Shown: positions 1-64,000, counted from the stretch's first letter. The stretch is DNA of 64,000 nucleotides from Gemmatimonadaceae bacterium (GCA_040901985.1 JBBDYC010000009.1:258303-322302), one strand, 5' to 3'. Numbers and translations are program-made. Notes: a model not told the origin generated them from the letters alone.

Positions 1-4
1 GCTC

Positions 5-1552
5 GTGCCGTTCGTGAAGGCCGGCATCGAGGAGTGGCAGAGTGCCTTCGAGGCGGCGGGCTTCCGCCGCGCCATCATCGCCGCCGACGCGCCGACCAAG
101 GAAGAGGACCCCAACTGGTCGCCCGACGACGCCCGCTATTCGGTGATCCGCTGGTTGGCCTCGACCACCGAGAATGCCGTCGGCCCGAGCGTGGTGGACC
201 CGCGGTCGGGTGAGATCATCGAGGCCGACGTGATGATGTTCCACAACATCATGAACCTGCAGACCTGGTGGTACTGGACACAGGTCGGCCCGCTCGACCC
301 GCGCGCGGCGCGCCTCCCGCTCCCCGATTCGCTCCAGGGGCGCCTCGTGCAGTTCGTCGTCGCGCACGAGGTGGGCCATACCCTCGGCCTGCCGCACAAC
401 CAGGCCGCGTCGGCAATGTATCCGGCCGACTCGGTGCGCTCCCGCACCTGGGTCGAGCGGATGGGCCACTCGCCGAGCATCATGGACTACGCGCGCTTCA
501 ACTATGTCGCGCAGCCCGAGGACAACCTGCCGCTCCACACGCTCGTCCCGCAGGTGGGCCCGTACGACCGGTTCTCGGTCCAGTGGGGCTACTCGGTCTT
601 CCCCGGGACCACCGGCCCGGATGACGAACGCAACGCGCTCGACGCGCTGGCCCGTCAGCAGGACACGGTGCCGTGGTTCCGCTACGGCATCCCCGACGAC
701 TTTGGCGCCTTCCCGTACACGGCGTACAGCGAGGCCGTCGGCGACCAGGACGCCATCAAGAGCACGACGATGGGGCTCCGCAACCTCAGGCGCCTTGTCC
801 CGATGCTCGTGCCGGCGACGACGGACCCGTTGCAGGACGTCTCGTTCACCAAGGAGGGCTACGGCCGGCTCCTCGGCCAGTTCACCAACGAGATGCGCCA
901 CGTCGCCACGATCGTCGGCAGCGTGGACGGTCAGGAGAAGTACGGGTCGCAGCCGGGCCCGCGCTTCACGCCGATCCCGCGGGAGCGGCAGCGCGCCGCC
1001 GTGCAGTTCGTGCACGACAATCTCTTCACGACGCCCACCTGGCTCCTCGATCCGCAGATCCTGCGGCGCCTTGAGCCGGATGGCGCGGTCGCCCGCATCA
1101 ACATCACGCAGCGCAACATCCTCGCCACGATGCTGAATGACGAACGCCTGGCGCGCCTCGTGGAGTTCGAGGCGCTGCCGGGGACCGTCCGCCCGTATCC
1201 GCTCTCCGAGTACCTGGCGGACCTGCGGACCGGGATCTGGAGCGAGCTCTCGGCCGGCTCCGTGCGCGTGGACGCGTTCCGTCGCGGCCTCCAGCGCATC
1301 CATCTCGAGGCAATCAAGGCGAAGTTGGATGCCAATCCGCCGACGACGCCGCGTATCTCGAGCAGCGCGCAGACCGGGCAGAGCTTCACGGCCCCGGCCC
1401 GTCCGAGCACCGACGTGAAGGGGATGTTGCGGCAGGAACTGCGCACGCTCGACGCGCAGCTCGCGGCGGCCCAGTCGAAGGTCGGCGACGCCGCCACCCG
1501 CGCGCACGTGGCCGACGCGCGCTGGCAGATCAAGCAGTTGCTCGAGCCGTAA
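5..1552 (+). CDS. Zinc-dependent metalloprotease (DUF5117/DUF4953, EcxA-like), probably truncated at the window edge
   Basis: Metzincin motif HEVGHTLGLPHN, Met-turn SIMDY, DPRSGEII motif. Confidence 0.85.
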   Translation: MPFVKAGIEEWQSAFEAAGFRRAIIAADAPTKEEDPNWSPDDARYSVIRWLASTTENAVGPSVVDPRSGEIIEADVMMFHNIMNLQTWWYWTQVGPLDPRAARLPLPDSLQGRLVQFVVAHEVGHTLGLPHNQAASAMYPADSVRSRTWVERMGHSPSIMDYARFNYVAQPEDNLPLHTLVPQVGPYDRFSVQWGYSVFPGTTGPDDERNALDALARQQDTVPWFRYGIPDDFGAFPYTAYSEAVGDQDAIKSTTMGLRNLRRLVPMLVPATTDPLQDVSFTKEGYGRLLGQFTNEMRHVATIVGSVDGQEKYGSQPGPRFTPIPRERQRAAVQFVHDNLFTTPTWLLDPQILRRLEPDGAVARINITQRNILATMLNDERLARLVEFEALPGTVRPYPLSEYLADLRTGIWSELSAGSVRVDAFRRGLQRIHLEAIKAKLDANPPTTPRISSSAQTGQSFTAPARPSTDVKGMLRQELRTLDAQLAAAQSKVGDAATRAHVADARWQIKQLLEP

Positions 1553-1606
1553 CGGCGTTCGAACCGCGCCGGTCGGTCGCCAACGACCGGAGCGGGGCTG
1601 GACCGA

Positions 1607-1642
1607 GGGGGCCCGGTGGACGAAGCTGTCCGCCGGGCCCCC
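1607..1642. terminator. GC-rich hairpin between convergent genes
   Basis: gggggcccggtggac-gaagct-gtccgccgggccccc. Confidence 0.6.
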
Positions 1643-1662
1643 CTTGGTCTCGTCGCGCGGAA

Positions 1663-3747
1663 CTATCGGACGCGGACGATCTCGAGCGGTGCCCCCGACG
1701 GTCCGAACTTCAGCAGGCGGTGCGGCGCCGTGAGTTCGATCCAATAGGTCCCCGGCGCGTCGCCCCCGGTGTACGACACGCGATACGCCGCGAAGGTACC
1801 CAGCGGCACCGAGACGACCTCCTCGGCGACCACGCGGAACGTGCGTTGCTCGACCTCCCCCTTGCCGGACGCGAAGACGGCCACCGTAAAGCTGGCGTTG
1901 GGCGCCCAGTTGAAGTACGGCAACAGCGCCTGCAGCGCGTTGTCGTCCACCGTCCCCTCGGGGATCGGCACCGCCGTGTACCGCACCGGCTGCATCCCGC
2001 CCTGGCCACCGGGCGTGATGCCTTCGCCTGTCACAGTGCCGTCGCCGTAGCGCACCGAGAGCCGGAGTTCCTGCCCCTGGAACAGGCCCGATTGCTCCAC
2101 GGACCACATCGCGGCTGCGGCCGAGAAGCGCACCGTGGTCTGTTGTTGGATCAGCGTGCCGAGCACTGACTGCTCGGTGTACTGCCAGCCGTCGCCGAAG
2201 CGTTCCAGCGCCGAGACCTGATGGCCGAATGCCTGGCCCTGGACCAACACGGTGAACGAGTCGGTCGCCGGCGTCATCCTCCACCGGTCAATCTCGAGCG
2301 GGCGGCTGGGGACGACAACCGGAGCGACCGGCTGCGTCGGCGCGATCGGATTCCCCTCGACGTCCACCATCGTCACCGGCGCGATCCGCTCGAGCAGCTC
2401 ACGCACGAGATTCCCGTCGCCGACGACGACAATCAGCGCCGCATCGGCACGCATCCCGGCACGCGCCGCCGCCTGCGCCTGTTCACGCGTCACGGCGGAG
2501 AGCCGCTCCCGATACGTCTGCACGTAGTCCGTGGCGAGGCCGAGCAGCCGCGCGCGGGCCACCTGCGCCGCCACCTGGTCGGCCGTCTCAATCTGCAGCG
2601 GGAAGCGCCCCACCAGCGTCTGCTTCTGCCGCTCGAACTCCTCAAAGTCCAGGGGTTCGCTTCCCATCCGGCGCACCTGCAGCAGCAACTCCACCAGCGC
2701 CGAATCGGTCACCTCGGTCCGCACCTCGGCGCTGGCGCTGAAGTATCCGAGGCCGCGGGTCCGGGTGACGCCCGAGTACGCGCCGTACGTCCAGCCCTTC
2801 TGCTCGCGGAGGATCTGAAAGAGCCGCGCGTCGCTGGCGCCGCCGAGCACCTGATTGGCGAGCGCGAGCGCGTAGCCGCGGGTATCGGTCGGGAGCCAGG
2901 TCGTGTTGCCGACGAGGATGTTGGACTGCACCGACCCCGGCCGATGCACGAGGAGGATTTCCGATGTCGCGCGCTGGGGCGCCGGCCGCATCGGCGGCGT
3001 TGGCGGAAAGCGACGCACCCACGCGCCGAAGGACTGTTCGACCAGGCGATGCGCCTCGGTCGAGTCAATCGCCCCGGCAATCACCAGCAGGGCCTGCCCC
3101 GGCTGCACACGCGACGCGTGGAAGGCGACGAGATCGCTGCGAGTGATTGCCGTGACCGACGCCTCGGTGGGGCGGCGGCCGTACGGATGGTCGCCGTAGA
3201 GCGCCCGGGCGAACGCGCGCGACGCAATCGCGTCCGGCTGCGACTTCTCGAGCGCGAGCGCCGAGAGCGACTGCGTCCGCAACAGCTCCAGCTCCGACGG
3301 CGGAAAGGTCGGTCGCAGCAGGGCGTCGGCCATCAGCGAGAAGGCGAGCTCACGGTCGTCGCGCAGCACCGTCGCGTTGAGCGTCAGGAAATCCTGGCCG
3401 GCCGAGGCGCCCAGCGAGCCGCCAACGCGCTCGATGTCCGCCGCGATCTGCTCGGCCGAGCGGGTGCCGGCGCCCTTCGTCAGGAGGCCGGCCACGAGGT
3501 CGGCGGTGCCGCTCTTCCCCGCCGGGTCGTGGGTCGCCCCGCCGAGCACCGAGAGCGACAGCGAGAGCACCGGCTGCTTCTCGCTCGAGACGAGCACCAC
3601 GCGGAGCCCATTCTCGAGCTCGAACTCCACGAAAGGCGGGAAGAGCGTCGGCTCGAGCGGCAGCGGAGCGGGCGGCCGCGTCGGGAACTGGGCCGCCGCC
3701 GGAGCGGCCAACAGCACCAGGGCGATGATCGTCGAAAGCGCACGCAT
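1663..3747 (-). CDS. M16B peptidase, non-catalytic subunit with C-terminal extension
   Basis: Signal peptide, LENGLRV, RLFQILREQKGWTY; no HxxEH. Confidence 0.85.
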   Translation of the reverse strand: MRALSTIIALVLLAAPAAAQFPTRPPAPLPLEPTLFPPFVEFELENGLRVVLVSSEKQPVLSLSLSVLGGATHDPAGKSGTADLVAGLLTKGAGTRSAEQIAADIERVGGSLGASAGQDFLTLNATVLRDDRELAFSLMADALLRPTFPPSELELLRTQSLSALALEKSQPDAIASRAFARALYGDHPYGRRPTEASVTAITRSDLVAFHASRVQPGQALLVIAGAIDSTEAHRLVEQSFGAWVRRFPPTPPMRPAPQRATSEILLVHRPGSVQSNILVGNTTWLPTDTRGYALALANQVLGGASDARLFQILREQKGWTYGAYSGVTRTRGLGYFSASAEVRTEVTDSALVELLLQVRRMGSEPLDFEEFERQKQTLVGRFPLQIETADQVAAQVARARLLGLATDYVQTYRERLSAVTREQAQAAARAGMRADAALIVVVGDGNLVRELLERIAPVTMVDVEGNPIAPTQPVAPVVVPSRPLEIDRWRMTPATDSFTVLVQGQAFGHQVSALERFGDGWQYTEQSVLGTLIQQQTTVRFSAAAAMWSVEQSGLFQGQELRLSVRYGDGTVTGEGITPGGQGGMQPVRYTAVPIPEGTVDDNALQALLPYFNWAPNASFTVAVFASGKGEVEQRTFRVVAEEVVSVPLGTFAAYRVSYTGGDAPGTYWIELTAPHRLLKFGPSGAPLEIVRVR

Positions 3748-3748
3748 C

Positions 3749-5095
3749 TCAGCGACCCTCCGGCACGATCAGCAGGGTGAGCGAGTTCTCGGGACGCAGG
3801 TACGTGCGCGCCACCCGACGGAGGTCGGCCAGCGTCACCGCCCCGTAGCGCGCGGCGTCGGTGTTGACTGCCTCCGGCGAGCCAAGGAACATCGCCGCGT
3901 AGTGCACGGCCTCGGAGACGGCGATGGCCTGCTGCCGCCCAAAGATCGTCTGCGCGCGCCAGGCGTTCTTCGCTTTCGTCAACTCGTCCGCGGTGATGGA
4001 TCCGCCGGCCGCGAGGAGCAGTTGCATCAGTCGCGTGTGCAGCGTATCCACGTCCACGCCCTGATTGGCGATCGCCAACGCGCCAAAGAGTCCCGTCCCG
4101 CGCATCGGTCCGAACGGGTTGTAGAGCGCCTGCGCCGCCACCGCGAGCTTGGCGTCGCGGACGAGCGTGCGGTTGAGCCGGCTGCTCTCCCCCGTTCCGA
4201 GGATCGTCGAGAGGAGCTCCAGCGCCGGAAAGTCGACGTGCGCCGGCGGCACGGTGCGGAACACCATGAGAATCGCCGGCAGGGTCGCGTTGGCGTCGGC
4301 GACGCGCTTCACCATCTCGCTGCCGACCGTCGGCATCGGTTCGCACGCCACCGCCGGGGGGAGCGGCCCACGGTGGATCCCGCCGAAGTAGTCGCTTACC
4401 AGCCGCCGCGCCTGCCCCGGGTCGAAATCCCCGACCACCACCAGCGTCGCATTGTTCGGCGCATAGTAGAGGTCGAAGAACCCCTGCACGTCCTCGACCG
4501 TCGCCGCCTCAAGGTCGCCCATCGAGCCGATGATCGAGTGTGCGTACGCGAAGCACCGGTCGCGGTCGTACACCAGCGGCACCGAGTCCACGAACGCCCC
4601 GAAGTACGGCTGGTTGTCGAACCGCATCCGGCGCTCCTCCTTCACCGCCTCCTGCTGGTTGGCGAGGTTCTCGGCGGTGACGGCCAGCGAGCGCATCCGG
4701 TCGGCCTCGAGCCAGAGCGCGAGGTTCAGCCGGTTGGAGGGCACCGTGTTGTAGTAGTTCGTGCGGTCGGGCGCCGTCGAGCCGTTGTACTGCCCTCCGG
4801 CGCGCTCGACCAGCTGGCCGTGCTCCGCCTTGCCGACGTTTGCCGAGCCCTGGAACATCATATGCTCGAAGAGATGGGCGAACCCGGTGCGCCCCGGGCG
4901 TTCGTTGCGGGAGCCGACATCGTACCAGACGTTGACCGCCACGACCTGCGCCGAGTGGTCCTCGACGAAGTGCACGCGGAGCCCGTTGGCGAGCGTGAAC
5001 GACTCCACGTGCACCGGCTCCGGCGCCTGCGCGCGCGGCGCGACGAGCGGAAGGGCAGCGGCGATCAGCGACGGCACCAGGACACGCAAACGCAT
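3749..5095 (-). CDS. M16B (pitrilysin/insulinase family) peptidase, catalytic subunit
   Basis: GFAHLFEHMMFQGS (HxxEH), VKEERRMR; start moved to the ATG of the MRLRVLVPS signal peptide. Confidence 0.9.
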   Translation of the reverse strand: MRLRVLVPSLIAAALPLVAPRAQAPEPVHVESFTLANGLRVHFVEDHSAQVVAVNVWYDVGSRNERPGRTGFAHLFEHMMFQGSANVGKAEHGQLVERAGGQYNGSTAPDRTNYYNTVPSNRLNLALWLEADRMRSLAVTAENLANQQEAVKEERRMRFDNQPYFGAFVDSVPLVYDRDRCFAYAHSIIGSMGDLEAATVEDVQGFFDLYYAPNNATLVVVGDFDPGQARRLVSDYFGGIHRGPLPPAVACEPMPTVGSEMVKRVADANATLPAILMVFRTVPPAHVDFPALELLSTILGTGESSRLNRTLVRDAKLAVAAQALYNPFGPMRGTGLFGALAIANQGVDVDTLHTRLMQLLLAAGGSITADELTKAKNAWRAQTIFGRQQAIAVSEAVHYAAMFLGSPEAVNTDAARYGAVTLADLRRVARTYLRPENSLTLLIVPEGR

Positions 5096-5139
5096 CACGG
5101 ACTCCGTTGGAAGTGTTCCGGCCCGGCGGCGCGCACCCG

Positions 5140-5643
5140 TCACCGCCCCGTGGACCCAAAGCCGCCGGCCCGATCGGTGGACTGCGCCACCACGCCGGTC
5201 TCGAACGCCATCGCCTCGTACCGCGCCAGCACCATCTGGGCAATCCGCTCGCCGTGCTGGATCCGCAGCGGCGTCGTCCCGCCGTTCTTCACCGGCACGC
5301 ACCACTCGTCGGGATAGTCGGCATCAATCGTCCCCGGACTGTTCACGATCACGAGATCGGTCTTCACGCTCGTGCCGCTCCGCGGTCGGACCTGCGCCTC
5401 GTACCCCGCAGGCAGCCGGGCGCGGAACCCCAGCGGGATCAGCGCCTTCTCGCCGGGCGCCAACTCCACTACACCCCCCGACGGTCCCACGGTCACGTCC
5501 CGCTCGGCCAGCGCGCCCTGCGCGAACACGCGCACGCGGCCCGCACTCAGGCAGGCGGCGAGGTCGTGACCGGCGCTCGCGGCGGTCGCGCGACGCGGGG
5601 GCTCCACCCCCTCGTGCAACGGCTCGAAGATGATCGTCGGCAT
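5140..5643 (-). CDS. dut: dUTP diphosphatase
   Basis: Motifs AGHDL, RPRSG, GTIDADY, RIAQ, RAGGFGSTG; start at ATG 5643. Confidence 0.95.
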   Translation of the reverse strand: MPTIIFEPLHEGVEPPRRATAASAGHDLAACLSAGRVRVFAQGALAERDVTVGPSGGVVELAPGEKALIPLGFRARLPAGYEAQVRPRSGTSVKTDLVIVNSPGTIDADYPDEWCVPVKNGGTTPLRIQHGERIAQMVLARYEAMAFETGVVAQSTDRAGGFGSTGR

Positions 5644-5723
5644 CGGCACTAAACCTAGCATCCTGCCGACTCGGGGTGAGGGGCGGGTGACACCCCGCCA
5701 GCGGCATCGGGTATGATTCGACC

Positions 5724-7514
5724 GTGATCGCCTTTGCCCACCTCCGCCGCGCCCTGTTCGCCGCCTGCCTCGCCGGGAGCTCGTTGGGCGCCGCGGCCGT
5801 GTCCGCGGCCGCGCAGGACGCGCCGCCCGTTGTCGCGCCCCCGGGACTCGCGCCGCCGGAAGATCCGCGTGAGGTCGGCCGCCGGGCCCAGGCCCAGTTC
5901 GAGGTGTTCCGCCGGGCCAACCTCCCGCGCGAGGCCTCCGGAAGCGGCGGCAAGTGCCAGGAAGAGGTCGGGCGCTTCTGCTACACCTACGATGAATCCA
6001 CACCCCACCCGCCGCCGGAGAACGCCCACATCGTCGCGGCGCGCGACCGGCTCGTCCGGCTCCTCGACTCACTCGCCGGCGCCAATCCCGCCGACAACTG
6101 GCTGAGCGGCCAGCGGGTGCGTTACCTCAACGAGAGTGGCCGGCACGACGTCGCGCTGCGGGCGGCCGAGGAGTGCCGGGCCTACGGCTGGTGGTGTGAT
6201 GCGCTCAAGGGCTTTGCGCTCCACGCGCTCGGCCGCTACGTCGAGGCAGAGACGGCGTACGACCGCGTGCTCGGACGGATGTCACCGGCCGAGCGCTGCG
6301 AGTGGCGCGACCTCTCGCTCTACCTCGACCAGGACACGCGTCGACAATACAACCGCCGAGCGTGCGGCACCGCGGCGCGCGACTCCCTCGAGGCGCGGAT
6401 CTGGTTTTACGCACGCACGCGCTACGGGATGCGCGGCAACGACTCGCGCACCGAGCACTTTGCGCGCCTCACCTACGCCGAGTTCGTGCGCGCGGCGCCA
6501 TCGGCATTCAACTTTGGATTCGACCACGACGAACGCGAACTCCTGCTGCGGTTCGGCTGGCCACGCGGCTGGTCGCGCGGACCCGACATCTACGTGCCGA
6601 TGGGCGCCACCTACGACGGCCCGCCATTCACCGTGACCGGCCACGATCCCACGCCGGCCCATCGCTTCATCCCGCCCTTCCACGTGCTGTCCACGCCGAC
6701 CGTGTCGGACTCCGTGGACTGGGCGGTGCAGCTGCCCCCCGTCGTGGCGCGCTACCAGCCACCCTACGCCACGACCATCCTGATGCTTGAGCACCAGGAG
6801 GCGCTCTTTCGGCGCGGCGACACCGCGCTCGTGGTGCTCGCCTATGACGTCAGCGGCATCCGTGCGCTGGCCGGTGCCGCGCTCGATGGCGCGCTCGTCC
6901 TCGCGCACGGGGCCGGGCCTACTGCGTACGAGCACGTCGCCGGCGACGTGCCGGCCCGCGGCACCCTCACCGCCCGCGCGCCGTGGGGGCCCCTGCTGAT
7001 GAGCGCCGAGATCGCGGCCGTGAAGCAGAAGACCCTGGTGCGGGCGCGCTACGGCATCCGGCCACCCTTCGCGCCGGGACGGCGCGTCTTTCTCAGCGAC
7101 CTCCTCTTCTACACACCGTACGGCGAGTTCCCGACCACCGTCGAGGAGGTCCTGCCGCACGCCCTGCCCACCCAGCGCGTGCGCGCCTCGGCCCCACTCG
7201 GCGTCTACTGGGAGGCCTACAACACCGACCCGACCGGAGAGGCGATGACCATCTCACTCACCGTCGTGCCGGAGACCGAGGAGGTCGGCCTGTTGCGCCG
7301 CGGCGCGCGGTCGCTGGGCCTCGCGCGCGAGTCGGCGCCGGTGAGCATTACCGTGAACGACCGCTCGGCGCGCGGCGGCACGATGTCGGCGCGCGCCGTC
7401 CAGCTGGACATCTCCACGCTCCGGCGCGGGGAATACCTGGTCCAGCTCGAGATCAGCGTGGCCGGACAGTACAGCATCCGTACCGATCGCCGGATCGTCG
7501 TCACTGGGCCGTGA
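5724..7514 (+). CDS. Exported hypothetical protein
   Basis: 596-aa ORF with signal peptide and host-like codon usage. Confidence 0.7.
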   Translation: MIAFAHLRRALFAACLAGSSLGAAAVSAAAQDAPPVVAPPGLAPPEDPREVGRRAQAQFEVFRRANLPREASGSGGKCQEEVGRFCYTYDESTPHPPPENAHIVAARDRLVRLLDSLAGANPADNWLSGQRVRYLNESGRHDVALRAAEECRAYGWWCDALKGFALHALGRYVEAETAYDRVLGRMSPAERCEWRDLSLYLDQDTRRQYNRRACGTAARDSLEARIWFYARTRYGMRGNDSRTEHFARLTYAEFVRAAPSAFNFGFDHDERELLLRFGWPRGWSRGPDIYVPMGATYDGPPFTVTGHDPTPAHRFIPPFHVLSTPTVSDSVDWAVQLPPVVARYQPPYATTILMLEHQEALFRRGDTALVVLAYDVSGIRALAGAALDGALVLAHGAGPTAYEHVAGDVPARGTLTARAPWGPLLMSAEIAAVKQKTLVRARYGIRPPFAPGRRVFLSDLLFYTPYGEFPTTVEEVLPHALPTQRVRASAPLGVYWEAYNTDPTGEAMTISLTVVPETEEVGLLRRGARSLGLARESAPVSITVNDRSARGGTMSARAVQLDISTLRRGEYLVQLEISVAGQYSIRTDRRIVVTGP

Positions 7515-7564
7515 GGCGCGCACCGGCGCTGGGCGGCACGCGGACCGCGATTAGATTCCCCCCG

Positions 7565-8473
7565 ATGCACGTCTTGGCGCGACTCCTCGGCTTCCTCCCC
7601 GCCCTGCTCTCGGCACAGGCATCGGACTCGCTGGCACGCCCCACCACCGACTCGACGGCGCGGCCGGTCGCTGCGCGCGCGGTGACACCTCTCCCCGGCG
7701 CCATCCTCCCGGGGAAGCGGGTGATTGCCTTCTACGGCAATCCGCTTTCCCGGCGAATGGGCGTGCTCGGCGAGTATCCGCCCGACGAGATGCTCGCGAT
7801 GCTCGACGCCGAGGTCGCCGCGTGGGAGGCGGCCGACCCGGCGACCCCGGTCCAGCCCGCGCTCCATCTCATCGCCGTGGTCGCGCGCGAGTTGCCGGGC
7901 CCCGACGGCAAGTACCGCGGCCGGATGGCCGACACGCTGATTGACCGCGTGGTGCAGTGGGCCGAGACGCGCAACGCGATCGTCTTCCTCGACTTCCAGG
8001 TGGGCTACTCCACGCTGCAGGAGGAGTTGCCGCGGTATGAGCGCTTCCTCGCGCGCCCGGGAATCCACGTCGGGATAGACCCCGAGTTCGCGATGAAGAA
8101 CGGGGGCATCCCCGGCAGGCATATGGGGACGATGGACGCCGAGGACGTGAACTTCGCCGTGCGCTACCTCGCCGGCCTCGTGCGGAGACACGAGCTGCCG
8201 CCGAAGATCCTCGTCGTGCACCGTTTCACGCGTCGTGGCGTGACGAATGCCGACCAGATCCGCCTCGACCCGGCCGTGCAGATCGTGATGCATATGGACG
8301 GCTTCGGCACCCCCACGCTCAAGCGGGCGACCTTCCGCCAGTACATCCAGCCCGAGCCGGTGCAGTTCGTCGGGTGGAAGCAGTTCTACAAGGCGCGGAA
8401 CGACAATCCGCGGACCACGATCGAGGAGATCCTGGCGCTGCGGCCGAAGGTGGTGTACGTGCAGTATCAGTGA
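7565..8473 (+). CDS. Conserved hypothetical exported protein
   Basis: AFYGNP..MGVLGE, HVGIDPEF, MHMDGFG motifs; start at ATG 7565. Confidence 0.7.
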   Translation: MHVLARLLGFLPALLSAQASDSLARPTTDSTARPVAARAVTPLPGAILPGKRVIAFYGNPLSRRMGVLGEYPPDEMLAMLDAEVAAWEAADPATPVQPALHLIAVVARELPGPDGKYRGRMADTLIDRVVQWAETRNAIVFLDFQVGYSTLQEELPRYERFLARPGIHVGIDPEFAMKNGGIPGRHMGTMDAEDVNFAVRYLAGLVRRHELPPKILVVHRFTRRGVTNADQIRLDPAVQIVMHMDGFGTPTLKRATFRQYIQPEPVQFVGWKQFYKARNDNPRTTIEEILALRPKVVYVQYQ

Positions 8474-8486
8474 CGGAGGGGAACGG

Positions 8487-9071
8487 TCACCGCACCAGCA
8501 CCACTCCCGCGACGCCGTCCGTCTGGGCAAAGAGCTTGCCGTTGGGATTGTAGAAGAAGATGCGCCGCTTGCGGCCCTCGACGATCTCATCGGCCTGGGC
8601 GAATCGCTGCACGAGCGCGAGCTGCCCATCCTCGCGGACGGGGAACGTCGCGGCCGGAAAGCTGACGAAGACCTCGTCGGCCTGGATATCCACCAGCGCC
8701 GTCTCTCGCGTCTGGCGGATGATTGCCAGGGCCTCCTCGCGCTGGAGCGGCGTGGCGATGATGTCCGACGGCACCACGCCGGGCTCGAACGTGGGCTCGC
8801 CGGGGCCCGTGAGCGCCCAGAGCACCAGCACCACGACGATGCCCGTCGTGGCCCACCGCACCACCGGGGTCTGCCTCAGGAACGCCGCCTTGGCCTTGGC
8901 GAAGGTTTCGCCGACCCGGCCGGCGAGTGCCTTCCAGTTGGACCCGGCGACGCGCATGCGTTTGGTCTGCCGCTGCCGCGACCCCGCATCCACGGGATAC
9001 GGGGTGAAGCAGTAGGGGCAGACGCGGAGGTTATTGCTCTCGCGGTTGCAGGCGGAACAGAGCATGGGCAC
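8487..9071 (-). CDS. Hypothetical membrane protein with N-terminal zinc ribbon
   Basis: CSAC..CPYC plus one TM helix. Confidence 0.7.
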   Translation of the reverse strand: MPMLCSACNRESNNLRVCPYCFTPYPVDAGSRQRQTKRMRVAGSNWKALAGRVGETFAKAKAAFLRQTPVVRWATTGIVVVLVLWALTGPGEPTFEPGVVPSDIIATPLQREEALAIIRQTRETALVDIQADEVFVSFPAATFPVREDGQLALVQRFAQADEIVEGRKRRIFFYNPNGKLFAQTDGVAGVVLVR

Positions 9072-9193
9072 GACTAAATGAAAGCCGCGTGGGGTGTCCG
9101 GGCAATGGAGCGCGCCTCGGTGCGGACGCCTGGATTTGGCGCTATGTTTCGCGGGTGAGCCGACTCCCCCATCACATTTCTGGAGACTGTATT

Positions 9194-9616
9194 ATGCGCA
9201 CCGTTGCCACGCTGGTTGCCGTCGCATTGCTTGCCAGCTGTGCCCCGAAGGAGCCGGAGACCGCGGCTGGTCCGACCCTCGCCGATTTTGCCGGAACCTG
9301 GCAGGTCTCGTCAATGCTGACGGGCACGGCCGCTCCCGTGCAGTCCACGATGAGCGGCACCGCGGACTCCAGCAGTTGGACGATGTCCCTCGAGGGTCGG
9401 CCGAATATTGCCCTCCAAGTCTCCGTTGTCGGGGATAGCCTGATCGGGCGGACCGCGGAGTACGAGAGCGTCCTGCGGCCCGGCGTGATGGTGTCGGTCC
9501 GCACGGCGAGCGCGATGAGCGGCGGCGCGCTGGCGGGGACCGTGACGGCGACGTACAAGACGGCCGCGGGCGAAGAGGTGGTGAACGGAACGTTTACGGC
9601 GACGAAGATGATGTAG
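9194..9616 (+). CDS. Hypothetical lipoprotein
   Basis: GGAG RBS, lipobox LLASC. Confidence 0.7.
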   Translation: MRTVATLVAVALLASCAPKEPETAAGPTLADFAGTWQVSSMLTGTAAPVQSTMSGTADSSSWTMSLEGRPNIALQVSVVGDSLIGRTAEYESVLRPGVMVSVRTASAMSGGALAGTVTATYKTAAGEEVVNGTFTATKMM

Positions 9617-9631
9617 GTGGTGGTCGGGAGT

Positions 9632-9678
9632 AAAGCAGGCGACCCGGCAACGCTTCGCGTTGCCGGGTCGCCTGCTTT
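9632..9678. terminator. Bidirectional intrinsic terminator
   Basis: Perfect 22-bp inverted repeat aaagcaggcgacccggcaacgc between convergent genes. Confidence 0.85.
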
Positions 9679-9687
9679 GTGCGCCTC

Positions 9688-10770
9688 CTACGGCGTGATC
9701 GGCCTCGGCGACGCCACCTGCTGCATCAAGTCGTTGTCCCACTCGCCCGTGACCCGCACGTGAGCCGCCGCGCCGAGGAGCACGGCCTCAATCAGATTGT
9801 GATTGAGGTAGACGTAGAGTCCCGGCTGCCTGAACTGGTAGAGCGCCGCGACCGCCGACCCGCCTTCGACAAACCACGTTTCGAGGTTCGTCGCCGGAAT
9901 GTCCGCGAATGACCCGCCCCGCCAGACCAGGTCTCCGTGCCCGCCAATCAGGTGCGGACGGGAGTCGCGATTGGCCTGCGAGTGGATGAAGAGCACGCGC
10001 TCGCCGACCGCGGCCGTCAGTGCCTTGTCGCCGGTGAGCGCGCCGACGGCGCCGTTGAACACCACGTGCGTGGGCGTCAGCGTCCGCATCACGGCGAGCA
10101 TGTCCGCCATCCCCGCCGCCGGGCTGGCGTACTGTTTGAACTGCCCGGATGGATCCCGCGGCAGGTAGTAGTCCTGCTCGCCGATGTAGTAGGCCCGGTC
10201 ATAGGTCACCGAGCGGCCGGCGGCGTCCTGCAGGCCATCCCGCGGCAGGACCATGATTGCGCCATTCATTCCCGACACCACGTGCCAAGGGGTCATCGTC
10301 CCACCCGGTGCGCAGTGGTAGACGAACACACCCGCCTTGGTCGCCTTGAAGCGCAACACGACCTCCTGCCCCGGCGCGACGTTCGTCAACTCGCCGCCGC
10401 CGAGTGCGCCGGTGGCCGCGTGAAAGTCGATGTTGTGCATCAAGGTGTTCGTGGCCGGGTTGACGAGAGTCAACTCGACGTGGTCGTCCTGATGCACCAC
10501 AATCAGTGGGCCGGGAACCGACCCATTGAACGTCATGGCCCAGACCGTTTCGCCGCCGGGGCCGACTGTGATCTGCCTCTCCGAGATCACCAAGCGCACC
10601 TGCACCACCTTTGGCGGGCCCGAGGCAACCTGATCGTGAGCAGGCACGAAGGGCGGCGCCACAAGGGTCTGCGTGACTCGCTCAAGGGCGTCGGCACCGG
10701 CTCCATCTGGGGCTCGGGTGCAGGCCAACGCGAGGGAAAGCGATGCAGCGACGGCAAGTGAACTACGCAT
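9688..10770 (-). CDS. nirK: Copper-containing nitrite reductase (lipoprotein)
   Basis: [39 protein letters not shown]; lipobox LALAC; start ATG 10770. Confidence 0.95.
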
Positions 10771-10842
10771 GGCGGATTCGGGCGAAGGTGGATGGTTGCG
10801 CGTGACGAGTTCGGTGATGCCTGCTCGCGCCGAGAAAAGCAG

Positions 10843-10875
10843 ACGACCCTGCCGCAAAATACGCGGCAGGGTCGT
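10843..10875 (-). terminator. Hairpin downstream of the tRNA-Pro 3' fragment (probable original tRNA terminator)
   Basis: acgaccctgccgc-aaaatac-gcggcagggtcgt. Confidence 0.6.
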
Positions 10876-10887
10876 GCCCGGCATACT

Positions 10888-10932
10888 ATCGGGACGGCGG
10901 GATTCGAACCCGCGACCCCCTGAACCCCATTC
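10888..10932 (-). repeat. att site: 3' half of tRNA-Pro(GGG), left island boundary
   Basis: Reverse complement gaatggggttcagggggtcgcgggttcgaatcccgccgtcccgat; identical copy at 53338-53382; D-arm/5' half absent. Confidence 0.9.
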
Positions 10933-11034
10933 TGCCTACGTGACGTTTCTGGAGGTTCCCTCAGCGCGCAACACCTTGCTACCAGAGAGAATGCCCCGGT
11001 TGAGGGTTCCCAGAGATTGACGCAGATTACTTCA

Positions 11035-11056
11035 CGGTGATTGCTAGGTGATTATT
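11035..11056. promoter_or_regulatory. Putative integrase arm-type sites (left)
   Basis: cggtgattgctaggtgattatt; 20/22 identical to 53244-53265. Confidence 0.65.
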
Positions 11057-11093
11057 AGCTACCCACCACTTTCTCAGGCTGAACGGAATCCTT

Positions 11094-12362
11094 ATGGCCA
11101 TCGCCCGAATCACCAAGCGAACCGTCGATGCCACGGAGGCATCGACTACGGACGTCTTTCTTTGGGACTCTGAGCTTCGAGGATTTGGCCTCAAAGTCAC
11201 CCCACGAGGTCTGAAGAAATACGTCATCCAGTATCGACTTCCTGGACTGGGACGCCGGGGCACCCCCAAGCGGGTAGTTCTCGGCACGCACGGCACGCTG
11301 ACGCCGGAAGAGGCCCGCCAGCTCGCCAAACGTTCGCTGAGCGCCGTGGCCCAGGGTTCTGATCCAGCTGGAGAACGGGCTGCCCGTCGGGGCACAAAGA
11401 CGGTCCAAGAACTATGGACGGACTATCTCGATTTCTCGAGACCGCGGCTCAAGCCTCGAACAATGAAGGAGTACCAGCGCCTTTTCGCCAGGCACGTCGC
11501 GCCAGCGCTTGGCTCAAAGCTGACACCGGAGATTCAGCCGCTGGACTTGCGCCGTCTCCATCGGGCAATGCACAAGACGCCGATTGCCGCGAACCGCGTG
11601 GTTGCAATGCTCGGGGCGTTCTTCACGTTTGCGTGGAAAGAGGGTGTCCTGCCACCGAAGGAGAACCCAGCGCATACGGTCGAGTTCTATCCGGAGTCGC
11701 ATCGCGAGCGCTTCCTCTCGCGGGACGAGTTCACACGGCTTGGCAAGGCGCTGACCCAAGCCGAGACCGTGGGACTGCCGCCCGCACCTCAGCTGCGGCG
11801 GAAGAGCGAGAATGACAAGCATCGCCCGAAGAGTGCCAACACGCCGATTCCAGCCAACCCGTTCGCAGTTGCGGCGATTCGTTTGCTCGCGCTGACGGGA
11901 TGCCGCGAGAATGAAATCCTGTCACTTCGGTGGGATGCCGTGGATTTCGACCGGGGGTACCTCCGTCTAGCCGACTCAAAAACAGGCAGGAGTGTGCGAC
12001 CGCTCGGCCGAAGCGCCGTATCGCTCCTTGAGCGTTTGCCGCGAATCTCTGGAAATCCGTACGTGCTCCCTGGCCAACAGCGCAACAAGCACCTCAAGGA
12101 GATCAAGAGACTGTGGTACGCCGTGCTCCATGCTTCGAAGTTGCCGGGACTTCGCCTGCACGATCTGCGGCACTCATTCGCCTCCGTTCCGGCGACCAGC
12201 GGCGAGTCGCTGTTGGTGGTGCGCTCACTTCTTGGACACAAGAATGTTGCAACGACTGAGCGCTACGCACATCTGGCTGACGACCCCGTCAAGCGAGCGG
12301 CTGATCGGGCTTCGAGCGACATCGCCGGTTGGCTGAGCCAAGCCCCGACCACTGATTCCTAG
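11094..12362 (+). CDS. int: Tyrosine integrase with N-terminal arm-binding domain
   Basis: LWDSELRGFGLKV arm domain; catalytic TGCR, SKTG, HDLRH, LLGH, TERY. Confidence 0.95.
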   Translation: MAIARITKRTVDATEASTTDVFLWDSELRGFGLKVTPRGLKKYVIQYRLPGLGRRGTPKRVVLGTHGTLTPEEARQLAKRSLSAVAQGSDPAGERAARRGTKTVQELWTDYLDFSRPRLKPRTMKEYQRLFARHVAPALGSKLTPEIQPLDLRRLHRAMHKTPIAANRVVAMLGAFFTFAWKEGVLPPKENPAHTVEFYPESHRERFLSRDEFTRLGKALTQAETVGLPPAPQLRRKSENDKHRPKSANTPIPANPFAVAAIRLLALTGCRENEILSLRWDAVDFDRGYLRLADSKTGRSVRPLGRSAVSLLERLPRISGNPYVLPGQQRNKHLKEIKRLWYAVLHASKLPGLRLHDLRHSFASVPATSGESLLVVRSLLGHKNVATTERYAHLADDPVKRAADRASSDIAGWLSQAPTTDS

Positions 12363-12658
12363 ACGTTCCTAGGCCATAGCACTGCCGACGCGAGCGCCAC
12401 GGCATCAAAGATGCTCACTACTTTGTCTTCCACGACATACGGCACTCCTTCGCTAGCGCCACTGCAAGTAGCGGCGAGTCCTTGCTCGAAATCCGCTCGC
12501 TGCTCGTCCACAACCGAGTAGCCACAAGCGAACGCCACGCTCCTCTTAGAGAAGATCGATCGATTGCTCGACAGCAATGGTCCAGCAGAGCGCGGCTCTT
12601 GAATGCGCTTGATCACTACACACTGCTGGAGCGTCGCTGTCCAGTCGACAGCCAGCAC
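12359..12658 (-). pseudogene. Degenerate copy of the RuvC-like gene at 17082-17564
   Basis: Begins VLAVDW (cf. VLAIDL) and ends EDKVVSIFDAVALA (cf. EDTRMNLFDAAALA); the middle is shorter and unalignable. Confidence 0.45.
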
Positions 12659-12781
12659 TGCTCATGATACAGTGTGACCAATCGGACAGGGGTCGCATCG
12701 CTGAACCTGGCAGTCCAGGGTCCGCACGCAGTTGCTAGCATTGTGCGGTATGACATGCGATAACGCTACCGATTTCGAATA

Positions 12782-12813
12782 ACAGCCGTAGTCCGAAACT
12801 GGGCTACGGCTGT
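12782..12813 (-). terminator. Terminator of the HD/peptidase operon
   Basis: acagccgtagtcc-gaaact-gggctacggctgt, 11 bp past the stop at 12825. Confidence 0.65.
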
Positions 12814-12824
12814 ATTGCACTGCA

Positions 12825-13826
12825 CTAGGCATTCTTGCTAATCATTCCGAACACGAGAATCTGTCGGTGACGCCCTCGTCCCCACGCTCGCCAGTGACCA
12901 GCTAGTTCACAACTCACGCGTTGTTTGTCAGGAGTTCGCCCGTAGAGGGGCACCCTTGCCTGACCTGCAGAGACAGATTCTTCAGTTTCCATGGTCTGCC
13001 GTAGAAACGCCTCCATTCGTTCGCCCTGCTCCAAAGCCTCCGAGCCCCAATGTGGAGGCTTGACACCCTTAAGGGAGCCCAATTTCTGCCACGAGTCATG
13101 AACTCGCAAGGCAAGACGTCCCTGTCCCGCTCCCGTATCCCGCGTATACGCGAGAAGCATGCAGAAGAACTCCCCCGGAAGAGCAGAGAGTAGACTTGCT
13201 GGACGCTCTGCTATGAGACGCCGAATCGCGCAGCGGATGCTAACTTCGAACTCATCGGCGACTAGTTCAACCAGCTCGCCAAACGTATCACATATACTCG
13301 GATCCAGTGCGATCCGACTAGCAATGAACTCATTCAACGCGTCAAGCGGAACAAGCAGACGCCCCGCGCTGTAATTGCAGACCTTTTCCTCAGCTAACGA
13401 CAGGACTCTCGCTACGCGGAGACGATCCCCCGGCGATGCCTCCCCGACTGCAACTGCAAGCGCACGCCTCAACCGCCCATTCGACTTCACGTAGAGAAAA
13501 CGATGAGCAAACTCGTGCGCGTACGCGAAACGGTCCGCCCGAAATCGTGCCCAGCGCTCCGAGGAACTCCCTGACCCGGGAAGCGTAATCACAAATTCCT
13601 GGGCTTCGCTGTTATATCTGAGCTTCGCTCCGCTAGCCAACGGATCCCTACTAGGCTTCGGGCGAATCTGAAATTGCTCCGCCACCGCTTGCAGGCGTAC
13701 CGGAATCGTCGACCCTTTTGAGTTGTAAAGAGCGGCCTCCACTTCGCCTACTATCGTTCGCTCTAGCTCTTGCAGGCTTCCTAAGCCGAGAATCTCGAGG
13801 TATCTGTGAGTTGCAGTCTGGGCCAT
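12825..13826 (-). CDS. ImmA/IrrE-like (HExxH) metallopeptidase with C-terminal extension
   Basis: RFAYAHEFAH, EEKVCNYSAGRLLVP, ADEFEVS. Confidence 0.75.
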   Translation of the reverse strand: MAQTATHRYLEILGLGSLQELERTIVGEVEAALYNSKGSTIPVRLQAVAEQFQIRPKPSRDPLASGAKLRYNSEAQEFVITLPGSGSSSERWARFRADRFAYAHEFAHRFLYVKSNGRLRRALAVAVGEASPGDRLRVARVLSLAEEKVCNYSAGRLLVPLDALNEFIASRIALDPSICDTFGELVELVADEFEVSIRCAIRRLIAERPASLLSALPGEFFCMLLAYTRDTGAGQGRLALRVHDSWQKLGSLKGVKPPHWGSEALEQGERMEAFLRQTMETEESVSAGQARVPLYGRTPDKQRVSCELAGHWRAWGRGRHRQILVFGMISKNA

Positions 13827-13842
13827 TGTAATCCTCACGTTC

Positions 13843-14103
13843 GAATATCTTCAATTCAGCTTGACGCCACACGTCTCGCACTATGCTCGGCCTTCCTTTG
13901 ACACCTCGGATTGCTGCGTCCTCGAGGTCCAGCTGTACCTAGGTAAAGTCATGCCAGCCCACGTGGGTAACGACGTCCACGACCACCTTTGAATATCTTC
14001 AATTCAGATTGACGCCACGCGTCTCGCATTATGCTCGGTCTTCCTTTGACACCTCGGCGTGCTGCGTCCTCGAGGTCCAGCTGTACCTCCGTAAAGTCAT
14101 GCC
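13843..14103. repeat. 113-bp near-tandem duplication of the HD gene 3' end (13843-13955, 13991-14103)
   Basis: Ungapped alignment, 8 mismatches, period 148 bp. Confidence 0.9.
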
Positions 14104-16492
14104 GACCTAAGTGGGAAACGATGTCCATCAACTCGTCGTTCCCGATCTTCGCAAGATCGATCTTTGCGAGCTTAAGCACCTCTCGGAACGAATCCATTTG
14201 CTCGCCGGAAAGCCCCGCCAAGTCCATGCACTCCTGCAAGTTGGCCGTTTCGCCGAACCGATACCGAATGTCGCGGCAGTTCTCATCACTATCGATGTGA
14301 ATCAGTTCGTCAAAATTGACCCCGGTCGGTCTATCGGCAGCGGCGTCAAAAGGGCTGGATAGACACACTTGCCAGAGCTTCTTGAGATCATCATCCGAGA
14401 TGACCGATTCTAGATCGAGTCTAGATACATTCGTTGAGACATTGGACATTTGGAACCAATGCCATGCGCTCTTGATCACTCGGATCAGAAAGCTCTCGGC
14501 CAGTCGAAGATGTTCCAAATGCGCCTGCTCATCTGAGCGGCACTTGTGTCCATCGAGCATGCTGGCGAGACCGCCAGTGTAGAATAGGCCGTCACTTCCG
14601 AACACGTAGATCTTCCACATCGCTGCGTACTGTGATTCCGCATTCACGAGCCCAGAACGCAGTCTTTCGAGGACAGAGGCAGGAACCGCTTCAGCACTCG
14701 AGGCGCTATCTGTCACCAGTTCATCGATACGCCCTACCGCCTCGTTAGCCCTAACGACGATCCCTGGATCCTTGTAGAGTTGCTTGTATGGAGTGGTCCA
14801 CAGGATCACTCGGCGCGGCAGCACGTCTCTCATCCACTTTGGGTCGGGAGGAGTCAAAGTACCATCGACGAACTGTTCGAGTTCCTGCATCGATTCAAAC
14901 GAATGATCAAGCAGGCGCTCAACTAGCCAGCACGCTGTGCAAAGAAACGGCGCAAAGTACTGGGAATCTAGAATCGCCCCGAGTCGCCTGAGCCATTCTT
15001 CCCGCTCCTCGATGGGGGAGTTTGCTGCATCAGCTCCCTTCAATAGCGCGAACGCTTGATCTCCCGAAAGTATCATAAGCGGTCGGTAGATGCGCCGCTC
15101 AATCAGCTTACGGGCCAGGCGGCTATGCGGTGTGCCGAGGTGACCGTCGCGAGGTAGGTCCGCCAACTGCTGCAAGAAGAGATCGTCGCCCTGCAGCGCA
15201 TGAAGAGAGGATCCGACTTGATAGAGCTGTGCAATGGTTGGCCTTTCGTCACCAGCTAAGGCAATCGCTCGAGCGAGCATCGCGATTGCACCCTGCACTA
15301 CGCGGTGAAATACCGCTTTCTCATGAATCTCATGGCGAAAATCAACCATGCGAAACACATCGTTGATTCGTTCGGACCGAATTACGCCACGCTTATAGTC
15401 GTTGAGATCAATCGCGCACTGTGCGAGACGTTCTGGCTTCCACCCCGATGGACCACCCAAGGCGAGAACTCGAGACTGCGGCACAGCGACGAGTGTGTAG
15501 ACGTCGAGCAGCTTGGGATCTATGGACTTCTGCATGCCCAACCGTCGCGCATCCCGATGCAGATAGTCGAGCAAATCCGCACTAAGCGTATCCCCGACGA
15601 TGTCGTGCCTGTACGGTTGATACCAAGCCCGGTGCAGTTTCTCGTGCATCGCAGCAGGGCCTAGCCCCCATTTAATCTTTTCCCTCTTCTCCGTATCAAA
15701 ACTGGTAACGAGGTTGATCGTCGGACCCCGGAGAGCATCCTTGACAGATTCAAACACCAATAGATGAAACAGGAGCGATGGAAGAATTCGCTTACCTCTA
15801 TCTCGTTCAGGCCATTCTTGGCACGCTTCGACGAAGAGACGCAGATGAGCTCCCTCATCTTTGGCGGCATCCTCCACAAGCAGTCGCCAAAACGCCGACG
15901 AGTGTTCGGCTAGGACTCTCGCAAGGATCGAGTCTGCACGATCGAAGAGGAGGACGTAGAGCGCTGGATTCTCTTCGAAATCGTCATGCTTCTCATAGGG
16001 TCCATAGTAGGACTTAACCTTCGTAGCCCGGTCGTTGTACCGATGAGTCTTCTTCTCTATGTCGTGCGAGAACGGAGCGTGCGGGATGTCATGCAGAAGC
16101 CCCGCGAGCGAGATAAGAAAGCGCTCAGCTCGCGTAATCGTGGGGAGCGGTTGATTCGGCCTTCCGACAGCTTTGCGTTGCGCGGAGATCCTTGGCGTGT
16201 TCTCGTTCAGGTGGTCGACGAGTTCCTTCGCCTTAGCACACGCACCAATGCTGTGGATGCCTCGAGAGTGGTTCGCCGTGTGATAGACGAGATCAACGAG
16301 CCCAAGCTGGGCTACCCGAAACAGTCGCTGAAACTCCGGTGTGTCAATACAGTCACTTTCGATTCGATTGAGACGCACGCCTCCCCACAAATCGTCGAGA
16401 AACTCCTCCCTATCATCAAAAAGCGAACTTGCCTCATGGGTCACTTCGAACTCCCGGAGCGGTGTCCGCCTGTTTTTTTTCACTACCTGCAA
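13949..16492 (-). CDS. Large HD-domain dNTP triphosphohydrolase-like protein (SAMHD1/YdhJ type)
   Basis: QRLFRVAQLG..HSRGIHSIG, LLHDIPHAPFSH, SADLLDYLHRDA; exact start uncertain. Confidence 0.85.
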   Translation of the reverse strand: MQVVKKNRRTPLREFEVTHEASSLFDDREEFLDDLWGGVRLNRIESDCIDTPEFQRLFRVAQLGLVDLVYHTANHSRGIHSIGACAKAKELVDHLNENTPRISAQRKAVGRPNQPLPTITRAERFLISLAGLLHDIPHAPFSHDIEKKTHRYNDRATKVKSYYGPYEKHDDFEENPALYVLLFDRADSILARVLAEHSSAFWRLLVEDAAKDEGAHLRLFVEACQEWPERDRGKRILPSLLFHLLVFESVKDALRGPTINLVTSFDTEKREKIKWGLGPAAMHEKLHRAWYQPYRHDIVGDTLSADLLDYLHRDARRLGMQKSIDPKLLDVYTLVAVPQSRVLALGGPSGWKPERLAQCAIDLNDYKRGVIRSERINDVFRMVDFRHEIHEKAVFHRVVQGAIAMLARAIALAGDERPTIAQLYQVGSSLHALQGDDLFLQQLADLPRDGHLGTPHSRLARKLIERRIYRPLMILSGDQAFALLKGADAANSPIEEREEWLRRLGAILDSQYFAPFLCTACWLVERLLDHSFESMQELEQFVDGTLTPPDPKWMRDVLPRRVILWTTPYKQLYKDPGIVVRANEAVGRIDELVTDSASSAEAVPASVLERLRSGLVNAESQYAAMWKIYVFGSDGLFYTGGLASMLDGHKCRSDEQAHLEHLRLAESFLIRVIKSAWHWFQMSNVSTNVSRLDLESVISDDDLKKLWQVCLSSPFDAAADRPTGVNFDELIHIDSDENCRDIRYRFGETANLQECMDLAGLSGEQMDSFREVLKLAKIDLAKIGNDELMDIVSHLGRHDFTEVQLDLEDAARRGVKGRPSIMRDAWRQSELKIFKGGRGRRYPRGLA

Positions 16493-17081
16493 TCTACGGA
16501 GTCACTGGATAGCCATCAAGAGGACTCACCGTCTTGACTGCTCGACGCGCGATAGCTAACCGCTCTTTCTAACCTACTGCCACACAATCACTTAGTCGTC
16601 CGCCGCAGTCGGCAATCGCGCGGCATTTTGGATCATTCTAGGAATGCTCCAGGTCTCAGTAACCCTTCGGTATGAAGGGCAAGCAATCGATACCGAGACA
16701 GGCTGGAGGATTCGACTACTCTCAGTTTCTGGCACCTCGTGTCAGTGCGAACGACGTAGCAGGGCGCTCAACCGGGAGTATCGCTGAGTGAAGAGAACCA
16801 CCTTGCTCTGCTTTGTCGGGGCTTCGACGAACGGTGCTAGCACCTCGCGGACCACCGGCCAGTATACAAGGGACAACGCGCGCGTCGCGCAATCTATGCG
16901 AGTCGTTCGCCAGCAAGTCGCCTATTTGACTGACTGATGGCAAGAATCAATTCTTGCTGTGCGCTCCCTCGTGGAACAAGAGGGTTTCCTTGACCGAACG
17001 ATCATGTGGACGATTCAGTCAAGCGAACTGCGGATCGAACAGCAAATGATTTCGCGGGATGATTAACCGGAGCGCCGACGA

Positions 17082-17564
17082 TCAATTCGTAGGTACGCCT
17101 AGAACGACGAGGGCCAACGCTGCAGCATCAAATAGGTTCATTCGAGTGTCTTCCGCCTGCCAGAGCGCCCTAACACGTGGACGCCGCCGACGCAATTCGG
17201 GAAATCGGTTGGCAATCGCGGCCGCGATTGCCGCCTTCGTGACTTCGCCAAAGAAGGCACGTACGATCGTTCGGGACACCTGGCAAAGACCCATCTGCCG
17301 GTCCGCCACAAATTGAATCGCAAGAGCCTGCCTCCGCAGTGCCGCCGGTCGCTGACTGGGCGCATACAGATTCTCAAGTGCCAAGACTGAAGGCCTGCCG
17401 CGCTCAATGTGAGTCGAGAGTCGAGCTACGAACGCCGCATCACCCTGCTTCCCGAACGTGCTGAAGCCGTGGTCAAGTAGGCCCCATTTCGCGTCGATCA
17501 AGGCATAGCCAAATCCCTTGGCTGACAGATCGATCGCGAGAACTCGTAGCGTTCTTTTTTTCAT
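17082..17564 (-). CDS. RuvC/RNase H-fold nuclease-like protein
   Basis: VLAIDLSAKGFGYA, LALE, FDAAALA. Confidence 0.7.
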   Translation of the reverse strand: MKKRTLRVLAIDLSAKGFGYALIDAKWGLLDHGFSTFGKQGDAAFVARLSTHIERGRPSVLALENLYAPSQRPAALRRQALAIQFVADRQMGLCQVSRTIVRAFFGEVTKAAIAAAIANRFPELRRRRPRVRALWQAEDTRMNLFDAAALALVVLGVPTN

Positions 17565-17914
17565 TCAGTTGCTTCACCAATACATCTCCTGATAATCCGC
17601 TTAAGGGACTCGCACTTCTCTGCTCGTGCGGGATCCTTGGCCCGATGCACCATACTCTTGAGAAGTTTCTGTGCCCTCAGGCGCACCCGGCCTGCCACCA
17701 GCGCACATTCATCTTCGTGGATCTCTTCGACGCCCGCGCCGAAGATGACTGCGTATGCGAGGGCAACTTCGAGGGGCGGCGCGCACACACCGGTTTCGTG
17801 TCGCGAGACGCGCGTTCCGGTGAGGGCGCCAAGGAGGAAGGCCACGTCGTCTTGCGAAAGCGCGGTGCGACGGCGCAAGGCCTTGAGGAATGGAACGGGG
17901 GTTCTTTTCTTCAT
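17561..17914 (-). CDS. Xre-family HTH protein
   Basis: LKALRRRTALSQDDVAFLLG..VSRHETG; 4-bp overlap with the next gene. Confidence 0.8.
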   Translation of the reverse strand: MKKRTPVPFLKALRRRTALSQDDVAFLLGALTGTRVSRHETGVCAPPLEVALAYAVIFGAGVEEIHEDECALVAGRVRLRAQKLLKSMVHRAKDPARAEKCESLKRIIRRCIGEATE

Positions 17915-18003
17915 TTGTCAAAGTACAAACAGACTATCAATCACCAAGCCCGAGCCCGAGAGGGACATTCTTGCGCAGAACGCACACCCAACGCTGCTCT
18001 AAA

Positions 18004-18032
18004 GTGGACGTGGGGACTTCGGGGACTTCGGG
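18004..18032 (-). repeat. Inverted copy of motif R1 (gtccccgaagtccccaygtcyac) with an extra partial unit
   Basis: Reverse complement matches 21395-21417 at 21/23. Confidence 0.8.
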
Positions 18033-18057
18033 TAAACCGACGACGGAGTAACGGCTG

Positions 18058-19356
18058 CTATGATTGTTCGTCTAGATTGGTGCCGTAGCGCTGGAAAAGC
18101 GCCTGGAGTCTCCCTTCTTCATTGATGTGGATGACGAACGACCCGTTGCTCTTGACCGCACGCAAACCCAATCGCGTCCGGAGCTGATGGCCAACCCAGC
18201 GAGGCGTCACGGGACGCCCAAAGTCAAAACCAAAGCGAACACCGAATCGACTCGCGATTTCTTTTATGCCAAGCGGTACGGACTCCCGCCGCATCTCTGC
18301 TATGATATCAAGAAGTTGCGCCTCCACGCCCACCCCTCTCTCAGCCTTCAAAGCCCAACTCGTCGTTTCGGCGAGTCGATGCAACCGCTCACGCGCTTCG
18401 TCATCAACCGCCACGGCTAGAAGCGGCGCAAATACTTGAGCCACTCGCGCCTCTATGTGTGGCGCTCGCGCCACTACTGCCGGGCCGAACTCGTGCCGGC
18501 GTCGCACACGGTACATCAGGAGCTGATTCTGGAGCGCGATAGCACCTTCGTGAAATGCCTCTGGTAAGCTGAGCGGAATGTCGTCGCGTGGAGGCAGTCC
18601 GACCATTTCTTCCGTGATGCAGCGGCTCTCGAGCGCCCGATCCTCGAACGATCGCCGCGTGGCAATCACCTTCGGCCCGTAGACGGCGAACGCTCTCGGA
18701 TTGAACTCCTTTCCTGGAGTCGCCTCACTCCGTAGCACCGGAAAGCCCTTGGCGTTTCCGTTGTTGAGAATCTTCACAATCTCAGCCCGCTCATCGGACA
18801 ATCGAAAGTCGCTTTCGTCCATGATCAGCGTGCCGCGAAACTCATCAATGATCCGAAAGAGCGGCGATACGGTCGATGCCCCACTCGCAAACATCGGCTT
18901 GTAGCAGAGGGCTCCGATGGTCTGAAGGCATCTCGTCTTGCCGCTACCGAAGTCTCCCTTGAGCCTCAGGTACGGCAGCTCATTGAACGCATCGTAGATC
19001 CAAGTGAGAAGGACGTAGTGCGCCGCAGCTTCTTCAAAAGCGGGCGACAGATCCGCATATCGATGAATGAACTGACTGACCGCCTCTATCAGAGACATTT
19101 CCGACTCATAGTCGGCCACACCCGATGGGAACTTCACTACTCCGTGGGCAATCAAGTTGTTATCGGCCGAGTACGCACGCACCTGACCGAGTTGTGGCAG
19201 ATCTAGGATACAGCCCTGCTCGACATGTCCGTGCCCTAGACGCACCAGTTCAACATCGCCCGCTGGGTATGCAGCTAGCGTTTCGACAATGCTGCCGTCG
19301 TCGAGAACTGCTGACACCAGCGTGCGTACTTTTGGCTTCTGAGTTTCGTGTGCCAT
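18058..19356 (-). CDS. P-loop NTPase resembling the helicase/wHTH part of mobile-element primase-helicases
   Basis: Walker A GDFGSGKT, Walker B LIMDE, ALESRCI arginine-finger-like motif, C-terminal wHTH-like region. Confidence 0.65.
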   Translation of the reverse strand: MAHETQKPKVRTLVSAVLDDGSIVETLAAYPAGDVELVRLGHGHVEQGCILDLPQLGQVRAYSADNNLIAHGVVKFPSGVADYESEMSLIEAVSQFIHRYADLSPAFEEAAAHYVLLTWIYDAFNELPYLRLKGDFGSGKTRCLQTIGALCYKPMFASGASTVSPLFRIIDEFRGTLIMDESDFRLSDERAEIVKILNNGNAKGFPVLRSEATPGKEFNPRAFAVYGPKVIATRRSFEDRALESRCITEEMVGLPPRDDIPLSLPEAFHEGAIALQNQLLMYRVRRRHEFGPAVVARAPHIEARVAQVFAPLLAVAVDDEARERLHRLAETTSWALKAERGVGVEAQLLDIIAEMRRESVPLGIKEIASRFGVRFGFDFGRPVTPRWVGHQLRTRLGLRAVKSNGSFVIHINEEGRLQALFQRYGTNLDEQS

Positions 19357-19538
19357 TGTGACAGCGTACCGCGATTCCGGCAGGGACGCAGGAGGGCGTG
19401 CGATGCGCGCCGCGTTGTCCCCAAGTGCAATTCGACATTCTGAATTAAGAATTGCAGAATTGCCCTGCGGCCGGCGATCGCTAACCGCGCAGGTTCCGCC
19501 CACTCGGGCGATTGCCGTCGGGCCAGTACGCTTTCGGA

Positions 19539-19721
19539 ATGAAGCTCACCGACGAACAGCTCGAAACCTTCATCGCTTGCTGGAGGGCGGACTTCGGTGA
19601 AGTCCTAACCAAAGACCAGGCGCGAGCCGAAGCGATGCGACTTCTCAGTTTCTTCATCACGCTAACTAACTATACGCAACGCCGGACCCAGCACCCAGAT
19701 ACCAGGGCTCTCAACAAATGA
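19539..19721 (+). CDS. Small 60-aa protein immediately upstream of the serine recombinase (candidate directionality factor)
   Basis: MKLTDEQLETFIACWRADFGEVLTKDQA; stop is 1 bp before the recombinase ATG; function is inference. Confidence 0.6.
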   Translation: MKLTDEQLETFIACWRADFGEVLTKDQARAEAMRLLSFFITLTNYTQRRTQHPDTRALNK

Positions 19722-19722
19722 C

Positions 19723-21339
19723 ATGAACTTCTTCATCTACTGCCGCAAGTCAACCGATTCCGAAGATCGGCAGGTCCTGTCGATTGAATCGCAGCGCAAC
19801 GAGGCACACAAAGTCGCGGGTACTGTGCCAGGCGCCGTTGTGGTGGAGATCCTCGAGGAATCCAAGAGCGCAAAACGGCCTGGGCGCTTGGTGTTCGATG
19901 CGATGCTTGACCGCATTGAGAGCAGAGAGGCGGACGGGATCATCTGCTGGCATCCTGATCGCCTCGCACGCAATGCGGTGGATGGCGGGCGCATCATACA
20001 TATGCTGGATACCGGAGTACTAAAAGACCTCCGATTCTCGACCGGCCAATTCGAGAACAACCCACAGGGCAAGCTCATGCTTTCCATGCTCTTCGGGTTC
20101 TCGAAATACTATGTGGACAGCTTGGCGGAGAACGTCAAGCGCGGGAACCGGGCCAAGGTAGGCAAAGGGTGGAGGCCTACCACGCCACCGTTGGGATATC
20201 TGACGGACCCAGTGACAAAGACGATCGTAGCCGATCCGTCGCGCTTCGACGCGATTCAAGCGCTCTTCCAGATGATGCTAACGGGCACGAGCTCGCCCCG
20301 GCAACTTCTTGACGCCGCCAATAGTAAGTGGGCCCTCAGGACCCGTCCGCGCCCACGCGGAGGAAATGCCCCGCTCCACCTCAGCGCCGTCTATGCGATG
20401 CTAAAGAACCCGTTCTACGCAGGAGTCTTCGCATGGGAAGGGCGAATGCATGCTGGGAAACACCAGCCCATGATCTCGCTCGCGGAGTTCGAAAGAATCC
20501 GGGAGCTGCTGGGTCGACCACACCGCCCGCGTCCGATTCGGCGAACGTTTCCGTATACCGGCATCATCCGGTGCGGAGCATGCGGTCTTGCCGTTACCGC
20601 TGAGGCCAAGATAAACAGACACGGGCATCATTACACGTATTACCACTGCACGCGACGCAAGCGTGGTTCATTCTGTCGTGAGCGGTGCGTTACGGAGCAA
20701 CTGATAGAACACGAGGTGCTGGCGTTGCTCGACAACATCCGCATTTCGAAGGCAAGTGCCGGATGGATTGAAGACCATTTGCCGCAGATGGATGACACCG
20801 ATGGGGCAGCCCGCGACGCACGTCAAGCTTCATTGTCCTCCGCGATTGACACCCTCGACCGCGAGATCAGTACCCTGACCGGCTTGCGCATCCGAGAGAT
20901 TGTAGACGACCAGGAGTTTTTCAGGGAACGCGAGGCGCTTACTGGCCGCCGGCTAGCGCTGGTACAAGAGGTCACGGCGCTCGCGGTGCCCACGGACTGG
21001 ATCGAACCCCTCAGAGTCCTCATTTCGTTCAGCGATAGAGCCGCAGAACTGTTCCGCGATGGCGACGCGACCATTCGACGCCTAATAGTCGAAACCGTAT
21101 GTTCGAACCTCGTCCTGCAGAACAGAAAACTGAGCGTTGAAGCCACGAAACCGTTCCTCAGAACGGGCTCGGCGGCCTCCAGTTCAGAACTGCGGGCAGT
21201 GATGAAGGACGTTCGAACCCTTTTGCACGATCACGACGACGTCTTTACAGACATCATATCAAATATCACACGGATATTCTCTCTAACCAAAAAGGCACCG
21301 CCAAGGGACGAAACCCAGGGCAGTGCCTTTTCCTCGTGA
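19723..21339 (+). CDS. Large serine recombinase (LSR)
   Basis: YCRKSTDSEDRQ (catalytic Ser), DRLARN, recombinase domain, Zn ribbon CGACG..YYHC..C, coiled coil. Confidence 0.95.
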   Translation: MNFFIYCRKSTDSEDRQVLSIESQRNEAHKVAGTVPGAVVVEILEESKSAKRPGRLVFDAMLDRIESREADGIICWHPDRLARNAVDGGRIIHMLDTGVLKDLRFSTGQFENNPQGKLMLSMLFGFSKYYVDSLAENVKRGNRAKVGKGWRPTTPPLGYLTDPVTKTIVADPSRFDAIQALFQMMLTGTSSPRQLLDAANSKWALRTRPRPRGGNAPLHLSAVYAMLKNPFYAGVFAWEGRMHAGKHQPMISLAEFERIRELLGRPHRPRPIRRTFPYTGIIRCGACGLAVTAEAKINRHGHHYTYYHCTRRKRGSFCRERCVTEQLIEHEVLALLDNIRISKASAGWIEDHLPQMDDTDGAARDARQASLSSAIDTLDREISTLTGLRIREIVDDQEFFREREALTGRRLALVQEVTALAVPTDWIEPLRVLISFSDRAAELFRDGDATIRRLIVETVCSNLVLQNRKLSVEATKPFLRTGSAASSSELRAVMKDVRTLLHDHDDVFTDIISNITRIFSLTKKAPPRDETQGSAFSS

Positions 21340-21343
21340 TTCA
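21289..21343 (-). ncRNA. Putative ~55-nt antisense small RNA, copy 1
   Basis: Downstream of a consensus promoter; GGCACUGCC-CU-GGG-UUUCGU-CCC-UU-GGCGGUGCC-UUUUU; ends are estimates. Confidence 0.5.
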
Positions 21344-21349
21344 TTCTCT

Positions 21350-21377
21350 ATTATAGAAATCCTTGAATCTCTGTCAA
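21350..21377 (-). promoter_or_regulatory. Consensus sigma70 promoter facing the LSR 3' end
   Basis: TTGACA-N16-TATAAT on the minus strand. Confidence 0.75.
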
Positions 21378-21430
21378 TCGACTCTCTTACCAATGTCCCC
21401 GAAGTCCCCATGTCTACCCCGAATTACTGT

Positions 21431-21643
21431 CTAGGTCGTGTGGCATGGGTTGCAGCAGTAGTAACAACCATTAGTGTCTGAGAAGTGCGTCCTAGCCACC
21501 TTCATCGCGTCTCCACATGAGCTGAACGATCCAAGGTATATGGCATTACTCGAGTCAGGAAAGTACGAGCATCCAGATACGTGAACTTCGTGATCGTAAG
21601 AACCTGGCTGAGCATTTTTGTTTACGTAGTAGCTTTTATTCAT
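21431..21643 (-). CDS. Small Cys/His-rich putative Zn-binding protein
   Basis: YYVNKNAQ..DHEVH..C..GCYYCCNPCHT. Confidence 0.75.
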   Translation of the reverse strand: MNKSYYVNKNAQPGSYDHEVHVSGCSYFPDSSNAIYLGSFSSCGDAMKVARTHFSDTNGCYYCCNPCHTT

Positions 21644-21665
21644 TTTTTGTTTCGTTAGATGTTAA

Positions 21666-22016
21666 TCACTCACATCCCCACCCATCACGGTCTCGATCAA
21701 GATCGAAGACATCTGGACCAGTAACCCTTACGGTACCTGTGTAGTTCGGTCCGTTTCCAGATCCACCAGCACAATCATAATCGCCAGCATTCACCTTTAA
21801 GCAACCAGAGTAGCTAGAGTGGCAACTTGATCGTTCTGGTGCTGAAGCAGCCTTCTGAATCGGCTGAATATTCTGGGCATTCTGCACAGGTATGGGTACA
21901 TACAAGCTTGTATCAGTACTCTCGGGTTCTGAAGAGCCCATCGCCATTAGCCCCACAAGAGCACCGCTCGCCAGGATGATTTTGGTGGTAGGAGTCATGT
22001 TCTTTACCGCTATCAT
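21666..22016 (-). CDS. Secreted/membrane protein with excalibur-like Ca-binding C-terminus
   Basis: N-terminal hydrophobic segment; DYDCAGGSGNGP..LDRDRDGWGCE. Confidence 0.7.
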   Translation of the reverse strand: MIAVKNMTPTTKIILASGALVGLMAMGSSEPESTDTSLYVPIPVQNAQNIQPIQKAASAPERSSCHSSYSGCLKVNAGDYDCAGGSGNGPNYTGTVRVTGPDVFDLDRDRDGWGCE

Positions 22017-22077
22017 ATACCTATCACTCAGCTAAGCAAACACGATCTGTCCTTGGCTCAATACAAAGGACTAGATA

Positions 22078-22099
22078 TCCCCGAAGTCCCCATGTCTAC
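22078..22099 (+). repeat. Motif R1, stand-alone copy
   Basis: tccccgaagtccccatgtctac, identical to 21396-21417 and 23798-23819. Confidence 0.85.
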
Positions 22100-22122
22100 T
22101 GGCCTGCCTCCCCAGGGCCTAT

Positions 22123-22938
22123 TTATGCGCTCGATTCGAAGACATTAAACTTCTTTGAATACGAATAGATCGAACGAAAACCCGTATCCTTTGTGTGCTG
22201 GTCCAAATGATTTAAGAAGTGCTTATCGAAGAGTTTGGTGAAGGCGTTGTCTACGCCAGTTTGCTCCTGTTCAAGCTTCTTGCGGATCAAATACGTGACA
22301 CAGTCCGCAAACTGCATCGCATCAAAACACTCTGCAGATAAGAATGAGAACCGTACCGTAAGCTGGTTCGTGCCTGGCTTCTTCTCCGCAATCCTAGCAA
22401 TCTGCCTCGTGATTTGATCTTTATACACAGCTTCCAAGTTGTTCAACCTATCCAAAGTAGTGCGCATCCCAATCCTACCAGACCTTACCGTGTGTGCTCG
22501 CCTCCCCTCAAACATCACAGTTAGTGTCGACACATCCTTAAACATCGTGTTAAGTGTGTACCCACTACCCTTCATCTTGTTGGCTAGCGCAAACACACTC
22601 TGCTTCGCGAAGTAGTGTTCGTAAGTCTCGCTAGTTGGAATAAATGAGTCATTCCTCCTGTATAGAAAGGAGTGAAAGTAGACTTTCTCCGTACTGTGAA
22701 ATGCAGCGAGCCAGCGATCCATCAATGCAAGTTGCCGAGAGTCTGTCTCACTTATTTCGCTACCATGTAGCGTCACCCAACATTCCGGGGCTACTTTCCT
22801 AGCTTGCTTGAGCGCATTCAGAAACTCAAACTCTCCCTTATCGGAATCGGTTATCAGATAACCAACTAAAGTATGGTTTCGATCGTTGATGCCAATTTCA
22901 GTTGATTCGTCAACCCAGATCGTGATTGCCTTTTCCAT
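22123..22938 (-). CDS. DUF3800-like (RNase H-fold) protein
   Basis: N-terminal IWVDES, C-terminal MQFADC. Confidence 0.6.
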   Translation of the reverse strand: MEKAITIWVDESTEIGINDRNHTLVGYLITDSDKGEFEFLNALKQARKVAPECWVTLHGSEISETDSRQLALMDRWLAAFHSTEKVYFHSFLYRRNDSFIPTSETYEHYFAKQSVFALANKMKGSGYTLNTMFKDVSTLTVMFEGRRAHTVRSGRIGMRTTLDRLNNLEAVYKDQITRQIARIAEKKPGTNQLTVRFSFLSAECFDAMQFADCVTYLIRKKLEQEQTGVDNAFTKLFDKHFLNHLDQHTKDTGFRSIYSYSKKFNVFESSA

Positions 22939-22947
22939 CTGGCATCA

Positions 22948-23184
22948 CTAACCCTTCGGCGGATGAGGGTCACTCCCGTATGTATTTCTCTCGCGAATAC
23001 GACCATCCCTCGAATGGATAAACAGTTCTGATTCGTTGTTCTTTGCAACCTTGGTTGCGAATCGGATGGCCTGATCCTGACGATCAAACACTTTCGTATC
23101 CTTGTCTGCTCCCGCTTTCTTTACAGCCCAGCCATCCGAACGAGGCAATACATGCTGATTGTTACTATTGCGCACCTTTGTCAT
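22948..23184 (-). CDS. DUF2188-family small protein
   Basis: QHVLPRSDGWAVKKAG..ELFIHSRDGRIRERNTYGSDPHPPKG; start moved to ATG 23184. Confidence 0.85.
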   Translation of the reverse strand: MTKVRNSNNQHVLPRSDGWAVKKAGADKDTKVFDRQDQAIRFATKVAKNNESELFIHSRDGRIRERNTYGSDPHPPKG

Positions 23185-23190
23185 GTCGAC

Positions 23191-23199
23191 ATTATACCA
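23191..23199 (-). promoter_or_regulatory. Extended -10 promoter, probably leaderless transcript
   Basis: TGGTATAAT, 6 nt before ATG 23184. Confidence 0.6.
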
Positions 23200-23256
23200 C
23201 ACTCACTATCTATTCAGGTTGCACACTTATTCAGTACCGCATCCTGTACCTGCCCC

Positions 23257-23281
23257 TCACGCAAATAACACCCTCATCACA
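23257..23281 (+). repeat. Motif R2, copy 1
   Basis: tcacgcaaataacaccctcatcaca, identical at 25831-25855. Confidence 0.85.
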
Positions 23282-23592
23282 CTAGGGTCTCGATCGTTCA
23301 GAATGGAATCGGGCGCCCAATTAGTAGCTAATCAGCAGTAACATGGATTTGAACATGTTTGGTCGTCGAGAGCGTCCTATACCAGAGGACGCCAAAAAGA
23401 CTCTCAATGAAATCCTTGAGTTGGTAGAGAGCGATGTCGAGTTCCTTCGCGAAAGCGTTCGAGCTCTAGGCAGAGAGCTTGTATATCACCTCAAGGGAGA
23501 GGCTTCAGACATATAGGTGGTACGAACAGCGGTATTTCCATATCCAACGTCGAAGATTCGAATTCTCTACCTCACCAATAGCACACTTTGCT

Positions 23593-23820
23593 TGCGGGCA
23601 GTGGTGAAGGACGTTCGAACCCTTTTGCGTGATCACGACGACGTCTTTACAGACATCATATCAAAGATCAAACAGATATTCTCTCTAATCAGAAAGGCAC
23701 CGCCAAGGGACGAAACCCAAGGCAGTGCCGTCTTATCGTGATTCGTTCTCTATGATAGAGATCTACGAATCGCTGTCAATCAGCTCTCTTACCAATGTCC
23801 CCGAAGTCCCCATGTCTACC
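23593..23820. repeat. 228-bp unit, copy 2
   Basis: Offset 2402 bp from copy 1; hairpin 23696-23729, promoter TTGACA-N16-TATCAT 23752-23779 (minus strand), R1 23797-23819. Confidence 0.9.
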
Positions 23821-23832
23821 AAGTAGGTGTTG

Positions 23833-25752
23833 TTAAAGAGGCCGATTGAACTGGGCAGATGGCACGTGCGGTGCCATATCAGCCAAGAACTGACTGGCTT
23901 GCAGATACGCAATACCACGGAACCGGCGTGCCGGAGATATTCGTTGAACGTGAGTACTGGCTGATTCCATCGTCTGCGAGTACGAAAGGGCGAGATATCC
24001 CTGGCGGCCTTCTTCAGGCCTCGCCTTCACGCGTGTAATCCCAACATAGAACAACCTGCGATCCTCTTCGAGTGTCGCAGCCTTCTCAGCATCAGACGCT
24101 TCCTTCGACGGCGACGACGGTAGAAGCCCTTCCACACATCCCGCGATAAAGACGAAAGGGGCGCTCAGACCCTTGCTCTTATGGAGGCTCATAATCCTGA
24201 CTTCATTCACACTAGGCGGAACTTCGGGTCGGTCCATACTCTCCTGCAGCGCCTCGTAAAGTTCTTCCGGAGTCGAGCACTCTTCCTTGTGCTCTGCGAC
24301 TGCTTCAGCAAGTAACTTCGTTTCAGCGCTCGATGGAAGCCACCGATCCAGAAACAGAGTCAGATCTGTGGTCGCGCTGAGAGCCGCGAGCTCCGTTGCA
24401 ATCATCTCAAACTTTCTGACAATCTGGGTGGTGCGTGGAATCGCGAGACCGCCGCCAGCGAGTCGCTCTAAGATCTCCCGCGGCGCCTCGCCAGTCCCTG
24501 ATGCATATGCCATGATGCGCCCGTATTGTTCTGCGTGCCACTTAGCATGGCCGCGACCCAATAACCATCTTAAGGCTACTCGGTCTTGCTTGTTGACCAA
24601 GAGTTTTAGCAGAGAGTAGCGCTCCTGCGCCTCAACAGTATCAAGAGCAGATTCTGCATAGTACGATTTAACGGGAACATTCCTCGTCTGGATTGCATCG
24701 AACAGTGTACGTGCGAGACCTTCGCGCTGGGCAAGCACCATAATCTCACCTGGCGACACGCCACTCGACACAACTCGTTCAATCTTTTCGGCAACTGCTG
24801 CCGCCTCGCTCTCAACCGTACGGTACTGCCGGACCACGACTTCTCCTGGGCCATTCTCTTCGATCTCTTGCATCGCGCGAGCCGGGACTCTCCCCGGATT
24901 CTTCGCAATGAGAGCGTTAGCCATTCGGACGACAGTCGTCGGACACCGGCGACAATCGTCTATGCCAAAATCCACTCCCGAATGGCTGGTGCTCCATTCG
25001 CGAATACCTTGAGGATGAGCGTGCTTGAAACTGTAGATGGATTGGTCGTCGTCACCGATCACGCAAAGTGAACTTGCTTCCCCCAACAAATACAGCGTGT
25101 CCTGCTCCGCTCGATTCAAATCCTGGTACTCATCAACGAGGACGTGAGAAAACTCTCGAAGCTCGTCCGCGCTGGGATTCGACTTCAGAAACTTGTACAA
25201 ATGCGGGATAATCTCCTCGAGGAGCATAGCTCGATGAAAACGCAGCCACGAAATCAGATCATCTTGAAACCTCTGTTCTTCTGCTGTCCGAGTGAATCCT
25301 GGGTCATCCGCCTGAAGTCGGGCCCAGGCTGCTCCATAAGCGCTCATCAGCTTGCGACGAGCGTGGATGGTGCCATGTTGCGACCCGAGGTCGTACATCA
25401 GCGGCGTAAGTTCAAACTTGCTCAATGCTCTTGGATGTCGCCCCAGAGCAGACAAGACATGATTTCTCATTAAAATCGACATCGCAAGACTGTGGACGGT
25501 TCGTCCATGAAGCCCGACAACCCCGAGCTTTGCCAAATCACGGTGAAGGTCATCGGCCGCTACGCGAGTAAAAGTCACGGCCAGGACTTTTGCCGGCGCA
25601 ACTTTCTCAACCTCGAGAAGTCGAGCGACTCGACGGTTCATTGCGAACGATTTCCCGGTGCCCGGGCCAGCCAGCACACGAATTCGATTGCTCGTCGATG
25701 CCGCGACTTCGTATGCGGGAGTTCCCGCGACTAGTTCATCGTTCCATGCCAT
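23833..25752 (-). CDS. UvrD/Rep superfamily 1 helicase
   Basis: AGPGTGKS, VTFT, VDEYQD, GDDDQSIY, SLHKSKGL, EEDRRLFYVGITR. Confidence 0.9.
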   Translation of the reverse strand: MAWNDELVAGTPAYEVAASTSNRIRVLAGPGTGKSFAMNRRVARLLEVEKVAPAKVLAVTFTRVAADDLHRDLAKLGVVGLHGRTVHSLAMSILMRNHVLSALGRHPRALSKFELTPLMYDLGSQHGTIHARRKLMSAYGAAWARLQADDPGFTRTAEEQRFQDDLISWLRFHRAMLLEEIIPHLYKFLKSNPSADELREFSHVLVDEYQDLNRAEQDTLYLLGEASSLCVIGDDDQSIYSFKHAHPQGIREWSTSHSGVDFGIDDCRRCPTTVVRMANALIAKNPGRVPARAMQEIEENGPGEVVVRQYRTVESEAAAVAEKIERVVSSGVSPGEIMVLAQREGLARTLFDAIQTRNVPVKSYYAESALDTVEAQERYSLLKLLVNKQDRVALRWLLGRGHAKWHAEQYGRIMAYASGTGEAPREILERLAGGGLAIPRTTQIVRKFEMIATELAALSATTDLTLFLDRWLPSSAETKLLAEAVAEHKEECSTPEELYEALQESMDRPEVPPSVNEVRIMSLHKSKGLSAPFVFIAGCVEGLLPSSPSKEASDAEKAATLEEDRRLFYVGITRVKARPEEGRQGYLALSYSQTMESASTHVQRISPARRFRGIAYLQASQFLADMAPHVPSAQFNRPL

Positions 25753-25830
25753 GGCCTTACGCTATCGCAATTCCTCGCTTAATGGAACACGCAACGCCCA
25801 CGGCTTCCCCACCCGCTCCCTTAGCGCGCA

Positions 25831-25855
25831 TCACGCAAATAACACCCTCATCACA
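25831..25855 (+). repeat. Motif R2, copy 2 (followed by an R1 variant atccccaacgtccc at 25887-25900)
   Basis: 25/25 identity with 23257-23281. Confidence 0.85.
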
Positions 25856-25913
25856 AGATCGTTGCGCGGTCTGCATAGTTGCCCGCATCCCCAACGTCCC
25901 TGGGCGCGATGCC

Positions 25914-28556
25914 CTACAGACCGTACTTTTTCCTCTTGAGCTCGTAGGACTTGTATCCGCCCTCCAGATGATCGACAACATCGTCCTTGATTGCCTGCTC
26001 ATCGATTGAGCCGGAACGGGCGACCCATCCCTTTCTTCCATCCGCCTCAAAGACAATGAACTGATCTGAATCAGATGAGACCGAGATACTGGAGTTATGA
26101 GTGGTGAACACAAACTGCCGCACATGCTTGCTGATACGCAATCGTGAGCATATGTTTGCCCAGATAGATGGGATATCCAATGCATCTTCCGGCTGATCGA
26201 TGACGACCGGCATGGCTCCGTCACCAAGCGCGATCATGATCAGCGCGTCGGCCTTTTGACCCATGGATAGCTCGGACAATGGATAGTATTGGCCGTCCCG
26301 CTTCTGATACGCAATTTCGATCCGGTCCTCTGGATATCCATCGTACTGCATAGACATTGTCTTCAGCCGCACTCCAGTCTCATTGAGCGCAGTTACAATA
26401 GCTTCCGCTTTCTGTTCAGATATATCGGCGCGCTTCGCCAATGCCTTAGCGTTTCGATCCAGGACCATCCGCACGAATTCTACTGGCGTCACCTGACTGA
26501 CGATTCTGTCGATCTCCTTCTTCTCAGCGTACGATCCAACCGCGAGGTCCTTCAACAGACCCGTGTATGCGCTCCTGTTGTCGCCGGCCTGCACCGCAAT
26601 TCTGAGCTTACCTCCCGCCTTGGTTGTTATCAGTTCGGCTTGCTTGGAACGTTCTGTGAAATAGCGCGTCTTGGTTTCGCCGAGAGTGGCGAGTAGAGTC
26701 TCACGTTCAGCGCGGAACTTGCCGTCCTGTTTTGCGGCCTTCTCGGCCTGGGTGATTCTTGCAACTAGCCCCTTCTTCTCGTCTAGTAATGACCGACGCT
26801 TAGTCTCCAAACCTTCTTCCCTCTTCTTCAGTGTGACCGTTGCAACGTACTCTTTCTCCAACTGTTGATACTTGTTCCTCTTGTCCCACCCACGCAGAGC
26901 AATACGCGCTTGCTCATGTGCCTTCTCTACATCCTTCCGAGTCGCCTTAAGTCCACCTAGAGCGACAGAGTAGCTGGCTCGCAAACTGGTATCGATGGCG
27001 CCAATCGTATCAGCTTGAACCTTGCCAGTGGGTGCGTTTTCCTTGAAAGCTTCAATAGCGTCGTCGATCAATTCCAGCAGAGGATCAAACTCTTCTATCT
27101 TCTCCTCAATCGCCGTGCGCTCAGCTGACAATGCCAAGTACGGTTTTGACGCCTTGCTCTTGTCTGCGATGCCAATCTGCTTGGATAGCTTCTCGAGTGC
27201 CACCTCAGTGTTCTGCAACTGCTTCTTGAGAACCTCGCAGTTAGCCGAATCCTCAATCGCCTGGTGCAGCTTCTGGTCGAGACGCCCAAGATTCTGACGG
27301 ATCTCCGTCACTTGGTTCTGGTATGTGTCGAGATCCTGGAAGTTGTCGAGCAGGCCAAGTTGAGCGTGCTCATCACGCGTTATCTCTAAGATCTCGTTCT
27401 GGCTATAGATTAGAAGGGGCACCAGTGACGAGAGGTCGCCGCTGAACGCCTTCCCCGAGTCGATGTTGACGCAGGACACGGCCGAGGAATAAGGATCACG
27501 TGGGTTCTCGTACTTGCGGCAGATCTTATACCGCGTACCCGAACCGTCGCGATAAATCACAGTCACTTCCCCGTGAATCCGCAATTGCTTCTGCAGCTTC
27601 TGCTTGTGATCAGACATCAGCACTTCGGGGGGCTTGCGGTCAAACACAAATCGCAGGAGTTCAATCGTTAGAGACTTTCCCGTTCCCGTACCGCCGATGA
27701 TGCTGTTCATCCCGTGATGAAAAGGGATGGTCTGCCGATCTAGGAACCCGCCACGTATCTCGAGTTGTTCGATTCGCGGGTGTGCCGATGCGATTTTCTC
27801 TAGTTCGTAGTCTTGGATAATTCGGCTATCTCGATCCTCGAAGCACTCGCGCAACGACTCTAGAGTGAGAGCCCCCATGCGAAAGTAGGTGAAATGGCTG
27901 CCAATCGTCTCTAGGCAATGGCCTGTCTTGCCGACAATAGGGTTGTCCGATGCCTTGTATACAGCGAGCTTGCGAAGATATACCGGGTCCTCGCCGTCCA
28001 GAACATCAATGAGGCGCTTTTTCCCAGTGACCCCGTCGAAGTCCCCAGAGGTCGCCTCGACTGCACTGAGATTCTTGTTCTTGACGAGTGCCGCGCGTGG
28101 ATTGCCCCTGATATCTGAAAGGGCACCATGTGTGGAATTCGCATGTGCTAGGACAGCAAGACCACCAGCCTGATTGATAATGTCAATCACATCTGCCGGA
28201 CTCTTCTGTGTCAGCGCATCGCGACCTGCACCGGAGACATCGAGCTTTCCAAGCACCCTCTGAAGGTCATCTTTGTCGACTCGTGGATCAAAGAGGGCAA
28301 TGACATGAATGGACCCACTCTGCGTTGCTCCACACGACACTTCAACGCCAGGGAAGATGGTAAAGCCCTTCGCCTTTGCCGCAGTCTTCATCTTGTCTAT
28401 GAAGTCAACGGTATTGTGATCCGTCACAGCGATTGCGCTAAGGCCGATCTCCTGACAGCGTGCGACGATATCGCCTGCGCTCACCGTCTTGTCGAGAAAG
28501 TCGTGGGATGCCGGTGTGTGGACGTGGAGATCGAGCTTGTGGAGTTGTAGTGACAT
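25914..28556 (-). CDS. PHP phosphoesterase fused to SMC-like ABC ATPase (Ppl/TrlF-like)
   Basis: DLHVHTPAS, AVTDHN, GVE, LAH, ASD; GGTGTGKS, LSMGQ, IDQPEDALD, TTHN. Confidence 0.85.
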   Translation of the reverse strand: MSLQLHKLDLHVHTPASHDFLDKTVSAGDIVARCQEIGLSAIAVTDHNTVDFIDKMKTAAKAKGFTIFPGVEVSCGATQSGSIHVIALFDPRVDKDDLQRVLGKLDVSGAGRDALTQKSPADVIDIINQAGGLAVLAHANSTHGALSDIRGNPRAALVKNKNLSAVEATSGDFDGVTGKKRLIDVLDGEDPVYLRKLAVYKASDNPIVGKTGHCLETIGSHFTYFRMGALTLESLRECFEDRDSRIIQDYELEKIASAHPRIEQLEIRGGFLDRQTIPFHHGMNSIIGGTGTGKSLTIELLRFVFDRKPPEVLMSDHKQKLQKQLRIHGEVTVIYRDGSGTRYKICRKYENPRDPYSSAVSCVNIDSGKAFSGDLSSLVPLLIYSQNEILEITRDEHAQLGLLDNFQDLDTYQNQVTEIRQNLGRLDQKLHQAIEDSANCEVLKKQLQNTEVALEKLSKQIGIADKSKASKPYLALSAERTAIEEKIEEFDPLLELIDDAIEAFKENAPTGKVQADTIGAIDTSLRASYSVALGGLKATRKDVEKAHEQARIALRGWDKRNKYQQLEKEYVATVTLKKREEGLETKRRSLLDEKKGLVARITQAEKAAKQDGKFRAERETLLATLGETKTRYFTERSKQAELITTKAGGKLRIAVQAGDNRSAYTGLLKDLAVGSYAEKKEIDRIVSQVTPVEFVRMVLDRNAKALAKRADISEQKAEAIVTALNETGVRLKTMSMQYDGYPEDRIEIAYQKRDGQYYPLSELSMGQKADALIMIALGDGAMPVVIDQPEDALDIPSIWANICSRLRISKHVRQFVFTTHNSSISVSSDSDQFIVFEADGRKGWVARSGSIDEQAIKDDVVDHLEGGYKSYELKRKKYGL

Positions 28557-29145
28557 GGCAGGTGAGTTTGAGAGCCTGATAATAGCACAGCCCTACGAAT
28601 CTGCGCTGCCAGTGCCAAGAAGGAGTCGAGGAGCCTCACGGCCTCCAACTCAGCAGACGTACCACCGCAGGGCACAGCACGCATCACCGCGCTTCGTTGA
28701 GGCGCCAGTTCTGAGTCAGTACTGGCCTCGGTCTTGAGCTGAGAGCACTCAGGCTCCCTGCCGTTCAAGTGCGCAATCTCCCGTGCTAGAGCTTCACGTT
28801 GAGCGCGCGCCTGACTCCGGTCCAGGGACTTAGCACCTTGGGTTCAGCGCGGCGTCTTGGCGCTAGGAGTAACTTCGGTATATATTCGGTTGCCGTCCGT
28901 CCCGGCTCTGCGGAGCAGCTCGGCGCCTTGGCTAAGCAGGAGAGGACCTGCAGAAGGCGTTTTTGCTTCGACGAACGAGGTTGACAGGTGACCTGGATTC
29001 ACCTCGCTCGGATCAGCACTTGTTCTCGTCTTGGATTCACAAATCGTGCCGGAGCAGGAGCGCTATCGCGACGTTTTCCGCGGCGAATCTCGTGATATCA
29101 TTGGGCCAGCAGCATCGCCAATCTTATGCTAACAGAAATGACCTC

Positions 29146-30897
29146 ATGAAGAATGGAACACTAAAGATCACGACTCAACAGCCACAGTCGCTCCTCGCAC
29201 GAGGCTCGACCACAAGCGGTCGCTTCTCTCAACTTGATGCCACAAAACTGAGAGGTGGCTACTACACTCCGACCGCACTGGCCGACTGGCTCTGCGCTTG
29301 GGCTATTCGGTCAAAGAATGACCTAGTACTCGAACCAAGTTGCGGCGATGGCGCTTTTCTCGAAGCCGCCTCTAAGAAACTGCGCGCCCTAGGTTCGCGC
29401 GATTCGGTGCGAGCAGGGCGCCTTCTCGGTGTTGAGGTCATTCCCGCCGAAGCTACCAAGGCTACTGCCCGGCTACGAGTCTCGCTTGGAGCGAGTGCAG
29501 CCGGAGTGGTCGCCACAGACGACTTTTTCGCTTGGTGGAAACGGCCAGATCGACCGCTCGTTGATGCGGTTGTCGGGAATCCACCGTTCATCCGATATCA
29601 GAGTTTCCCGGAACCAAGCCGCAACCGAGCGATGTCCATCATGCAGGAACTCGGACTCCGGCCCAACCGCTTGACAAATATTTGGGTTCCCTTCGTCGTA
29701 GCGGCGGCCGCGAGCCTGCGTCCTGGGGGCCGTATGGCGCTCGTGATTCCAGCTGAGTTGCTCCAAGTGTCCTACGCATCACAGCTGCGTTCGTTTCTCA
29801 CGAATCGCTTTGGGCGCATTGACCTCATCACCTGCAATGAACTCTTCTTCGAGAACGCTGAGCAGGAGGTACTTCTGCTATTGGCGGACGATGCGAAGGC
29901 GCGCCCTTCGAAAGACAATGTTTGTCGCATGACGCTCACGGAGACGAGAACTGTCGCTGATCTTGTGAGCCGTAGGCCAAGCGATGTCCTCAGAGGTGCA
30001 GAGTCCAAGAGCGTTCACCATGCCTCCGAAAAGTGGCTTAAGTTCTTCCTAACAGGGGCCGAAATCGACTTCATGCGTAGGCTAAGAGCGTCTAGCCGAA
30101 CGAATACACTGGCGGCGTTCGCCTCGGTCGATGTCGGTGTGGTCACCGGCAAGAATAAGTTCTTCGTCCTCAATGAGGATGCGATCAATGAGCACAACCT
30201 GAGTAAGTACACAGTGCCACTGGTGTCTCGATCATCACATCTGGCTGGCGCGAAGATCGGCAGGAAAGAATGGCAACAACTCGCCTCGGCTGGCGACCTT
30301 GTTCATTTGTTGCACCTCGCACCACGAAACGGAGGAAAATTGCCGCTTCCGTTGAGTGCGTATATCAAGGCCGGTGAGGATGACCAACTTCACATGGGAT
30401 ACAAGTGCTCCATTAGGAAGCCGTGGTACGCGGTGCCCTCGGTGTGGGTTCCTGACGCGTTCATGTTTAGGCAGATATATGACTTCCCTCGCGTGGTCCT
30501 AAACGGCGCTGACGCCACATCGACCGACACGATCCACCGCATGAATTGCAAAGTCAAACCCGCACTTCTTCTCGCCAATCTTTACACGCACCTAACGGCA
30601 GCGTCGGCGGAAATCGAAGGACGCAGCTACGGTGGAGGCGTGCTAGAGCTCGAACCAACCGAAGCTGAGCGGTTGCTCGTCCCGATGGAACTTGGCGCCG
30701 CTCTGCCACTGAGCGAGTGCGATCGACTCGTCCGTGCTGGTCGACTCGACGAGATTCTTCTGGAAAACGATCGGCGCGTCCTTATGGATCAAATGGGACT
30801 TTCCCGGTCCGACTGTAGGATGCTTCGGCGCATATGGGAAAAGATGCGCGATCGTCGATTGGCCCGCAGACGGACCGGACGTCCGTCAACAGCATGA
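29146..30897 (+). CDS. N6-adenine DNA methyltransferase (gamma class)
   Basis: GGYYTP, LEPSCGDGAF, NPPF; start uncertain. Confidence 0.9.
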   Translation: MKNGTLKITTQQPQSLLARGSTTSGRFSQLDATKLRGGYYTPTALADWLCAWAIRSKNDLVLEPSCGDGAFLEAASKKLRALGSRDSVRAGRLLGVEVIPAEATKATARLRVSLGASAAGVVATDDFFAWWKRPDRPLVDAVVGNPPFIRYQSFPEPSRNRAMSIMQELGLRPNRLTNIWVPFVVAAAASLRPGGRMALVIPAELLQVSYASQLRSFLTNRFGRIDLITCNELFFENAEQEVLLLLADDAKARPSKDNVCRMTLTETRTVADLVSRRPSDVLRGAESKSVHHASEKWLKFFLTGAEIDFMRRLRASSRTNTLAAFASVDVGVVTGKNKFFVLNEDAINEHNLSKYTVPLVSRSSHLAGAKIGRKEWQQLASAGDLVHLLHLAPRNGGKLPLPLSAYIKAGEDDQLHMGYKCSIRKPWYAVPSVWVPDAFMFRQIYDFPRVVLNGADATSTDTIHRMNCKVKPALLLANLYTHLTAASAEIEGRSYGGGVLELEPTEAERLLVPMELGAALPLSECDRLVRAGRLDEILLENDRRVLMDQMGLSRSDCRMLRRIWEKMRDRRLARRRTGRPSTA

Positions 30898-33800
30898 CTG
30901 AACACGAGACCAAGGTTGCCGCCAAAGCGCGAGTGGCGGATCTGGTACGCGCCTTCAAGTTGAATGAGGCGGACTACAATCGCCCCCATTACAACGAAAC
31001 GCAAGCACGTACCGATTTCATAACGCCTCTTCTCGAAGCGTTCGGGTGGGATGTCCACAATTCGATCGGCTCTTCACTAGCATTGCGGGAAGTCATCGAA
31101 GAATCCACAGTCGAGGTGGGCGAGGAGCGCCTGTCCAAACGACCGGACTATGAGCTACGTCTCGCCCGACAACGCAAGCTCTTTGTGGAAGCGAAGAAGC
31201 CGAGCGTGCGCATTGACCGGGACCTCGCACCCGCGTTTCAGGTGCGCCGATATGGATACTCAGCCAGCCTGCCAATCTCTGTTGTCACCAACTTTCGTCA
31301 GCTCGCGATCTATGATTGTCGAGTCGTGCCAGCTGACACGGACTTGCCGCATGTAGCCCGGCTGATGCTCGTCGAGTGTGACGCATTCGAAACGCGCTTC
31401 GACGACCTGTGGCCGTTGCTTGCGCGTGACTCAGTCTACTCCGGCGCGTTTGATGCGCATTTTGACATTGGAGCAACACGACAAGGCGCCGATCAATTCG
31501 ACGACCTCTTCCTTTCTCAAGTGCGCGAGTGGCGCGAACGCCTGGCGATCGATATCCACGCCAACACTCCTGGCTTGTCAGCCGAAGAGTTGACCTACAC
31601 AGTTCAACTATTTCTGTCCCGTATAGTCTTTCTCCGCATCTGCGAAGACCGCGAAATAGAAAAATACGAAACGCTGAAGAACCTCGATGAAGCGAGCACG
31701 TTCGCCTCACTCGTGGCAGTTTTGCGCCGCGCCGACGAGTTCTACAATTCCGGACTGTTCCGCTTGCTTGACGACGAGCGCCTGGGCATTCGCATAAGCG
31801 ATGGAGTACTACACAGCTTGATAAGCGAATTGTATTATCCATACAGCCCGTTCAATTTCGCTGTTGTCGAAACGAAGGTCTTGGGGGAAATCTACGAGCA
31901 GCTTCTTGGCGAGATAATCGTTGTCGCAGGCGCCAACGTTGAAATCGTCAATACACCCGAGGTGCGTGCCAGCGGCGGCGTTGTACCAACGCCGGCTTTC
32001 ATTGCCGATGCGATTGTTGCTCGAACCATTGGGCCACAAATAAAGGCGCGAAGCCCCGACGAGCTCACAGACTTCACTGTTGCAGATATCTGCTGCGGCT
32101 CCGGAACATTTCTACTCTCTGCCTTTGAGTTGCTGCTTGACCATTACCTGAGCTGGTACACCAAGCACGACCGCCCCTCTCATGCTGGACACAGAATTTA
32201 TGAAGTCGCTGGAGGCCAATGGCGCCTGACCTTCGAGGAGAAGCGCCGCATTCTTCTCTCACATTTGCGCGGTGTCGACATTGATGCGAACGCCGTCGAG
32301 GTGACGCAGCTCAGCCTTCTGCTGAAGCTCATTGAAGACGAGAGCGCTGATGCCCTCAAGGATTTCGTTGTGCGTCAGCGCGTTGCTGCGCTTCCGTCTC
32401 TTGATGCTGTGGTCCGCTGTGGCAACAGCCTCGTGAGTGAGGTGGAGTGGCAACGGGTGTCCGGCCCGATACCCACATCGATGCGCGCGAGGCTGAATCC
32501 ATTTCAATGGCAAGCCGAGTTCCCGGCCGAGTTCGCGCGGGGAGGATTTGACGCCATCGTTGGCAATCCACCGTACGTTCGCATCCAGAACTTGGTGGCG
32601 TACGCACCGGAAGAGGTGAGCTACTACGGCAGCCCCGCGTCTCCCTATACCACCGCGCAACAGGACAATTTTGACAAGTACGCATTGGTCGTCGAACGAG
32701 CCTTGACCCTTGTGCAGCAACACGGACGAGTCGGTGTCATCGTGCCACATAAGTTCATGAGCACCCAGGCGGGCCGAACTATGCGCCGACTCGTGACAAC
32801 CGATCATGCGTTAGAGGAGATAGTTCACTTTGGTGTGAAACAGGTCTTCGGCAAACACACGTCTACCTACTCGTGCATTTTGATTTTGGATCGAAGCGGG
32901 GCTGATTCGGTGAGACTTGAAATGACCGGCGCATTGGAATCATGGCGCTACGGTCACCAAGGAACTCTCACTACGATTCCAGCCGCCGACCTTGGCGAGG
33001 AGACGTGGCAGTTCGCCGCCGACGACGTGAGGGCACTTTTTGCCCGCGTTCGCGCCGCGTGCCCGCTCACTCTTTCTGCGGTCGCCGAAATTCTTGTTGG
33101 CCTCCAGACCAGCGCCGACAAAGTCTTCATCGTGCATTCTGAGTTCGAGGGCGCTGACACGGTGACGTGCCGCTGGAACGGCCGCGAGTGGCCTATCGAA
33201 CGTGGCATCCTTCGCCCAGTTCTACACGACGCGCAACTCAGTCCGTACGGTCGAGTAACCGCAAATGCTTGGTTGATTTTCCCTTACGACTTCACGCTCA
33301 CTTCGACGGGGAGCAAGCGGGCAAGTCTCATACAGCCGGATGAACTGTCGACCCGCTATCCGCTCGCGTTGGCATACCTGAACGCGCGCCGAAGTGAGCT
33401 CGAGGGGAGAAATATTGTCGGTGGATCTGCGATTGAGCGGCAGTGGTACCAGTACGGTCGATCGCAGAGCTTGACGAAGTTTGACTCCCCCAAAATCGTC
33501 CTTCCGGCGCTTTCGGTGGAACCGCGATACGCATACGATGACGCGAACGTGATGATCACCGGAGGCGGCAACGGCCCGTACTACATGGTCCGCGCTCGCG
33601 CGGGCGTTGACATATCGAACCATTACTTGCTCGCGCTCCTCAATCATCCGATGAGCGAGGCCCTTGTACGGACAAACACGAGCACGTTCCGAGGCGGGTA
33701 CTATTCGCACGGCAAACAGTTCATCGAGAACCTGCCGATTCCGGTGCCCGATGACGCTAGTCGCAATGCGATCGAACAGCTCACCAGCACCCTCATTCAC

Positions 33801-33962
33801 GTTCTCGATGAACACGCTGCGGCACGGACCCCTCACGAACGGACCATCAAGGAACGTGAAATCATGGCGTTGAAGATCGAGATTGAGGAACGCGTGAGTT
33901 CGGCATTTGCCTTGACCCCGGCCGATCTGGCGACTGTCCTGTCAGTGTCTCCACCTGCTTGA
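30894..33962 (+). CDS. Type IIG (Eco57I-like) fused restriction-modification enzyme
   Basis: RPDY..VEAK nuclease, DICCGSGTF, NPPY, C-terminal TRD; ATGA overlap with the MTase. Confidence 0.85.
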   Translation: MTEHETKVAAKARVADLVRAFKLNEADYNRPHYNETQARTDFITPLLEAFGWDVHNSIGSSLALREVIEESTVEVGEERLSKRPDYELRLARQRKLFVEAKKPSVRIDRDLAPAFQVRRYGYSASLPISVVTNFRQLAIYDCRVVPADTDLPHVARLMLVECDAFETRFDDLWPLLARDSVYSGAFDAHFDIGATRQGADQFDDLFLSQVREWRERLAIDIHANTPGLSAEELTYTVQLFLSRIVFLRICEDREIEKYETLKNLDEASTFASLVAVLRRADEFYNSGLFRLLDDERLGIRISDGVLHSLISELYYPYSPFNFAVVETKVLGEIYEQLLGEIIVVAGANVEIVNTPEVRASGGVVPTPAFIADAIVARTIGPQIKARSPDELTDFTVADICCGSGTFLLSAFELLLDHYLSWYTKHDRPSHAGHRIYEVAGGQWRLTFEEKRRILLSHLRGVDIDANAVEVTQLSLLLKLIEDESADALKDFVVRQRVAALPSLDAVVRCGNSLVSEVEWQRVSGPIPTSMRARLNPFQWQAEFPAEFARGGFDAIVGNPPYVRIQNLVAYAPEEVSYYGSPASPYTTAQQDNFDKYALVVERALTLVQQHGRVGVIVPHKFMSTQAGRTMRRLVTTDHALEEIVHFGVKQVFGKHTSTYSCILILDRSGADSVRLEMTGALESWRYGHQGTLTTIPAADLGEETWQFAADDVRALFARVRAACPLTLSAVAEILVGLQTSADKVFIVHSEFEGADTVTCRWNGREWPIERGILRPVLHDAQLSPYGRVTANAWLIFPYDFTLTSTGSKRASLIQPDELSTRYPLALAYLNARRSELEGRNIVGGSAIERQWYQYGRSQSLTKFDSPKIVLPALSVEPRYAYDDANVMITGGGNGPYYMVRARAGVDISNHYLLALLNHPMSEALVRTNTSTFRGGYYSHGKQFIENLPIPVPDDASRNAIEQLTSTLIHVLDEHAAARTPHERTIKEREIMALKIEIEERVSSAFALTPADLATVLSVSPPA

Positions 33963-34081
33963 TAGCGGCTTTCCTCGTACTTCCGCACGGAACGCAGGAA
34001 CATCCCACTACTCAGTAGCGCGTGCTCATTCACATGGGCTGCGGCGCCTGAGGACATCGACGCTCGCGCAATGCGCGAGAC

Positions 34082-35293
34082 TTAGTGTCCATCGTCCGGC
34101 ACGATCCGGATCCTGATGGTTACTGGGATGTGATCGCTAAAACGACGTCGGAATATGTTGAAGTCCGATGGCAGCAGATCTACACGCACTCTCGCGAATG
34201 GCTCCCCCAGCTTCGAGACGAGTCCACCGGCACCCCCGGAGGCCATCATGTAATCGATCTGACTCTTCGGGGCGAGCGGGATGCCAGCAAGGCGAGTGCC
34301 GGGATAGTCGTCGCCATCGGATGGCGAGAGTGTTCTGAAACGAAGCCGATCTGGCGACAAGCTGTCCCAGAACATCTCTAGGTGGTTGTCATACCGACTC
34401 GCATTGAAATCTCCTGCGATAAGCACATCCCGCTCCCGCGGATCGAGGACTCCGTTGGCACTCATCGCATCGAGTTCCCGCGAGAGGACGGTCATCGCCG
34501 CGTCATGATTCTCGTTCAATTGCTGGCCCGAGGCGAGGTGCACGGCAACCACGAGCAAGTCGTTCATTCGCGCGCCAGACGCCCCAATGAACTGAAACGC
34601 GCAAACTAGGGGTCGGCGATCGAAGGTGTTCTTGTTCTGCACTTGCATCGCCGGCACTTGCATCTCGACACACTTCTCACGACGCGCCGCGCTGCTGTCA
34701 AAGAGTACAGCCAAGCGCTGCTGGCCCCCGCTCGGGGCGAGGTAGTAGCCCCACGAGCCCCCAAGATGTGTCAGCAAACGATCGAGCTCCTCGGACCGAG
34801 TGCTGGTTGCTCCGTTGATCTCGCTAAGGATCAGTACTTTGGCATCGAGCTGGTCGCGAATCATGACGGCCAGCGCCTGATAGTCGCCAGGCTCGCGCGG
34901 GCCGTACTTCGGGCCACCCCTCGTCGACTCGGGGAACCCTCTCTGCCTGTTGTCGTGGAGCCACTCGAGGTTCCACGTCCCTATCACATAGGTAGGTAGC
35001 TCGCCGGTAGCTTCCGGCTCATCGTCCTCATTCAGTACAGTGAGATAGGTTTGCGTAACCCAGCCACGAAGATTGTTGGCCTCGACTTGTCGCCACTGGG
35101 TTCGTGCGTCGATGGAGATCACGACGGCGACAGTTCCATTGGCCCACCGCACGTACGCCGGGTTGCCCGCCTCCGGATGCACGGGGATGCCAGCTGAGTT
35201 CGCTCCGGACATCAGAACTCGTTCACCGAGCTCTTGTGCCGATAGGTCTGCCGCCCCGAGCAGGAGTACGACCACAGCGACGCGTAAGCGCAT
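34082..35293 (-). CDS. Exported endonuclease/exonuclease/phosphatase with SH3-like domain
   Basis: Signal peptide, GWV, TWNLEW, VHLASG, AGDFN, IDY, SDH. Confidence 0.8.
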   Translation of the reverse strand: MRLRVAVVVLLLGAADLSAQELGERVLMSGANSAGIPVHPEAGNPAYVRWANGTVAVVISIDARTQWRQVEANNLRGWVTQTYLTVLNEDDEPEATGELPTYVIGTWNLEWLHDNRQRGFPESTRGGPKYGPREPGDYQALAVMIRDQLDAKVLILSEINGATSTRSEELDRLLTHLGGSWGYYLAPSGGQQRLAVLFDSSAARREKCVEMQVPAMQVQNKNTFDRRPLVCAFQFIGASGARMNDLLVVAVHLASGQQLNENHDAAMTVLSRELDAMSANGVLDPRERDVLIAGDFNASRYDNHLEMFWDSLSPDRLRFRTLSPSDGDDYPGTRLAGIPLAPKSQIDYMMASGGAGGLVSKLGEPFARVRVDLLPSDFNIFRRRFSDHIPVTIRIRIVPDDGH

Positions 35294-35669
35294 ACTCACC
35301 TCGTTGAGGAAGTGCCCCGCAGCATTCCAGGGACAACCAACCAGCACCCACTTCGGCTCGTCGTTGGTCGCCACTTCCGAGAATCTGATCCGGGATTGTC
35401 GCGGCGCTGGCAGATGCGAACGCGTGCGAATGTGTGGCGCTCCCCGGCTACCACGCAAGTCCTGAGCTAGGTCAGGAATCGATCGGCAACCCGAAGCGGG
35501 TTCGAGGGCCCGAGCTGGCGCGTGCACAGTCCGGGCACAAGCGCAACAAGGAGCCGAGACGCGCGCTCGACCGCGAGCGGTCGCCAAAATCTAGACCGCA
35601 CAGCTCCCGGCGATTGCAAAGCTGGCTGATTCGCTACCGGTCTGATTGCCCGCGGTTAGAACGTTGCAC

Positions 35670-35698
35670 TTGCGCTGTTCGCTGCGTCAGCTTACATT
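35670..35698 (+). promoter_or_regulatory. sigma70-like promoter, leaderless start of the Xre gene
   Basis: TTGCGC-N17-TACATT, 6 nt before GTG 35705. Confidence 0.45.
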
Positions 35699-35704
35699 GC
35701 GTTC

Positions 35705-36082
35705 GTGACTAAAGAAACGCTGGGACAAGCAATCCGTCGCCTGCGGCTGCAGGCGGGGTCAGGACTCCGGGCCTTCGCGAACAAAATCGAGGTCTCTGCC
35801 GCGTACCTCTCCGACGTCGAGCACGATCGGCGTGTTCCGACGACAGAGACTCTTCAGGCGATCGTCGGGGAGCTCGTCAAGGACGTACCTGTGACGTACG
35901 AAGAGTTGAGAGATCTTAGCACTCGCCTGGAGACAGATCTGCAGCGGATGGTGCAGCAACATCCAGAGGTCGGACAGCTATTGCGCGAAGTGAAGCAAAC
36001 GGGCCGCCCAGCGCGGGACGTCATTCGGGAGCTGCAGGAACACTTGAGAGACCTTCGGACCGAGACGGAAGATAAATCATGA
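35705..36082 (+). CDS. Xre-family HTH regulator
   Basis: LGQAIRRLR..VSAAYLSDVEHDRRVP. Confidence 0.85.
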   Translation: MTKETLGQAIRRLRLQAGSGLRAFANKIEVSAAYLSDVEHDRRVPTTETLQAIVGELVKDVPVTYEELRDLSTRLETDLQRMVQQHPEVGQLLREVKQTGRPARDVIRELQEHLRDLRTETEDKS

Positions 36083-36804
36083 GATCATGGAAAGACTCGC
36101 GCAGTCCGTGGGGAGTTCAGCTTCGCTTCGATGATCGCGAGTTCGAAGCGATGATGGACGAGATGCGCCATCGAACGGGCAGCGACGGGTTCACGCCGGG
36201 TCAGGGCGTGAACGTCGAGCTAGTCATGCTAAAGGCCATCGGCGTCGAAGCCGACTACGTAGAACTCCCGACTGGCACCCTTGGTCGTAGTCTCTTCGAC
36301 GCGGACGGTGGCGTTCGCATTGAAGTGTCGAGGGTGATTTCCGATGAGGCTGAGAAGAGCGCTATCGCTCGACGCCGACTCAGGACGACGTTGGCTCACG
36401 AATGCGGCCACGTGGCCTGCCATCGGTCACTGTTCATTCGCGACACAGAGTCGCTTTCTCTCTTCGCGGAGTCGCCTGCCACCACGATGACGGATCGTCG
36501 AATCCTGTGTCGGTCCGAAGGAATCGGCAGCACGTATCGCGGCGAATGGTGGGAGTTCCAAGCCAACCGTTGCATGGCCGCGCTTCTCCTCCCTCGTCAA
36601 ATGGTCGGCACTTCGGTGAGAAAGTTGTTGGCTGGTGGAGGGTTTTCCACTGCGATCGAGTGTCTGGAGCGTGGCGAAGGTGAGCGGCTCATCGGCGACC
36701 TGTCTTGCGAGTACGATGTCAGTCAGACAGCAACTCTCTATCGCCTACAGGGTCTCGGTTTCATTCCCAGTGCTTCTCAGTTCCAGATTCAGTTGATCGA
36801 TTGA
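36079..36804 (+). CDS. ImmA/IrrE-family metallopeptidase
   Basis: TTLAHECGH, EFQANRCMAALLLP, YDVS; ATGA overlap with the Xre gene. Confidence 0.9.
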   Translation: MRSWKDSRSPWGVQLRFDDREFEAMMDEMRHRTGSDGFTPGQGVNVELVMLKAIGVEADYVELPTGTLGRSLFDADGGVRIEVSRVISDEAEKSAIARRRLRTTLAHECGHVACHRSLFIRDTESLSLFAESPATTMTDRRILCRSEGIGSTYRGEWWEFQANRCMAALLLPRQMVGTSVRKLLAGGGFSTAIECLERGEGERLIGDLSCEYDVSQTATLYRLQGLGFIPSASQFQIQLID

Positions 36805-36883
36805 ACTTCCTCGAGGGACGGTCTCATTTTTTTGCCCGTGGTGTTCGCACCGTCCGCTGACACCGCGAACTGGAGATTCTATC

Positions 36884-37102
36884 ATGGCTAGACGGTACAC
36901 CGGCAACATGAATGGCGAGCGCTTCCTCGCCAACACCAGCCGTTCGAAGCTCGAGGTCCACGACCTCGACAACGAGAAGTCGAAGTGTCAGATCGACGAG
37001 ATCATTCGCGCGGGGCACGACAAGCCGTACAACTCACTCGCATCGGCGCAGGCAGATGGCTACGACAACTGCGCACACTGCATCGGCGGATCCAAGCGCT
37101 AA
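36884..37102 (+). CDS. Small putative Zn-binding protein
   Basis: GGAG RBS; EVH..C..GYDNCAHC. Confidence 0.7.
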   Translation: MARRYTGNMNGERFLANTSRSKLEVHDLDNEKSKCQIDEIIRAGHDKPYNSLASAQADGYDNCAHCIGGSKR

Positions 37103-37175
37103 GACGCCGACTCACCTCTCACCGAGCTTCGGGTGGTTTCGCATCGGCCACCCGGAGCTGCACCGAGTACCCGAA

Positions 37176-37616
37176 ATGACGTCACGCCAGCGCTATTCCG
37201 AAGACGATTTGAACGACATCTACAACCGCACCAGCGGGAAGTGCCACATCTGCCACAAGCGGCTCGCCTTCAAAAACTATGGTGCGCTAAAGGCGCGAGG
37301 CGCTTGGGAGGTTGAACACTCGCGTCCGCTGGCGCTCGGTGGTACGAATCACGGCAACAACCTGCGGCCAGTATGCCTCCCCTGCAATCGATCGAAGGAG
37401 ACGAAGGGCACACGTACAGCCAGAGGGTGGAACGGGCGCACCCGCGCCCCCCTTTCTGTGTCCAAGCGGCGCGCTACTAAGCAGGAAAGAGCGCTCGTCG
37501 GTGGCCTCGTGTTCGGGACTCTCGGCGCGCTGGTGGCCGGGCCGTTAGGGGCCATTGCTGGCGGGGTGCTCGGCGTCGGCCTCGGGCACGCTGAGGATCC
37601 CGATCAGCCGCATTGA
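37176..37616 (+). CDS. HNH endonuclease with C-terminal glycine-zipper membrane segment
   Basis: CHIC, VEHSRPLALGGTN..NLRPVCLPCN; GGLVFGTLGALVAGPLGAIAGGVLG. Confidence 0.85.
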   Translation: MTSRQRYSEDDLNDIYNRTSGKCHICHKRLAFKNYGALKARGAWEVEHSRPLALGGTNHGNNLRPVCLPCNRSKETKGTRTARGWNGRTRAPLSVSKRRATKQERALVGGLVFGTLGALVAGPLGAIAGGVLGVGLGHAEDPDQPH

Positions 37617-37672
37617 AGTATGCGAAAGGTCGTTCGTACAGTCCCAACATTCCATCTTAAAACGAGGTTCGC

Positions 37673-37912
37673 ATGTCCAGGCAAACGAGTAAACCTGTAG
37701 CTTCCAACGCGGCTCGCGTGCTCGCAGATCCGACTTCGAGCGCGGCCCAACGCTCCGCAGCGGCGAGCGCGCTCACCCAGCATCGATCATTCGTCGAGGA
37801 AACGAGCGCTCGCGCGGCATCGATTGCATCGCGCGTGATGCGTGATCCTCGGGCGACAACCGAGCAACGTTCGGCGGCTGCGAGCACACTCTCGCAACGC
37901 TCGAAGCGCTAA
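37673..37912 (+). CDS. Small protein with two tandem ~35-aa repeats
   Basis: GAGG RBS; TSxxxASxAxRVxxDPxxxxxQRSAAASxLxQ twice. Confidence 0.7.
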   Translation: MSRQTSKPVASNAARVLADPTSSAAQRSAAASALTQHRSFVEETSARAASIASRVMRDPRATTEQRSAAASTLSQRSKR

Positions 37913-38055
37913 GACCGCATATCCCCACTTCGCGCACCCAACAGTCGACCACTGCACGGCGCGCAACTTCCACCCTCGCGACCAAAGCACTGACCACCGG
38001 TACGATCCATAGCGGAGTCGAGACGGTCTAGCCGTCGTCGATCAGTTCCTTCCCC

Positions 38056-38103
38056 GGCGCCGTACCTGAGCCCCCAATGGCTCAGGTACGGCGCCTCCTT
38101 TTT
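38056..38103 (+). terminator. Intrinsic terminator
   Basis: 17-bp stem ggcgccgtacctgagcc followed by tccttttt. Confidence 0.75.
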
Positions 38104-38108
38104 CCGCC

Positions 38109-39002
38109 TTGGACGTGAGGTGCATGATGAACAAGAACACGTGTACGCGTTGGTCGTCTGCCAGTAGTAGCTCCGGCGAGGTTCTGGCCCTCACCAGCAC
38201 CACCACGCTTCAGATGCTCTCTCTGGCACTGCGAGAGGTTGCGCGGCTCCGCCACGCGCCCTCAGTCCATGCCGCCCTTTCCTCTGTGCGCGAGGGCTCG
38301 CCGCAAGCCATCCTGATCGAGTATGACGCAGTCGCGCCGGGGTCGTCAGAAGTGGTAGGCCAACTTGCCGACAGGTCGACCGGACCCGTGGTCGCCCTGT
38401 ACTCGGGATGGACCCCCGAGATCGCCGGTCTCCTTCTGAAGTACGGTAGATACGGCGTTCAAGAGGTTGTAGACGTCTCCACGAAGGACGGTCTATGTCA
38501 ACTCCGGGAGATCCTCACTCGATTGAGCGTGAGCATCGGGACTCGGGTGGCGGGCGTTTTCGAGCGGGATCTTCAAGAGGTCTCCGCTGAGATGCGGTTC
38601 TTCCTGACTACCGTCCTCCGCGCGGCTCCGCAGGTCACAACAGCTAGGTGTCTGTCCAGAGAACTCGGCGTGAACGCAAGTACCCTGGTCTCTCGCTTCT
38701 ATCGGGCACGCCTGCCCTCACCCAAGATGTACCTCGCGCTAACGAGGCTGCTCTACGCCTCAGTCCTTCTCGAGGACAGGCGTCGCTCAATCGCACAGGT
38801 GGCGAATCAGCTGCGATACTCCTCACCACAATCGTTCGGGCGTCACATCCGAGGGCTCACTGGCCTGACAGCCGGCGCATTTCGTGAGCGTAGTTACGAA
38901 TCGATCACCGCGCACGTAGTACACCAGATCATCGGCAAGCACCGCGATACGGTGCAGGTCTTCCGTCCATTCACGATGAGGTTCGAAGCTCCGCCCGACT
39001 AG
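38109..39002 (+). CDS. AraC-type HTH regulator with receiver-like N-terminus
   Basis: SIAQVANQLRYSSPQSFGRHIR; start uncertain. Confidence 0.8.
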   Translation: MDVRCMMNKNTCTRWSSASSSSGEVLALTSTTTLQMLSLALREVARLRHAPSVHAALSSVREGSPQAILIEYDAVAPGSSEVVGQLADRSTGPVVALYSGWTPEIAGLLLKYGRYGVQEVVDVSTKDGLCQLREILTRLSVSIGTRVAGVFERDLQEVSAEMRFFLTTVLRAAPQVTTARCLSRELGVNASTLVSRFYRARLPSPKMYLALTRLLYASVLLEDRRRSIAQVANQLRYSSPQSFGRHIRGLTGLTAGAFRERSYESITAHVVHQIIGKHRDTVQVFRPFTMRFEAPPD

Positions 39003-39061
39003 ACATGACGTGTGGCAACCCTAAAGACCAGTCGCAATGCGCCTGGTCTTTTCCTTGCCCG

Positions 39062-40141
39062 CTATGGCGCCACCCTTGTCTTATTCCGTGACGCAAGGTC
39101 AATGACAAAATTGAGCGATTCACTCCTTACGTTGGGCGATTCGCCGGTATCCTTGAACTCGTGGTCGGGCCAAATCGGACTGATGTCTTGGATGATACGC
39201 GTCTTGGCGATTGCTCGGCCGAAGTCGTCCTGCCGGCGTTGCGCCGCTCGGCCAAAGAAATACGCTACCCCACCCGCTACAAGGTCAGCCACCTGCAACT
39301 GCGGAACTGCGTGAGACGCGGCAAAGTTGATTCCTGTCGCTCGAATCGGGAATGCGCTCTCCAACTGACCCAGCTTGAACGACCGCACGCTCGTGTCAGT
39401 CGCCATCAGCCGCTCTAAGCGCTCTTGGTCACGAGCAATAGGCTTTGATTCATCATGCACTATCTCAAAGTCCGCCTTGAGAAGTGCCGTCCATTGCGCA
39501 GCCAAGTCCACGAATGTTGGAATGGCTGGATCAATAGCAGTCAGGTCATCCACCTGGATTGCCTCAGCTGCAATTTCCTCGGTAGCAGCCAGCATGCTCA
39601 ACTCCGCATCGAACGGAGGGTGGGTGTTCTTCCTCCTCAGAATCTTAAGTTGATCGTAGAAAGCCTTGATGGTCTCGGGGTTAGGTTCACGCACCCACCT
39701 CACGAAGCGCTTCTGCAATTCCGCATAGCGCTCAACCCCACAGAATGGACCCGTCGTGGCGTGAACGAGGTTGGCGAGTCCGAGGTTTTGTCCGCTTCTA
39801 TATAGGTCGTATCCGAGTTGATGGCACAGTGGCTCAATGAGGAGGTCGACGATTTTTGTGGTAACAAGAAATGACTTGTGAATCAGGGCGACCTTGACGT
39901 GCTCTCGGTTCCAAATCTCGTGGTCAAATAGGCGTAGAAGCGCGCGCTTCCCCTCTTTTGAGTTCTTGAGCGCGGAGAACTTCGCTTCTACCGAACTTGC
40001 CCCGAGAAGAGTCGTCAGCATATCCATCGCGACATCTCTTTCGAGTCGTACGGAAGCGAGCGTAAACACTGGCTGGCTTGGATCCAGCAGATTCTGTCCC
40101 GTATTTCCGGATTCGTCGAACGCGACGAGCGTTGGGTGCAT
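39062..40141 (-). CDS. DUF3800-family protein
   Basis: VAFDESGNTG, VHDE, LQVADLVAG; start at ATG 40141. Confidence 0.8.
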   Translation of the reverse strand: MHPTLVAFDESGNTGQNLLDPSQPVFTLASVRLERDVAMDMLTTLLGASSVEAKFSALKNSKEGKRALLRLFDHEIWNREHVKVALIHKSFLVTTKIVDLLIEPLCHQLGYDLYRSGQNLGLANLVHATTGPFCGVERYAELQKRFVRWVREPNPETIKAFYDQLKILRRKNTHPPFDAELSMLAATEEIAAEAIQVDDLTAIDPAIPTFVDLAAQWTALLKADFEIVHDESKPIARDQERLERLMATDTSVRSFKLGQLESAFPIRATGINFAASHAVPQLQVADLVAGGVAYFFGRAAQRRQDDFGRAIAKTRIIQDISPIWPDHEFKDTGESPNVRSESLNFVIDLASRNKTRVAP

Positions 40142-40266
40142 ATCGAAGAGTACCCACAGGCCAGCGATTCGTCGACGCCTGGGGCAGAAGCGAAGGTGCG
40201 CGCGCCCGCAGCCGGCGCAACTGACGCCCTCTCCACTACCGTGCCCCGCACGAACAGAATGTGGAG

Positions 40267-41460
40267 ATGCCTCCAAGAGCCAACCCCATCACGTATTTAG
40301 GACGCACCAACACTGCGCGGAACGATCGGACATTTGGCATTCGACGTCGCGACCGCCACAGCCATATCGCTGTAGTCGGGAAGACTGGCACAGGCAAATC
40401 GACACTGTTGGAGTCGATCGTGTTGCAGGATGCCGTCGCTGGTGACGGCTGCGCGCTTCTCGATCCGCACGGAGACCTCGTGCGAAACGTTCTCGCACGC
40501 CTCCCAGACAGTGCGCGCCCGCGCCTTGTTCTCCTGGACGCGACTGACCCTGCGGCGTCAATCGGATTCAATCCGCTCGCCCCAACCTCTCCAGATCGCC
40601 GGTCACTTGTGGCCGCCGGAATCGTCGAGGTGTTTAAGAAGCTCTGGAGTGAAGACTGGGGGCCGCGGCTTGAGCACCTGTTGAGGAACGTGGTTCTCAC
40701 GCTGCTCGACAGCCCCAGTTCCACATTCGCCGACATCCCCCGTCTCATCGCAGACAGGACGTTCCGTGCTCAGCTCGTGGCGGATGTCAGGGACGACATA
40801 GTGCGGAGTTTCTGGACCGACGAGTTCGACCGATACTCCCCGCCATTCCGGGCCGTAGTCGTGGCACCCCTTCAGAACAAGCTCGGCGCCCTCCTCACCG
40901 ACCCCACCGTTCGCAGGATTCTGGTTGAACCTGTCCGTGAAATCGACCTCCGTGAGGTGATGGACCAAGGAAAGATCCTTCTAGTGAACCTGGACAAGGG
41001 GCAGATCGGCGAAGGGCCTTCGGCCACACTCGGATCATTTCTGGTCTCGCACTTGGCCCTCGCGGCGGTGCAGCGAAGCAACATGCCGGAAGGGGAACGA
41101 AGGGACTTCGCGATAGTGCTTGACGAATTCCAGACTTTCACGACGCTTTCTCTCGCGACGATGCTTGCGGAACTCAGGAAGTTCCGGGTTGGAATGGTGT
41201 TGGCAAACCAGCATCTGTCGCAGTTGGATCCGGCCATCCGCGATGCAGTCTTCGGGAACGCCGGCACGGTCATCTCGTTCCGGGTCGGCGGGGCAGACGC
41301 GGCATTCCTGGCCCGAGAGTTCGCCCCAACGTTCGCCGCCGAGGACCTGATCTCCCTGCCCCGGTATCACATCTACATTCGCCTGCTCGTGGACGGTGAC
41401 ACCGCCCGGCCGTTCTCAGCCACTACCCTGCCCCACCCGCCTAGCCAAGGAGGTCGGTGA
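40267..41460 (+). CDS. VirD4/TrwB-like (type IV coupling/HerA family) ATPase
   Basis: GKTGTGKS, LDPHGD, VLDEFQ, LRKFRV..LANQ. Confidence 0.85.
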   Translation: MPPRANPITYLGRTNTARNDRTFGIRRRDRHSHIAVVGKTGTGKSTLLESIVLQDAVAGDGCALLDPHGDLVRNVLARLPDSARPRLVLLDATDPAASIGFNPLAPTSPDRRSLVAAGIVEVFKKLWSEDWGPRLEHLLRNVVLTLLDSPSSTFADIPRLIADRTFRAQLVADVRDDIVRSFWTDEFDRYSPPFRAVVVAPLQNKLGALLTDPTVRRILVEPVREIDLREVMDQGKILLVNLDKGQIGEGPSATLGSFLVSHLALAAVQRSNMPEGERRDFAIVLDEFQTFTTLSLATMLAELRKFRVGMVLANQHLSQLDPAIRDAVFGNAGTVISFRVGGADAAFLAREFAPTFAAEDLISLPRYHIYIRLLVDGDTARPFSATTLPHPPSQGGR

Positions 41461-41764
41461 TCTCGCGACGGCGACGAGCGCGAATCTGCGGGCGCTCGTC
41501 CTCCGCGATATGCGCCCGAAGCAAGTCGATGGCCGCGTTGACGTCATCGCGCCGAACCCGCGCGACACGCTTCCCACGCGACCGAGAGTACCAAGTCACA
41601 AGCTTCCCGCGGGTCGCTGGCTGAGGCGTCCCTCCTTCGAGGAAGCTCCGCAATCCGCTGAAGCTCATAGGGATCTCGTCCGCCACCTGCCGGAGCGAGG
41701 TGCTATCTACGCTCCGACGGACAGCCTTCCGGACAGTATCCAGCCCAAACCGAGAATCTGTCAT
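41441..41764 (-). CDS. Small HTH-like protein
   Basis: SLRQVADEIPMSFSGLRSFLEG. Confidence 0.6.
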   Translation of the reverse strand: MTDSRFGLDTVRKAVRRSVDSTSLRQVADEIPMSFSGLRSFLEGGTPQPATRGKLVTWYSRSRGKRVARVRRDDVNAAIDLLRAHIAEDERPQIRARRRREITDLLG

Positions 41765-41893
41765 TGACGGATTCTCCGGCCGGACTTACCTTCTGTGCGA
41801 AATCTTGTGCGAAATAGGTCGGTACACTCGTGAACTTATCCTCACGCACCGGCCAAGCGCAACTGATCGTCCACCTCTTTTCATGGAGCCCCG

Positions 41894-42397
41894 ATGATTC
41901 GGCAGTCAACGATCGCCGCACTCGTGCTGGTAGCACTCTGTACGAGGATTGGTGCGACAAGCGCCTCGGCACAGGCAACCCCGCAGCCGGCACCAAGCGG
42001 AGATGCACTTGCACGCTATGGGCTGGAGAAGAAGGACGAGGCTGTCGCCGCCCTTATCGAGGCCGTGATTCCAGTGCTCGGACACCATTACGCCGGCGAC
42101 GCCAGCCGAGGCGTGAAGCCGTTGCTGGTTTCAGGCAGCGGGCTGCTCCTCGCAATCGTTGGAGCCAGTTCTGGCTGTCAATCGGAGTTCGGCGGCACCT
42201 GCTTGGAGCCCGGCAACCCGAGTATGGTCGCCCTCGGGCTGCTCCTGTACACGGGTGGTCGCATCTGGGGCGTGGTATCCGCATACAACACAGCATCCGA
42301 GCACAACAGGGCTTTGCGCGAACGCTTGAGACTGTCGCTCGATATCGGCAGACAACCCGGCACCGTCGGTGTGCGATTCACGATCGCGACCAACTAG
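41894..42397 (+). CDS. Hypothetical exported/membrane protein
   Basis: GGAG RBS, signal peptide, hydrophobic hairpin. Confidence 0.6.
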   Translation: MIRQSTIAALVLVALCTRIGATSASAQATPQPAPSGDALARYGLEKKDEAVAALIEAVIPVLGHHYAGDASRGVKPLLVSGSGLLLAIVGASSGCQSEFGGTCLEPGNPSMVALGLLLYTGGRIWGVVSAYNTASEHNRALRERLRLSLDIGRQPGTVGVRFTIATN

Positions 42398-42411
42398 CCG
42401 GGAGCCGACCA

Positions 42412-43545
42412 ATGCCAACACGCATTCTTCACCGCGGTGTGCGAGGCCGCGCACTACGGCTTCTGGTTTTTGCCTTCGCGCTTCCGGCCGTTGTGGCGTG
42501 TAGCGGAGAAGCTTCGTCGGGGCCACCTGCTCCGCCGCCTCCGACTCAAGTAGCAAGTGTCGTGATCAGTCCGCCGGGCGCGGCGATCTTCGCGACGGGC
42601 ACTCAGCAGCTTACGGCATCGGCCAGGACTACCGGGGGCAGCGAGGTAGCTGGAAGGACATTCACGTGGTCCACCGACGCGGCACACGTAGCCAAGGTGT
42701 CCGCGGCCGGCGCGGTGACTGCCACGGGCGTTGGAACGGCTTTCATCAGAGCCGTTGACCAAGGCAGCGGGATAAGCCGGAGCGTTGAGGTCGTGGTCAG
42801 CGCACCACCACGGCCTCCCGGATCCCTGCTTTCAATCGGTATCGATTCCATCCTGCAGTTTGGCAGCTGGGTCTATGTAAACTCGCTCATCGTGATCGAC
42901 ACGAGTGCAACCGGCAAGGACTACCGCATAAGCATCATTCGGAAACCCGATGTGCCGTTCGTTTCTCCCATCTCGCGCGCGTCCTTTCCCCTCACGAGCG
43001 CCATCGCTGAGTGCCCAAATGGGGCAAGATATCTCAGCAACATCGCTGACGGCACGAACTCCCTGCAGCTTTGGACAATCGACGATCAGACGGCCTTTGC
43101 CACATCACTCGGGACGCTGAGCATCGGGTCTTCGTCGGTCTCGAGTATGGTGTGTGATGCCACCAACTCCCTGCTCGTCGTCGGCAACTTTGCAGGCTTT
43201 GGTACGTTGTTCCGCGTCAACCCGGTGACGCGACAGGTTACGACGATCAAGTTGATCGACGAGACCTTCTGGGGCATCGCGAGATCCCCGGCCGATGTCT
43301 TCTACGCGACGGTCAGCGATCCAATCGCATCGAACCACGAACCTCAACTATTCGTCAGTATCAATCCGAGTACCGGTGTTTACGCGCCTGTCGGTGACGG
43401 ACAACTGCGAGAGTTCTTTCCAATCAGTCAGATGGCGTTTCGCGGCGATCGAATCCTGGGTATCTCCTACTTTGGTGACGAGCTGGTCGAGATTAACGCG
43501 GCCACGGGCGCGGTCACGGTTCTTCGAGCCCTCACAGTACGGTAG
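42412..43545 (+). CDS. Lipoprotein with Ig-like (Big_2) domain and propeller-like C-terminus
   Basis: Lipobox VVAC; VASVVISP..TWST..VAKVSAAGAVTA. Confidence 0.7.
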   Translation: MPTRILHRGVRGRALRLLVFAFALPAVVACSGEASSGPPAPPPPTQVASVVISPPGAAIFATGTQQLTASARTTGGSEVAGRTFTWSTDAAHVAKVSAAGAVTATGVGTAFIRAVDQGSGISRSVEVVVSAPPRPPGSLLSIGIDSILQFGSWVYVNSLIVIDTSATGKDYRISIIRKPDVPFVSPISRASFPLTSAIAECPNGARYLSNIADGTNSLQLWTIDDQTAFATSLGTLSIGSSSVSSMVCDATNSLLVVGNFAGFGTLFRVNPVTRQVTTIKLIDETFWGIARSPADVFYATVSDPIASNHEPQLFVSINPSTGVYAPVGDGQLREFFPISQMAFRGDRILGISYFGDELVEINAATGAVTVLRALTVR

Positions 43546-43565
43546 TTGGCCTAGCCGAACGTCCT

Positions 43566-43600
43566 GAACCGCCGGCCCGCCTGGCCGGCGGTTCTTTTTT
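43566..43600 (+). terminator. Intrinsic terminator
   Basis: gaaccgccggcc-cgcct-ggccggcggttc-tttttt. Confidence 0.8.
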
Positions 43601-43677
43601 CGGTCTACGCCGCTCCTTCCGCTGGCACAGAATCGGAGTTTAGTTATGTTGTCCGATTCTACCAAAACGGAGGCACC

Positions 43678-44169
43678 GTGGCGCAGGCGCTCCAGATTGT
43701 TTCGCACTGGCATCACTCAGTTGAGAACCTCACCGCGTCTTCACTCGACTTCTACAAGGAGATCGAGAAAGCGCTCACAGCGAAGAAGGTTGACGTCCGA
43801 ACCGAGCGGGTAACGTGGCGCGAGGGTGGCCTCTTCTCCAACAAGCGCGAGTACCTGCGAGTCACATACGACCGTTTTGTATTTGATATTGGCGCCTCAC
43901 CATTCGGCACGGATTTCTTCTTCTCGTGGTGGCTGGGGACCTATGCGAGCCCTCTAGTTTCATTGCCGGTCATCGGCTTTTTGTATAGCCGTCTCGCGAA
44001 GCCCAACACGTACTACTCCGAGGACACGCGCGTGATGTTCGAGGAGACCATTCATCGCGTTGTTCTCGATATCGTGAGCGGCATCCTGACGCTGAACAAG
44101 ATGACGCCACTCACGCCGACAGAGCGGGTCTCGTTGAAGCACAAGCAGCTCGCCAGCTTCTCTTCTTGA
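43678..44169 (+). CDS. Hypothetical protein
   Basis: GGAGG RBS, 163-aa ORF. Confidence 0.7.
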   Translation: MAQALQIVSHWHHSVENLTASSLDFYKEIEKALTAKKVDVRTERVTWREGGLFSNKREYLRVTYDRFVFDIGASPFGTDFFFSWWLGTYASPLVSLPVIGFLYSRLAKPNTYYSEDTRVMFEETIHRVVLDIVSGILTLNKMTPLTPTERVSLKHKQLASFSS

Positions 44170-44189
44170 GCGACGGGTAGAGGTCCACT

Positions 44190-47100
44190 GTGCACCCTGA
44201 CCGCCTTCTCCGCCGATTCGACGCGTGGGAGGCGCGAACGCGCGGCCACCGCTCGTGGCCGGAGTGCGTATCGCTAGAACCGAGGTATACACCTCTTCTC
44301 GGGAAGCACAGAATCAAACGCGGCATCGTTGATGATGCGCGCAGACCGGGACTGCTTGAGCGACTCCGCGGCCCAACGCCAAAGACCGCCGAGAAGTCGG
44401 TGCGCGATCAGGCAGAGAGATCCGTTCCACAACAACGGTCAGGAGATCTATCGGCATTTCAGGTCCTGACCAACGAACGGCAGTCTCCGCCGATTGCCTT
44501 CGGCAGTGCCCTGATGCGTTCCCTGTCGAGCATCTCGCGACACCTCAGCTTCGAACTCGTTGCCCTCTCGGATCGGATTGTCCCGCAGTTTGTCTGTGAC
44601 GCAGACGACCGGCCGGTCGTACGCGGGTCGCTCCGCGTGCACTCCCAGGACACGAAGATTCTTGAGCGCCCGGACCTGCTGCGCGAAGAGATCGAGAAAC
44701 GCGATGGGTTCGGCGTCATCCAGCACTTTGGGCTCCGCAACCGGATCTTCTGGCCGCTTCGCACAGAGAGCCGCCTCGACCCGGATCCGTTGACGGATCT
44801 CGTTGCCAGCCTCGACGACTTGTCGCCTGAGGAGCTGGCGGTTGTTCAAGTGCTCTTTGCGCCGGCGCGTATGCCGTGGAAGACTGACCTGCTGGAGTTT
44901 GTCGAAGGCATCGAGGATGTCGACCACGTCCTGCCTCTCGTGCGACTCAAGTTCGCCGAGCCGACATTTGCGACCGTGGTACGCGTGGCGGTGATTGCGC
45001 AGAACGAGCGTTTGGCCGTTGCGAGGGCCTCCCGTGTGGCGAATGCGCTTGTCACGACAACGCGATCTGAAGGCAACGAGCTGGTTCCGATCGACAGCTC
45101 GAAGGTCGCGACGGAGGACTGGGTTCACGATCTCCTTGAGCGACAGACGCACCATCACGGGATGCTCCTCTCGCTCCCCGAACTCCTCACCCTGGTCCAC
45201 ATACCGGGTGGAATCCGATCTGAACGACTCGTCAGGCAGGGTGCCCGCACCAAAGCGGCTCCTGCTCGCACGAGGGCGGGAGCGCTCCTCCTCGGCACGA
45301 ACGAGCACGACGGCGAGACCAATCCTGTCCACCTCTCGATCGAGGAGAGGATGCGGCACACGTACGTCATCGGAGCCAGCGGGACCGGCAAGAGCACGTT
45401 GCTCCTTCAGATGGCGCTCCAGGATCTCGCGGCAGGACACGGATTGGCGGTCCTCGATCCGCACGGCGACCTGATTGACGATCTGCTGGCTCGGATGCCG
45501 GAGAACCGGATAGCAGACGTCGTGCTCTTCGACCCCACGGACGAGGCCTATCCTGTCGGATTCAATATCCTGAACGCGCATTCGGAACTCGAACGGACCC
45601 TTCTATCGTCCGACCTGGTCTCCGTCTTCCGTAGGCTCTCCACCTCATTTGGCGACCAGATGGCCGCCGTGCTCGGCAACGCGGTGCTTGCGTTCCTTGA
45701 GCATCCGGAGGGCGGCACCCTCATCGATCTTCGACGCTTCTTGATTGATAAGAGCTTCCGGGCGCGATTCCTCGAGGGCGTCCAGGACGAGCAGGTCGTC
45801 TCCTACTGGCAGGAGGAGTATCCGCTATTGAAGGGGCTTCCGCACGCCCCACTCCTCACACGGCTCAACACCTTTCTGCGACCCAAGCTCATTCGCCACA
45901 TGGTGGCGCAGAAGGACGATCGATTGGACATGCGGGCCATCATGGATGGCAGGAAGATACTGCTGGCGAGACTGGCGCAAGGTGGCATCGGCGAGGAGAA
46001 CGCGCATCTCCTAGGCTCGCTCCTTGTGGCGCGAATCGCGCAAGCCGCGATGAGTAGGCAGGAAACGGCGGCAGCCAATCGCACTCCCTTCTTCACGTAC
46101 ATTGACGAGTTTCATCACTTCGTCACTCCGTCGATCGCCGCCATCCTATCAGGTGCCCGCAAGTACGGGCTCGGGCTGACCCTGGCTCATCAGGAGATGC
46201 GTCAGCTCAAGGTGAGAAGCGAAGAGGTAGCGAGTGCCGTGTTGTCCAACGCCGCCACACGCATCGCCTTTCGTGTTGGCGAGCAGGACGCCAAGACACT
46301 GGGTGAGGGGCTTTCATTTTTCGAATCGCGCGACATTCAGAATCTCGGTATTGGCGAGGCGATCGTGCGCCTTGAGCGCCCTGATCAGGACTTCAATCTG
46401 CGCACTCCGCCGGTCAAACCGATTGACCATACCGCGGCCGATGGCCGGCGCTCTGCCGTTCGCGACGTATCGAGAAATCGATATGGGCAGCCGAAAAGCG
46501 AGGTCGAGGCCGTACTTCGGTCGACACAAACGCAGACGACGCTTGAGGAGAGAGTTGCTCCCCGAGCCACGCGAGGAGGGCGACGGGAATCGCCGCAAGG
46601 GAGCCCCGCACCTATCCAGTCAGTAGGGGCAGCCGACCGACTACCGGGCCGCGGCGGGCCGCAGCACAAGTACCTGCAGTCGCTCGTTCGCAAACTGGCG
46701 GAGGACCGTGGATTCATTGCGACGATTGAGAAACGAGTGCTCGACGGGCACGGCCACGTGGACGTGATGCTGGAGCGTGATGGCCTGACGGTGGGTTGTG
46801 AGATTTCAGTAACGACGGACGAGGCGCACGAGGCAAATAATCTCTCGAAATGTTTGGCGGCTGGCTTCGACCACGTGGTGCTTCTTTGTTCGGACGAACG
46901 CCAGTTGGCGAACGTAAGAGCGCTTCTTGATCCAAGCATTGGAGGCGATGTCCGCTATCTCACCCCGGAACGCCTGATTCTTTTCCTTGACGAGTTGGTT
47001 GGTGCCGGCAATCGGCACACTAGCATCTCTCGCCAGTCGGCGGTACCCGCCCCCGCGCAGGCAACGAGGAAGCTGCGGTCAGCGGAGGACACGGCGTCAC

Positions 47101-47279
47101 GCCTGAGCATGAAGCCCCAGACACTCGCGAAGATGCGCTGGAGTGGAGACTCGCCGCCATTCATCAAAATCGGCAGGCGTGTCTTCTACGACGATTTCGA
47201 GGTGGATGCGTGGGTTGCGCTGCGTCGGCGCCGTTCAACGTCTGACCCTGGCCAAATCTCGCAGGATCCGCGAACCTGA
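44190..47279 (+). CDS. VirD4/TrwB-like ATPase fused to a PD-(D/E)xK-like domain and an excisionase-type HTH
   Basis: GASGTGKS, LDPHGD, YIDEFH; HVDVML..GCEIS; AEDTASRLSMKPQTLAKMRWSGDSPPFIKIGRRVFY. Confidence 0.8.
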   Translation: MHPDRLLRRFDAWEARTRGHRSWPECVSLEPRYTPLLGKHRIKRGIVDDARRPGLLERLRGPTPKTAEKSVRDQAERSVPQQRSGDLSAFQVLTNERQSPPIAFGSALMRSLSSISRHLSFELVALSDRIVPQFVCDADDRPVVRGSLRVHSQDTKILERPDLLREEIEKRDGFGVIQHFGLRNRIFWPLRTESRLDPDPLTDLVASLDDLSPEELAVVQVLFAPARMPWKTDLLEFVEGIEDVDHVLPLVRLKFAEPTFATVVRVAVIAQNERLAVARASRVANALVTTTRSEGNELVPIDSSKVATEDWVHDLLERQTHHHGMLLSLPELLTLVHIPGGIRSERLVRQGARTKAAPARTRAGALLLGTNEHDGETNPVHLSIEERMRHTYVIGASGTGKSTLLLQMALQDLAAGHGLAVLDPHGDLIDDLLARMPENRIADVVLFDPTDEAYPVGFNILNAHSELERTLLSSDLVSVFRRLSTSFGDQMAAVLGNAVLAFLEHPEGGTLIDLRRFLIDKSFRARFLEGVQDEQVVSYWQEEYPLLKGLPHAPLLTRLNTFLRPKLIRHMVAQKDDRLDMRAIMDGRKILLARLAQGGIGEENAHLLGSLLVARIAQAAMSRQETAAANRTPFFTYIDEFHHFVTPSIAAILSGARKYGLGLTLAHQEMRQLKVRSEEVASAVLSNAATRIAFRVGEQDAKTLGEGLSFFESRDIQNLGIGEAIVRLERPDQDFNLRTPPVKPIDHTAADGRRSAVRDVSRNRYGQPKSEVEAVLRSTQTQTTLEERVAPRATRGGRRESPQGSPAPIQSVGAADRLPGRGGPQHKYLQSLVRKLAEDRGFIATIEKRVLDGHGHVDVMLERDGLTVGCEISVTTDEAHEANNLSKCLAAGFDHVVLLCSDERQLANVRALLDPSIGGDVRYLTPERLILFLDELVGAGNRHTSISRQSAVPAPAQATRKLRSAEDTASRLSMKPQTLAKMRWSGDSPPFIKIGRRVFYDDFEVDAWVALRRRRSTSDPGQISQDPRT

Positions 47280-47419
47280 AGATTGGCTCCTCAGAGTTTA
47301 GACAGCCCTGCGACGGCATTTCGCAGTCTGGACGCGACGGGCATCTCATCGGGAATCGTGCAAACCAACCGGACCAGTGACGCAATTTCGGCGCTCACGT
47401 CGCGCGCGCTGGGGGAGTC

Positions 47420-47846
47420 TTGCCTGCCCGCAACTCGCCGCTCGACCCGCGCATTGACCGACTTAGCCGCGGCAGGATGGGGGCGCGTCCCTGTCAGGTA
47501 CGTGAAGAGGCCGCTCCGGACGGGTCGTGTCTGCATCCTTCGAACCCAGCGCGGCAACCCGTCTATTGCTTGCGCTTCGGCGCCGAGGTTACAAACTATC
47601 GTGCGCTCGTCGCTTCTGTCCTTCGCGCGATGCTCGCCATTCGAGAACGCCTCACCGCTTCAAGGAAATGGGACGCTACCGCTCGATTGGCGTGTGGTAA
47701 CCGCGCGGCACTTTCGTCCACTGATGAAGGAGACCGACATTCGCACGACGTTGAACACCTACGTGCACGACGATGAGGGAGTGCAGGACGGTACGGCCGA
47801 CTGTCTCGAGCAGATGTTTAGCGTGGGCAGGGTGGCGACATCCTGA
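47420..47846 (+). pseudogene. Probable decayed tyrosine integrase C-terminus
   Basis: RTQRGNP and LMKETDIRTTLNTYVH resemble the LxxHxDIxTTxxxYxH box; boundaries uncertain. Confidence 0.4.
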
Positions 47847-47920
47847 GCGACAGACGTAGTCGTGCTCGCTGTCGGCCCTCCGGACTGCTTCGGCGATTCG
47901 GGGTGCCGATTCGCTGCGCA

Positions 47921-48910
47921 TCAGCGTCCGACGAACACGGCCTGTCGGCTCACAACTGCGTGATAGGCGAGACAGCCGTCGACGAGTAGCCGCACTTCGA
48001 CACGAGACGGCAACCCAACGCACGCCTTCGACCAGATCGGGCTGAGGTTCTTGCGCTTCGCCTCCTCGACCAACACGACGCCTGTCTCAGCGTCAGTGAT
48101 CGTCAGCACGAAATCGTACTCGAATCCCCCGGGGCGTGCGACCTCGAACTGCACGGCATCGTCGAGTAGCCGGACTTCCTTCACGAGATGCCCATTGTGT
48201 CGATAGAAGATGTCCCTACCGACGGGGGAGAGAGTGACCATTGCGGCCCACTGCGGCGCATCGGCGCCCAGCAGATGCAGCAGGGTCTCTTGTTCCGCGG
48301 CGGTGCGACAAACGATTGACTTCAACTGCCCTAAGTCGAGTTCACGTTCAACGAACACTTCGGCGTGTCGGCGGAAGATGATCTCGCCCTTCACCAACGG
48401 CGCCGTGATGTATCCGTCGTGATACACCTCCGCCATCGGGAGAGACGCCAAGAACGCGGCATCGTCGCCTCTCCGGTACTCTCCAGCTCGTGCCAAGCTG
48501 CCGTCCGACGCCGAAACGCCTGGACGGCAGAGCAGCCCCTTGAGGTCGAACAGGAGGAAGACCGGCACGGGACAGTGCTCCCCGGTTAAGGGGAGCTGCG
48601 CGCGTGCCTTAACGCCTTCCATCCGATACTGCGTCGGCGTGAGCGGGCGGAAATAGAGCCGCACAACGTTCTGCGCATGCGCCGACTGCGCGATGACCTG
48701 TTGATTCGCCGCGTCGCGGTGCGGGATGCGTTGCCGATCGCATTCCGCTCGGCTCAGTAGCTTGCCGGTGCGTAGGATCGACGCGACAGCTTGAATGTCG
48801 TCGAAGCGAAATGCGCACTTCGTCCACCATTGACGGCGTGCCCCGAGTGCGAGCGCCGTCGGCAGTCCGTCGACCCAAGCTTCAATCGCGTGCGCGTCTG
48901 GCTTCCGCAC
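47921..48910 (-). CDS. darT: DarT ssDNA ADP-ribosyltransferase toxin (DUF4433) with C-terminal extension
   Basis: SILRTGKLLSR, VRLYFRPLTPTQY, SDG, RRHAEVFV. Confidence 0.8.
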   Translation of the reverse strand: MRKPDAHAIEAWVDGLPTALALGARRQWWTKCAFRFDDIQAVASILRTGKLLSRAECDRQRIPHRDAANQQVIAQSAHAQNVVRLYFRPLTPTQYRMEGVKARAQLPLTGEHCPVPVFLLFDLKGLLCRPGVSASDGSLARAGEYRRGDDAAFLASLPMAEVYHDGYITAPLVKGEIIFRRHAEVFVERELDLGQLKSIVCRTAAEQETLLHLLGADAPQWAAMVTLSPVGRDIFYRHNGHLVKEVRLLDDAVQFEVARPGGFEYDFVLTITDAETGVVLVEEAKRKNLSPIWSKACVGLPSRVEVRLLVDGCLAYHAVVSRQAVFVGR

Positions 48911-48917
48911 CGGCGGA

Positions 48918-49826
48918 CTATGCCAGCGAGAGACCGCGCTGCTCGTCCCGTGCAACCGACGGCACGAGTTGCAGCGCGTTCATCTTGTTGAAGCTGAAGT
49001 CGTCAAACGTCCGCGCAACACGCACGACGCCGATGTAGGGCAGCGCCGCAAAGATCGGGAACAGGTAAGGTGCGACGCGCTCGTCGACTGCGCGCGGAGT
49101 GACGACGCCGTGGCTACTCAGTTCGCGCCACACCGGCAGCACGTCGTCGCGAGGTACGGCGAACGTCTTGCCGGAGGAGCGCACCCGTATGTATTCCTGC
49201 GACGGGTCGGCCTGCGGCACGAACTCTGCGACGAACGTCGTCTGCTTCGTGATCGTGTGGAATTCGCGCGGCTGCGCAAGAAGCTCCTTGATGTCTTCCC
49301 ACACTTCGGCGAGCGGAAGCGCGCGCGGCTCGGCGTGCAGCCAGTCGCGGATGGTGGCGGGCGCGCGGTGCTCCGGCACGGCATTGCGCGGCAGCGGAGG
49401 ATAGAGGAACACGGGAATCGGGAGGTTCGACAAGTAGCGTTCCATCAATGGGCGCACGTCGTCGTACGACAGCTCGCCATTGCCGCAACCGAGCGGCGGG
49501 AAGGCGATCGAGTGAATGCCCGCCTCGCGCCAGATGCGCACGAACGTATCGAGACCGCGTTCGACGTACTCGAGCTTCGACGGCCGTCTCCATTCCTGCT
49601 TTGTCGGGAAGTTCAGAATCTTCTTGTGCCGCGTCTGATACAGGTGCAGCGTGCCGATTTGCAGTTTCCCCGCCTCACAGAACCGCTGATACTCCGTGAA
49701 CATCTCCGGGAAGTACCTCTTGAACTGTAGAGCGATCCCCTTTCCCATCGCACCGACGGTGTTGACGGTGTTGACGAGAGTCTGCGCGGGAGATTCGAAG
49801 AGGTTTCCCTGAACGTACGAGATCAT
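48918..49826 (-). CDS. darG: DarG macrodomain antitoxin
   Basis: GNLFES..LVNTVNTVGAMGKGIALQFK, NFPTK, FPPLGCGNG. Confidence 0.9.
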   Translation of the reverse strand: MISYVQGNLFESPAQTLVNTVNTVGAMGKGIALQFKRYFPEMFTEYQRFCEAGKLQIGTLHLYQTRHKKILNFPTKQEWRRPSKLEYVERGLDTFVRIWREAGIHSIAFPPLGCGNGELSYDDVRPLMERYLSNLPIPVFLYPPLPRNAVPEHRAPATIRDWLHAEPRALPLAEVWEDIKELLAQPREFHTITKQTTFVAEFVPQADPSQEYIRVRSSGKTFAVPRDDVLPVWRELSSHGVVTPRAVDERVAPYLFPIFAALPYIGVVRVARTFDDFSFNKMNALQLVPSVARDEQRGLSLA

Positions 49827-50327
49827 AGGTCCGGCATCGCGGAGGGTGTTTCTAAGTCACGACGGCGCCGCGACGTTACACTCAATCTAACACGCTGGCA
49901 AGGCCATTGCGGAGACGATCCCCGCTGCTCCACCTCTCGACTTGCCTCCGGATGACGGTGCCGTGACGCCCCCAGGCGAGGTTCCGACCATGCCTACGAC
50001 CTGCGATCGGTGCGGAAGAATCACGGGCGAGCCTTCACTCGGGCGCTGTGCGGATTGCACGCGACTCGTCCGCCTGACAATTACTGCACTCCGGCGCTAT
50101 CTCGCCGTCAGTATCGCGCTGGACCAGCGCACGCTACCGCTCATACACGACGGCCACAGAAACCCGCGTCCCGGTTCTGCCGACCGTGACTAGCGCGCGC
50201 CCGCGCGGATAGGGAGATTCCTCAAGACCTTCGCGCCCACTGGCGCGGAGATTCCCTCGACCGGCACCTCGGCCGCAGCCAGAGTCTTCGGCTGCGTGCG
50301 CGCCTCACGTAGCGACCCAGCGGACTC

Positions 50328-53015
50328 ATGGCTAACGAAGAGCTGCATCAGCGCGGCTACCTCGCAAACGGCAAGCTCAGAGGCGACAAGTTCGGCGACT
50401 TCGAATCGCTGAACATCGGCGGAACGACCATCAAGGAGCTAAAGGCAAACGGCGTCACGGTCACCGTCCCCGGCTCGATCACGTTCCCATTCAAGCAGTA
50501 CAAGGCGCCCAAGTCTCCAACCAATGCCCGGCCCGACAAGGTCATCCTGCGCCGACAGGAAGGGGCGCTCACGCCTGTCGCGACCGCCGAGCACAAGGCA
50601 CCCAAGAAGCTGCGAACGCCCGTGGAGATGCAGCGGGCGGCGGAACAAGGCCTCTATGCGGCCGCGGCGCTAGGCGCAGCGGTCGCCGTGACCTCCGACG
50701 GGACCACGGCGAAGTATGTCGATGTAGCGGCTTCGCTGAAGGCGCAGAAGCTCGTGTACTTCGCCGATACCCGCGACTTCGGTCCGGGAGTCCTGTCGAA
50801 CCTGCTTGAGGGTGACGCAGGCGTTGAGAAGGACCCGAAGCCGCTCGCGGAGAGCGTCTGGCAGATGATCTGGCACGCGACGAAGGAAGAGCCGAAGCAG
50901 TGCCTCCTCACGTTCGTCGAGATCTTCGTGTTGAAGTTCCTCTCAGACAACCTTCCCAAGAAGTTGCTTCCGGAGAAGTATCGGTTCTACGAGTTGATAA
51001 AGGACGCCAAGAAGTTCGAAGACGAGCACGGGCTCTGCGCGATCGAGTACTACGTCAACGACATTCGCCCGTTCATCAAGACGCTGTTCCCGGACAACAC
51101 GCTCGCCTCCGATCCGGTCGTGGCGGAGACGTTCGGACTGAAGACAGTTGTCTCCAAGACATCCGTCATCAACGGCTTCGCGTTTCTGCGCTCCTCAACG
51201 GTCAAGCTCGAGGGCTTCAATCGCACGTTCCTCGACATCCTTCAGGAGTTCCAGAAGTTCGGCCCGCTGACGACGATCGACCCCGAGTTCAAACTTCGGC
51301 TGTACGAGACGTTCCTGCGCCGGAGTGCACGACAGCAGAAACTCGGACAGTTCTTCACGCCGCGAAGCGTCGTCCGCCCAATGGTGCGAATGGCGCGCCT
51401 CGACAAGCTCGCCGCGGGTGCGATTGTGCTCGACCCGGCAGCGGGTGTTGGCGGTTTCATCCTTGAGCCTCCGCTGCTAGAGCCCGCGCTGTCGAAGAAT
51501 GTCACGTTCGTGAAGGGGCAGCCGAAGCGCGCGATCAGACTGATTGGCGTCGACGTTGACGCGAACACGCACATTCTCGCGAAGGCAAACACACTCATTC
51601 ATTTCGCTGAACTCGTGCGCGATCCGGCGATCACGATGTCAGCCCTTAATCAGTTGATGGCTGAGACGTTCGTGCTGATGAACAACAACGAGACACTCGG
51701 TTCACTTGAGAATCCGCCCTCCAACGCCGTTGATGTCATCCTGACGAATCCGCCATATGTCACGAAGGGGAGCGGCATTTATAAGGACGAGGTGAAGGAA
51801 GCAGGTACCAGCGCAAACGGCGTCGATCTTCGTGACTACTACGACCGATCCGGCCTCGGTGTCGAGGCACTCTTCCTGCGGTACGTTAGCGGCGCACTCA
51901 AGGCGGGAGGTAGAGCTTTCGTTATCGTGCCCCTCGGCCTGTTGAATCGGACGGACCCGGGACCCAAGAAGAAGTTGCTCGACGAGTGCAACTTGTTGGC
52001 TTCGATCGCACTCCCTCGGAACACGTTCTTCAACACCGCGCAGCTAACGTACGTCCTGATCCTTGAGAAGCGACATACTGCCGCCGACGCGCGTCCCGAT
52101 GTGTTCTGCGGCATCGCGCGGTCGATCGGGGAGTCGCTCAACTGGGAGCGCGTACCGACGCCGCTCGACAACGATCTTCAGCTGATCGCCGACAATTTCG
52201 TATCGTACACCGAAGGCGCCACGCAATCTGTCCTGGGCGTCGACTTCATCAAGACGGCGAAGGCCGATTCGTTCACCGAGAATGATCGCTGGGATGTGAC
52301 GCGATTCTGGACGCAGGAGGAGTTGGTCGCACTCGGTCAAATGGAGTCGGCGGTCTCGAGGATCGACTTCATCGACGAAACGCGGACCGAGCTAGAAGAG
52401 ATCAGCGACGAACTGGCCGCGGCCAAAAAGGAACTCGCAGCACTAACCTCCGGCGCGACGACCACCATCAGCCTCGGCGACAAGGCCACGTTCGCGGTGC
52501 GTTCGGGTACGCGCGTGACAGGGAAGGAGATTCGCGAGCACCAGGGTGCGCTTCCTGTCTATAGCTGCTTCAAGACGGACCGCGAGACAAAGGGAGCGGT
52601 CAACGAGAAGTTCTTCGTGAAGGAAAAGGGCGGACATGTCGAGACGAAGGCCGTCGTGACCGTGAACGCCAACGGTGCGAGCGTGGGCAAGGTGTACGTC
52701 CGGCGTGACCGGTGCGCCATCACCGACGATGTCATCGTCGTCGAGGTGCTCGAATCGAAGCAAGGAAAACGTATGGACCTCGACTACCTCGCCGTGGCGC
52801 TGCGCGGCGCTGTCGATCGGGGTGGATTCTTGTATGAGGCGAAGCTCTTCGCGACGCGCGTGCGAGAACTCGAGGTTGAGTTCCCAGTGCGCAAGAACGG
52901 CACGCTCGACGAGGTGCAGCAGAAGCACATCGCGTCGGCCGTGAAGCGCTTCGACAACCTCCGGGCGCGACTGCGCGATCTCGGCGAGCGGGCAGAAATG
53001 GCGCGCGCCGTGTAG
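50328..53015 (+). CDS. Single-chain restriction-modification protein (nuclease-like N-terminus, N6-MTase, TRD)
   Basis: RPDKV..AEHK, LGQFFTP, LDPAAGVGGF, NPPY, HsdS-like C-terminus. Confidence 0.8.
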   Translation: MANEELHQRGYLANGKLRGDKFGDFESLNIGGTTIKELKANGVTVTVPGSITFPFKQYKAPKSPTNARPDKVILRRQEGALTPVATAEHKAPKKLRTPVEMQRAAEQGLYAAAALGAAVAVTSDGTTAKYVDVAASLKAQKLVYFADTRDFGPGVLSNLLEGDAGVEKDPKPLAESVWQMIWHATKEEPKQCLLTFVEIFVLKFLSDNLPKKLLPEKYRFYELIKDAKKFEDEHGLCAIEYYVNDIRPFIKTLFPDNTLASDPVVAETFGLKTVVSKTSVINGFAFLRSSTVKLEGFNRTFLDILQEFQKFGPLTTIDPEFKLRLYETFLRRSARQQKLGQFFTPRSVVRPMVRMARLDKLAAGAIVLDPAAGVGGFILEPPLLEPALSKNVTFVKGQPKRAIRLIGVDVDANTHILAKANTLIHFAELVRDPAITMSALNQLMAETFVLMNNNETLGSLENPPSNAVDVILTNPPYVTKGSGIYKDEVKEAGTSANGVDLRDYYDRSGLGVEALFLRYVSGALKAGGRAFVIVPLGLLNRTDPGPKKKLLDECNLLASIALPRNTFFNTAQLTYVLILEKRHTAADARPDVFCGIARSIGESLNWERVPTPLDNDLQLIADNFVSYTEGATQSVLGVDFIKTAKADSFTENDRWDVTRFWTQEELVALGQMESAVSRIDFIDETRTELEEISDELAAAKKELAALTSGATTTISLGDKATFAVRSGTRVTGKEIREHQGALPVYSCFKTDRETKGAVNEKFFVKEKGGHVETKAVVTVNANGASVGKVYVRRDRCAITDDVIVVEVLESKQGKRMDLDYLAVALRGAVDRGGFLYEAKLFATRVRELEVEFPVRKNGTLDEVQQKHIASAVKRFDNLRARLRDLGERAEMARAV

Positions 53016-53116
53016 CCCGACAGCGCCGCGCCGCCCATTGCACCGTGTCGCAAACGGGTCCGGTTCGTTCACGATGGAGACTTTTCGGAGACTTTCTTCA
53101 GAAGGTCCGTTGAACA

Positions 53117-53156
53117 CAGAAACCCCGCAACGCGCCAAGTCGTTGCGGGGTTTCTG
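53117..53156. terminator. 16-bp stem hairpin downstream of the tRNA-Pro(CGG) fragment
   Basis: cagaaaccccgcaacg-cgccaagt-cgttgcggggtttctg. Confidence 0.7.
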
Positions 53157-53165
53157 GTTGTGGTA

Positions 53166-53208
<43 letters not shown>

Positions 53209-53243
53209 ACACGGGTGCGCCTGGCCCATCCGAAAGCGACATT

Positions 53244-53265
53244 CGGTGATTGCTGGGTGATTACT
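53244..53265. promoter_or_regulatory. Putative integrase arm-type sites (right)
   Basis: cggtgattgctgggtgattact. Confidence 0.65.
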
Positions 53266-53337
53266 GATTACGGTGGCCGCCAAAGCATCCGCGCCAAATC
53301 CCTTCAACAATCTATTCATTTAAAACAAGTTACACCA

Positions 53338-53384
53338 ATCGGGACGGCGGGATTCGAACCCGCGACCCCCTGAACCCCATTCAG
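53338..53384 (-). repeat. att site: 3' half of tRNA-Pro(GGG), right island boundary
   Basis: 45/45 identity with 10888-10932; no 5' half. Confidence 0.9.
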
Positions 53385-53610
53385 TCGAGAGGCGAAGCCT
53401 TCGAGCACCGATCTATGGAACGAGTATGCATACACGGTACTAACGCGACTCGCGCAAGTCCTTTCTCCGCTGCAAGTTAAGTGCTGCAGCCGCAAGCCAT
53501 CGCTGCAGAACACTTCAGCAAACTCAACGATGAGATTGGCAGACAAAGGCACGGCTGATCCGGTAAATCCTTCCCTGCCTGCACACGAGATGCACACAAA
53601 GTTCGTGGCC

Positions 53611-54406
53611 AGCGTCTTGCCAAAGCGCGCAGGCGACGGAAGCCGCAGTTCACCGCCGTGCAGTGGGCCTTCGTCGAGAACCTGCTGCGGGAGGATTGGA
53701 GCCCGGAGCAGATTGTCGGGTGGTGCGCGCGATTCCGGCTGCTCGCCATCAGTCACGAGACCATCTACCGGCGCATCCACAGGGATCGGGCGCGCGGCGG
53801 GACGCTCTACACGCACCTGCGCGTGATGACGAAGAATCTGCGGAAGCGGTACGGCACCTACGACAGCCGGGGCCGCCTCGCTGGGAAGCGCCACCTTGCG
53901 ACGCGGCCGGCGGGCGCGACCAACCGCTCGCGCTTCGGCCATTGGGAAGGGGACACGGTGATGGGCAGCACGAAGGACACCGCCTGCATCCTCACGCTCG
54001 TGGAGCGGAAGTCGGGGTTCCTCGCGATCGGCAGCTGTCGTCGCGCCAGGCCCCCGGGGTGAACGCCCGGCTCCGCCAACTGATCGAGGCGCAGCCGCGG
54101 CCGGTGCGCACGATCACGCTCGACAACGGGACCGAGATCCACTCGTACGAGCGGCTCGAGGACGTGGTAGACACCAAGTGCTACTTCGCCACACCGCATC
54201 ACTCCTGGGAGCGTGGGAGCAACGAAAACGCGAATGGCCTCGTCCGGCAGTATCTCCCCAAGCGCCGCTCGATGGCAGGGCTCACGCAACGCGACTGCCA
54301 GCGCATCGCGGACAAACTCAATCGTCGTCCGCGCAAGCGGCTTGGCTTCAGAACCCCGGAGGAGGTCTATGCGACTTGACGCTCAGTGTTGCACTTCAAA
54401 GTTGAC
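53611..54406 (+). pseudogene. IS30-family transposase, 5'-truncated and frameshifted
   Basis: WSPEQI, SHETIY, GHWEGDTV, then a frame change to TLDNGTE, SWERGSNENANG, RPRKRLGFRTP; IR-like end tgttgcacttcaaagttga. Confidence 0.85.
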
Positions 54407-54415
54407 TTTACACCG

Positions 54416-55225
54416 CTATCCCGGTGACCGCAGTGGAGATTCCGAGAACTCAACCTTCACCGGCCACCCGAAGCTGGCCACCGTCAGGTGATGAAGCGAT
54501 CGGGAAGCAAGCGCTCCCGGTAGGGTTGGGCCCACGACAACGGTCGCAATCGGATACTGTCCGCCGATGCGGAGCGACCACTCCGTGAAAGGCACGACAA
54601 GTCCGCGAGCAGTCCTATAGCGCACCCGCGCGCGATCAATGCCGAGACCCGAGATTAGCCGCCACTCTTCCTCCTCACGAAAGGAGGGGTGCTTAATCGA
54701 GGCGGCTGCCCGAACGAAGCGTTCGGCGAAGGCCTCATACAGCCCCCCGAGGTGGGAGTCGTTCTGGGTAACGGTGGCGTGACTGAGCATGTCCGCGACG
54801 ACAGGCGCGAGAAGCGCACGTTGTTTGTCCACGTCGTACTCGCACCTGACGAGCATCGCGTCATTGGATCGCGCGACTTGCTCCAGGAGCGTCCGCGCGA
54901 TGCCGATCGCGTACCCTCCGTTACCCGCGTACGCGCGCCACTGGCTGAGCTGATCGCGCTGAGACGAAAGCGAGAACGCATATATTGCGATGAGCTGCAC
55001 TGCGGCGACAAACTCCTTACACAAGTCTCGCGCATACGACTCACTGTGGTGCGCGGTGTCGAATATCTGCTCTTGAGCGAGATCAAGCGCATAGTGGAGC
55101 TCGCGCGCATCGTTCATGTAGTGAACCATGCTTGCGCGCACGCTGCCCGTCTCCAGTATCCCAAGCGCGCCTTCGGCCGAGGTGTAGTGGAATAGTGTCT
55201 CGGGAGGAGCTCCAGTAGCGCTCAT
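54416..55225 (-). CDS. DUF2971-family protein
   Basis: LFHYTS..MNDARE, DQLSQWRAYA, KHPSFREEEEWR. Confidence 0.85.
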   Translation of the reverse strand: MSATGAPPETLFHYTSAEGALGILETGSVRASMVHYMNDARELHYALDLAQEQIFDTAHHSESYARDLCKEFVAAVQLIAIYAFSLSSQRDQLSQWRAYAGNGGYAIGIARTLLEQVARSNDAMLVRCEYDVDKQRALLAPVVADMLSHATVTQNDSHLGGLYEAFAERFVRAAASIKHPSFREEEEWRLISGLGIDRARVRYRTARGLVVPFTEWSLRIGGQYPIATVVVGPTLPGALASRSLHHLTVASFGWPVKVEFSESPLRSPG

Positions 55226-55280
55226 CGGTAGATGGATTGTGGCGCGGTCGGCATAATATGGCCGCCAGTACCAAGCAGCG

Positions 55281-55820
55281 TTAGGTGGACGCCGCCACGG
55301 GGTCTCCGTCGTCCCACTCAAACAGCCACTCCTGATGGCTGGACTGCCGAACGCGAGGCACTCGCAGCAGAAGTGAGTGTTCGTACTGAAACTGAGATCG
55401 AATCAATCTCAGCTTTCGTCGGTCGGAGTCAAGCTGCGAGACCGTCGCCGCGTCAGTCTTGATCTCTACGACCAGAATGTTTGAACCGTCGGTACCTCGC
55501 CGATGGACAATCAGATCGGGGTAGATACGTGCGTCTGTCTCAACAGGGTCGCTCGTGAACCCCGCGAGCATCTTCGAGTCCACACCATGCCGATTGTATT
55601 CAATGTCAACATCGTACTCATCGAACAGACTCGACAGATAGACCAAGAGTCGACCAGCGATGGAGCGCTCCCCAGCGCCGACCTCAAGTAGTTGAGCGTC
55701 TCGCGCGAGGAACATTGTCCTTGCTTGGCCAACTGCTTCCTTGACTGCGATAAGACTCACCCTACCATCCCGAAGTGGTCCGGATAGTCCTGTTTGGTGC
55801 TGAATCCACTTCTTGGGCAT
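55281..55820 (-). CDS. PD-(D/E)xK-like hypothetical nuclease
   Basis: VDIEYNR, YPDLIVHRRG..VVEIK. Confidence 0.7.
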   Translation of the reverse strand: MPKKWIQHQTGLSGPLRDGRVSLIAVKEAVGQARTMFLARDAQLLEVGAGERSIAGRLLVYLSSLFDEYDVDIEYNRHGVDSKMLAGFTSDPVETDARIYPDLIVHRRGTDGSNILVVEIKTDAATVSQLDSDRRKLRLIRSQFQYEHSLLLRVPRVRQSSHQEWLFEWDDGDPVAAST

Positions 55821-55840
55821 GGTCTTCGTGACGCCGGTCG

Positions 55841-56194
55841 TCAGGCAGGCACGGACGGCGTGCCGTTGGTAGCTGCCCAGTTGTCTTTCAACAACGTTAT
55901 GAACGAAGGAACCCCGCCGAGCCCCGCAAGGAGCACAGCACCCCAGAACAGAGCCGTGCTGACGCTATCGTCGTGTGCAATCCGATCTGAAACCCAAAAG
56001 AGTCCACGAAAGGCGAGCGAGCCGACGATGCAAACCACAACGTAGGTGAGCGTTGCCGACCACTTGCACCGTTTTCGCAGCGCACCGACAATCCCGAATG
56101 GGATTGAAATGAAGGCTCCCCAACTGACAACAAGCAAGAACACTGAAAGCGCGCCTGAGACCGCGCTCCACACCCACGAGAGCAGATGAGCCAA
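55841..56194 (-). CDS. Small membrane protein (cassette gene)
   Basis: Three hydrophobic helices; follows the attC at 56261. Confidence 0.6.
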   Translation of the reverse strand: MAHLLSWVWSAVSGALSVFLLVVSWGAFISIPFGIVGALRKRCKWSATLTYVVVCIVGSLAFRGLFWVSDRIAHDDSVSTALFWGAVLLAGLGGVPSFITLLKDNWAATNGTPSVPA

Positions 56195-56260
56195 GTGTGA
56201 CTCCGCGAATGACGCTAGAAAATAGAGAGCCGTCGGCCGTAGTCAGATTCCGAGAGTTCC

Positions 56261-56320
56261 GCCTAACCCTCCGGTTCAGCGGCGGCGCACAGCGCCGTCC
56301 GCTCCAATCGGTTGTTATGC
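56261..56320 (-). repeat. attC site
   Basis: gcataac aaccgattggagcggacggcgctgtgcgccgccgctgaaccggagg gttaggc. Confidence 0.9.
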
Positions 56321-56339
56321 CGCGCTTCACACCAAGACT

Positions 56340-56735
56340 CTATCTCCACCTGTCCCCTGACTTCTTGATGTAGTGCGCAAATACGTAGGGCCATGGAATA
56401 GCGATGATGTCCAATCCGAGTCCGATCAAGAAGCCTAACGCAAGGTCGGATGAGCGGCCCACCGCCTGAAGAGGAACGAACACGGCGAGCAACCAAAATG
56501 CCTTGTAGAACAGCTGCATGAAAATGACCGGGAGCATCGCCAGCGGGTAGCGGATTCCCAAAGCAGACAGGCCCGCGAGGGCCGCCCAGAAGCTGAACGC
56601 CACGCCAATCATCGGATCCCACGGCTTCTCGAGGTTAACGAATGTGAACCCGACGCCTGATCCGACCAGGACGAAGTTAAGCAGGTACATGCCTCTCAGT
56701 ACGTATAGACGTAGGACCGACACCTCTTCAGCCAT
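56340..56735 (-). CDS. Four-TM membrane protein (cassette)
   Basis: Hydrophobic ORF, LGIRYPLAMLP; RBS present; flanked by attC sites. Confidence 0.8.
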   Translation of the reverse strand: MAEEVSVLRLYVLRGMYLLNFVLVGSGVGFTFVNLEKPWDPMIGVAFSFWAALAGLSALGIRYPLAMLPVIFMQLFYKAFWLLAVFVPLQAVGRSSDLALGFLIGLGLDIIAIPWPYVFAHYIKKSGDRWR

Positions 56736-56824
56736 GATTTCCTCTCCGCATTTGTGGCTGCACCAGGCAGTGCGCCAACCAGGGGGCTAGGCCGCCACAG
56801 CCTCCCTCTCGCCGTCGAATATCG

Positions 56825-56884
56825 GCATAACGCTCAGCATCAGCGGCGGCGCGCAGCGCCGTCCGCTTCATGCTGTTGTTAGGT
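56825..56884 (-). repeat. attC site
   Basis: acctaac aacagcatgaagcggacggcgctgcgcgccgccgctgatgctgagc gttatgc. Confidence 0.9.
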
Positions 56885-56942
56885 GGCTGAAGAGGACCTT
56901 GGGACACTCTAGTGTGCATTAAGAACGCCTCCGCACCGGCGG

Positions 56943-59399
56943 CTACTTGGTTTTCGTCTTGAGATTTAAGCTGATCTCGTCGCATGCGCAGCGAAGCGAC
57001 TCGGAGGGGCCGCGGCGCGGCGTGACGTAGACCCATGAGTCGCAGGTTGCGCAATGGAAGCGATCGAGAAGGTCCCGAAACGCCGCAATCACCGGCTCGA
57101 AGTCCTTCTTGCCGAAATTGGCCCATTCGTTGTAGTGGACGGCCTTGTTGACGGCCCACTGCTCGATAGCGGTCGCGCCCTTGGAGGCCGCAAGAGAGGA
57201 GCGACGTTCCGCGATGGCGTCCTTCTCACCGGACTTGCCCCAGGACTGGGCGGAGTCCGCAGCCTTGCCGAGGAGCCGGTCCATACGCAAGAGAACTGCG
57301 GGCATCAGCTCGCCGAGCTCGTAGTCGCCGTCCGCACGGAAGGGCGGTTGAGCGCCAAGCTGGTCTGCAAGGTGGCGGGCAACATACTCCAGATGATGGC
57401 GGAGTGCGGCGGCGGCGACCTCGACCTTGCCCTTGGCGAGTGCCTGGTCGATCTCGACCCAGATCTCCTCGTTCGATTCGACCAGTGGACCGGTGTCGAT
57501 GGTCCAACTATGGAAAGCCACGGACGTCTTCGAGGTCACGAGCCCGGCCGACCGCATCTGCTCCGCCCAGAGGCGGTCGTGGGTGGTGATGATGAACTGG
57601 GTGTCCGGGAAGCGCTTCTTCAGGAGCTTGCAGAATTCGTAGCGGTGGCCAGAGTCGACGGACATCACGACGTCGTCCAGGAGGGCCAGTCTGAAGCGGT
57701 CGCCGAAGAGGCGCTTCATCAGCGCGAGATACAGGCAGACACCCATGCCGTCCTGGTGGCCCTCGCTGTGATAGGCGCCCGGGGGAAACAGCCCGCGTCC
57801 GTAGAAGTTGACCGCGAGATCGAGCTTGCTCTCGCTGGGCGTAAACTTGGCGGTGAAGGTGGTTTCGTCGTCGCCGTTGAGTTCGCGGTAGTAGGTGCTG
57901 AAGTCGCCCTGCACCTGCTCGTAGAGCGTGTTCAGGGCGGCCTCGAACACGCTGCAGTAGGTCTCGTAGGTGGCCTTCGCCGCCTTAGCAGCCGCTTTCG
58001 CGGCCTTCTCCTTGCGCATGGCGCCCCTGTAGTCGCCGAGGCGGATCTGAGCGGTAGTCAGAAACGTCTGGGCCGCGAGCGCGGCGGCCTGATCGGGCTT
58101 GACGTTGACGGCCTCGGTGAGGCCCTCGAGTTTGGCGGAAAGTGTCCCGGGCTCCTGGACCCAGCCGTTGGTGAGGCGGTCCTTAAGGCCGGTCAGTCCG
58201 TCGACGCTGGCGAGCTTGGGCTTCAGCGTGTCGAGGTCGGCCTTCCACCCGGCCAGAGCCTCTGCGAAGGCGGTCTGACCCTCTGCGATGGCCAGTTTCT
58301 GGACCGGACCGATCAGCTTGGAGAGGCGAATCACCTCGTCGGAAATCGCAGCACCGTTCGTTATGAGCGACTCCTGGAGCAGTCGCGCTTCCTCGGACTT
58401 GGCGAGCTTTGCCTGCAGGTGAGCGCGCAGGGACTCCTCGTCGTCCCATGCGGCATCGCAGAGCGGGCAGTCGGGGCCTTCGACGAGTTCCAGGCCCTTC
58501 TCGATGAAGGTGCGGCGCTGCAGGGCGGCGACAAGCGCATGGTCGGCTTCAAGCTTGGCGAGGTTCGCAGTGGTCTGGCCTGCTTCGGTGGCGCAGAGGG
58601 CGGCGAAGCCTCCGGCGGCATCGGTGAGCGCTTTCAGGTCCCGAAGCGCGGACTCCTTATTGAAGTCGGACGCCTTGGCAGTCTCGGAAAGGCCGGCGTC
58701 GAGCGTCGTTTCTGCCGTGATCTCGGTAATCTCCGGGAGGTCGAGGAGCCTTCGCTGCTTGTTGACGGCGGGGAGGAGCTGGTCGGCCGCGAGCGTCTCG
58801 ATCTGGAGGTGGAGACGTAGCGCGTCGGAGTCTGCCTTGACCTGGGCGGATGCCGAGCGAAGGGCGCTTTGCAGGCGGTTCTGGGCCGTGTTGAGGGCGC
58901 TTCGCGTCTCGCCAATCTCGTCGAGCTTGAGCAGCGTCTGGATCTCGGCGGAGCGCCTACTCGGTTCGACGAGGATAAAGCGGATGATGTCGCGCCGGCT
59001 CAGGGTGATCTCGGGGTGATCCGCAACCTCATCGAGCGCAGCTTTGATTTCGTCGTCCGCCGGCTCGATCACCGCCTCCTTCGGCGACTTGAACTTCCTG
59101 GTGATGGTAGCCGACTTGTTCAGACCGGGGATGTAGACGCGGAGCTTGACGAAGGCGGCGTCCGGGAACTTGGCCTTGTCGACGTGGGGGCCATGCTCCG
59201 CAACGGAGAGGCCCTTGGTGCCTGTGCCTTCGAGCCGCCCAATCTGCCCGGTAAGGGCGAACTCGACCGCATCGATAACCGCGCTCTTGCCCGAGCCGTT
59301 GCGGCCAGAGATTGCGAAGGGCTTTCGCTGGAAGTTGAGCTCGAGCTTCTGTGCGATGCCCCTCGCCCACTCAATATGGACCGATTCGAGCTGGATCAC
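56943..59399 (-). CDS. SMC/Rad50-like ABC ATPase with zinc hook and HEPN-like C-terminus (RloC-like)
   Basis: GRNGSGKS, CPLC hook, HSEGH signature, LLDDVVMSVD, TTHD; ALRHHLE..VNKAVH. Confidence 0.8.
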   Translation of the reverse strand: MIQLESVHIEWARGIAQKLELNFQRKPFAISGRNGSGKSAVIDAVEFALTGQIGRLEGTGTKGLSVAEHGPHVDKAKFPDAAFVKLRVYIPGLNKSATITRKFKSPKEAVIEPADDEIKAALDEVADHPEITLSRRDIIRFILVEPSRRSAEIQTLLKLDEIGETRSALNTAQNRLQSALRSASAQVKADSDALRLHLQIETLAADQLLPAVNKQRRLLDLPEITEITAETTLDAGLSETAKASDFNKESALRDLKALTDAAGGFAALCATEAGQTTANLAKLEADHALVAALQRRTFIEKGLELVEGPDCPLCDAAWDDEESLRAHLQAKLAKSEEARLLQESLITNGAAISDEVIRLSKLIGPVQKLAIAEGQTAFAEALAGWKADLDTLKPKLASVDGLTGLKDRLTNGWVQEPGTLSAKLEGLTEAVNVKPDQAAALAAQTFLTTAQIRLGDYRGAMRKEKAAKAAAKAAKATYETYCSVFEAALNTLYEQVQGDFSTYYRELNGDDETTFTAKFTPSESKLDLAVNFYGRGLFPPGAYHSEGHQDGMGVCLYLALMKRLFGDRFRLALLDDVVMSVDSGHRYEFCKLLKKRFPDTQFIITTHDRLWAEQMRSAGLVTSKTSVAFHSWTIDTGPLVESNEEIWVEIDQALAKGKVEVAAAALRHHLEYVARHLADQLGAQPPFRADGDYELGELMPAVLLRMDRLLGKAADSAQSWGKSGEKDAIAERRSSLAASKGATAIEQWAVNKAVHYNEWANFGKKDFEPVIAAFRDLLDRFHCATCDSWVYVTPRRGPSESLRCACDEISLNLKTKTK

Positions 59400-59572
59400 T
59401 TGACGTCCCCGCCTGCCGGTGGCGAGAACACCTTCACTAGGTCGTCGGCCTTCAGCTTCTTCTTGGCGGACAGCAACTCACGCAGTGCGGTCACCATCTC
59501 GGGCGTGACGTCGGGGGACTCCTTGAGCTTCTCAAGGAAAGTTTCAGCAATCTCGTCCTGGAGTTTCGCCAT
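59396..59572 (-). CDS. 58-aa protein translationally coupled to the ATPase (absent from the ORF track)
   Basis: MAKLQDEIAETFLEKLKESPDVTPEMVTALRELLSAKKKLKADDLVKVFSPPAGGDVK; GAGGA RBS; GTGA overlap. Confidence 0.75.
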   Translation of the reverse strand: MAKLQDEIAETFLEKLKESPDVTPEMVTALRELLSAKKKLKADDLVKVFSPPAGGDVK

Positions 59573-59593
59573 GCGGAGTCCTCAAGTCTGTCC

Positions 59594-59690
59594 ACCTAAC
59601 GTGGGCTTGTGCTGCGGACACTCTAATAAAATGCGGCCGCGGAGCGGCCGCCATCAATAGCGTGGCCGTCTGCACCAAGCGTCGTTAGAC
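59594..59690 (-). repeat. attC site (long type)
   Basis: gtctaac..gttaggt; the upstream gene's TAA lies in the R'' box. Confidence 0.85.
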
Positions 59691-60374
59691 CGCCTCAGGC
59701 GGATTGATGTCTTCTGGCAACAGTTGATACGTCCGAAACCGCTCCTCGCGCGCGGCCTGCGCTCGCAATCCGTCCGACAGCACGCCGATGAGATCGTCGA
59801 CGTCACCCGGCCCGCCAGGAACGTCGAAGCTTAAGCCGGAGTCAAGCAAGGTCTCGTGCACGTAATGAAACACGTCGTCGACGCCCTCAAGCGCGGCTTC
59901 AACGCTTGCTCGGCTAGCATGCGCCAGTGGCCGCGCGGACGAATCAATTGCTCGATTAAGTGAACGGTGTCCAATGTGTCGATTGCGCCAGTCGCGAGCG
60001 AACGCCGTGCTCTCCACGGCCTTCGCAACCTTGGCCTCAAGTGTTGCTCGCCTCGTCACGTCAGCGACATACAAGGGGATACGCTGAACGGTTAGTTGCT
60101 TGTGGCGCATCACTTCAACTGGGTCGGTCAAGCGGCAAAGATGAAGGAGGACGTCCTCCCAGAGAATGCCATCAAGCTGGCCGAAGAAGCGCGCCGCTGC
60201 GCTGTTTAGAACTTCTACGCGCTCGACGGACCGCGCGAACAATGCTTGATACTCGCGCCACTTGTCGTGAAGCCAAACGTTCTCGTTCACCAACTCGAAG
60301 TACACTTTGCCAAACTCGTCGCCGAGTACGGAAGCGTAGTGCGCGGCTATCTGGTCAGGCCCGTCTATCTTCAC
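59685..60374 (-). CDS. HEPN-domain protein (AbiU2-like)
   Basis: LLHLCRLTD, WRNRHIGH (RxxxxH-type motif). Confidence 0.75.
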   Translation of the reverse strand: MKIDGPDQIAAHYASVLGDEFGKVYFELVNENVWLHDKWREYQALFARSVERVEVLNSAAARFFGQLDGILWEDVLLHLCRLTDPVEVMRHKQLTVQRIPLYVADVTRRATLEAKVAKAVESTAFARDWRNRHIGHRSLNRAIDSSARPLAHASRASVEAALEGVDDVFHYVHETLLDSGLSFDVPGGPGDVDDLIGVLSDGLRAQAAREERFRTYQLLPEDINPPEAV

Positions 60375-60420
60375 GTTGCTGAAACCTAATCCTTGTTTGA
60401 TCGCGCAAATTGGGCTGCCA

Positions 60421-61014
60421 TCATATCCCCGACCGAATTGGACGCACGCTAGCGCGAATCTGTTGGTACAAAGCCGAGTTTTGCGCCCACGCAGCCGTAG
60501 TCGCCCGCATGTTCACCGAAAGCAATCTGTCGCCGTCGCCCAATAAGACGACGCGTTCTACGATTGTGAATCCGCTTTGCGAACGCCAAGAAAACGCGAA
60601 GCCTACACCTTCGAGATCTCTGAGTCGGAGAACTGTGGCGACCGAGTCTACCCTCAAATCGGGGTGCTTCGTCCGCATGCCAACAATAATAAGAGAAGCT
60701 ATCTGGAGGTCGGAGCGACCATCGCGCGGCACGCTCCCAAGTTCCAACGTCGCGTACGACTCGGAAAGCTGCGCCGTGTTGAGGCCTTCCTCGAACAGTA
60801 ACGCCACCGCCTCAGCTCCTCCGCCCGCGACGCCAAACGTCCAGCTCGCCGGAACGTCAACCGTGAAGCCAAATACTTGGTGTCGAAGCTGCTTCCAGTT
60901 CGATCCCAACGTAGATGGATGGAAGGCATAGTATGGAGTCTCGTTCTTCGGTTGGCAGCCCGACACGGCCGAGAACAGCGAGACGACGAATAGCGCAGTT
61001 CGCAATCGCAACAT
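60421..61014 (-). CDS. Lipoprotein (PsbP-like)
   Basis: Lipobox VSGC; FGFTVDVPASW. Confidence 0.6.
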   Translation of the reverse strand: MLRLRTALFVVSLFSAVSGCQPKNETPYYAFHPSTLGSNWKQLRHQVFGFTVDVPASWTFGVAGGGAEAVALLFEEGLNTAQLSESYATLELGSVPRDGRSDLQIASLIIVGMRTKHPDLRVDSVATVLRLRDLEGVGFAFSWRSQSGFTIVERVVLLGDGDRLLSVNMRATTAAWAQNSALYQQIRASVRPIRSGI

Positions 61015-61030
61015 CGAACGCTCCGTGTCG

Positions 61031-61104
61031 GTCTAACGTGGGCTTGTTCTGTGAACGCTCACCTGCTTCGCTATTGCGGCCATCTAAACCAAGCATCGTT
61101 AGAC
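61031..61104 (-). repeat. attC site
   Basis: gtctaac gatgcttgg..acaagcccac gttagac. Confidence 0.8.
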
Positions 61105-61110
61105 CGCCAG

Positions 61111-61893
61111 CTACCGCGCGTATCTCTGCACCTTACTGCAAGACGGGCACGTCACAATCGCCTTGTTTCCAAAAACGGCGCTTGAGCTCGTTAGGAAGGA
61201 ATCGAAGACCTCAAATATTTCGGCGCATTCGACGCACTCATGCAACTTGCGCCCGAGGCTTCCCAACATGTCGTTCATATCGTGCGCGAACACAATTGGC
61301 AGAGAATTCTTTCGCCTCTTGCCCTTCGTTGTCCCATCGGTGTTCTGGGCGAGCAGCTTCTCGAGGGTCTCGTTCATCTGCACGAGCATCGCATCACGGA
61401 TAGAGATGAAAGCCAACTGTTCTTCCTTCGTCATCTCTATGTCAAGGAACTCGAGTCGAAGTCCGTAGCTCTGTGGTGCATCAAGAACTGACGCGATGCG
61501 CTCAAGATGGATGAGTTCGAGCGGCGCAGGTGCGCACGCCTCAAGGAATCTTTGACGGTCGGCGAGGCCGATCTCCTGATTCGTAACGAACGCGAGCCCA
61601 TCTGCAGCGGCCTTTGCAACTCCGGGCAGGTCAGCCTTCATTTTCCTAAGGATCGCGGAAGTCGCGACTTTACCTCTAGGGAAGAAAGCAGCGCCGACGA
61701 ACTTCTTGCCGCCGAGCTCGCAGACGATGTCCTTTAGCGAGTCTCTCCCGCCAAGCGGGTGCGACGGATCGACGGATTTGAACCCTTCAAGGCGCAGTAC
61801 ATGGGCCGCCAGCCGCTCGGCCGCCGTTGAGCCCTGATCCCACTCGAGCAACCTCTGCCAGGTCTCCCTGCCGTTCTTGCGCCGTGGTGACAT
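61111..61893 (-). CDS. Restriction-endonuclease-like protein with C-terminal zinc ribbon
   Basis: AERLAAHVL..GGRDSLKDI, AFVTNQ; CVEC..CPSC. Confidence 0.65.
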   Translation of the reverse strand: MSPRRKNGRETWQRLLEWDQGSTAAERLAAHVLRLEGFKSVDPSHPLGGRDSLKDIVCELGGKKFVGAAFFPRGKVATSAILRKMKADLPGVAKAAADGLAFVTNQEIGLADRQRFLEACAPAPLELIHLERIASVLDAPQSYGLRLEFLDIEMTKEEQLAFISIRDAMLVQMNETLEKLLAQNTDGTTKGKRRKNSLPIVFAHDMNDMLGSLGRKLHECVECAEIFEVFDSFLTSSSAVFGNKAIVTCPSCSKVQRYAR

Positions 61894-61906
61894 AGGTCAG
61901 TCTAAC

Positions 61907-63704
61907 GAGGCTGTAGAAAAACCCCGGGAATCGTCGGCACGGAATTGTGTCCGCGTCCCCGGCGGCTAGCTTCGTTGGGAGAAGGTGCGCCCCCCTCCCC
62001 CCGTTGTCGAGTCCCCGCCATGGCCCGCTACAAGCACATCGACACGAATCCCCGGTTCCTGCCCGTCGACCTGGCGGCGCAGCTCCTGCCTGGCACGCTG
62101 GAGCACGCGCTCCACCACCTGCTCGGTGGCGCGATCGATCTTTCCCACTTCGACGCGCGCTACCGGAATGACGAGACGGGCGCCCCGGCCTACCCGCCGG
62201 CGATGCTCCTCCAGGTGGTCCTGTTCGCCTACGCGCAGGGCATCGTGAGCAGCCGCGGGATCGAGCGGGCCTGCCGCGAGCACGTGACGTTCATCGCCCT
62301 CTGCGGCGACACGGCGCCGCACTTCACGACGATCGCCCACTTCGTGAGCACGCTGGGCGACGACATCGCCCATGTCTTCGCGGCGGTGCTCGCGATCTGC
62401 GACGCGCAGGGCCTGATCGGCCGCGAGATGTTCGCGATCGACGGGGTCAAGCTGCCCAGCAACGCGTCGAAGCGGCGGAGCGGGACGCGCGCCGACTTCG
62501 CGCGGCAGGCGACGAAGCTCGAGGCCGCGGCGGCGGCGATGCTCGCGCGCCATCGGGCGAACGACGCCTTGGCCGCGGAACCCGGGATCGAGGCGAAGGC
62601 GGCGCGGCGCGTGGAGCGGCTGGAGCGCGATGCCGCGGAGCTGCGGGATTGGCTCACCACGCATCCCGACGAGCGGCGCGGCGCCAAGGGTGCGATCCGG
62701 AAGAGCAATCGCACCGACAACGAGAGCGCGAAGATGGCGACCGGAAAGGGCGTGATCCAGGGCTACTGCGGGGTCGCGGCCGTCGACAGCGCGCATCAGA
62801 TCATCGTCGAGGCACAGGCCCACGGCACGGGCGCGGAGCAGGCGCTGCTGCTCCCGGTGGTGACGGCCCTGCAGCCCGTGCTTGCCCCGCACACGCTCGT
62901 CACCGCCGATGCCGGCTACCATAGCGAAGCGAACCTGCAGGGGCTGGACGCGCTGGGCGTGGACGCCCTCCTCGCCGATCCCGCGATGCGGCGTCGCGAC
63001 GCACGGTTCGCGACGCAGGCGCGCCACCGGCAGGGACCGGATCCGCTCCACAACAAGTCCCCCGCGCCCGCCCCCGCGTCGACCTTCCAGCCGCGCGACT
63101 TCACGTATGATCCCGCCGCGCGCACGTGCATCTGCCCCGCGGGCAAGGCGTTGTACCGGAAGGGGCAGTCGCGCGTGACGAACGGATTCATTTCGGAACA
63201 GTTTCGGGGGGCGAAACGGGATTGCGGTCCGTGCGCGCTGCGGGCGCAGTGTTTGCGGACGCCAGGATCGACCCCCGTGCGCCAAGTCGCCTTCTTCCGA
63301 GGGCGCGCGGCCCAAAACGGCGAGAGCCACTCGGCGCGGATGCAACGGCGCCTCGACGCGCCGCTCGGGCGGGCGCAATACGGCCAGCGCTTCGCGACGG
63401 TCGAGCCGGTGTTCGCGAACCTGCGGTCCAACAAGGGCCTCGATCGCTTCACGCTGCGCGGACGCGCGAAGGTGGACGCGCAGTGGAAGCTGTTCTGCCT
63501 CGTGCACAACATCGAGAAGCTCGCGAAGGCGGGCTACGCGGCGTAACCCGGGGCCGGGCGCCCGCGCCCGCCGGTCACGACAATGTCGCGACGACCGCCG
63601 CATCGCGTCGACGGGGCATTCGGGGTCTTCGGTCGCGACGGCGGTGCGCGACTGCGGCGATCGCCTCGCGCCGCGCGCGCGAAACTGACTTATCCTACAG
63701 CCTC
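61907..63704 (+). mobile_element. IS1182-family insertion sequence, 1798 bp
   Basis: IRs gaggctgtag / ctacagcctc; AAC duplicated on both sides. Confidence 0.9.
62020..63546 (+). CDS. IS1182-family DDE transposase
   Basis: GAPAYPPAMLL, SSRGIERAC, AIDGVK, ADAGY, CPAG, VEPVFA, HNIEKL. Confidence 0.9.
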   Translation: MARYKHIDTNPRFLPVDLAAQLLPGTLEHALHHLLGGAIDLSHFDARYRNDETGAPAYPPAMLLQVVLFAYAQGIVSSRGIERACREHVTFIALCGDTAPHFTTIAHFVSTLGDDIAHVFAAVLAICDAQGLIGREMFAIDGVKLPSNASKRRSGTRADFARQATKLEAAAAAMLARHRANDALAAEPGIEAKAARRVERLERDAAELRDWLTTHPDERRGAKGAIRKSNRTDNESAKMATGKGVIQGYCGVAAVDSAHQIIVEAQAHGTGAEQALLLPVVTALQPVLAPHTLVTADAGYHSEANLQGLDALGVDALLADPAMRRRDARFATQARHRQGPDPLHNKSPAPAPASTFQPRDFTYDPAARTCICPAGKALYRKGQSRVTNGFISEQFRGAKRDCGPCALRAQCLRTPGSTPVRQVAFFRGRAAQNGESHSARMQRRLDAPLGRAQYGQRFATVEPVFANLRSNKGLDRFTLRGRAKVDAQWKLFCLVHNIEKLAKAGYAA

Positions 63705-63795
63705 AACGTATAGTTGTGCTGTGGACGCTCCAATAATGCGGCCGCGGAGCGGCCGCCATCAATAGCGCGGCCATCTGCACCAACTGTCGTTATAC
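63705..63795 (-). repeat. attC site interrupted by IS1182 (original R' remnant at 61900-61906)
   Basis: gtataac..actatac gtt[IS]gttagac; core highly similar to the attC at 59594. Confidence 0.85.
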
Positions 63796-63935
63796 AGACG
63801 TCAGCGCCCAGTTCCTGCGCGAGCGCCCCGGCGGACGATCTCCGAGTGGCGGGCGTTGTACATCGGCCGTTGCCGTTCCCAAGAGCACCGACTCGGAGCA
63901 CGCCGGGTCGCGCGGATGTCGGTGCCGTGCGTTCT

Positions 63936-64000
63936 GGATAACGTTGGCTTGTGCTGCAGCGGGTCAAATAATTGCGGCGGCGGGGCCGCCGCGCTGCCCC
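63936..64000 (-). repeat. attC site, truncated by the window end
   Basis: ggataacgttggcttgtgctgc resembles acctaacgtgggcttgtgctgc at 59594. Confidence 0.7.

Follow-up and report, generated by a model that had tools for sequence, protein, structure and literature searches.

Repeats of a recombinase gene's own tail delimit cargo blocks in a tRNA-integrated defence island, and may mark where cassettes were stacked

How did successive blocks of mostly defence-type cargo come to lie behind one large serine recombinase (LSR) gene, with short repeats at their junctions? The window considered here is the whole 64-kb stretch of DNA that was analyzed. A sequence-only reading of it proposed a gene-capture platform analogous to an integron but run by the LSR, with cargo bracketed by two motifs, R1 and R2, and with a 228-bp unit that starts inside the LSR gene and recurs further on. 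The repeats are real: the R1 23-mer has four matches in the window at ≤3 mismatches and none in 100 shuffles, R2 occurs twice, and the two copies of the unit are 90% identical. The cargo blocks beside the LSR are indeed delimited by them.

The setting is different from what was proposed. Rather than a free-standing platform, the LSR locus forms the core of a defence island of 42 kb (10933-53337), integrated at a tRNA, that resembles a phage satellite, bears its own P4-type tyrosine integrase and is bounded by a 45-bp tRNA-fragment repeat. In four of five genomes of the same genus the fragment is found with 100% identity, and the fifth has a 95% match spanning 55 nt; ARAGORN found no intact tRNA in the 64-kb window. 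The integrase, 61% identical to the one in the equivalent position of the related locus G093, is the sole tyrosine recombinase in the window, in keeping with the earlier statement that there is no intI. A further and different tRNA fragment, at 53165-53211, is a match to the G093 island's att repeat, and to the right of the island's right repeat the DNA is still low in GC. The island has two variable regions, the interval from the integrase to p160 and the region behind the LSR.

The core of RuvC-like protein (p160), HTH regulator (HTH117), p481, p69 and LSR is common to seven LSR-bearing loci from two phyla, Gemmatimonadota and Acidobacteriota; two additional p481 loci, without an LSR or cut off, are outside these seven. 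Identities across the seven are 29-55% for p160 and 32-62% for HTH117. By tblastn, p69 has matches preceding the LSR in G093, L014, G174 and G910, and has none in the two loci with LSRs of other lineages, G029 and G892. p481 has no Pfam match; some of its relatives contain DUF3631, and 4790 of 8000 scored candidates are homologues. A structure match in the ESM Atlas (TM 0.91, to a record that begins at residue 50) likens it to the C-terminal, helicase part of Toprim primase-helicases, and it is from this match that the fold is assigned and p481 becomes a candidate Rep-like helicase of the island core. Our own model, of mediocre quality (pLDDT 65), predicts a helix-helix-hairpin at the C-terminus and has no PDB structure match at E ≤ 0.001; a search of PDB sequences gave no match either. 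For the LSR, the matches to NCBIfam XisF, CcrB and CcrA are all far below cut-off, and classification as a Ccr was rejected (CcrB score 71 bits, cut-off 900).

Table 1. Coordinates of the island, core, repeat and cargo features in the window.
Feature	Coordinates	Strand	Remarks
Left direct repeat of island, 45-bp 3' fragment of tRNA gene	10888..10932	-	second copy at 53338-53382
P4-type tyrosine integrase	11094..12362	+	Pfam Phage_integrase, Arm-DNA-bind_3, SAM_3
p160, RuvC-like protein, core gene	17082..17564	-	phrog_159 RuvC-like Holliday junction resolvase, E 9e-7
HTH117, Xre-type regulator, core gene	17561..17914	-	Pfam HTH_31
R1 inverted copy (left hexamer set, L)	18004..18031	-	GTGGAC GT GGGGAC TTC GGGGAC TTC
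p481, Walker-A ATPase, candidate Rep	18058..19356	-	ORF extends to 19503, probable start 19356
p69, small ORF immediately 5' of LSR	19512..19721	+	no family match
LSR, 538 aa	19723..21339	+	Pfam Resolvase, Recombinase, Zn_ribbon_recom; phrog_95 integrase
Tail unit copy 1	21191..21418	+	last 49 LSR codons, 55-nt spacer, R1a
R1a	21395..21417	+	23-mer match
Cargo block 1	21431..22016	-	70-aa and 116-aa proteins; 47% GC
70-aa Cys/His-rich (Zn) protein	21431..21643	-	phrog_4298
116-aa protein	21666..22016	-	signal-like N-terminus; no family
R1b, solo copy	22077..22099	+	22/23 nt as R1a; neither flank related to R1a flanks
Cargo block 2	22123..23202	-	271-aa protein (22123-22938), DUF2188 protein (22948-23202)
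R2 copy 1	23257..23281	+	50 nt upstream of DUF2188 start
p57, small ORF	23343..23516	+	ends just before ORF that enters LSR-tail remnant; position like p69 in intact module
Tail unit copy 2	23593..23820	+	detached last 49 LSR codons (82% aa identity), spacer, R1c
R1c	23797..23819	+	23-mer match
UvrD/GajB-like helicase	23833..25752	-	UvrD; GajB-like
R2 copy 2	25831..25855	+	79 nt upstream of UvrD start (start codon 25752)
Degenerate R1-like hexamer pair	25887..25904	+	ATCCCC AAC GTCCCT; ~10 nt before Ppl stop
PHP + SMC/ABC-type ATPase	25914..28556	-	PADLOC Ppl match
Right direct repeat of island, tRNA 3' fragment copy 2	53338..53382	-	

Most gene labels given from the sequence stood, namely the LSR, DUF2188 (Pfam 1.5e-23; PADLOC PDC-S16, 1e-32), UvrD, the PHP-ATPase and the small Zn protein. 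The 271-aa protein labelled DUF3800-like has no match in any of four libraries, and neither has the 116-aa protein labelled excalibur-like, of which we take the C-terminal DxDxDGxxCE-type motif to be the only feature that fits the label. R2, put forward as the second boundary motif, is confined to this genome: its 25 identical nt lie inside 30 nt at 93%, the genome holds just these two copies, and five other sequences (G093, L014, G029, G174, L015) contain none at ≤5 mismatches.

R1 is built of three GGGGAC-type hexamers in tandem direct repeat, with no dyad, and in the whole 2.64-Mb genome it is confined to four sites: 21395(+), 22077(+), 23797(+) and 18004-18026(-). The last of these had served as the start of the reported feature, its inverted orientation going undescribed. 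G093 and L014 have the L set conserved at the corresponding position, and in all three loci an inverted R1 pair (28 nt, 86% complementarity) surrounds p481-p69-LSR. The next minus-strand gene has its stop codon 13, 23 and 13 nt from R1a, R1b and R1c, which reproduces the 13-23 bp claimed. The weaker variant claimed at 25887 is one of only five matches to a relaxed hexamer-pair pattern in 64 kb, the other four being the R1 sites; it is plausibly a decayed R1 site, though taken alone it lies within chance (block-shuffle mean 0.67). The sets follow an orientation rule: a single inverted set stands at the left, and every extra set is LSR-distal and points in one common direction (22077, 23797 and 25887 in the window; 10152, 13706 and 13957 in G029; 22131 in G174). 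The edges of solo R1b are sharp to ~3 nt, and the homology between R1a and R1c flanks, like that between loci, ends exactly at the outer end, GTCYAC. None of the four R1 sites has an attC-like fold (single-strand DNA folding z = +1.9, -0.9, +0.4 and -1.0), as had been stated, and no Rfam family reaches threshold in the window.

R1 is probably not, as had been supposed, the site of the LSR, because its sequence is constant across loci whose LSRs share only 22-25% identity. In five relatives (G029, G174, G892, G910 and G721) L-like sets come just after p481: an L and an R set stand in opposite orientation right behind the p481 stop, with about 85-100 bp between them. In the part of the SaPI literature used here, the hexamers of the origin come immediately after the helicase gene, with two or more to either side of a central region and the two sides in opposite orientation, and the Rep protein ends in a winged-helix domain (PMC9371898). 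Because the layout in the five relatives matches the SaPI-type origin, R1 is, by analogy, most likely part of the island's replication origin, a set of iterons that p481 would bind. Unlike in SaPI, the sets in the window, G093 and L014 are separated by 3.4 kb and enclose p481-p69-LSR; the centre shows no clear AT enrichment, one of the sets has additional copies among the cargo, and p481 shares no sequence similarity with Rep proteins of solved structure.

Within the LSR gene itself, the tail repeat's left edge is a better candidate than R1 for the site at which the LSR acts. All 22 mismatches between the two copies of the 228-bp unit fall in 191 nt, and the adjoining last 37 nt, around R1, are identical. 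The coding mismatches in the tail remnant (2, 6 and 5 by codon position) show no sign of purifying selection, an observation that we counted against the stacking model given below. p57 and p69 show no similarity. At ~21200 GC content drops from 0.57-0.61 to 0.43-0.50, with a step from 0.58 to 0.43 right at the left edge of tail copy 1, and it goes up again past R1c; since the drop coincides with the start of tail copy 1, the intact LSR has a foreign tail, joined at the starting point of the detached one. GC is low in both tail copies of the window (45% and 47%).

Nor is the unit a one-off. Tail repeats occur in three of the seven LSR loci examined, representing three LSR lineages (22-25% mutual identity), and each repeats the tail of its own locus's LSR: 228 nt at 90%, beginning 49 codons before the LSR stop, in the window; 169 nt at 92%, beginning 43 codons before it, in G029; and 159 nt at 82%, beginning 61 codons before it and without R1, in G892. 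Site and recombinase thus vary together, the repeats tracking their own LSR in three lineages. At the left edges of the repeats, dyad symmetry does not exceed background. When all core proteins of the seven loci are used as queries, the relics in cargo regions are LSR tails only, plus a p69-region relic in G892; the four cargo regions contain none of p481, HTH, p160 or integrase. With distance from the LSR there is an age-like gradient of decay, in the window from the intact tail to a 90% tail to a degenerate hexamer pair alone, and in G029 from the intact tail to a 92% tail with a damaged R1. G029 also has a solo set without tail remnant at 13947-13981, sharp at both edges, and two L-orientation GGGGAC hexamers ~145 nt before the solo R site. 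In G892 the p69-region and LSR-tail relics lie right behind the intact LSR, with zero cargo between.

The same kind of boundary carries other cargo in the related loci G029 and G174, as the sequence-only reading had anticipated. In G093 the order is LSR-R1-UvrD with nothing intervening, the UvrD homologue (60% identical) directly following R1, and the 2.4 kb found at that point in the window is therefore an insertion. Behind the LSR the cargo is different in every locus and mainly of defence type: Lit-like peptidase U49, Schlafen/AlbA_2 and DUF4238 in G029; an AAA_15 ATPase, then GmrSD, in G174, behind a degenerate site; CBASS-type genes in G910; and Mrr in G892. L014 has no defence cargo; foreign DNA stops at R1, after which come two-component, TauE and AcrB genes at 68% GC.

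The explanation we tentatively favour, at a little under even chances, is that cassettes lacking a recombinase were stacked at a site within the 3' end of the LSR gene itself, as in SCC or the Dehalococcoides ssrA islands. The LSR would dock inside its own gene, ~45-60 codons before the stop, most likely where the 228-bp unit has its left edge. Incoming circular DNA without a recombinase would carry a look-alike of the LSR tail, here including the adjacent R1, and the LSR would integrate such circles at the tail site. Each insertion would give the LSR a fresh tail and displace the old tail and R1 downstream, and cargo blocks would thus accumulate, newest beside the LSR, with the tail/R1 copies between them decaying with age. 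We infer the LSR as catalyst, the crossover at the left edge and any present-day activity. Neither the predicted 2402-bp circle nor another excision product appears in the contigs of the only sequencing run containing the locus (probably the source sample); these agree with the assembled order and have no alternative joint in the segment.

Several observations count against stacking. A site-to-site cassette predicts just one low-GC tail, and both are low; the left edges have no dyad; and solo R1b, the G029 set at 13947-13981 and the identical 37 nt point to some process that acts on or preserves R1, which the model leaves unexplained. The G892 relic, with no cargo in between, has more the look of a tandem module that decayed. 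This last point, together with the mosaic history seen in the 53165-53211 fragment and the low-GC DNA beyond the right repeat, suits an account without the LSR, in which islands accreted at the tRNA fragment repeat, by tandem integration via the tyrosine integrase or by inter-island recombination, and deletions left tails and R1 copies, the latter lasting because the Rep-like helicase binds them. The 8-18% divergence of the tail copies would then reflect different lineages rather than fresh duplications, and the L-orientation pair in G029 a decayed origin. We consider this unlikely, though the most probable of the alternatives: random deletions should at times leave pieces of p481, HTH, p160 or integrase, all absent from the four cargo regions; three remnants from three lineages all start 43-61 codons before the LSR stop; the edges of solo R1b are sharp; and tandem islands plus deletion cannot give a composition break within the intact LSR at the point where the detached tail starts.

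Less probable still is that R1 itself is the recombination site, one per cassette, acted on by the LSR or another island protein, with the tails as by-products. R1 does stand at all four cargo junctions in the window (once degenerate), its solo copies are sharp on both sides, flank and between-locus homology ends exactly at GTCYAC, foreign DNA in L014 stops at it, and it stays identical while the adjacent tail decays. However, an LSR site would not be expected to stay constant across such divergent LSRs, R1 is built as a direct tandem repeat and not as a dyad, five relatives have it as an origin-like inverted pair by the helicase gene without any cassette, and the G892 tail repeat lacks it, so that the duplication process does not need R1. 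We give very little weight to 18004-21417 being a transposon-like or invertible LSR element, with the 23-28-bp inverted repeats as attP half-sites and the other R1s as alternative right ends that let larger units move or flip. The inverted pairs around p481-p69-LSR in the window, G093 and L014 would fit, and the two ends abutted would make a ~50-bp palindrome, the size given for LSR attP sites in the portion of PMC12286644 consulted. Yet HTH and the RuvC-like gene, outside the left repeat, are kept with the module in all seven loci, which argues that the unit does not move alone; in G029, G174, G892, G910 and G721 the two sets are next to each other and do not enclose the LSR; and there is neither a flipped order (0/7 loci) nor a second copy in the genome. 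A one-off duplication or assembly artefact is scarcely credible: at k=31 the unitig graph has no unique path through the shared 37-mer, whose depth is doubled (53.6), but the copies differ at 22/228 positions and form separate unitigs of single-copy depth, G029 and G892 have like structures, and R1 is conserved across two phyla.

Stacking of this kind would have described counterparts, although the sequence-only reading had recognised none. SCC/SCCmec composites (CcrAB, CcrC), in the sections of PMC11470126 relied on here, are tandem LSR-linked cassettes, many recombinase-less, whose direct att repeats are a gene 3' end, whose cargo includes anti-phage defences and whose Ccr mobilises neighbouring SCC-like elements in trans. 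In SCC the target is the housekeeping gene rlmH; in this locus it is the recombinase gene that supplies the repeated 3' end. The array also sits within an island that has a tyrosine integrase of its own and a Rep-like helicase, its hosts are Gemmatimonadota and Acidobacteriota rather than staphylococci, and its mobility is putative. The Dehalococcoides ssrA islands (DsiB, CcrB-family) likewise are LSR-run tandem blocks with gene-3'-end or short direct repeats, variable cargo and accretion, as far as the relevant part of PMC3146451 describes them; there each usually has its own integration module and targets ssrA, and here one LSR has recombinase-less blocks behind it, with the LSR tail as the repeat. 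Going by these portions of the two sources, LSR-run stacking of recombinase-less cassettes is already known (PMC11470126, PMC3146451), and what differs here is that the repeat is the LSR's own tail.

With integrons the locus shares cassettes stacked beside the recombinase gene, the newest apparently nearest; unlike integrons it has a serine and not a tyrosine recombinase, no IntI, no attC hairpins, and multi-gene blocks whose direction is mixed among loci. P4-like and other phage satellites reportedly carry defence hotspots (the account is that of Rousset et al. 2022), and these share with the island here integration at a tRNA, a P4-type integrase, a conserved core, and defence cargo that varies at set positions. 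To our knowledge, repeat-delimited stacking beside an internal LSR is absent from that description. What the locus looks like is a record of repeated cassette insertion next to the LSR, by which foreign anti-phage blocks were placed within a mobile defence island.

The cassette-like array behind the large serine recombinase (LSR) lies within a 42-kb tRNA-integrated island, since a 45-bp fragment of a tRNA-gene 3' end is repeated at both ends and a P4-type tyrosine integrase adjoins the left copy. A tyrosine integrase beside a tRNA-derived direct repeat that recurs at the far end is the feature that marks membership of such an island. The host DNA has a GC content of about 70%, and the window drops to 46–63% from approximately 11 kb to 62 kb. 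Of five genomes of the same genus, four carry the fragment unchanged (100% identity) and the fifth matches it at 95% over 55 nt; the island is rich in defence genes throughout. The sequence-only reading had described an integron-like gene-capture platform run by an LSR. We retain the LSR-linked array and its variable defence cargo, but the platform is not free-standing: it forms the core of a tyrosine-integrase island.

The window ends where the contig ends, and no intact tRNA gene lies on the contig. In circular mode ARAGORN builds a tRNA-Gly across the ends of the 322-kb contig, which is either broken inside a tRNA gene by the assembly or a circular replicon. The low-GC DNA to the right of the island is probably a further tandem island; comparing the right flank (60500–64000) with five same-genus genomes gave short repeats only and no synteny, and the island region may run on to the contig end. 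The second, different tRNA fragment near the right end looks like a junction carried over from another host or island.

Coordinates of features in the window and in related loci (window unless another locus is named)
Locus	Feature	Position	Remarks
Window	45-bp tRNA-gene 3' fragment	10888-10932; 53338-53382	island ends
Window	GGTGATT-type direct repeats	11036-11060; 53245-53270	near both island ends
Window	P4-type tyrosine integrase	11094-12362	arm-binding domain; 9 kb from array
Window	Integrase-to-core variable region	12825-16492	CapP-like protein (337 aa); 847-aa HD-domain protein
Window	R1, inverted copy	18004-18026	23-mer search
Window	R1a, direct copy	21395	23-mer search
Window	Further R1 sets	22077 (R1b); 23797 (R1c); 25887	direct; first two also by 23-mer search
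Window	LSR tail unit	21191-21418	
Window	LSR tail copy	23593-23820	228 nt, 90%, from 49 codons before stop
Window	R2	23257-23281	50 nt upstream of DUF2188 start
Window	R2	25831-25855	79 nt upstream of UvrD start
Window	DarT (344 aa) overlapping macro-domain protein (302 aa)	47921-49826	DarTG-type pair
Window	Terminator-like hairpin	53114-53157	precedes second tRNA fragment
Window	Second tRNA 3' fragment	53165-53211	inside island; 96% identical to att repeat of G093 island
Window	Low GC past right repeat	53383-62000	SMC-like ATPase 56943-59399; AbiU2 59685-60374; DUF2971
Window	tRNA-Gly across contig ends	63975-64000 plus contig start	
G029	Extra R1 sets	10152; 13706; 13957	direct
G029	LSR tail copy		169 nt, 92%, from 43 codons before stop
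G174	Extra R1 set, degenerate	22131	direct
G892	LSR tail copy		159 nt, 82%, from 61 codons before stop; with relic of p69 region (small ORF before LSR), without R1
G910 (L131)	DUF2188 homologue, 45% identical	857-1063	other variable region; no R1 nearby
G820 (L130)	p481 homologue	14605-15555	adjoins Toprim/DnaG-zinc-ribbon primase gene; no LSR

Eight related loci were compared (G093, L014, G029, G174, G820, G721, G910 and G892), of which G093 belongs to the same family, Gemmatimonadaceae, by the source name of its protein, while L014 is a Thermoanaerobaculia MAG. Close homologues of p481, the Rep-like helicase candidate of the module, are rare. A sample of 400 other genomes from the phylum contained 2, plus four weak matches; 400 genomes sampled from the order contained 3, and 400 from the phylum to which the L014 genome belongs contained 4. 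Seven loci, the window included, share a core that consists of p160 (RuvC-like), an HTH regulator and p481, followed by a divergently oriented LSR. The G820 locus has a Toprim primase in place of the LSR, and the G721 locus is cut off by a contig edge. All loci vary in the same two places, the interval between integrase and p160 and the region behind the LSR; the cargo behind the LSR differs between the loci compared and is mostly of defence type, as had been supposed from the window. At the position of the integrase-to-core region the relatives carry other defence-type genes, specifically HD-CE and PRTase (G029), GmrSD_N and HEPN (G174), and trypsin-like and DUF4268 proteins (G093). DUF2188-type cargo occurs at both hotspots, given the homologue in the other variable region of G910. 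The G093 island is also bounded by a tRNA-fragment repeat, from another tRNA fragment, and the integrase at its start is 61% identical to that of the window.

Wider searches returned candidates that we rejected. In viral contigs the R1-type pattern matched at 10 loci, once each and with no module genes by tblastn, which we take as chance, and nine pattern matches for p481 included no relatives. Among metagenome contigs 80 LSR loci were kept, at 31–41% identity, but R1 is absent from all of them and p481 or p69 match only sporadically and weakly; they represent another family. A Pirellulaceae MAG (L015) has an R1 21-mer alone, without module genes; by calculation, chance should produce about one such match in 596 Gb. 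Looking for an empty site with the right flank of L014 in 20 relatives of genome G625 gave only generic response-regulator matches and no synteny; none of our conclusions depends on the unpublished genome G650 listed in that search.

The repeats of the array are real. The 23-nt motif R1 is found at four window sites with at most three mismatches and in 0 of 100 shuffles, and these four copies are the only ones in the whole genome (2.64 Mb searched). The inverted copy begins exactly where the sequence-only reading had placed the start of the array, but had gone undescribed there. The weaker variant proposed at 25887 is partly supported: a relaxed hexamer-pair pattern matches just the four R1 copies and this site in 64 kb, against a shuffle mean of 0.67. 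We also recovered the 228-bp unit, whose two copies differ by 22 mismatches and are identical over the final 37 nt, and the two identical 25-nt copies of R2. A third R2 copy is absent from the genome and from five other sequences searched, and R2 shows no similarity to the p481/p69 intergenic region; it may serve both genes as a common promoter or operator, or else mark the scar of a junction. The gene calls were mostly borne out, except that the 271-aa 'DUF3800-like' and 116-aa 'excalibur-like' proteins match no family in four libraries. The reported lack of attC-like folds also holds: R1 is architecturally a tandem direct repeat, single-stranded DNA folds of its four sites are no better than those of shuffles (z = +1.9, −0.9, +0.4 and −1.0), and the window contains no Rfam families.

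R1 had been read as the boundary at which the LSR recombines, and this assignment is probably wrong. The motif is built from three hexamers (GTCCCC GAA GTCCCC AYG TCYAC), and it stays the same across loci whose LSRs are only 22–25% identical and whose p481 proteins are 48–69% identical, which suggests that it is read by the helicase and not by the LSR. R1 is likely a set of putative p481 binding sites and an origin element. In five relatives (G029, G174, G892, G910 and G721) the p481 stop codon is directly followed by two sets, one inverted and one direct, 85–100 bp apart. This resembles the origins of SaPIs, whose penta- or hexanucleotide iterons directly follow rep, with two or more flanking a central region on either side and in opposite directions, and are read by a C-terminal winged-helix domain of Rep (PMC9371898). 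The window differs, as do G093 and L014: here the inverted set alone adjoins p481, and the direct set lies beyond the LSR. Downstream of four remote p481 homologues (L019–L022) we detected no inverted sets of exact hexamers, but the search is uninformative, as it failed to recover two of its three positive controls. Nor are the sites likely to serve the tyrosine integrase: arm sites were considered and rejected because the GGTGATT-type repeats, which are probably the arm-type sites of that enzyme, lie close to either end of the island.

The homologue beside a primase gene in G820 supports a role of p481 in replication. No Pfam profile matches p481, but DUF3631 is present in some of its relatives, and there are more than 4790 homologues. 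The Atlas model of p481 matches the C-terminal part of Toprim primase-helicases across 428 residues (TM 0.91). A separate structure model of p481 is mediocre (pLDDT 65) and ends in helices and a beta hairpin; in this C-terminal part W387, G389, Q391, L392, R395, L396, K402, G405 and F407 are invariant across 15 homologues. Against PDB sequences nothing scored below E = 0.29, and a fold search of the model against PDB gave no match at E ≤ 0.001, the weak ones being winged-helix proteins and MCM/ORC.

The recombinase beside the array is of the serine type, as first read, and the sole tyrosine recombinase is the P4-type integrase, not an IntI. The LSR does not belong to the Ccr family either: it scores 71.3 bits against NCBIfam CcrB (cut-off 900), 40.4 against CcrA (700) and 32.4 against CcrC (900), which is generic LSR similarity only. 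The blocks are nevertheless bounded as in SCC, by direct copies of the LSR tail unit and of R1. The locus had not been recognised as a described system, but SCC-type systems are a close precedent. The difference is that in SCC the target is the 3' end of rlmH, whereas in the window the repeated gene end is that of the LSR itself. An integrative element of the LSR does not fit, because inverted R1 flanks the module in three loci, yet the genes outside it are conserved in 7/7 loci; no further copies or contexts of the module were found. An invertible switch was discarded, as 0/7 loci have the flipped order.

In three loci with three unrelated LSR lineages (the window, G029 and G892), part of the locus's own LSR tail is repeated further downstream. 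No other core relics were found when all core proteins of seven loci were compared with four cargo regions. The extra direct R1 sets lie on the LSR-distal side only and always in one direction (window, G029 and G174), and decay of tail and R1 increases with distance from the LSR. In the window, the GC content falls from 0.57–0.61 to 0.43–0.50 at 21200 and stays low up to about 23900, so that the intact LSR ends in a tail of foreign origin, with the join at the point from which the detached copy starts. In G093 the order is LSR–R1–UvrD with nothing between, so that the 2.4 kb of the window are an insertion at that point.

The interpretation that needs the fewest assumptions is site-specific docking in the LSR 3' end, at a position particular to each LSR lineage. 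Incoming circles without a recombinase would bear a look-alike of the LSR tail, and each docking event would exchange the tail and displace the old one downstream. Both SCC composite islands (PMC11470126) and Dehalococcoides ssrA islands (PMC3146451) grow by such tail-exchange docking, though in neither is the repeated gene end that of the recombinase, as it is in the window. These two systems are what a literature search found, and the portions of text it returned do not describe docking into a recombinase's own gene end. However, several observations fit docking poorly. Both window tail copies are low in GC, the solo R1 copies are sharp-edged and have no tail, R1c and its surroundings match R1a perfectly over 37 nt while the adjoining sequence is 11.5% divergent, and the G892 relic has no cargo. 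At their left edges, the tail repeats are no more dyad-symmetric than background. Contigs of one sequencing run, probably the source, contain no alternative joint in 21000–24000. The 37-mer common to both tail copies leaves the graph at k=31 ambiguous, and the unitigs, with depths of 23.2, 29.3 and 34.8 compared with 26.2–26.6 on either side, vary too much to be informative. The repeats could instead be scars of island decay, the locus then being an ordinary mosaic defence island, and given the low-GC tails, the solo R1 copies, the 37-nt identity, the missing dyad and alternative joint and the cargo-less G892 relic, this explanation keeps a fair share of the odds.

Docking can be extended to a general, rather doubtful proposal: self-docking cassette platforms may form a class of their own, not yet described and possibly widespread, in which defence cassettes that lack a recombinase but mimic the LSR tail would land at a site in the last 45–60 codons of the LSR gene. 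Capture would swap the C-terminal tail and stack cassettes with the newest first, and R1 would tie them to the Rep helicase; induction of the satellite-like island could then lead to replication of excised cassettes or of the array as a whole.

If an LSR does dock cassettes into its own gene end, integrons and SCC would be joined by a third independent route by which accessory genes become stacked in order. The platform would also supply LSR/site pairs with natural recombinase-less partners, of interest to genome engineering. The link between a Rep-like helicase and iterons raises the question of whether captured cassettes are replicated along with the island. The route would occur in the soil and sediment phyla Gemmatimonadota and Acidobacteriota, whose mobile-element biology is, to our knowledge, almost unknown, and would account for the shuffling of defence genes from one satellite-like island to another.
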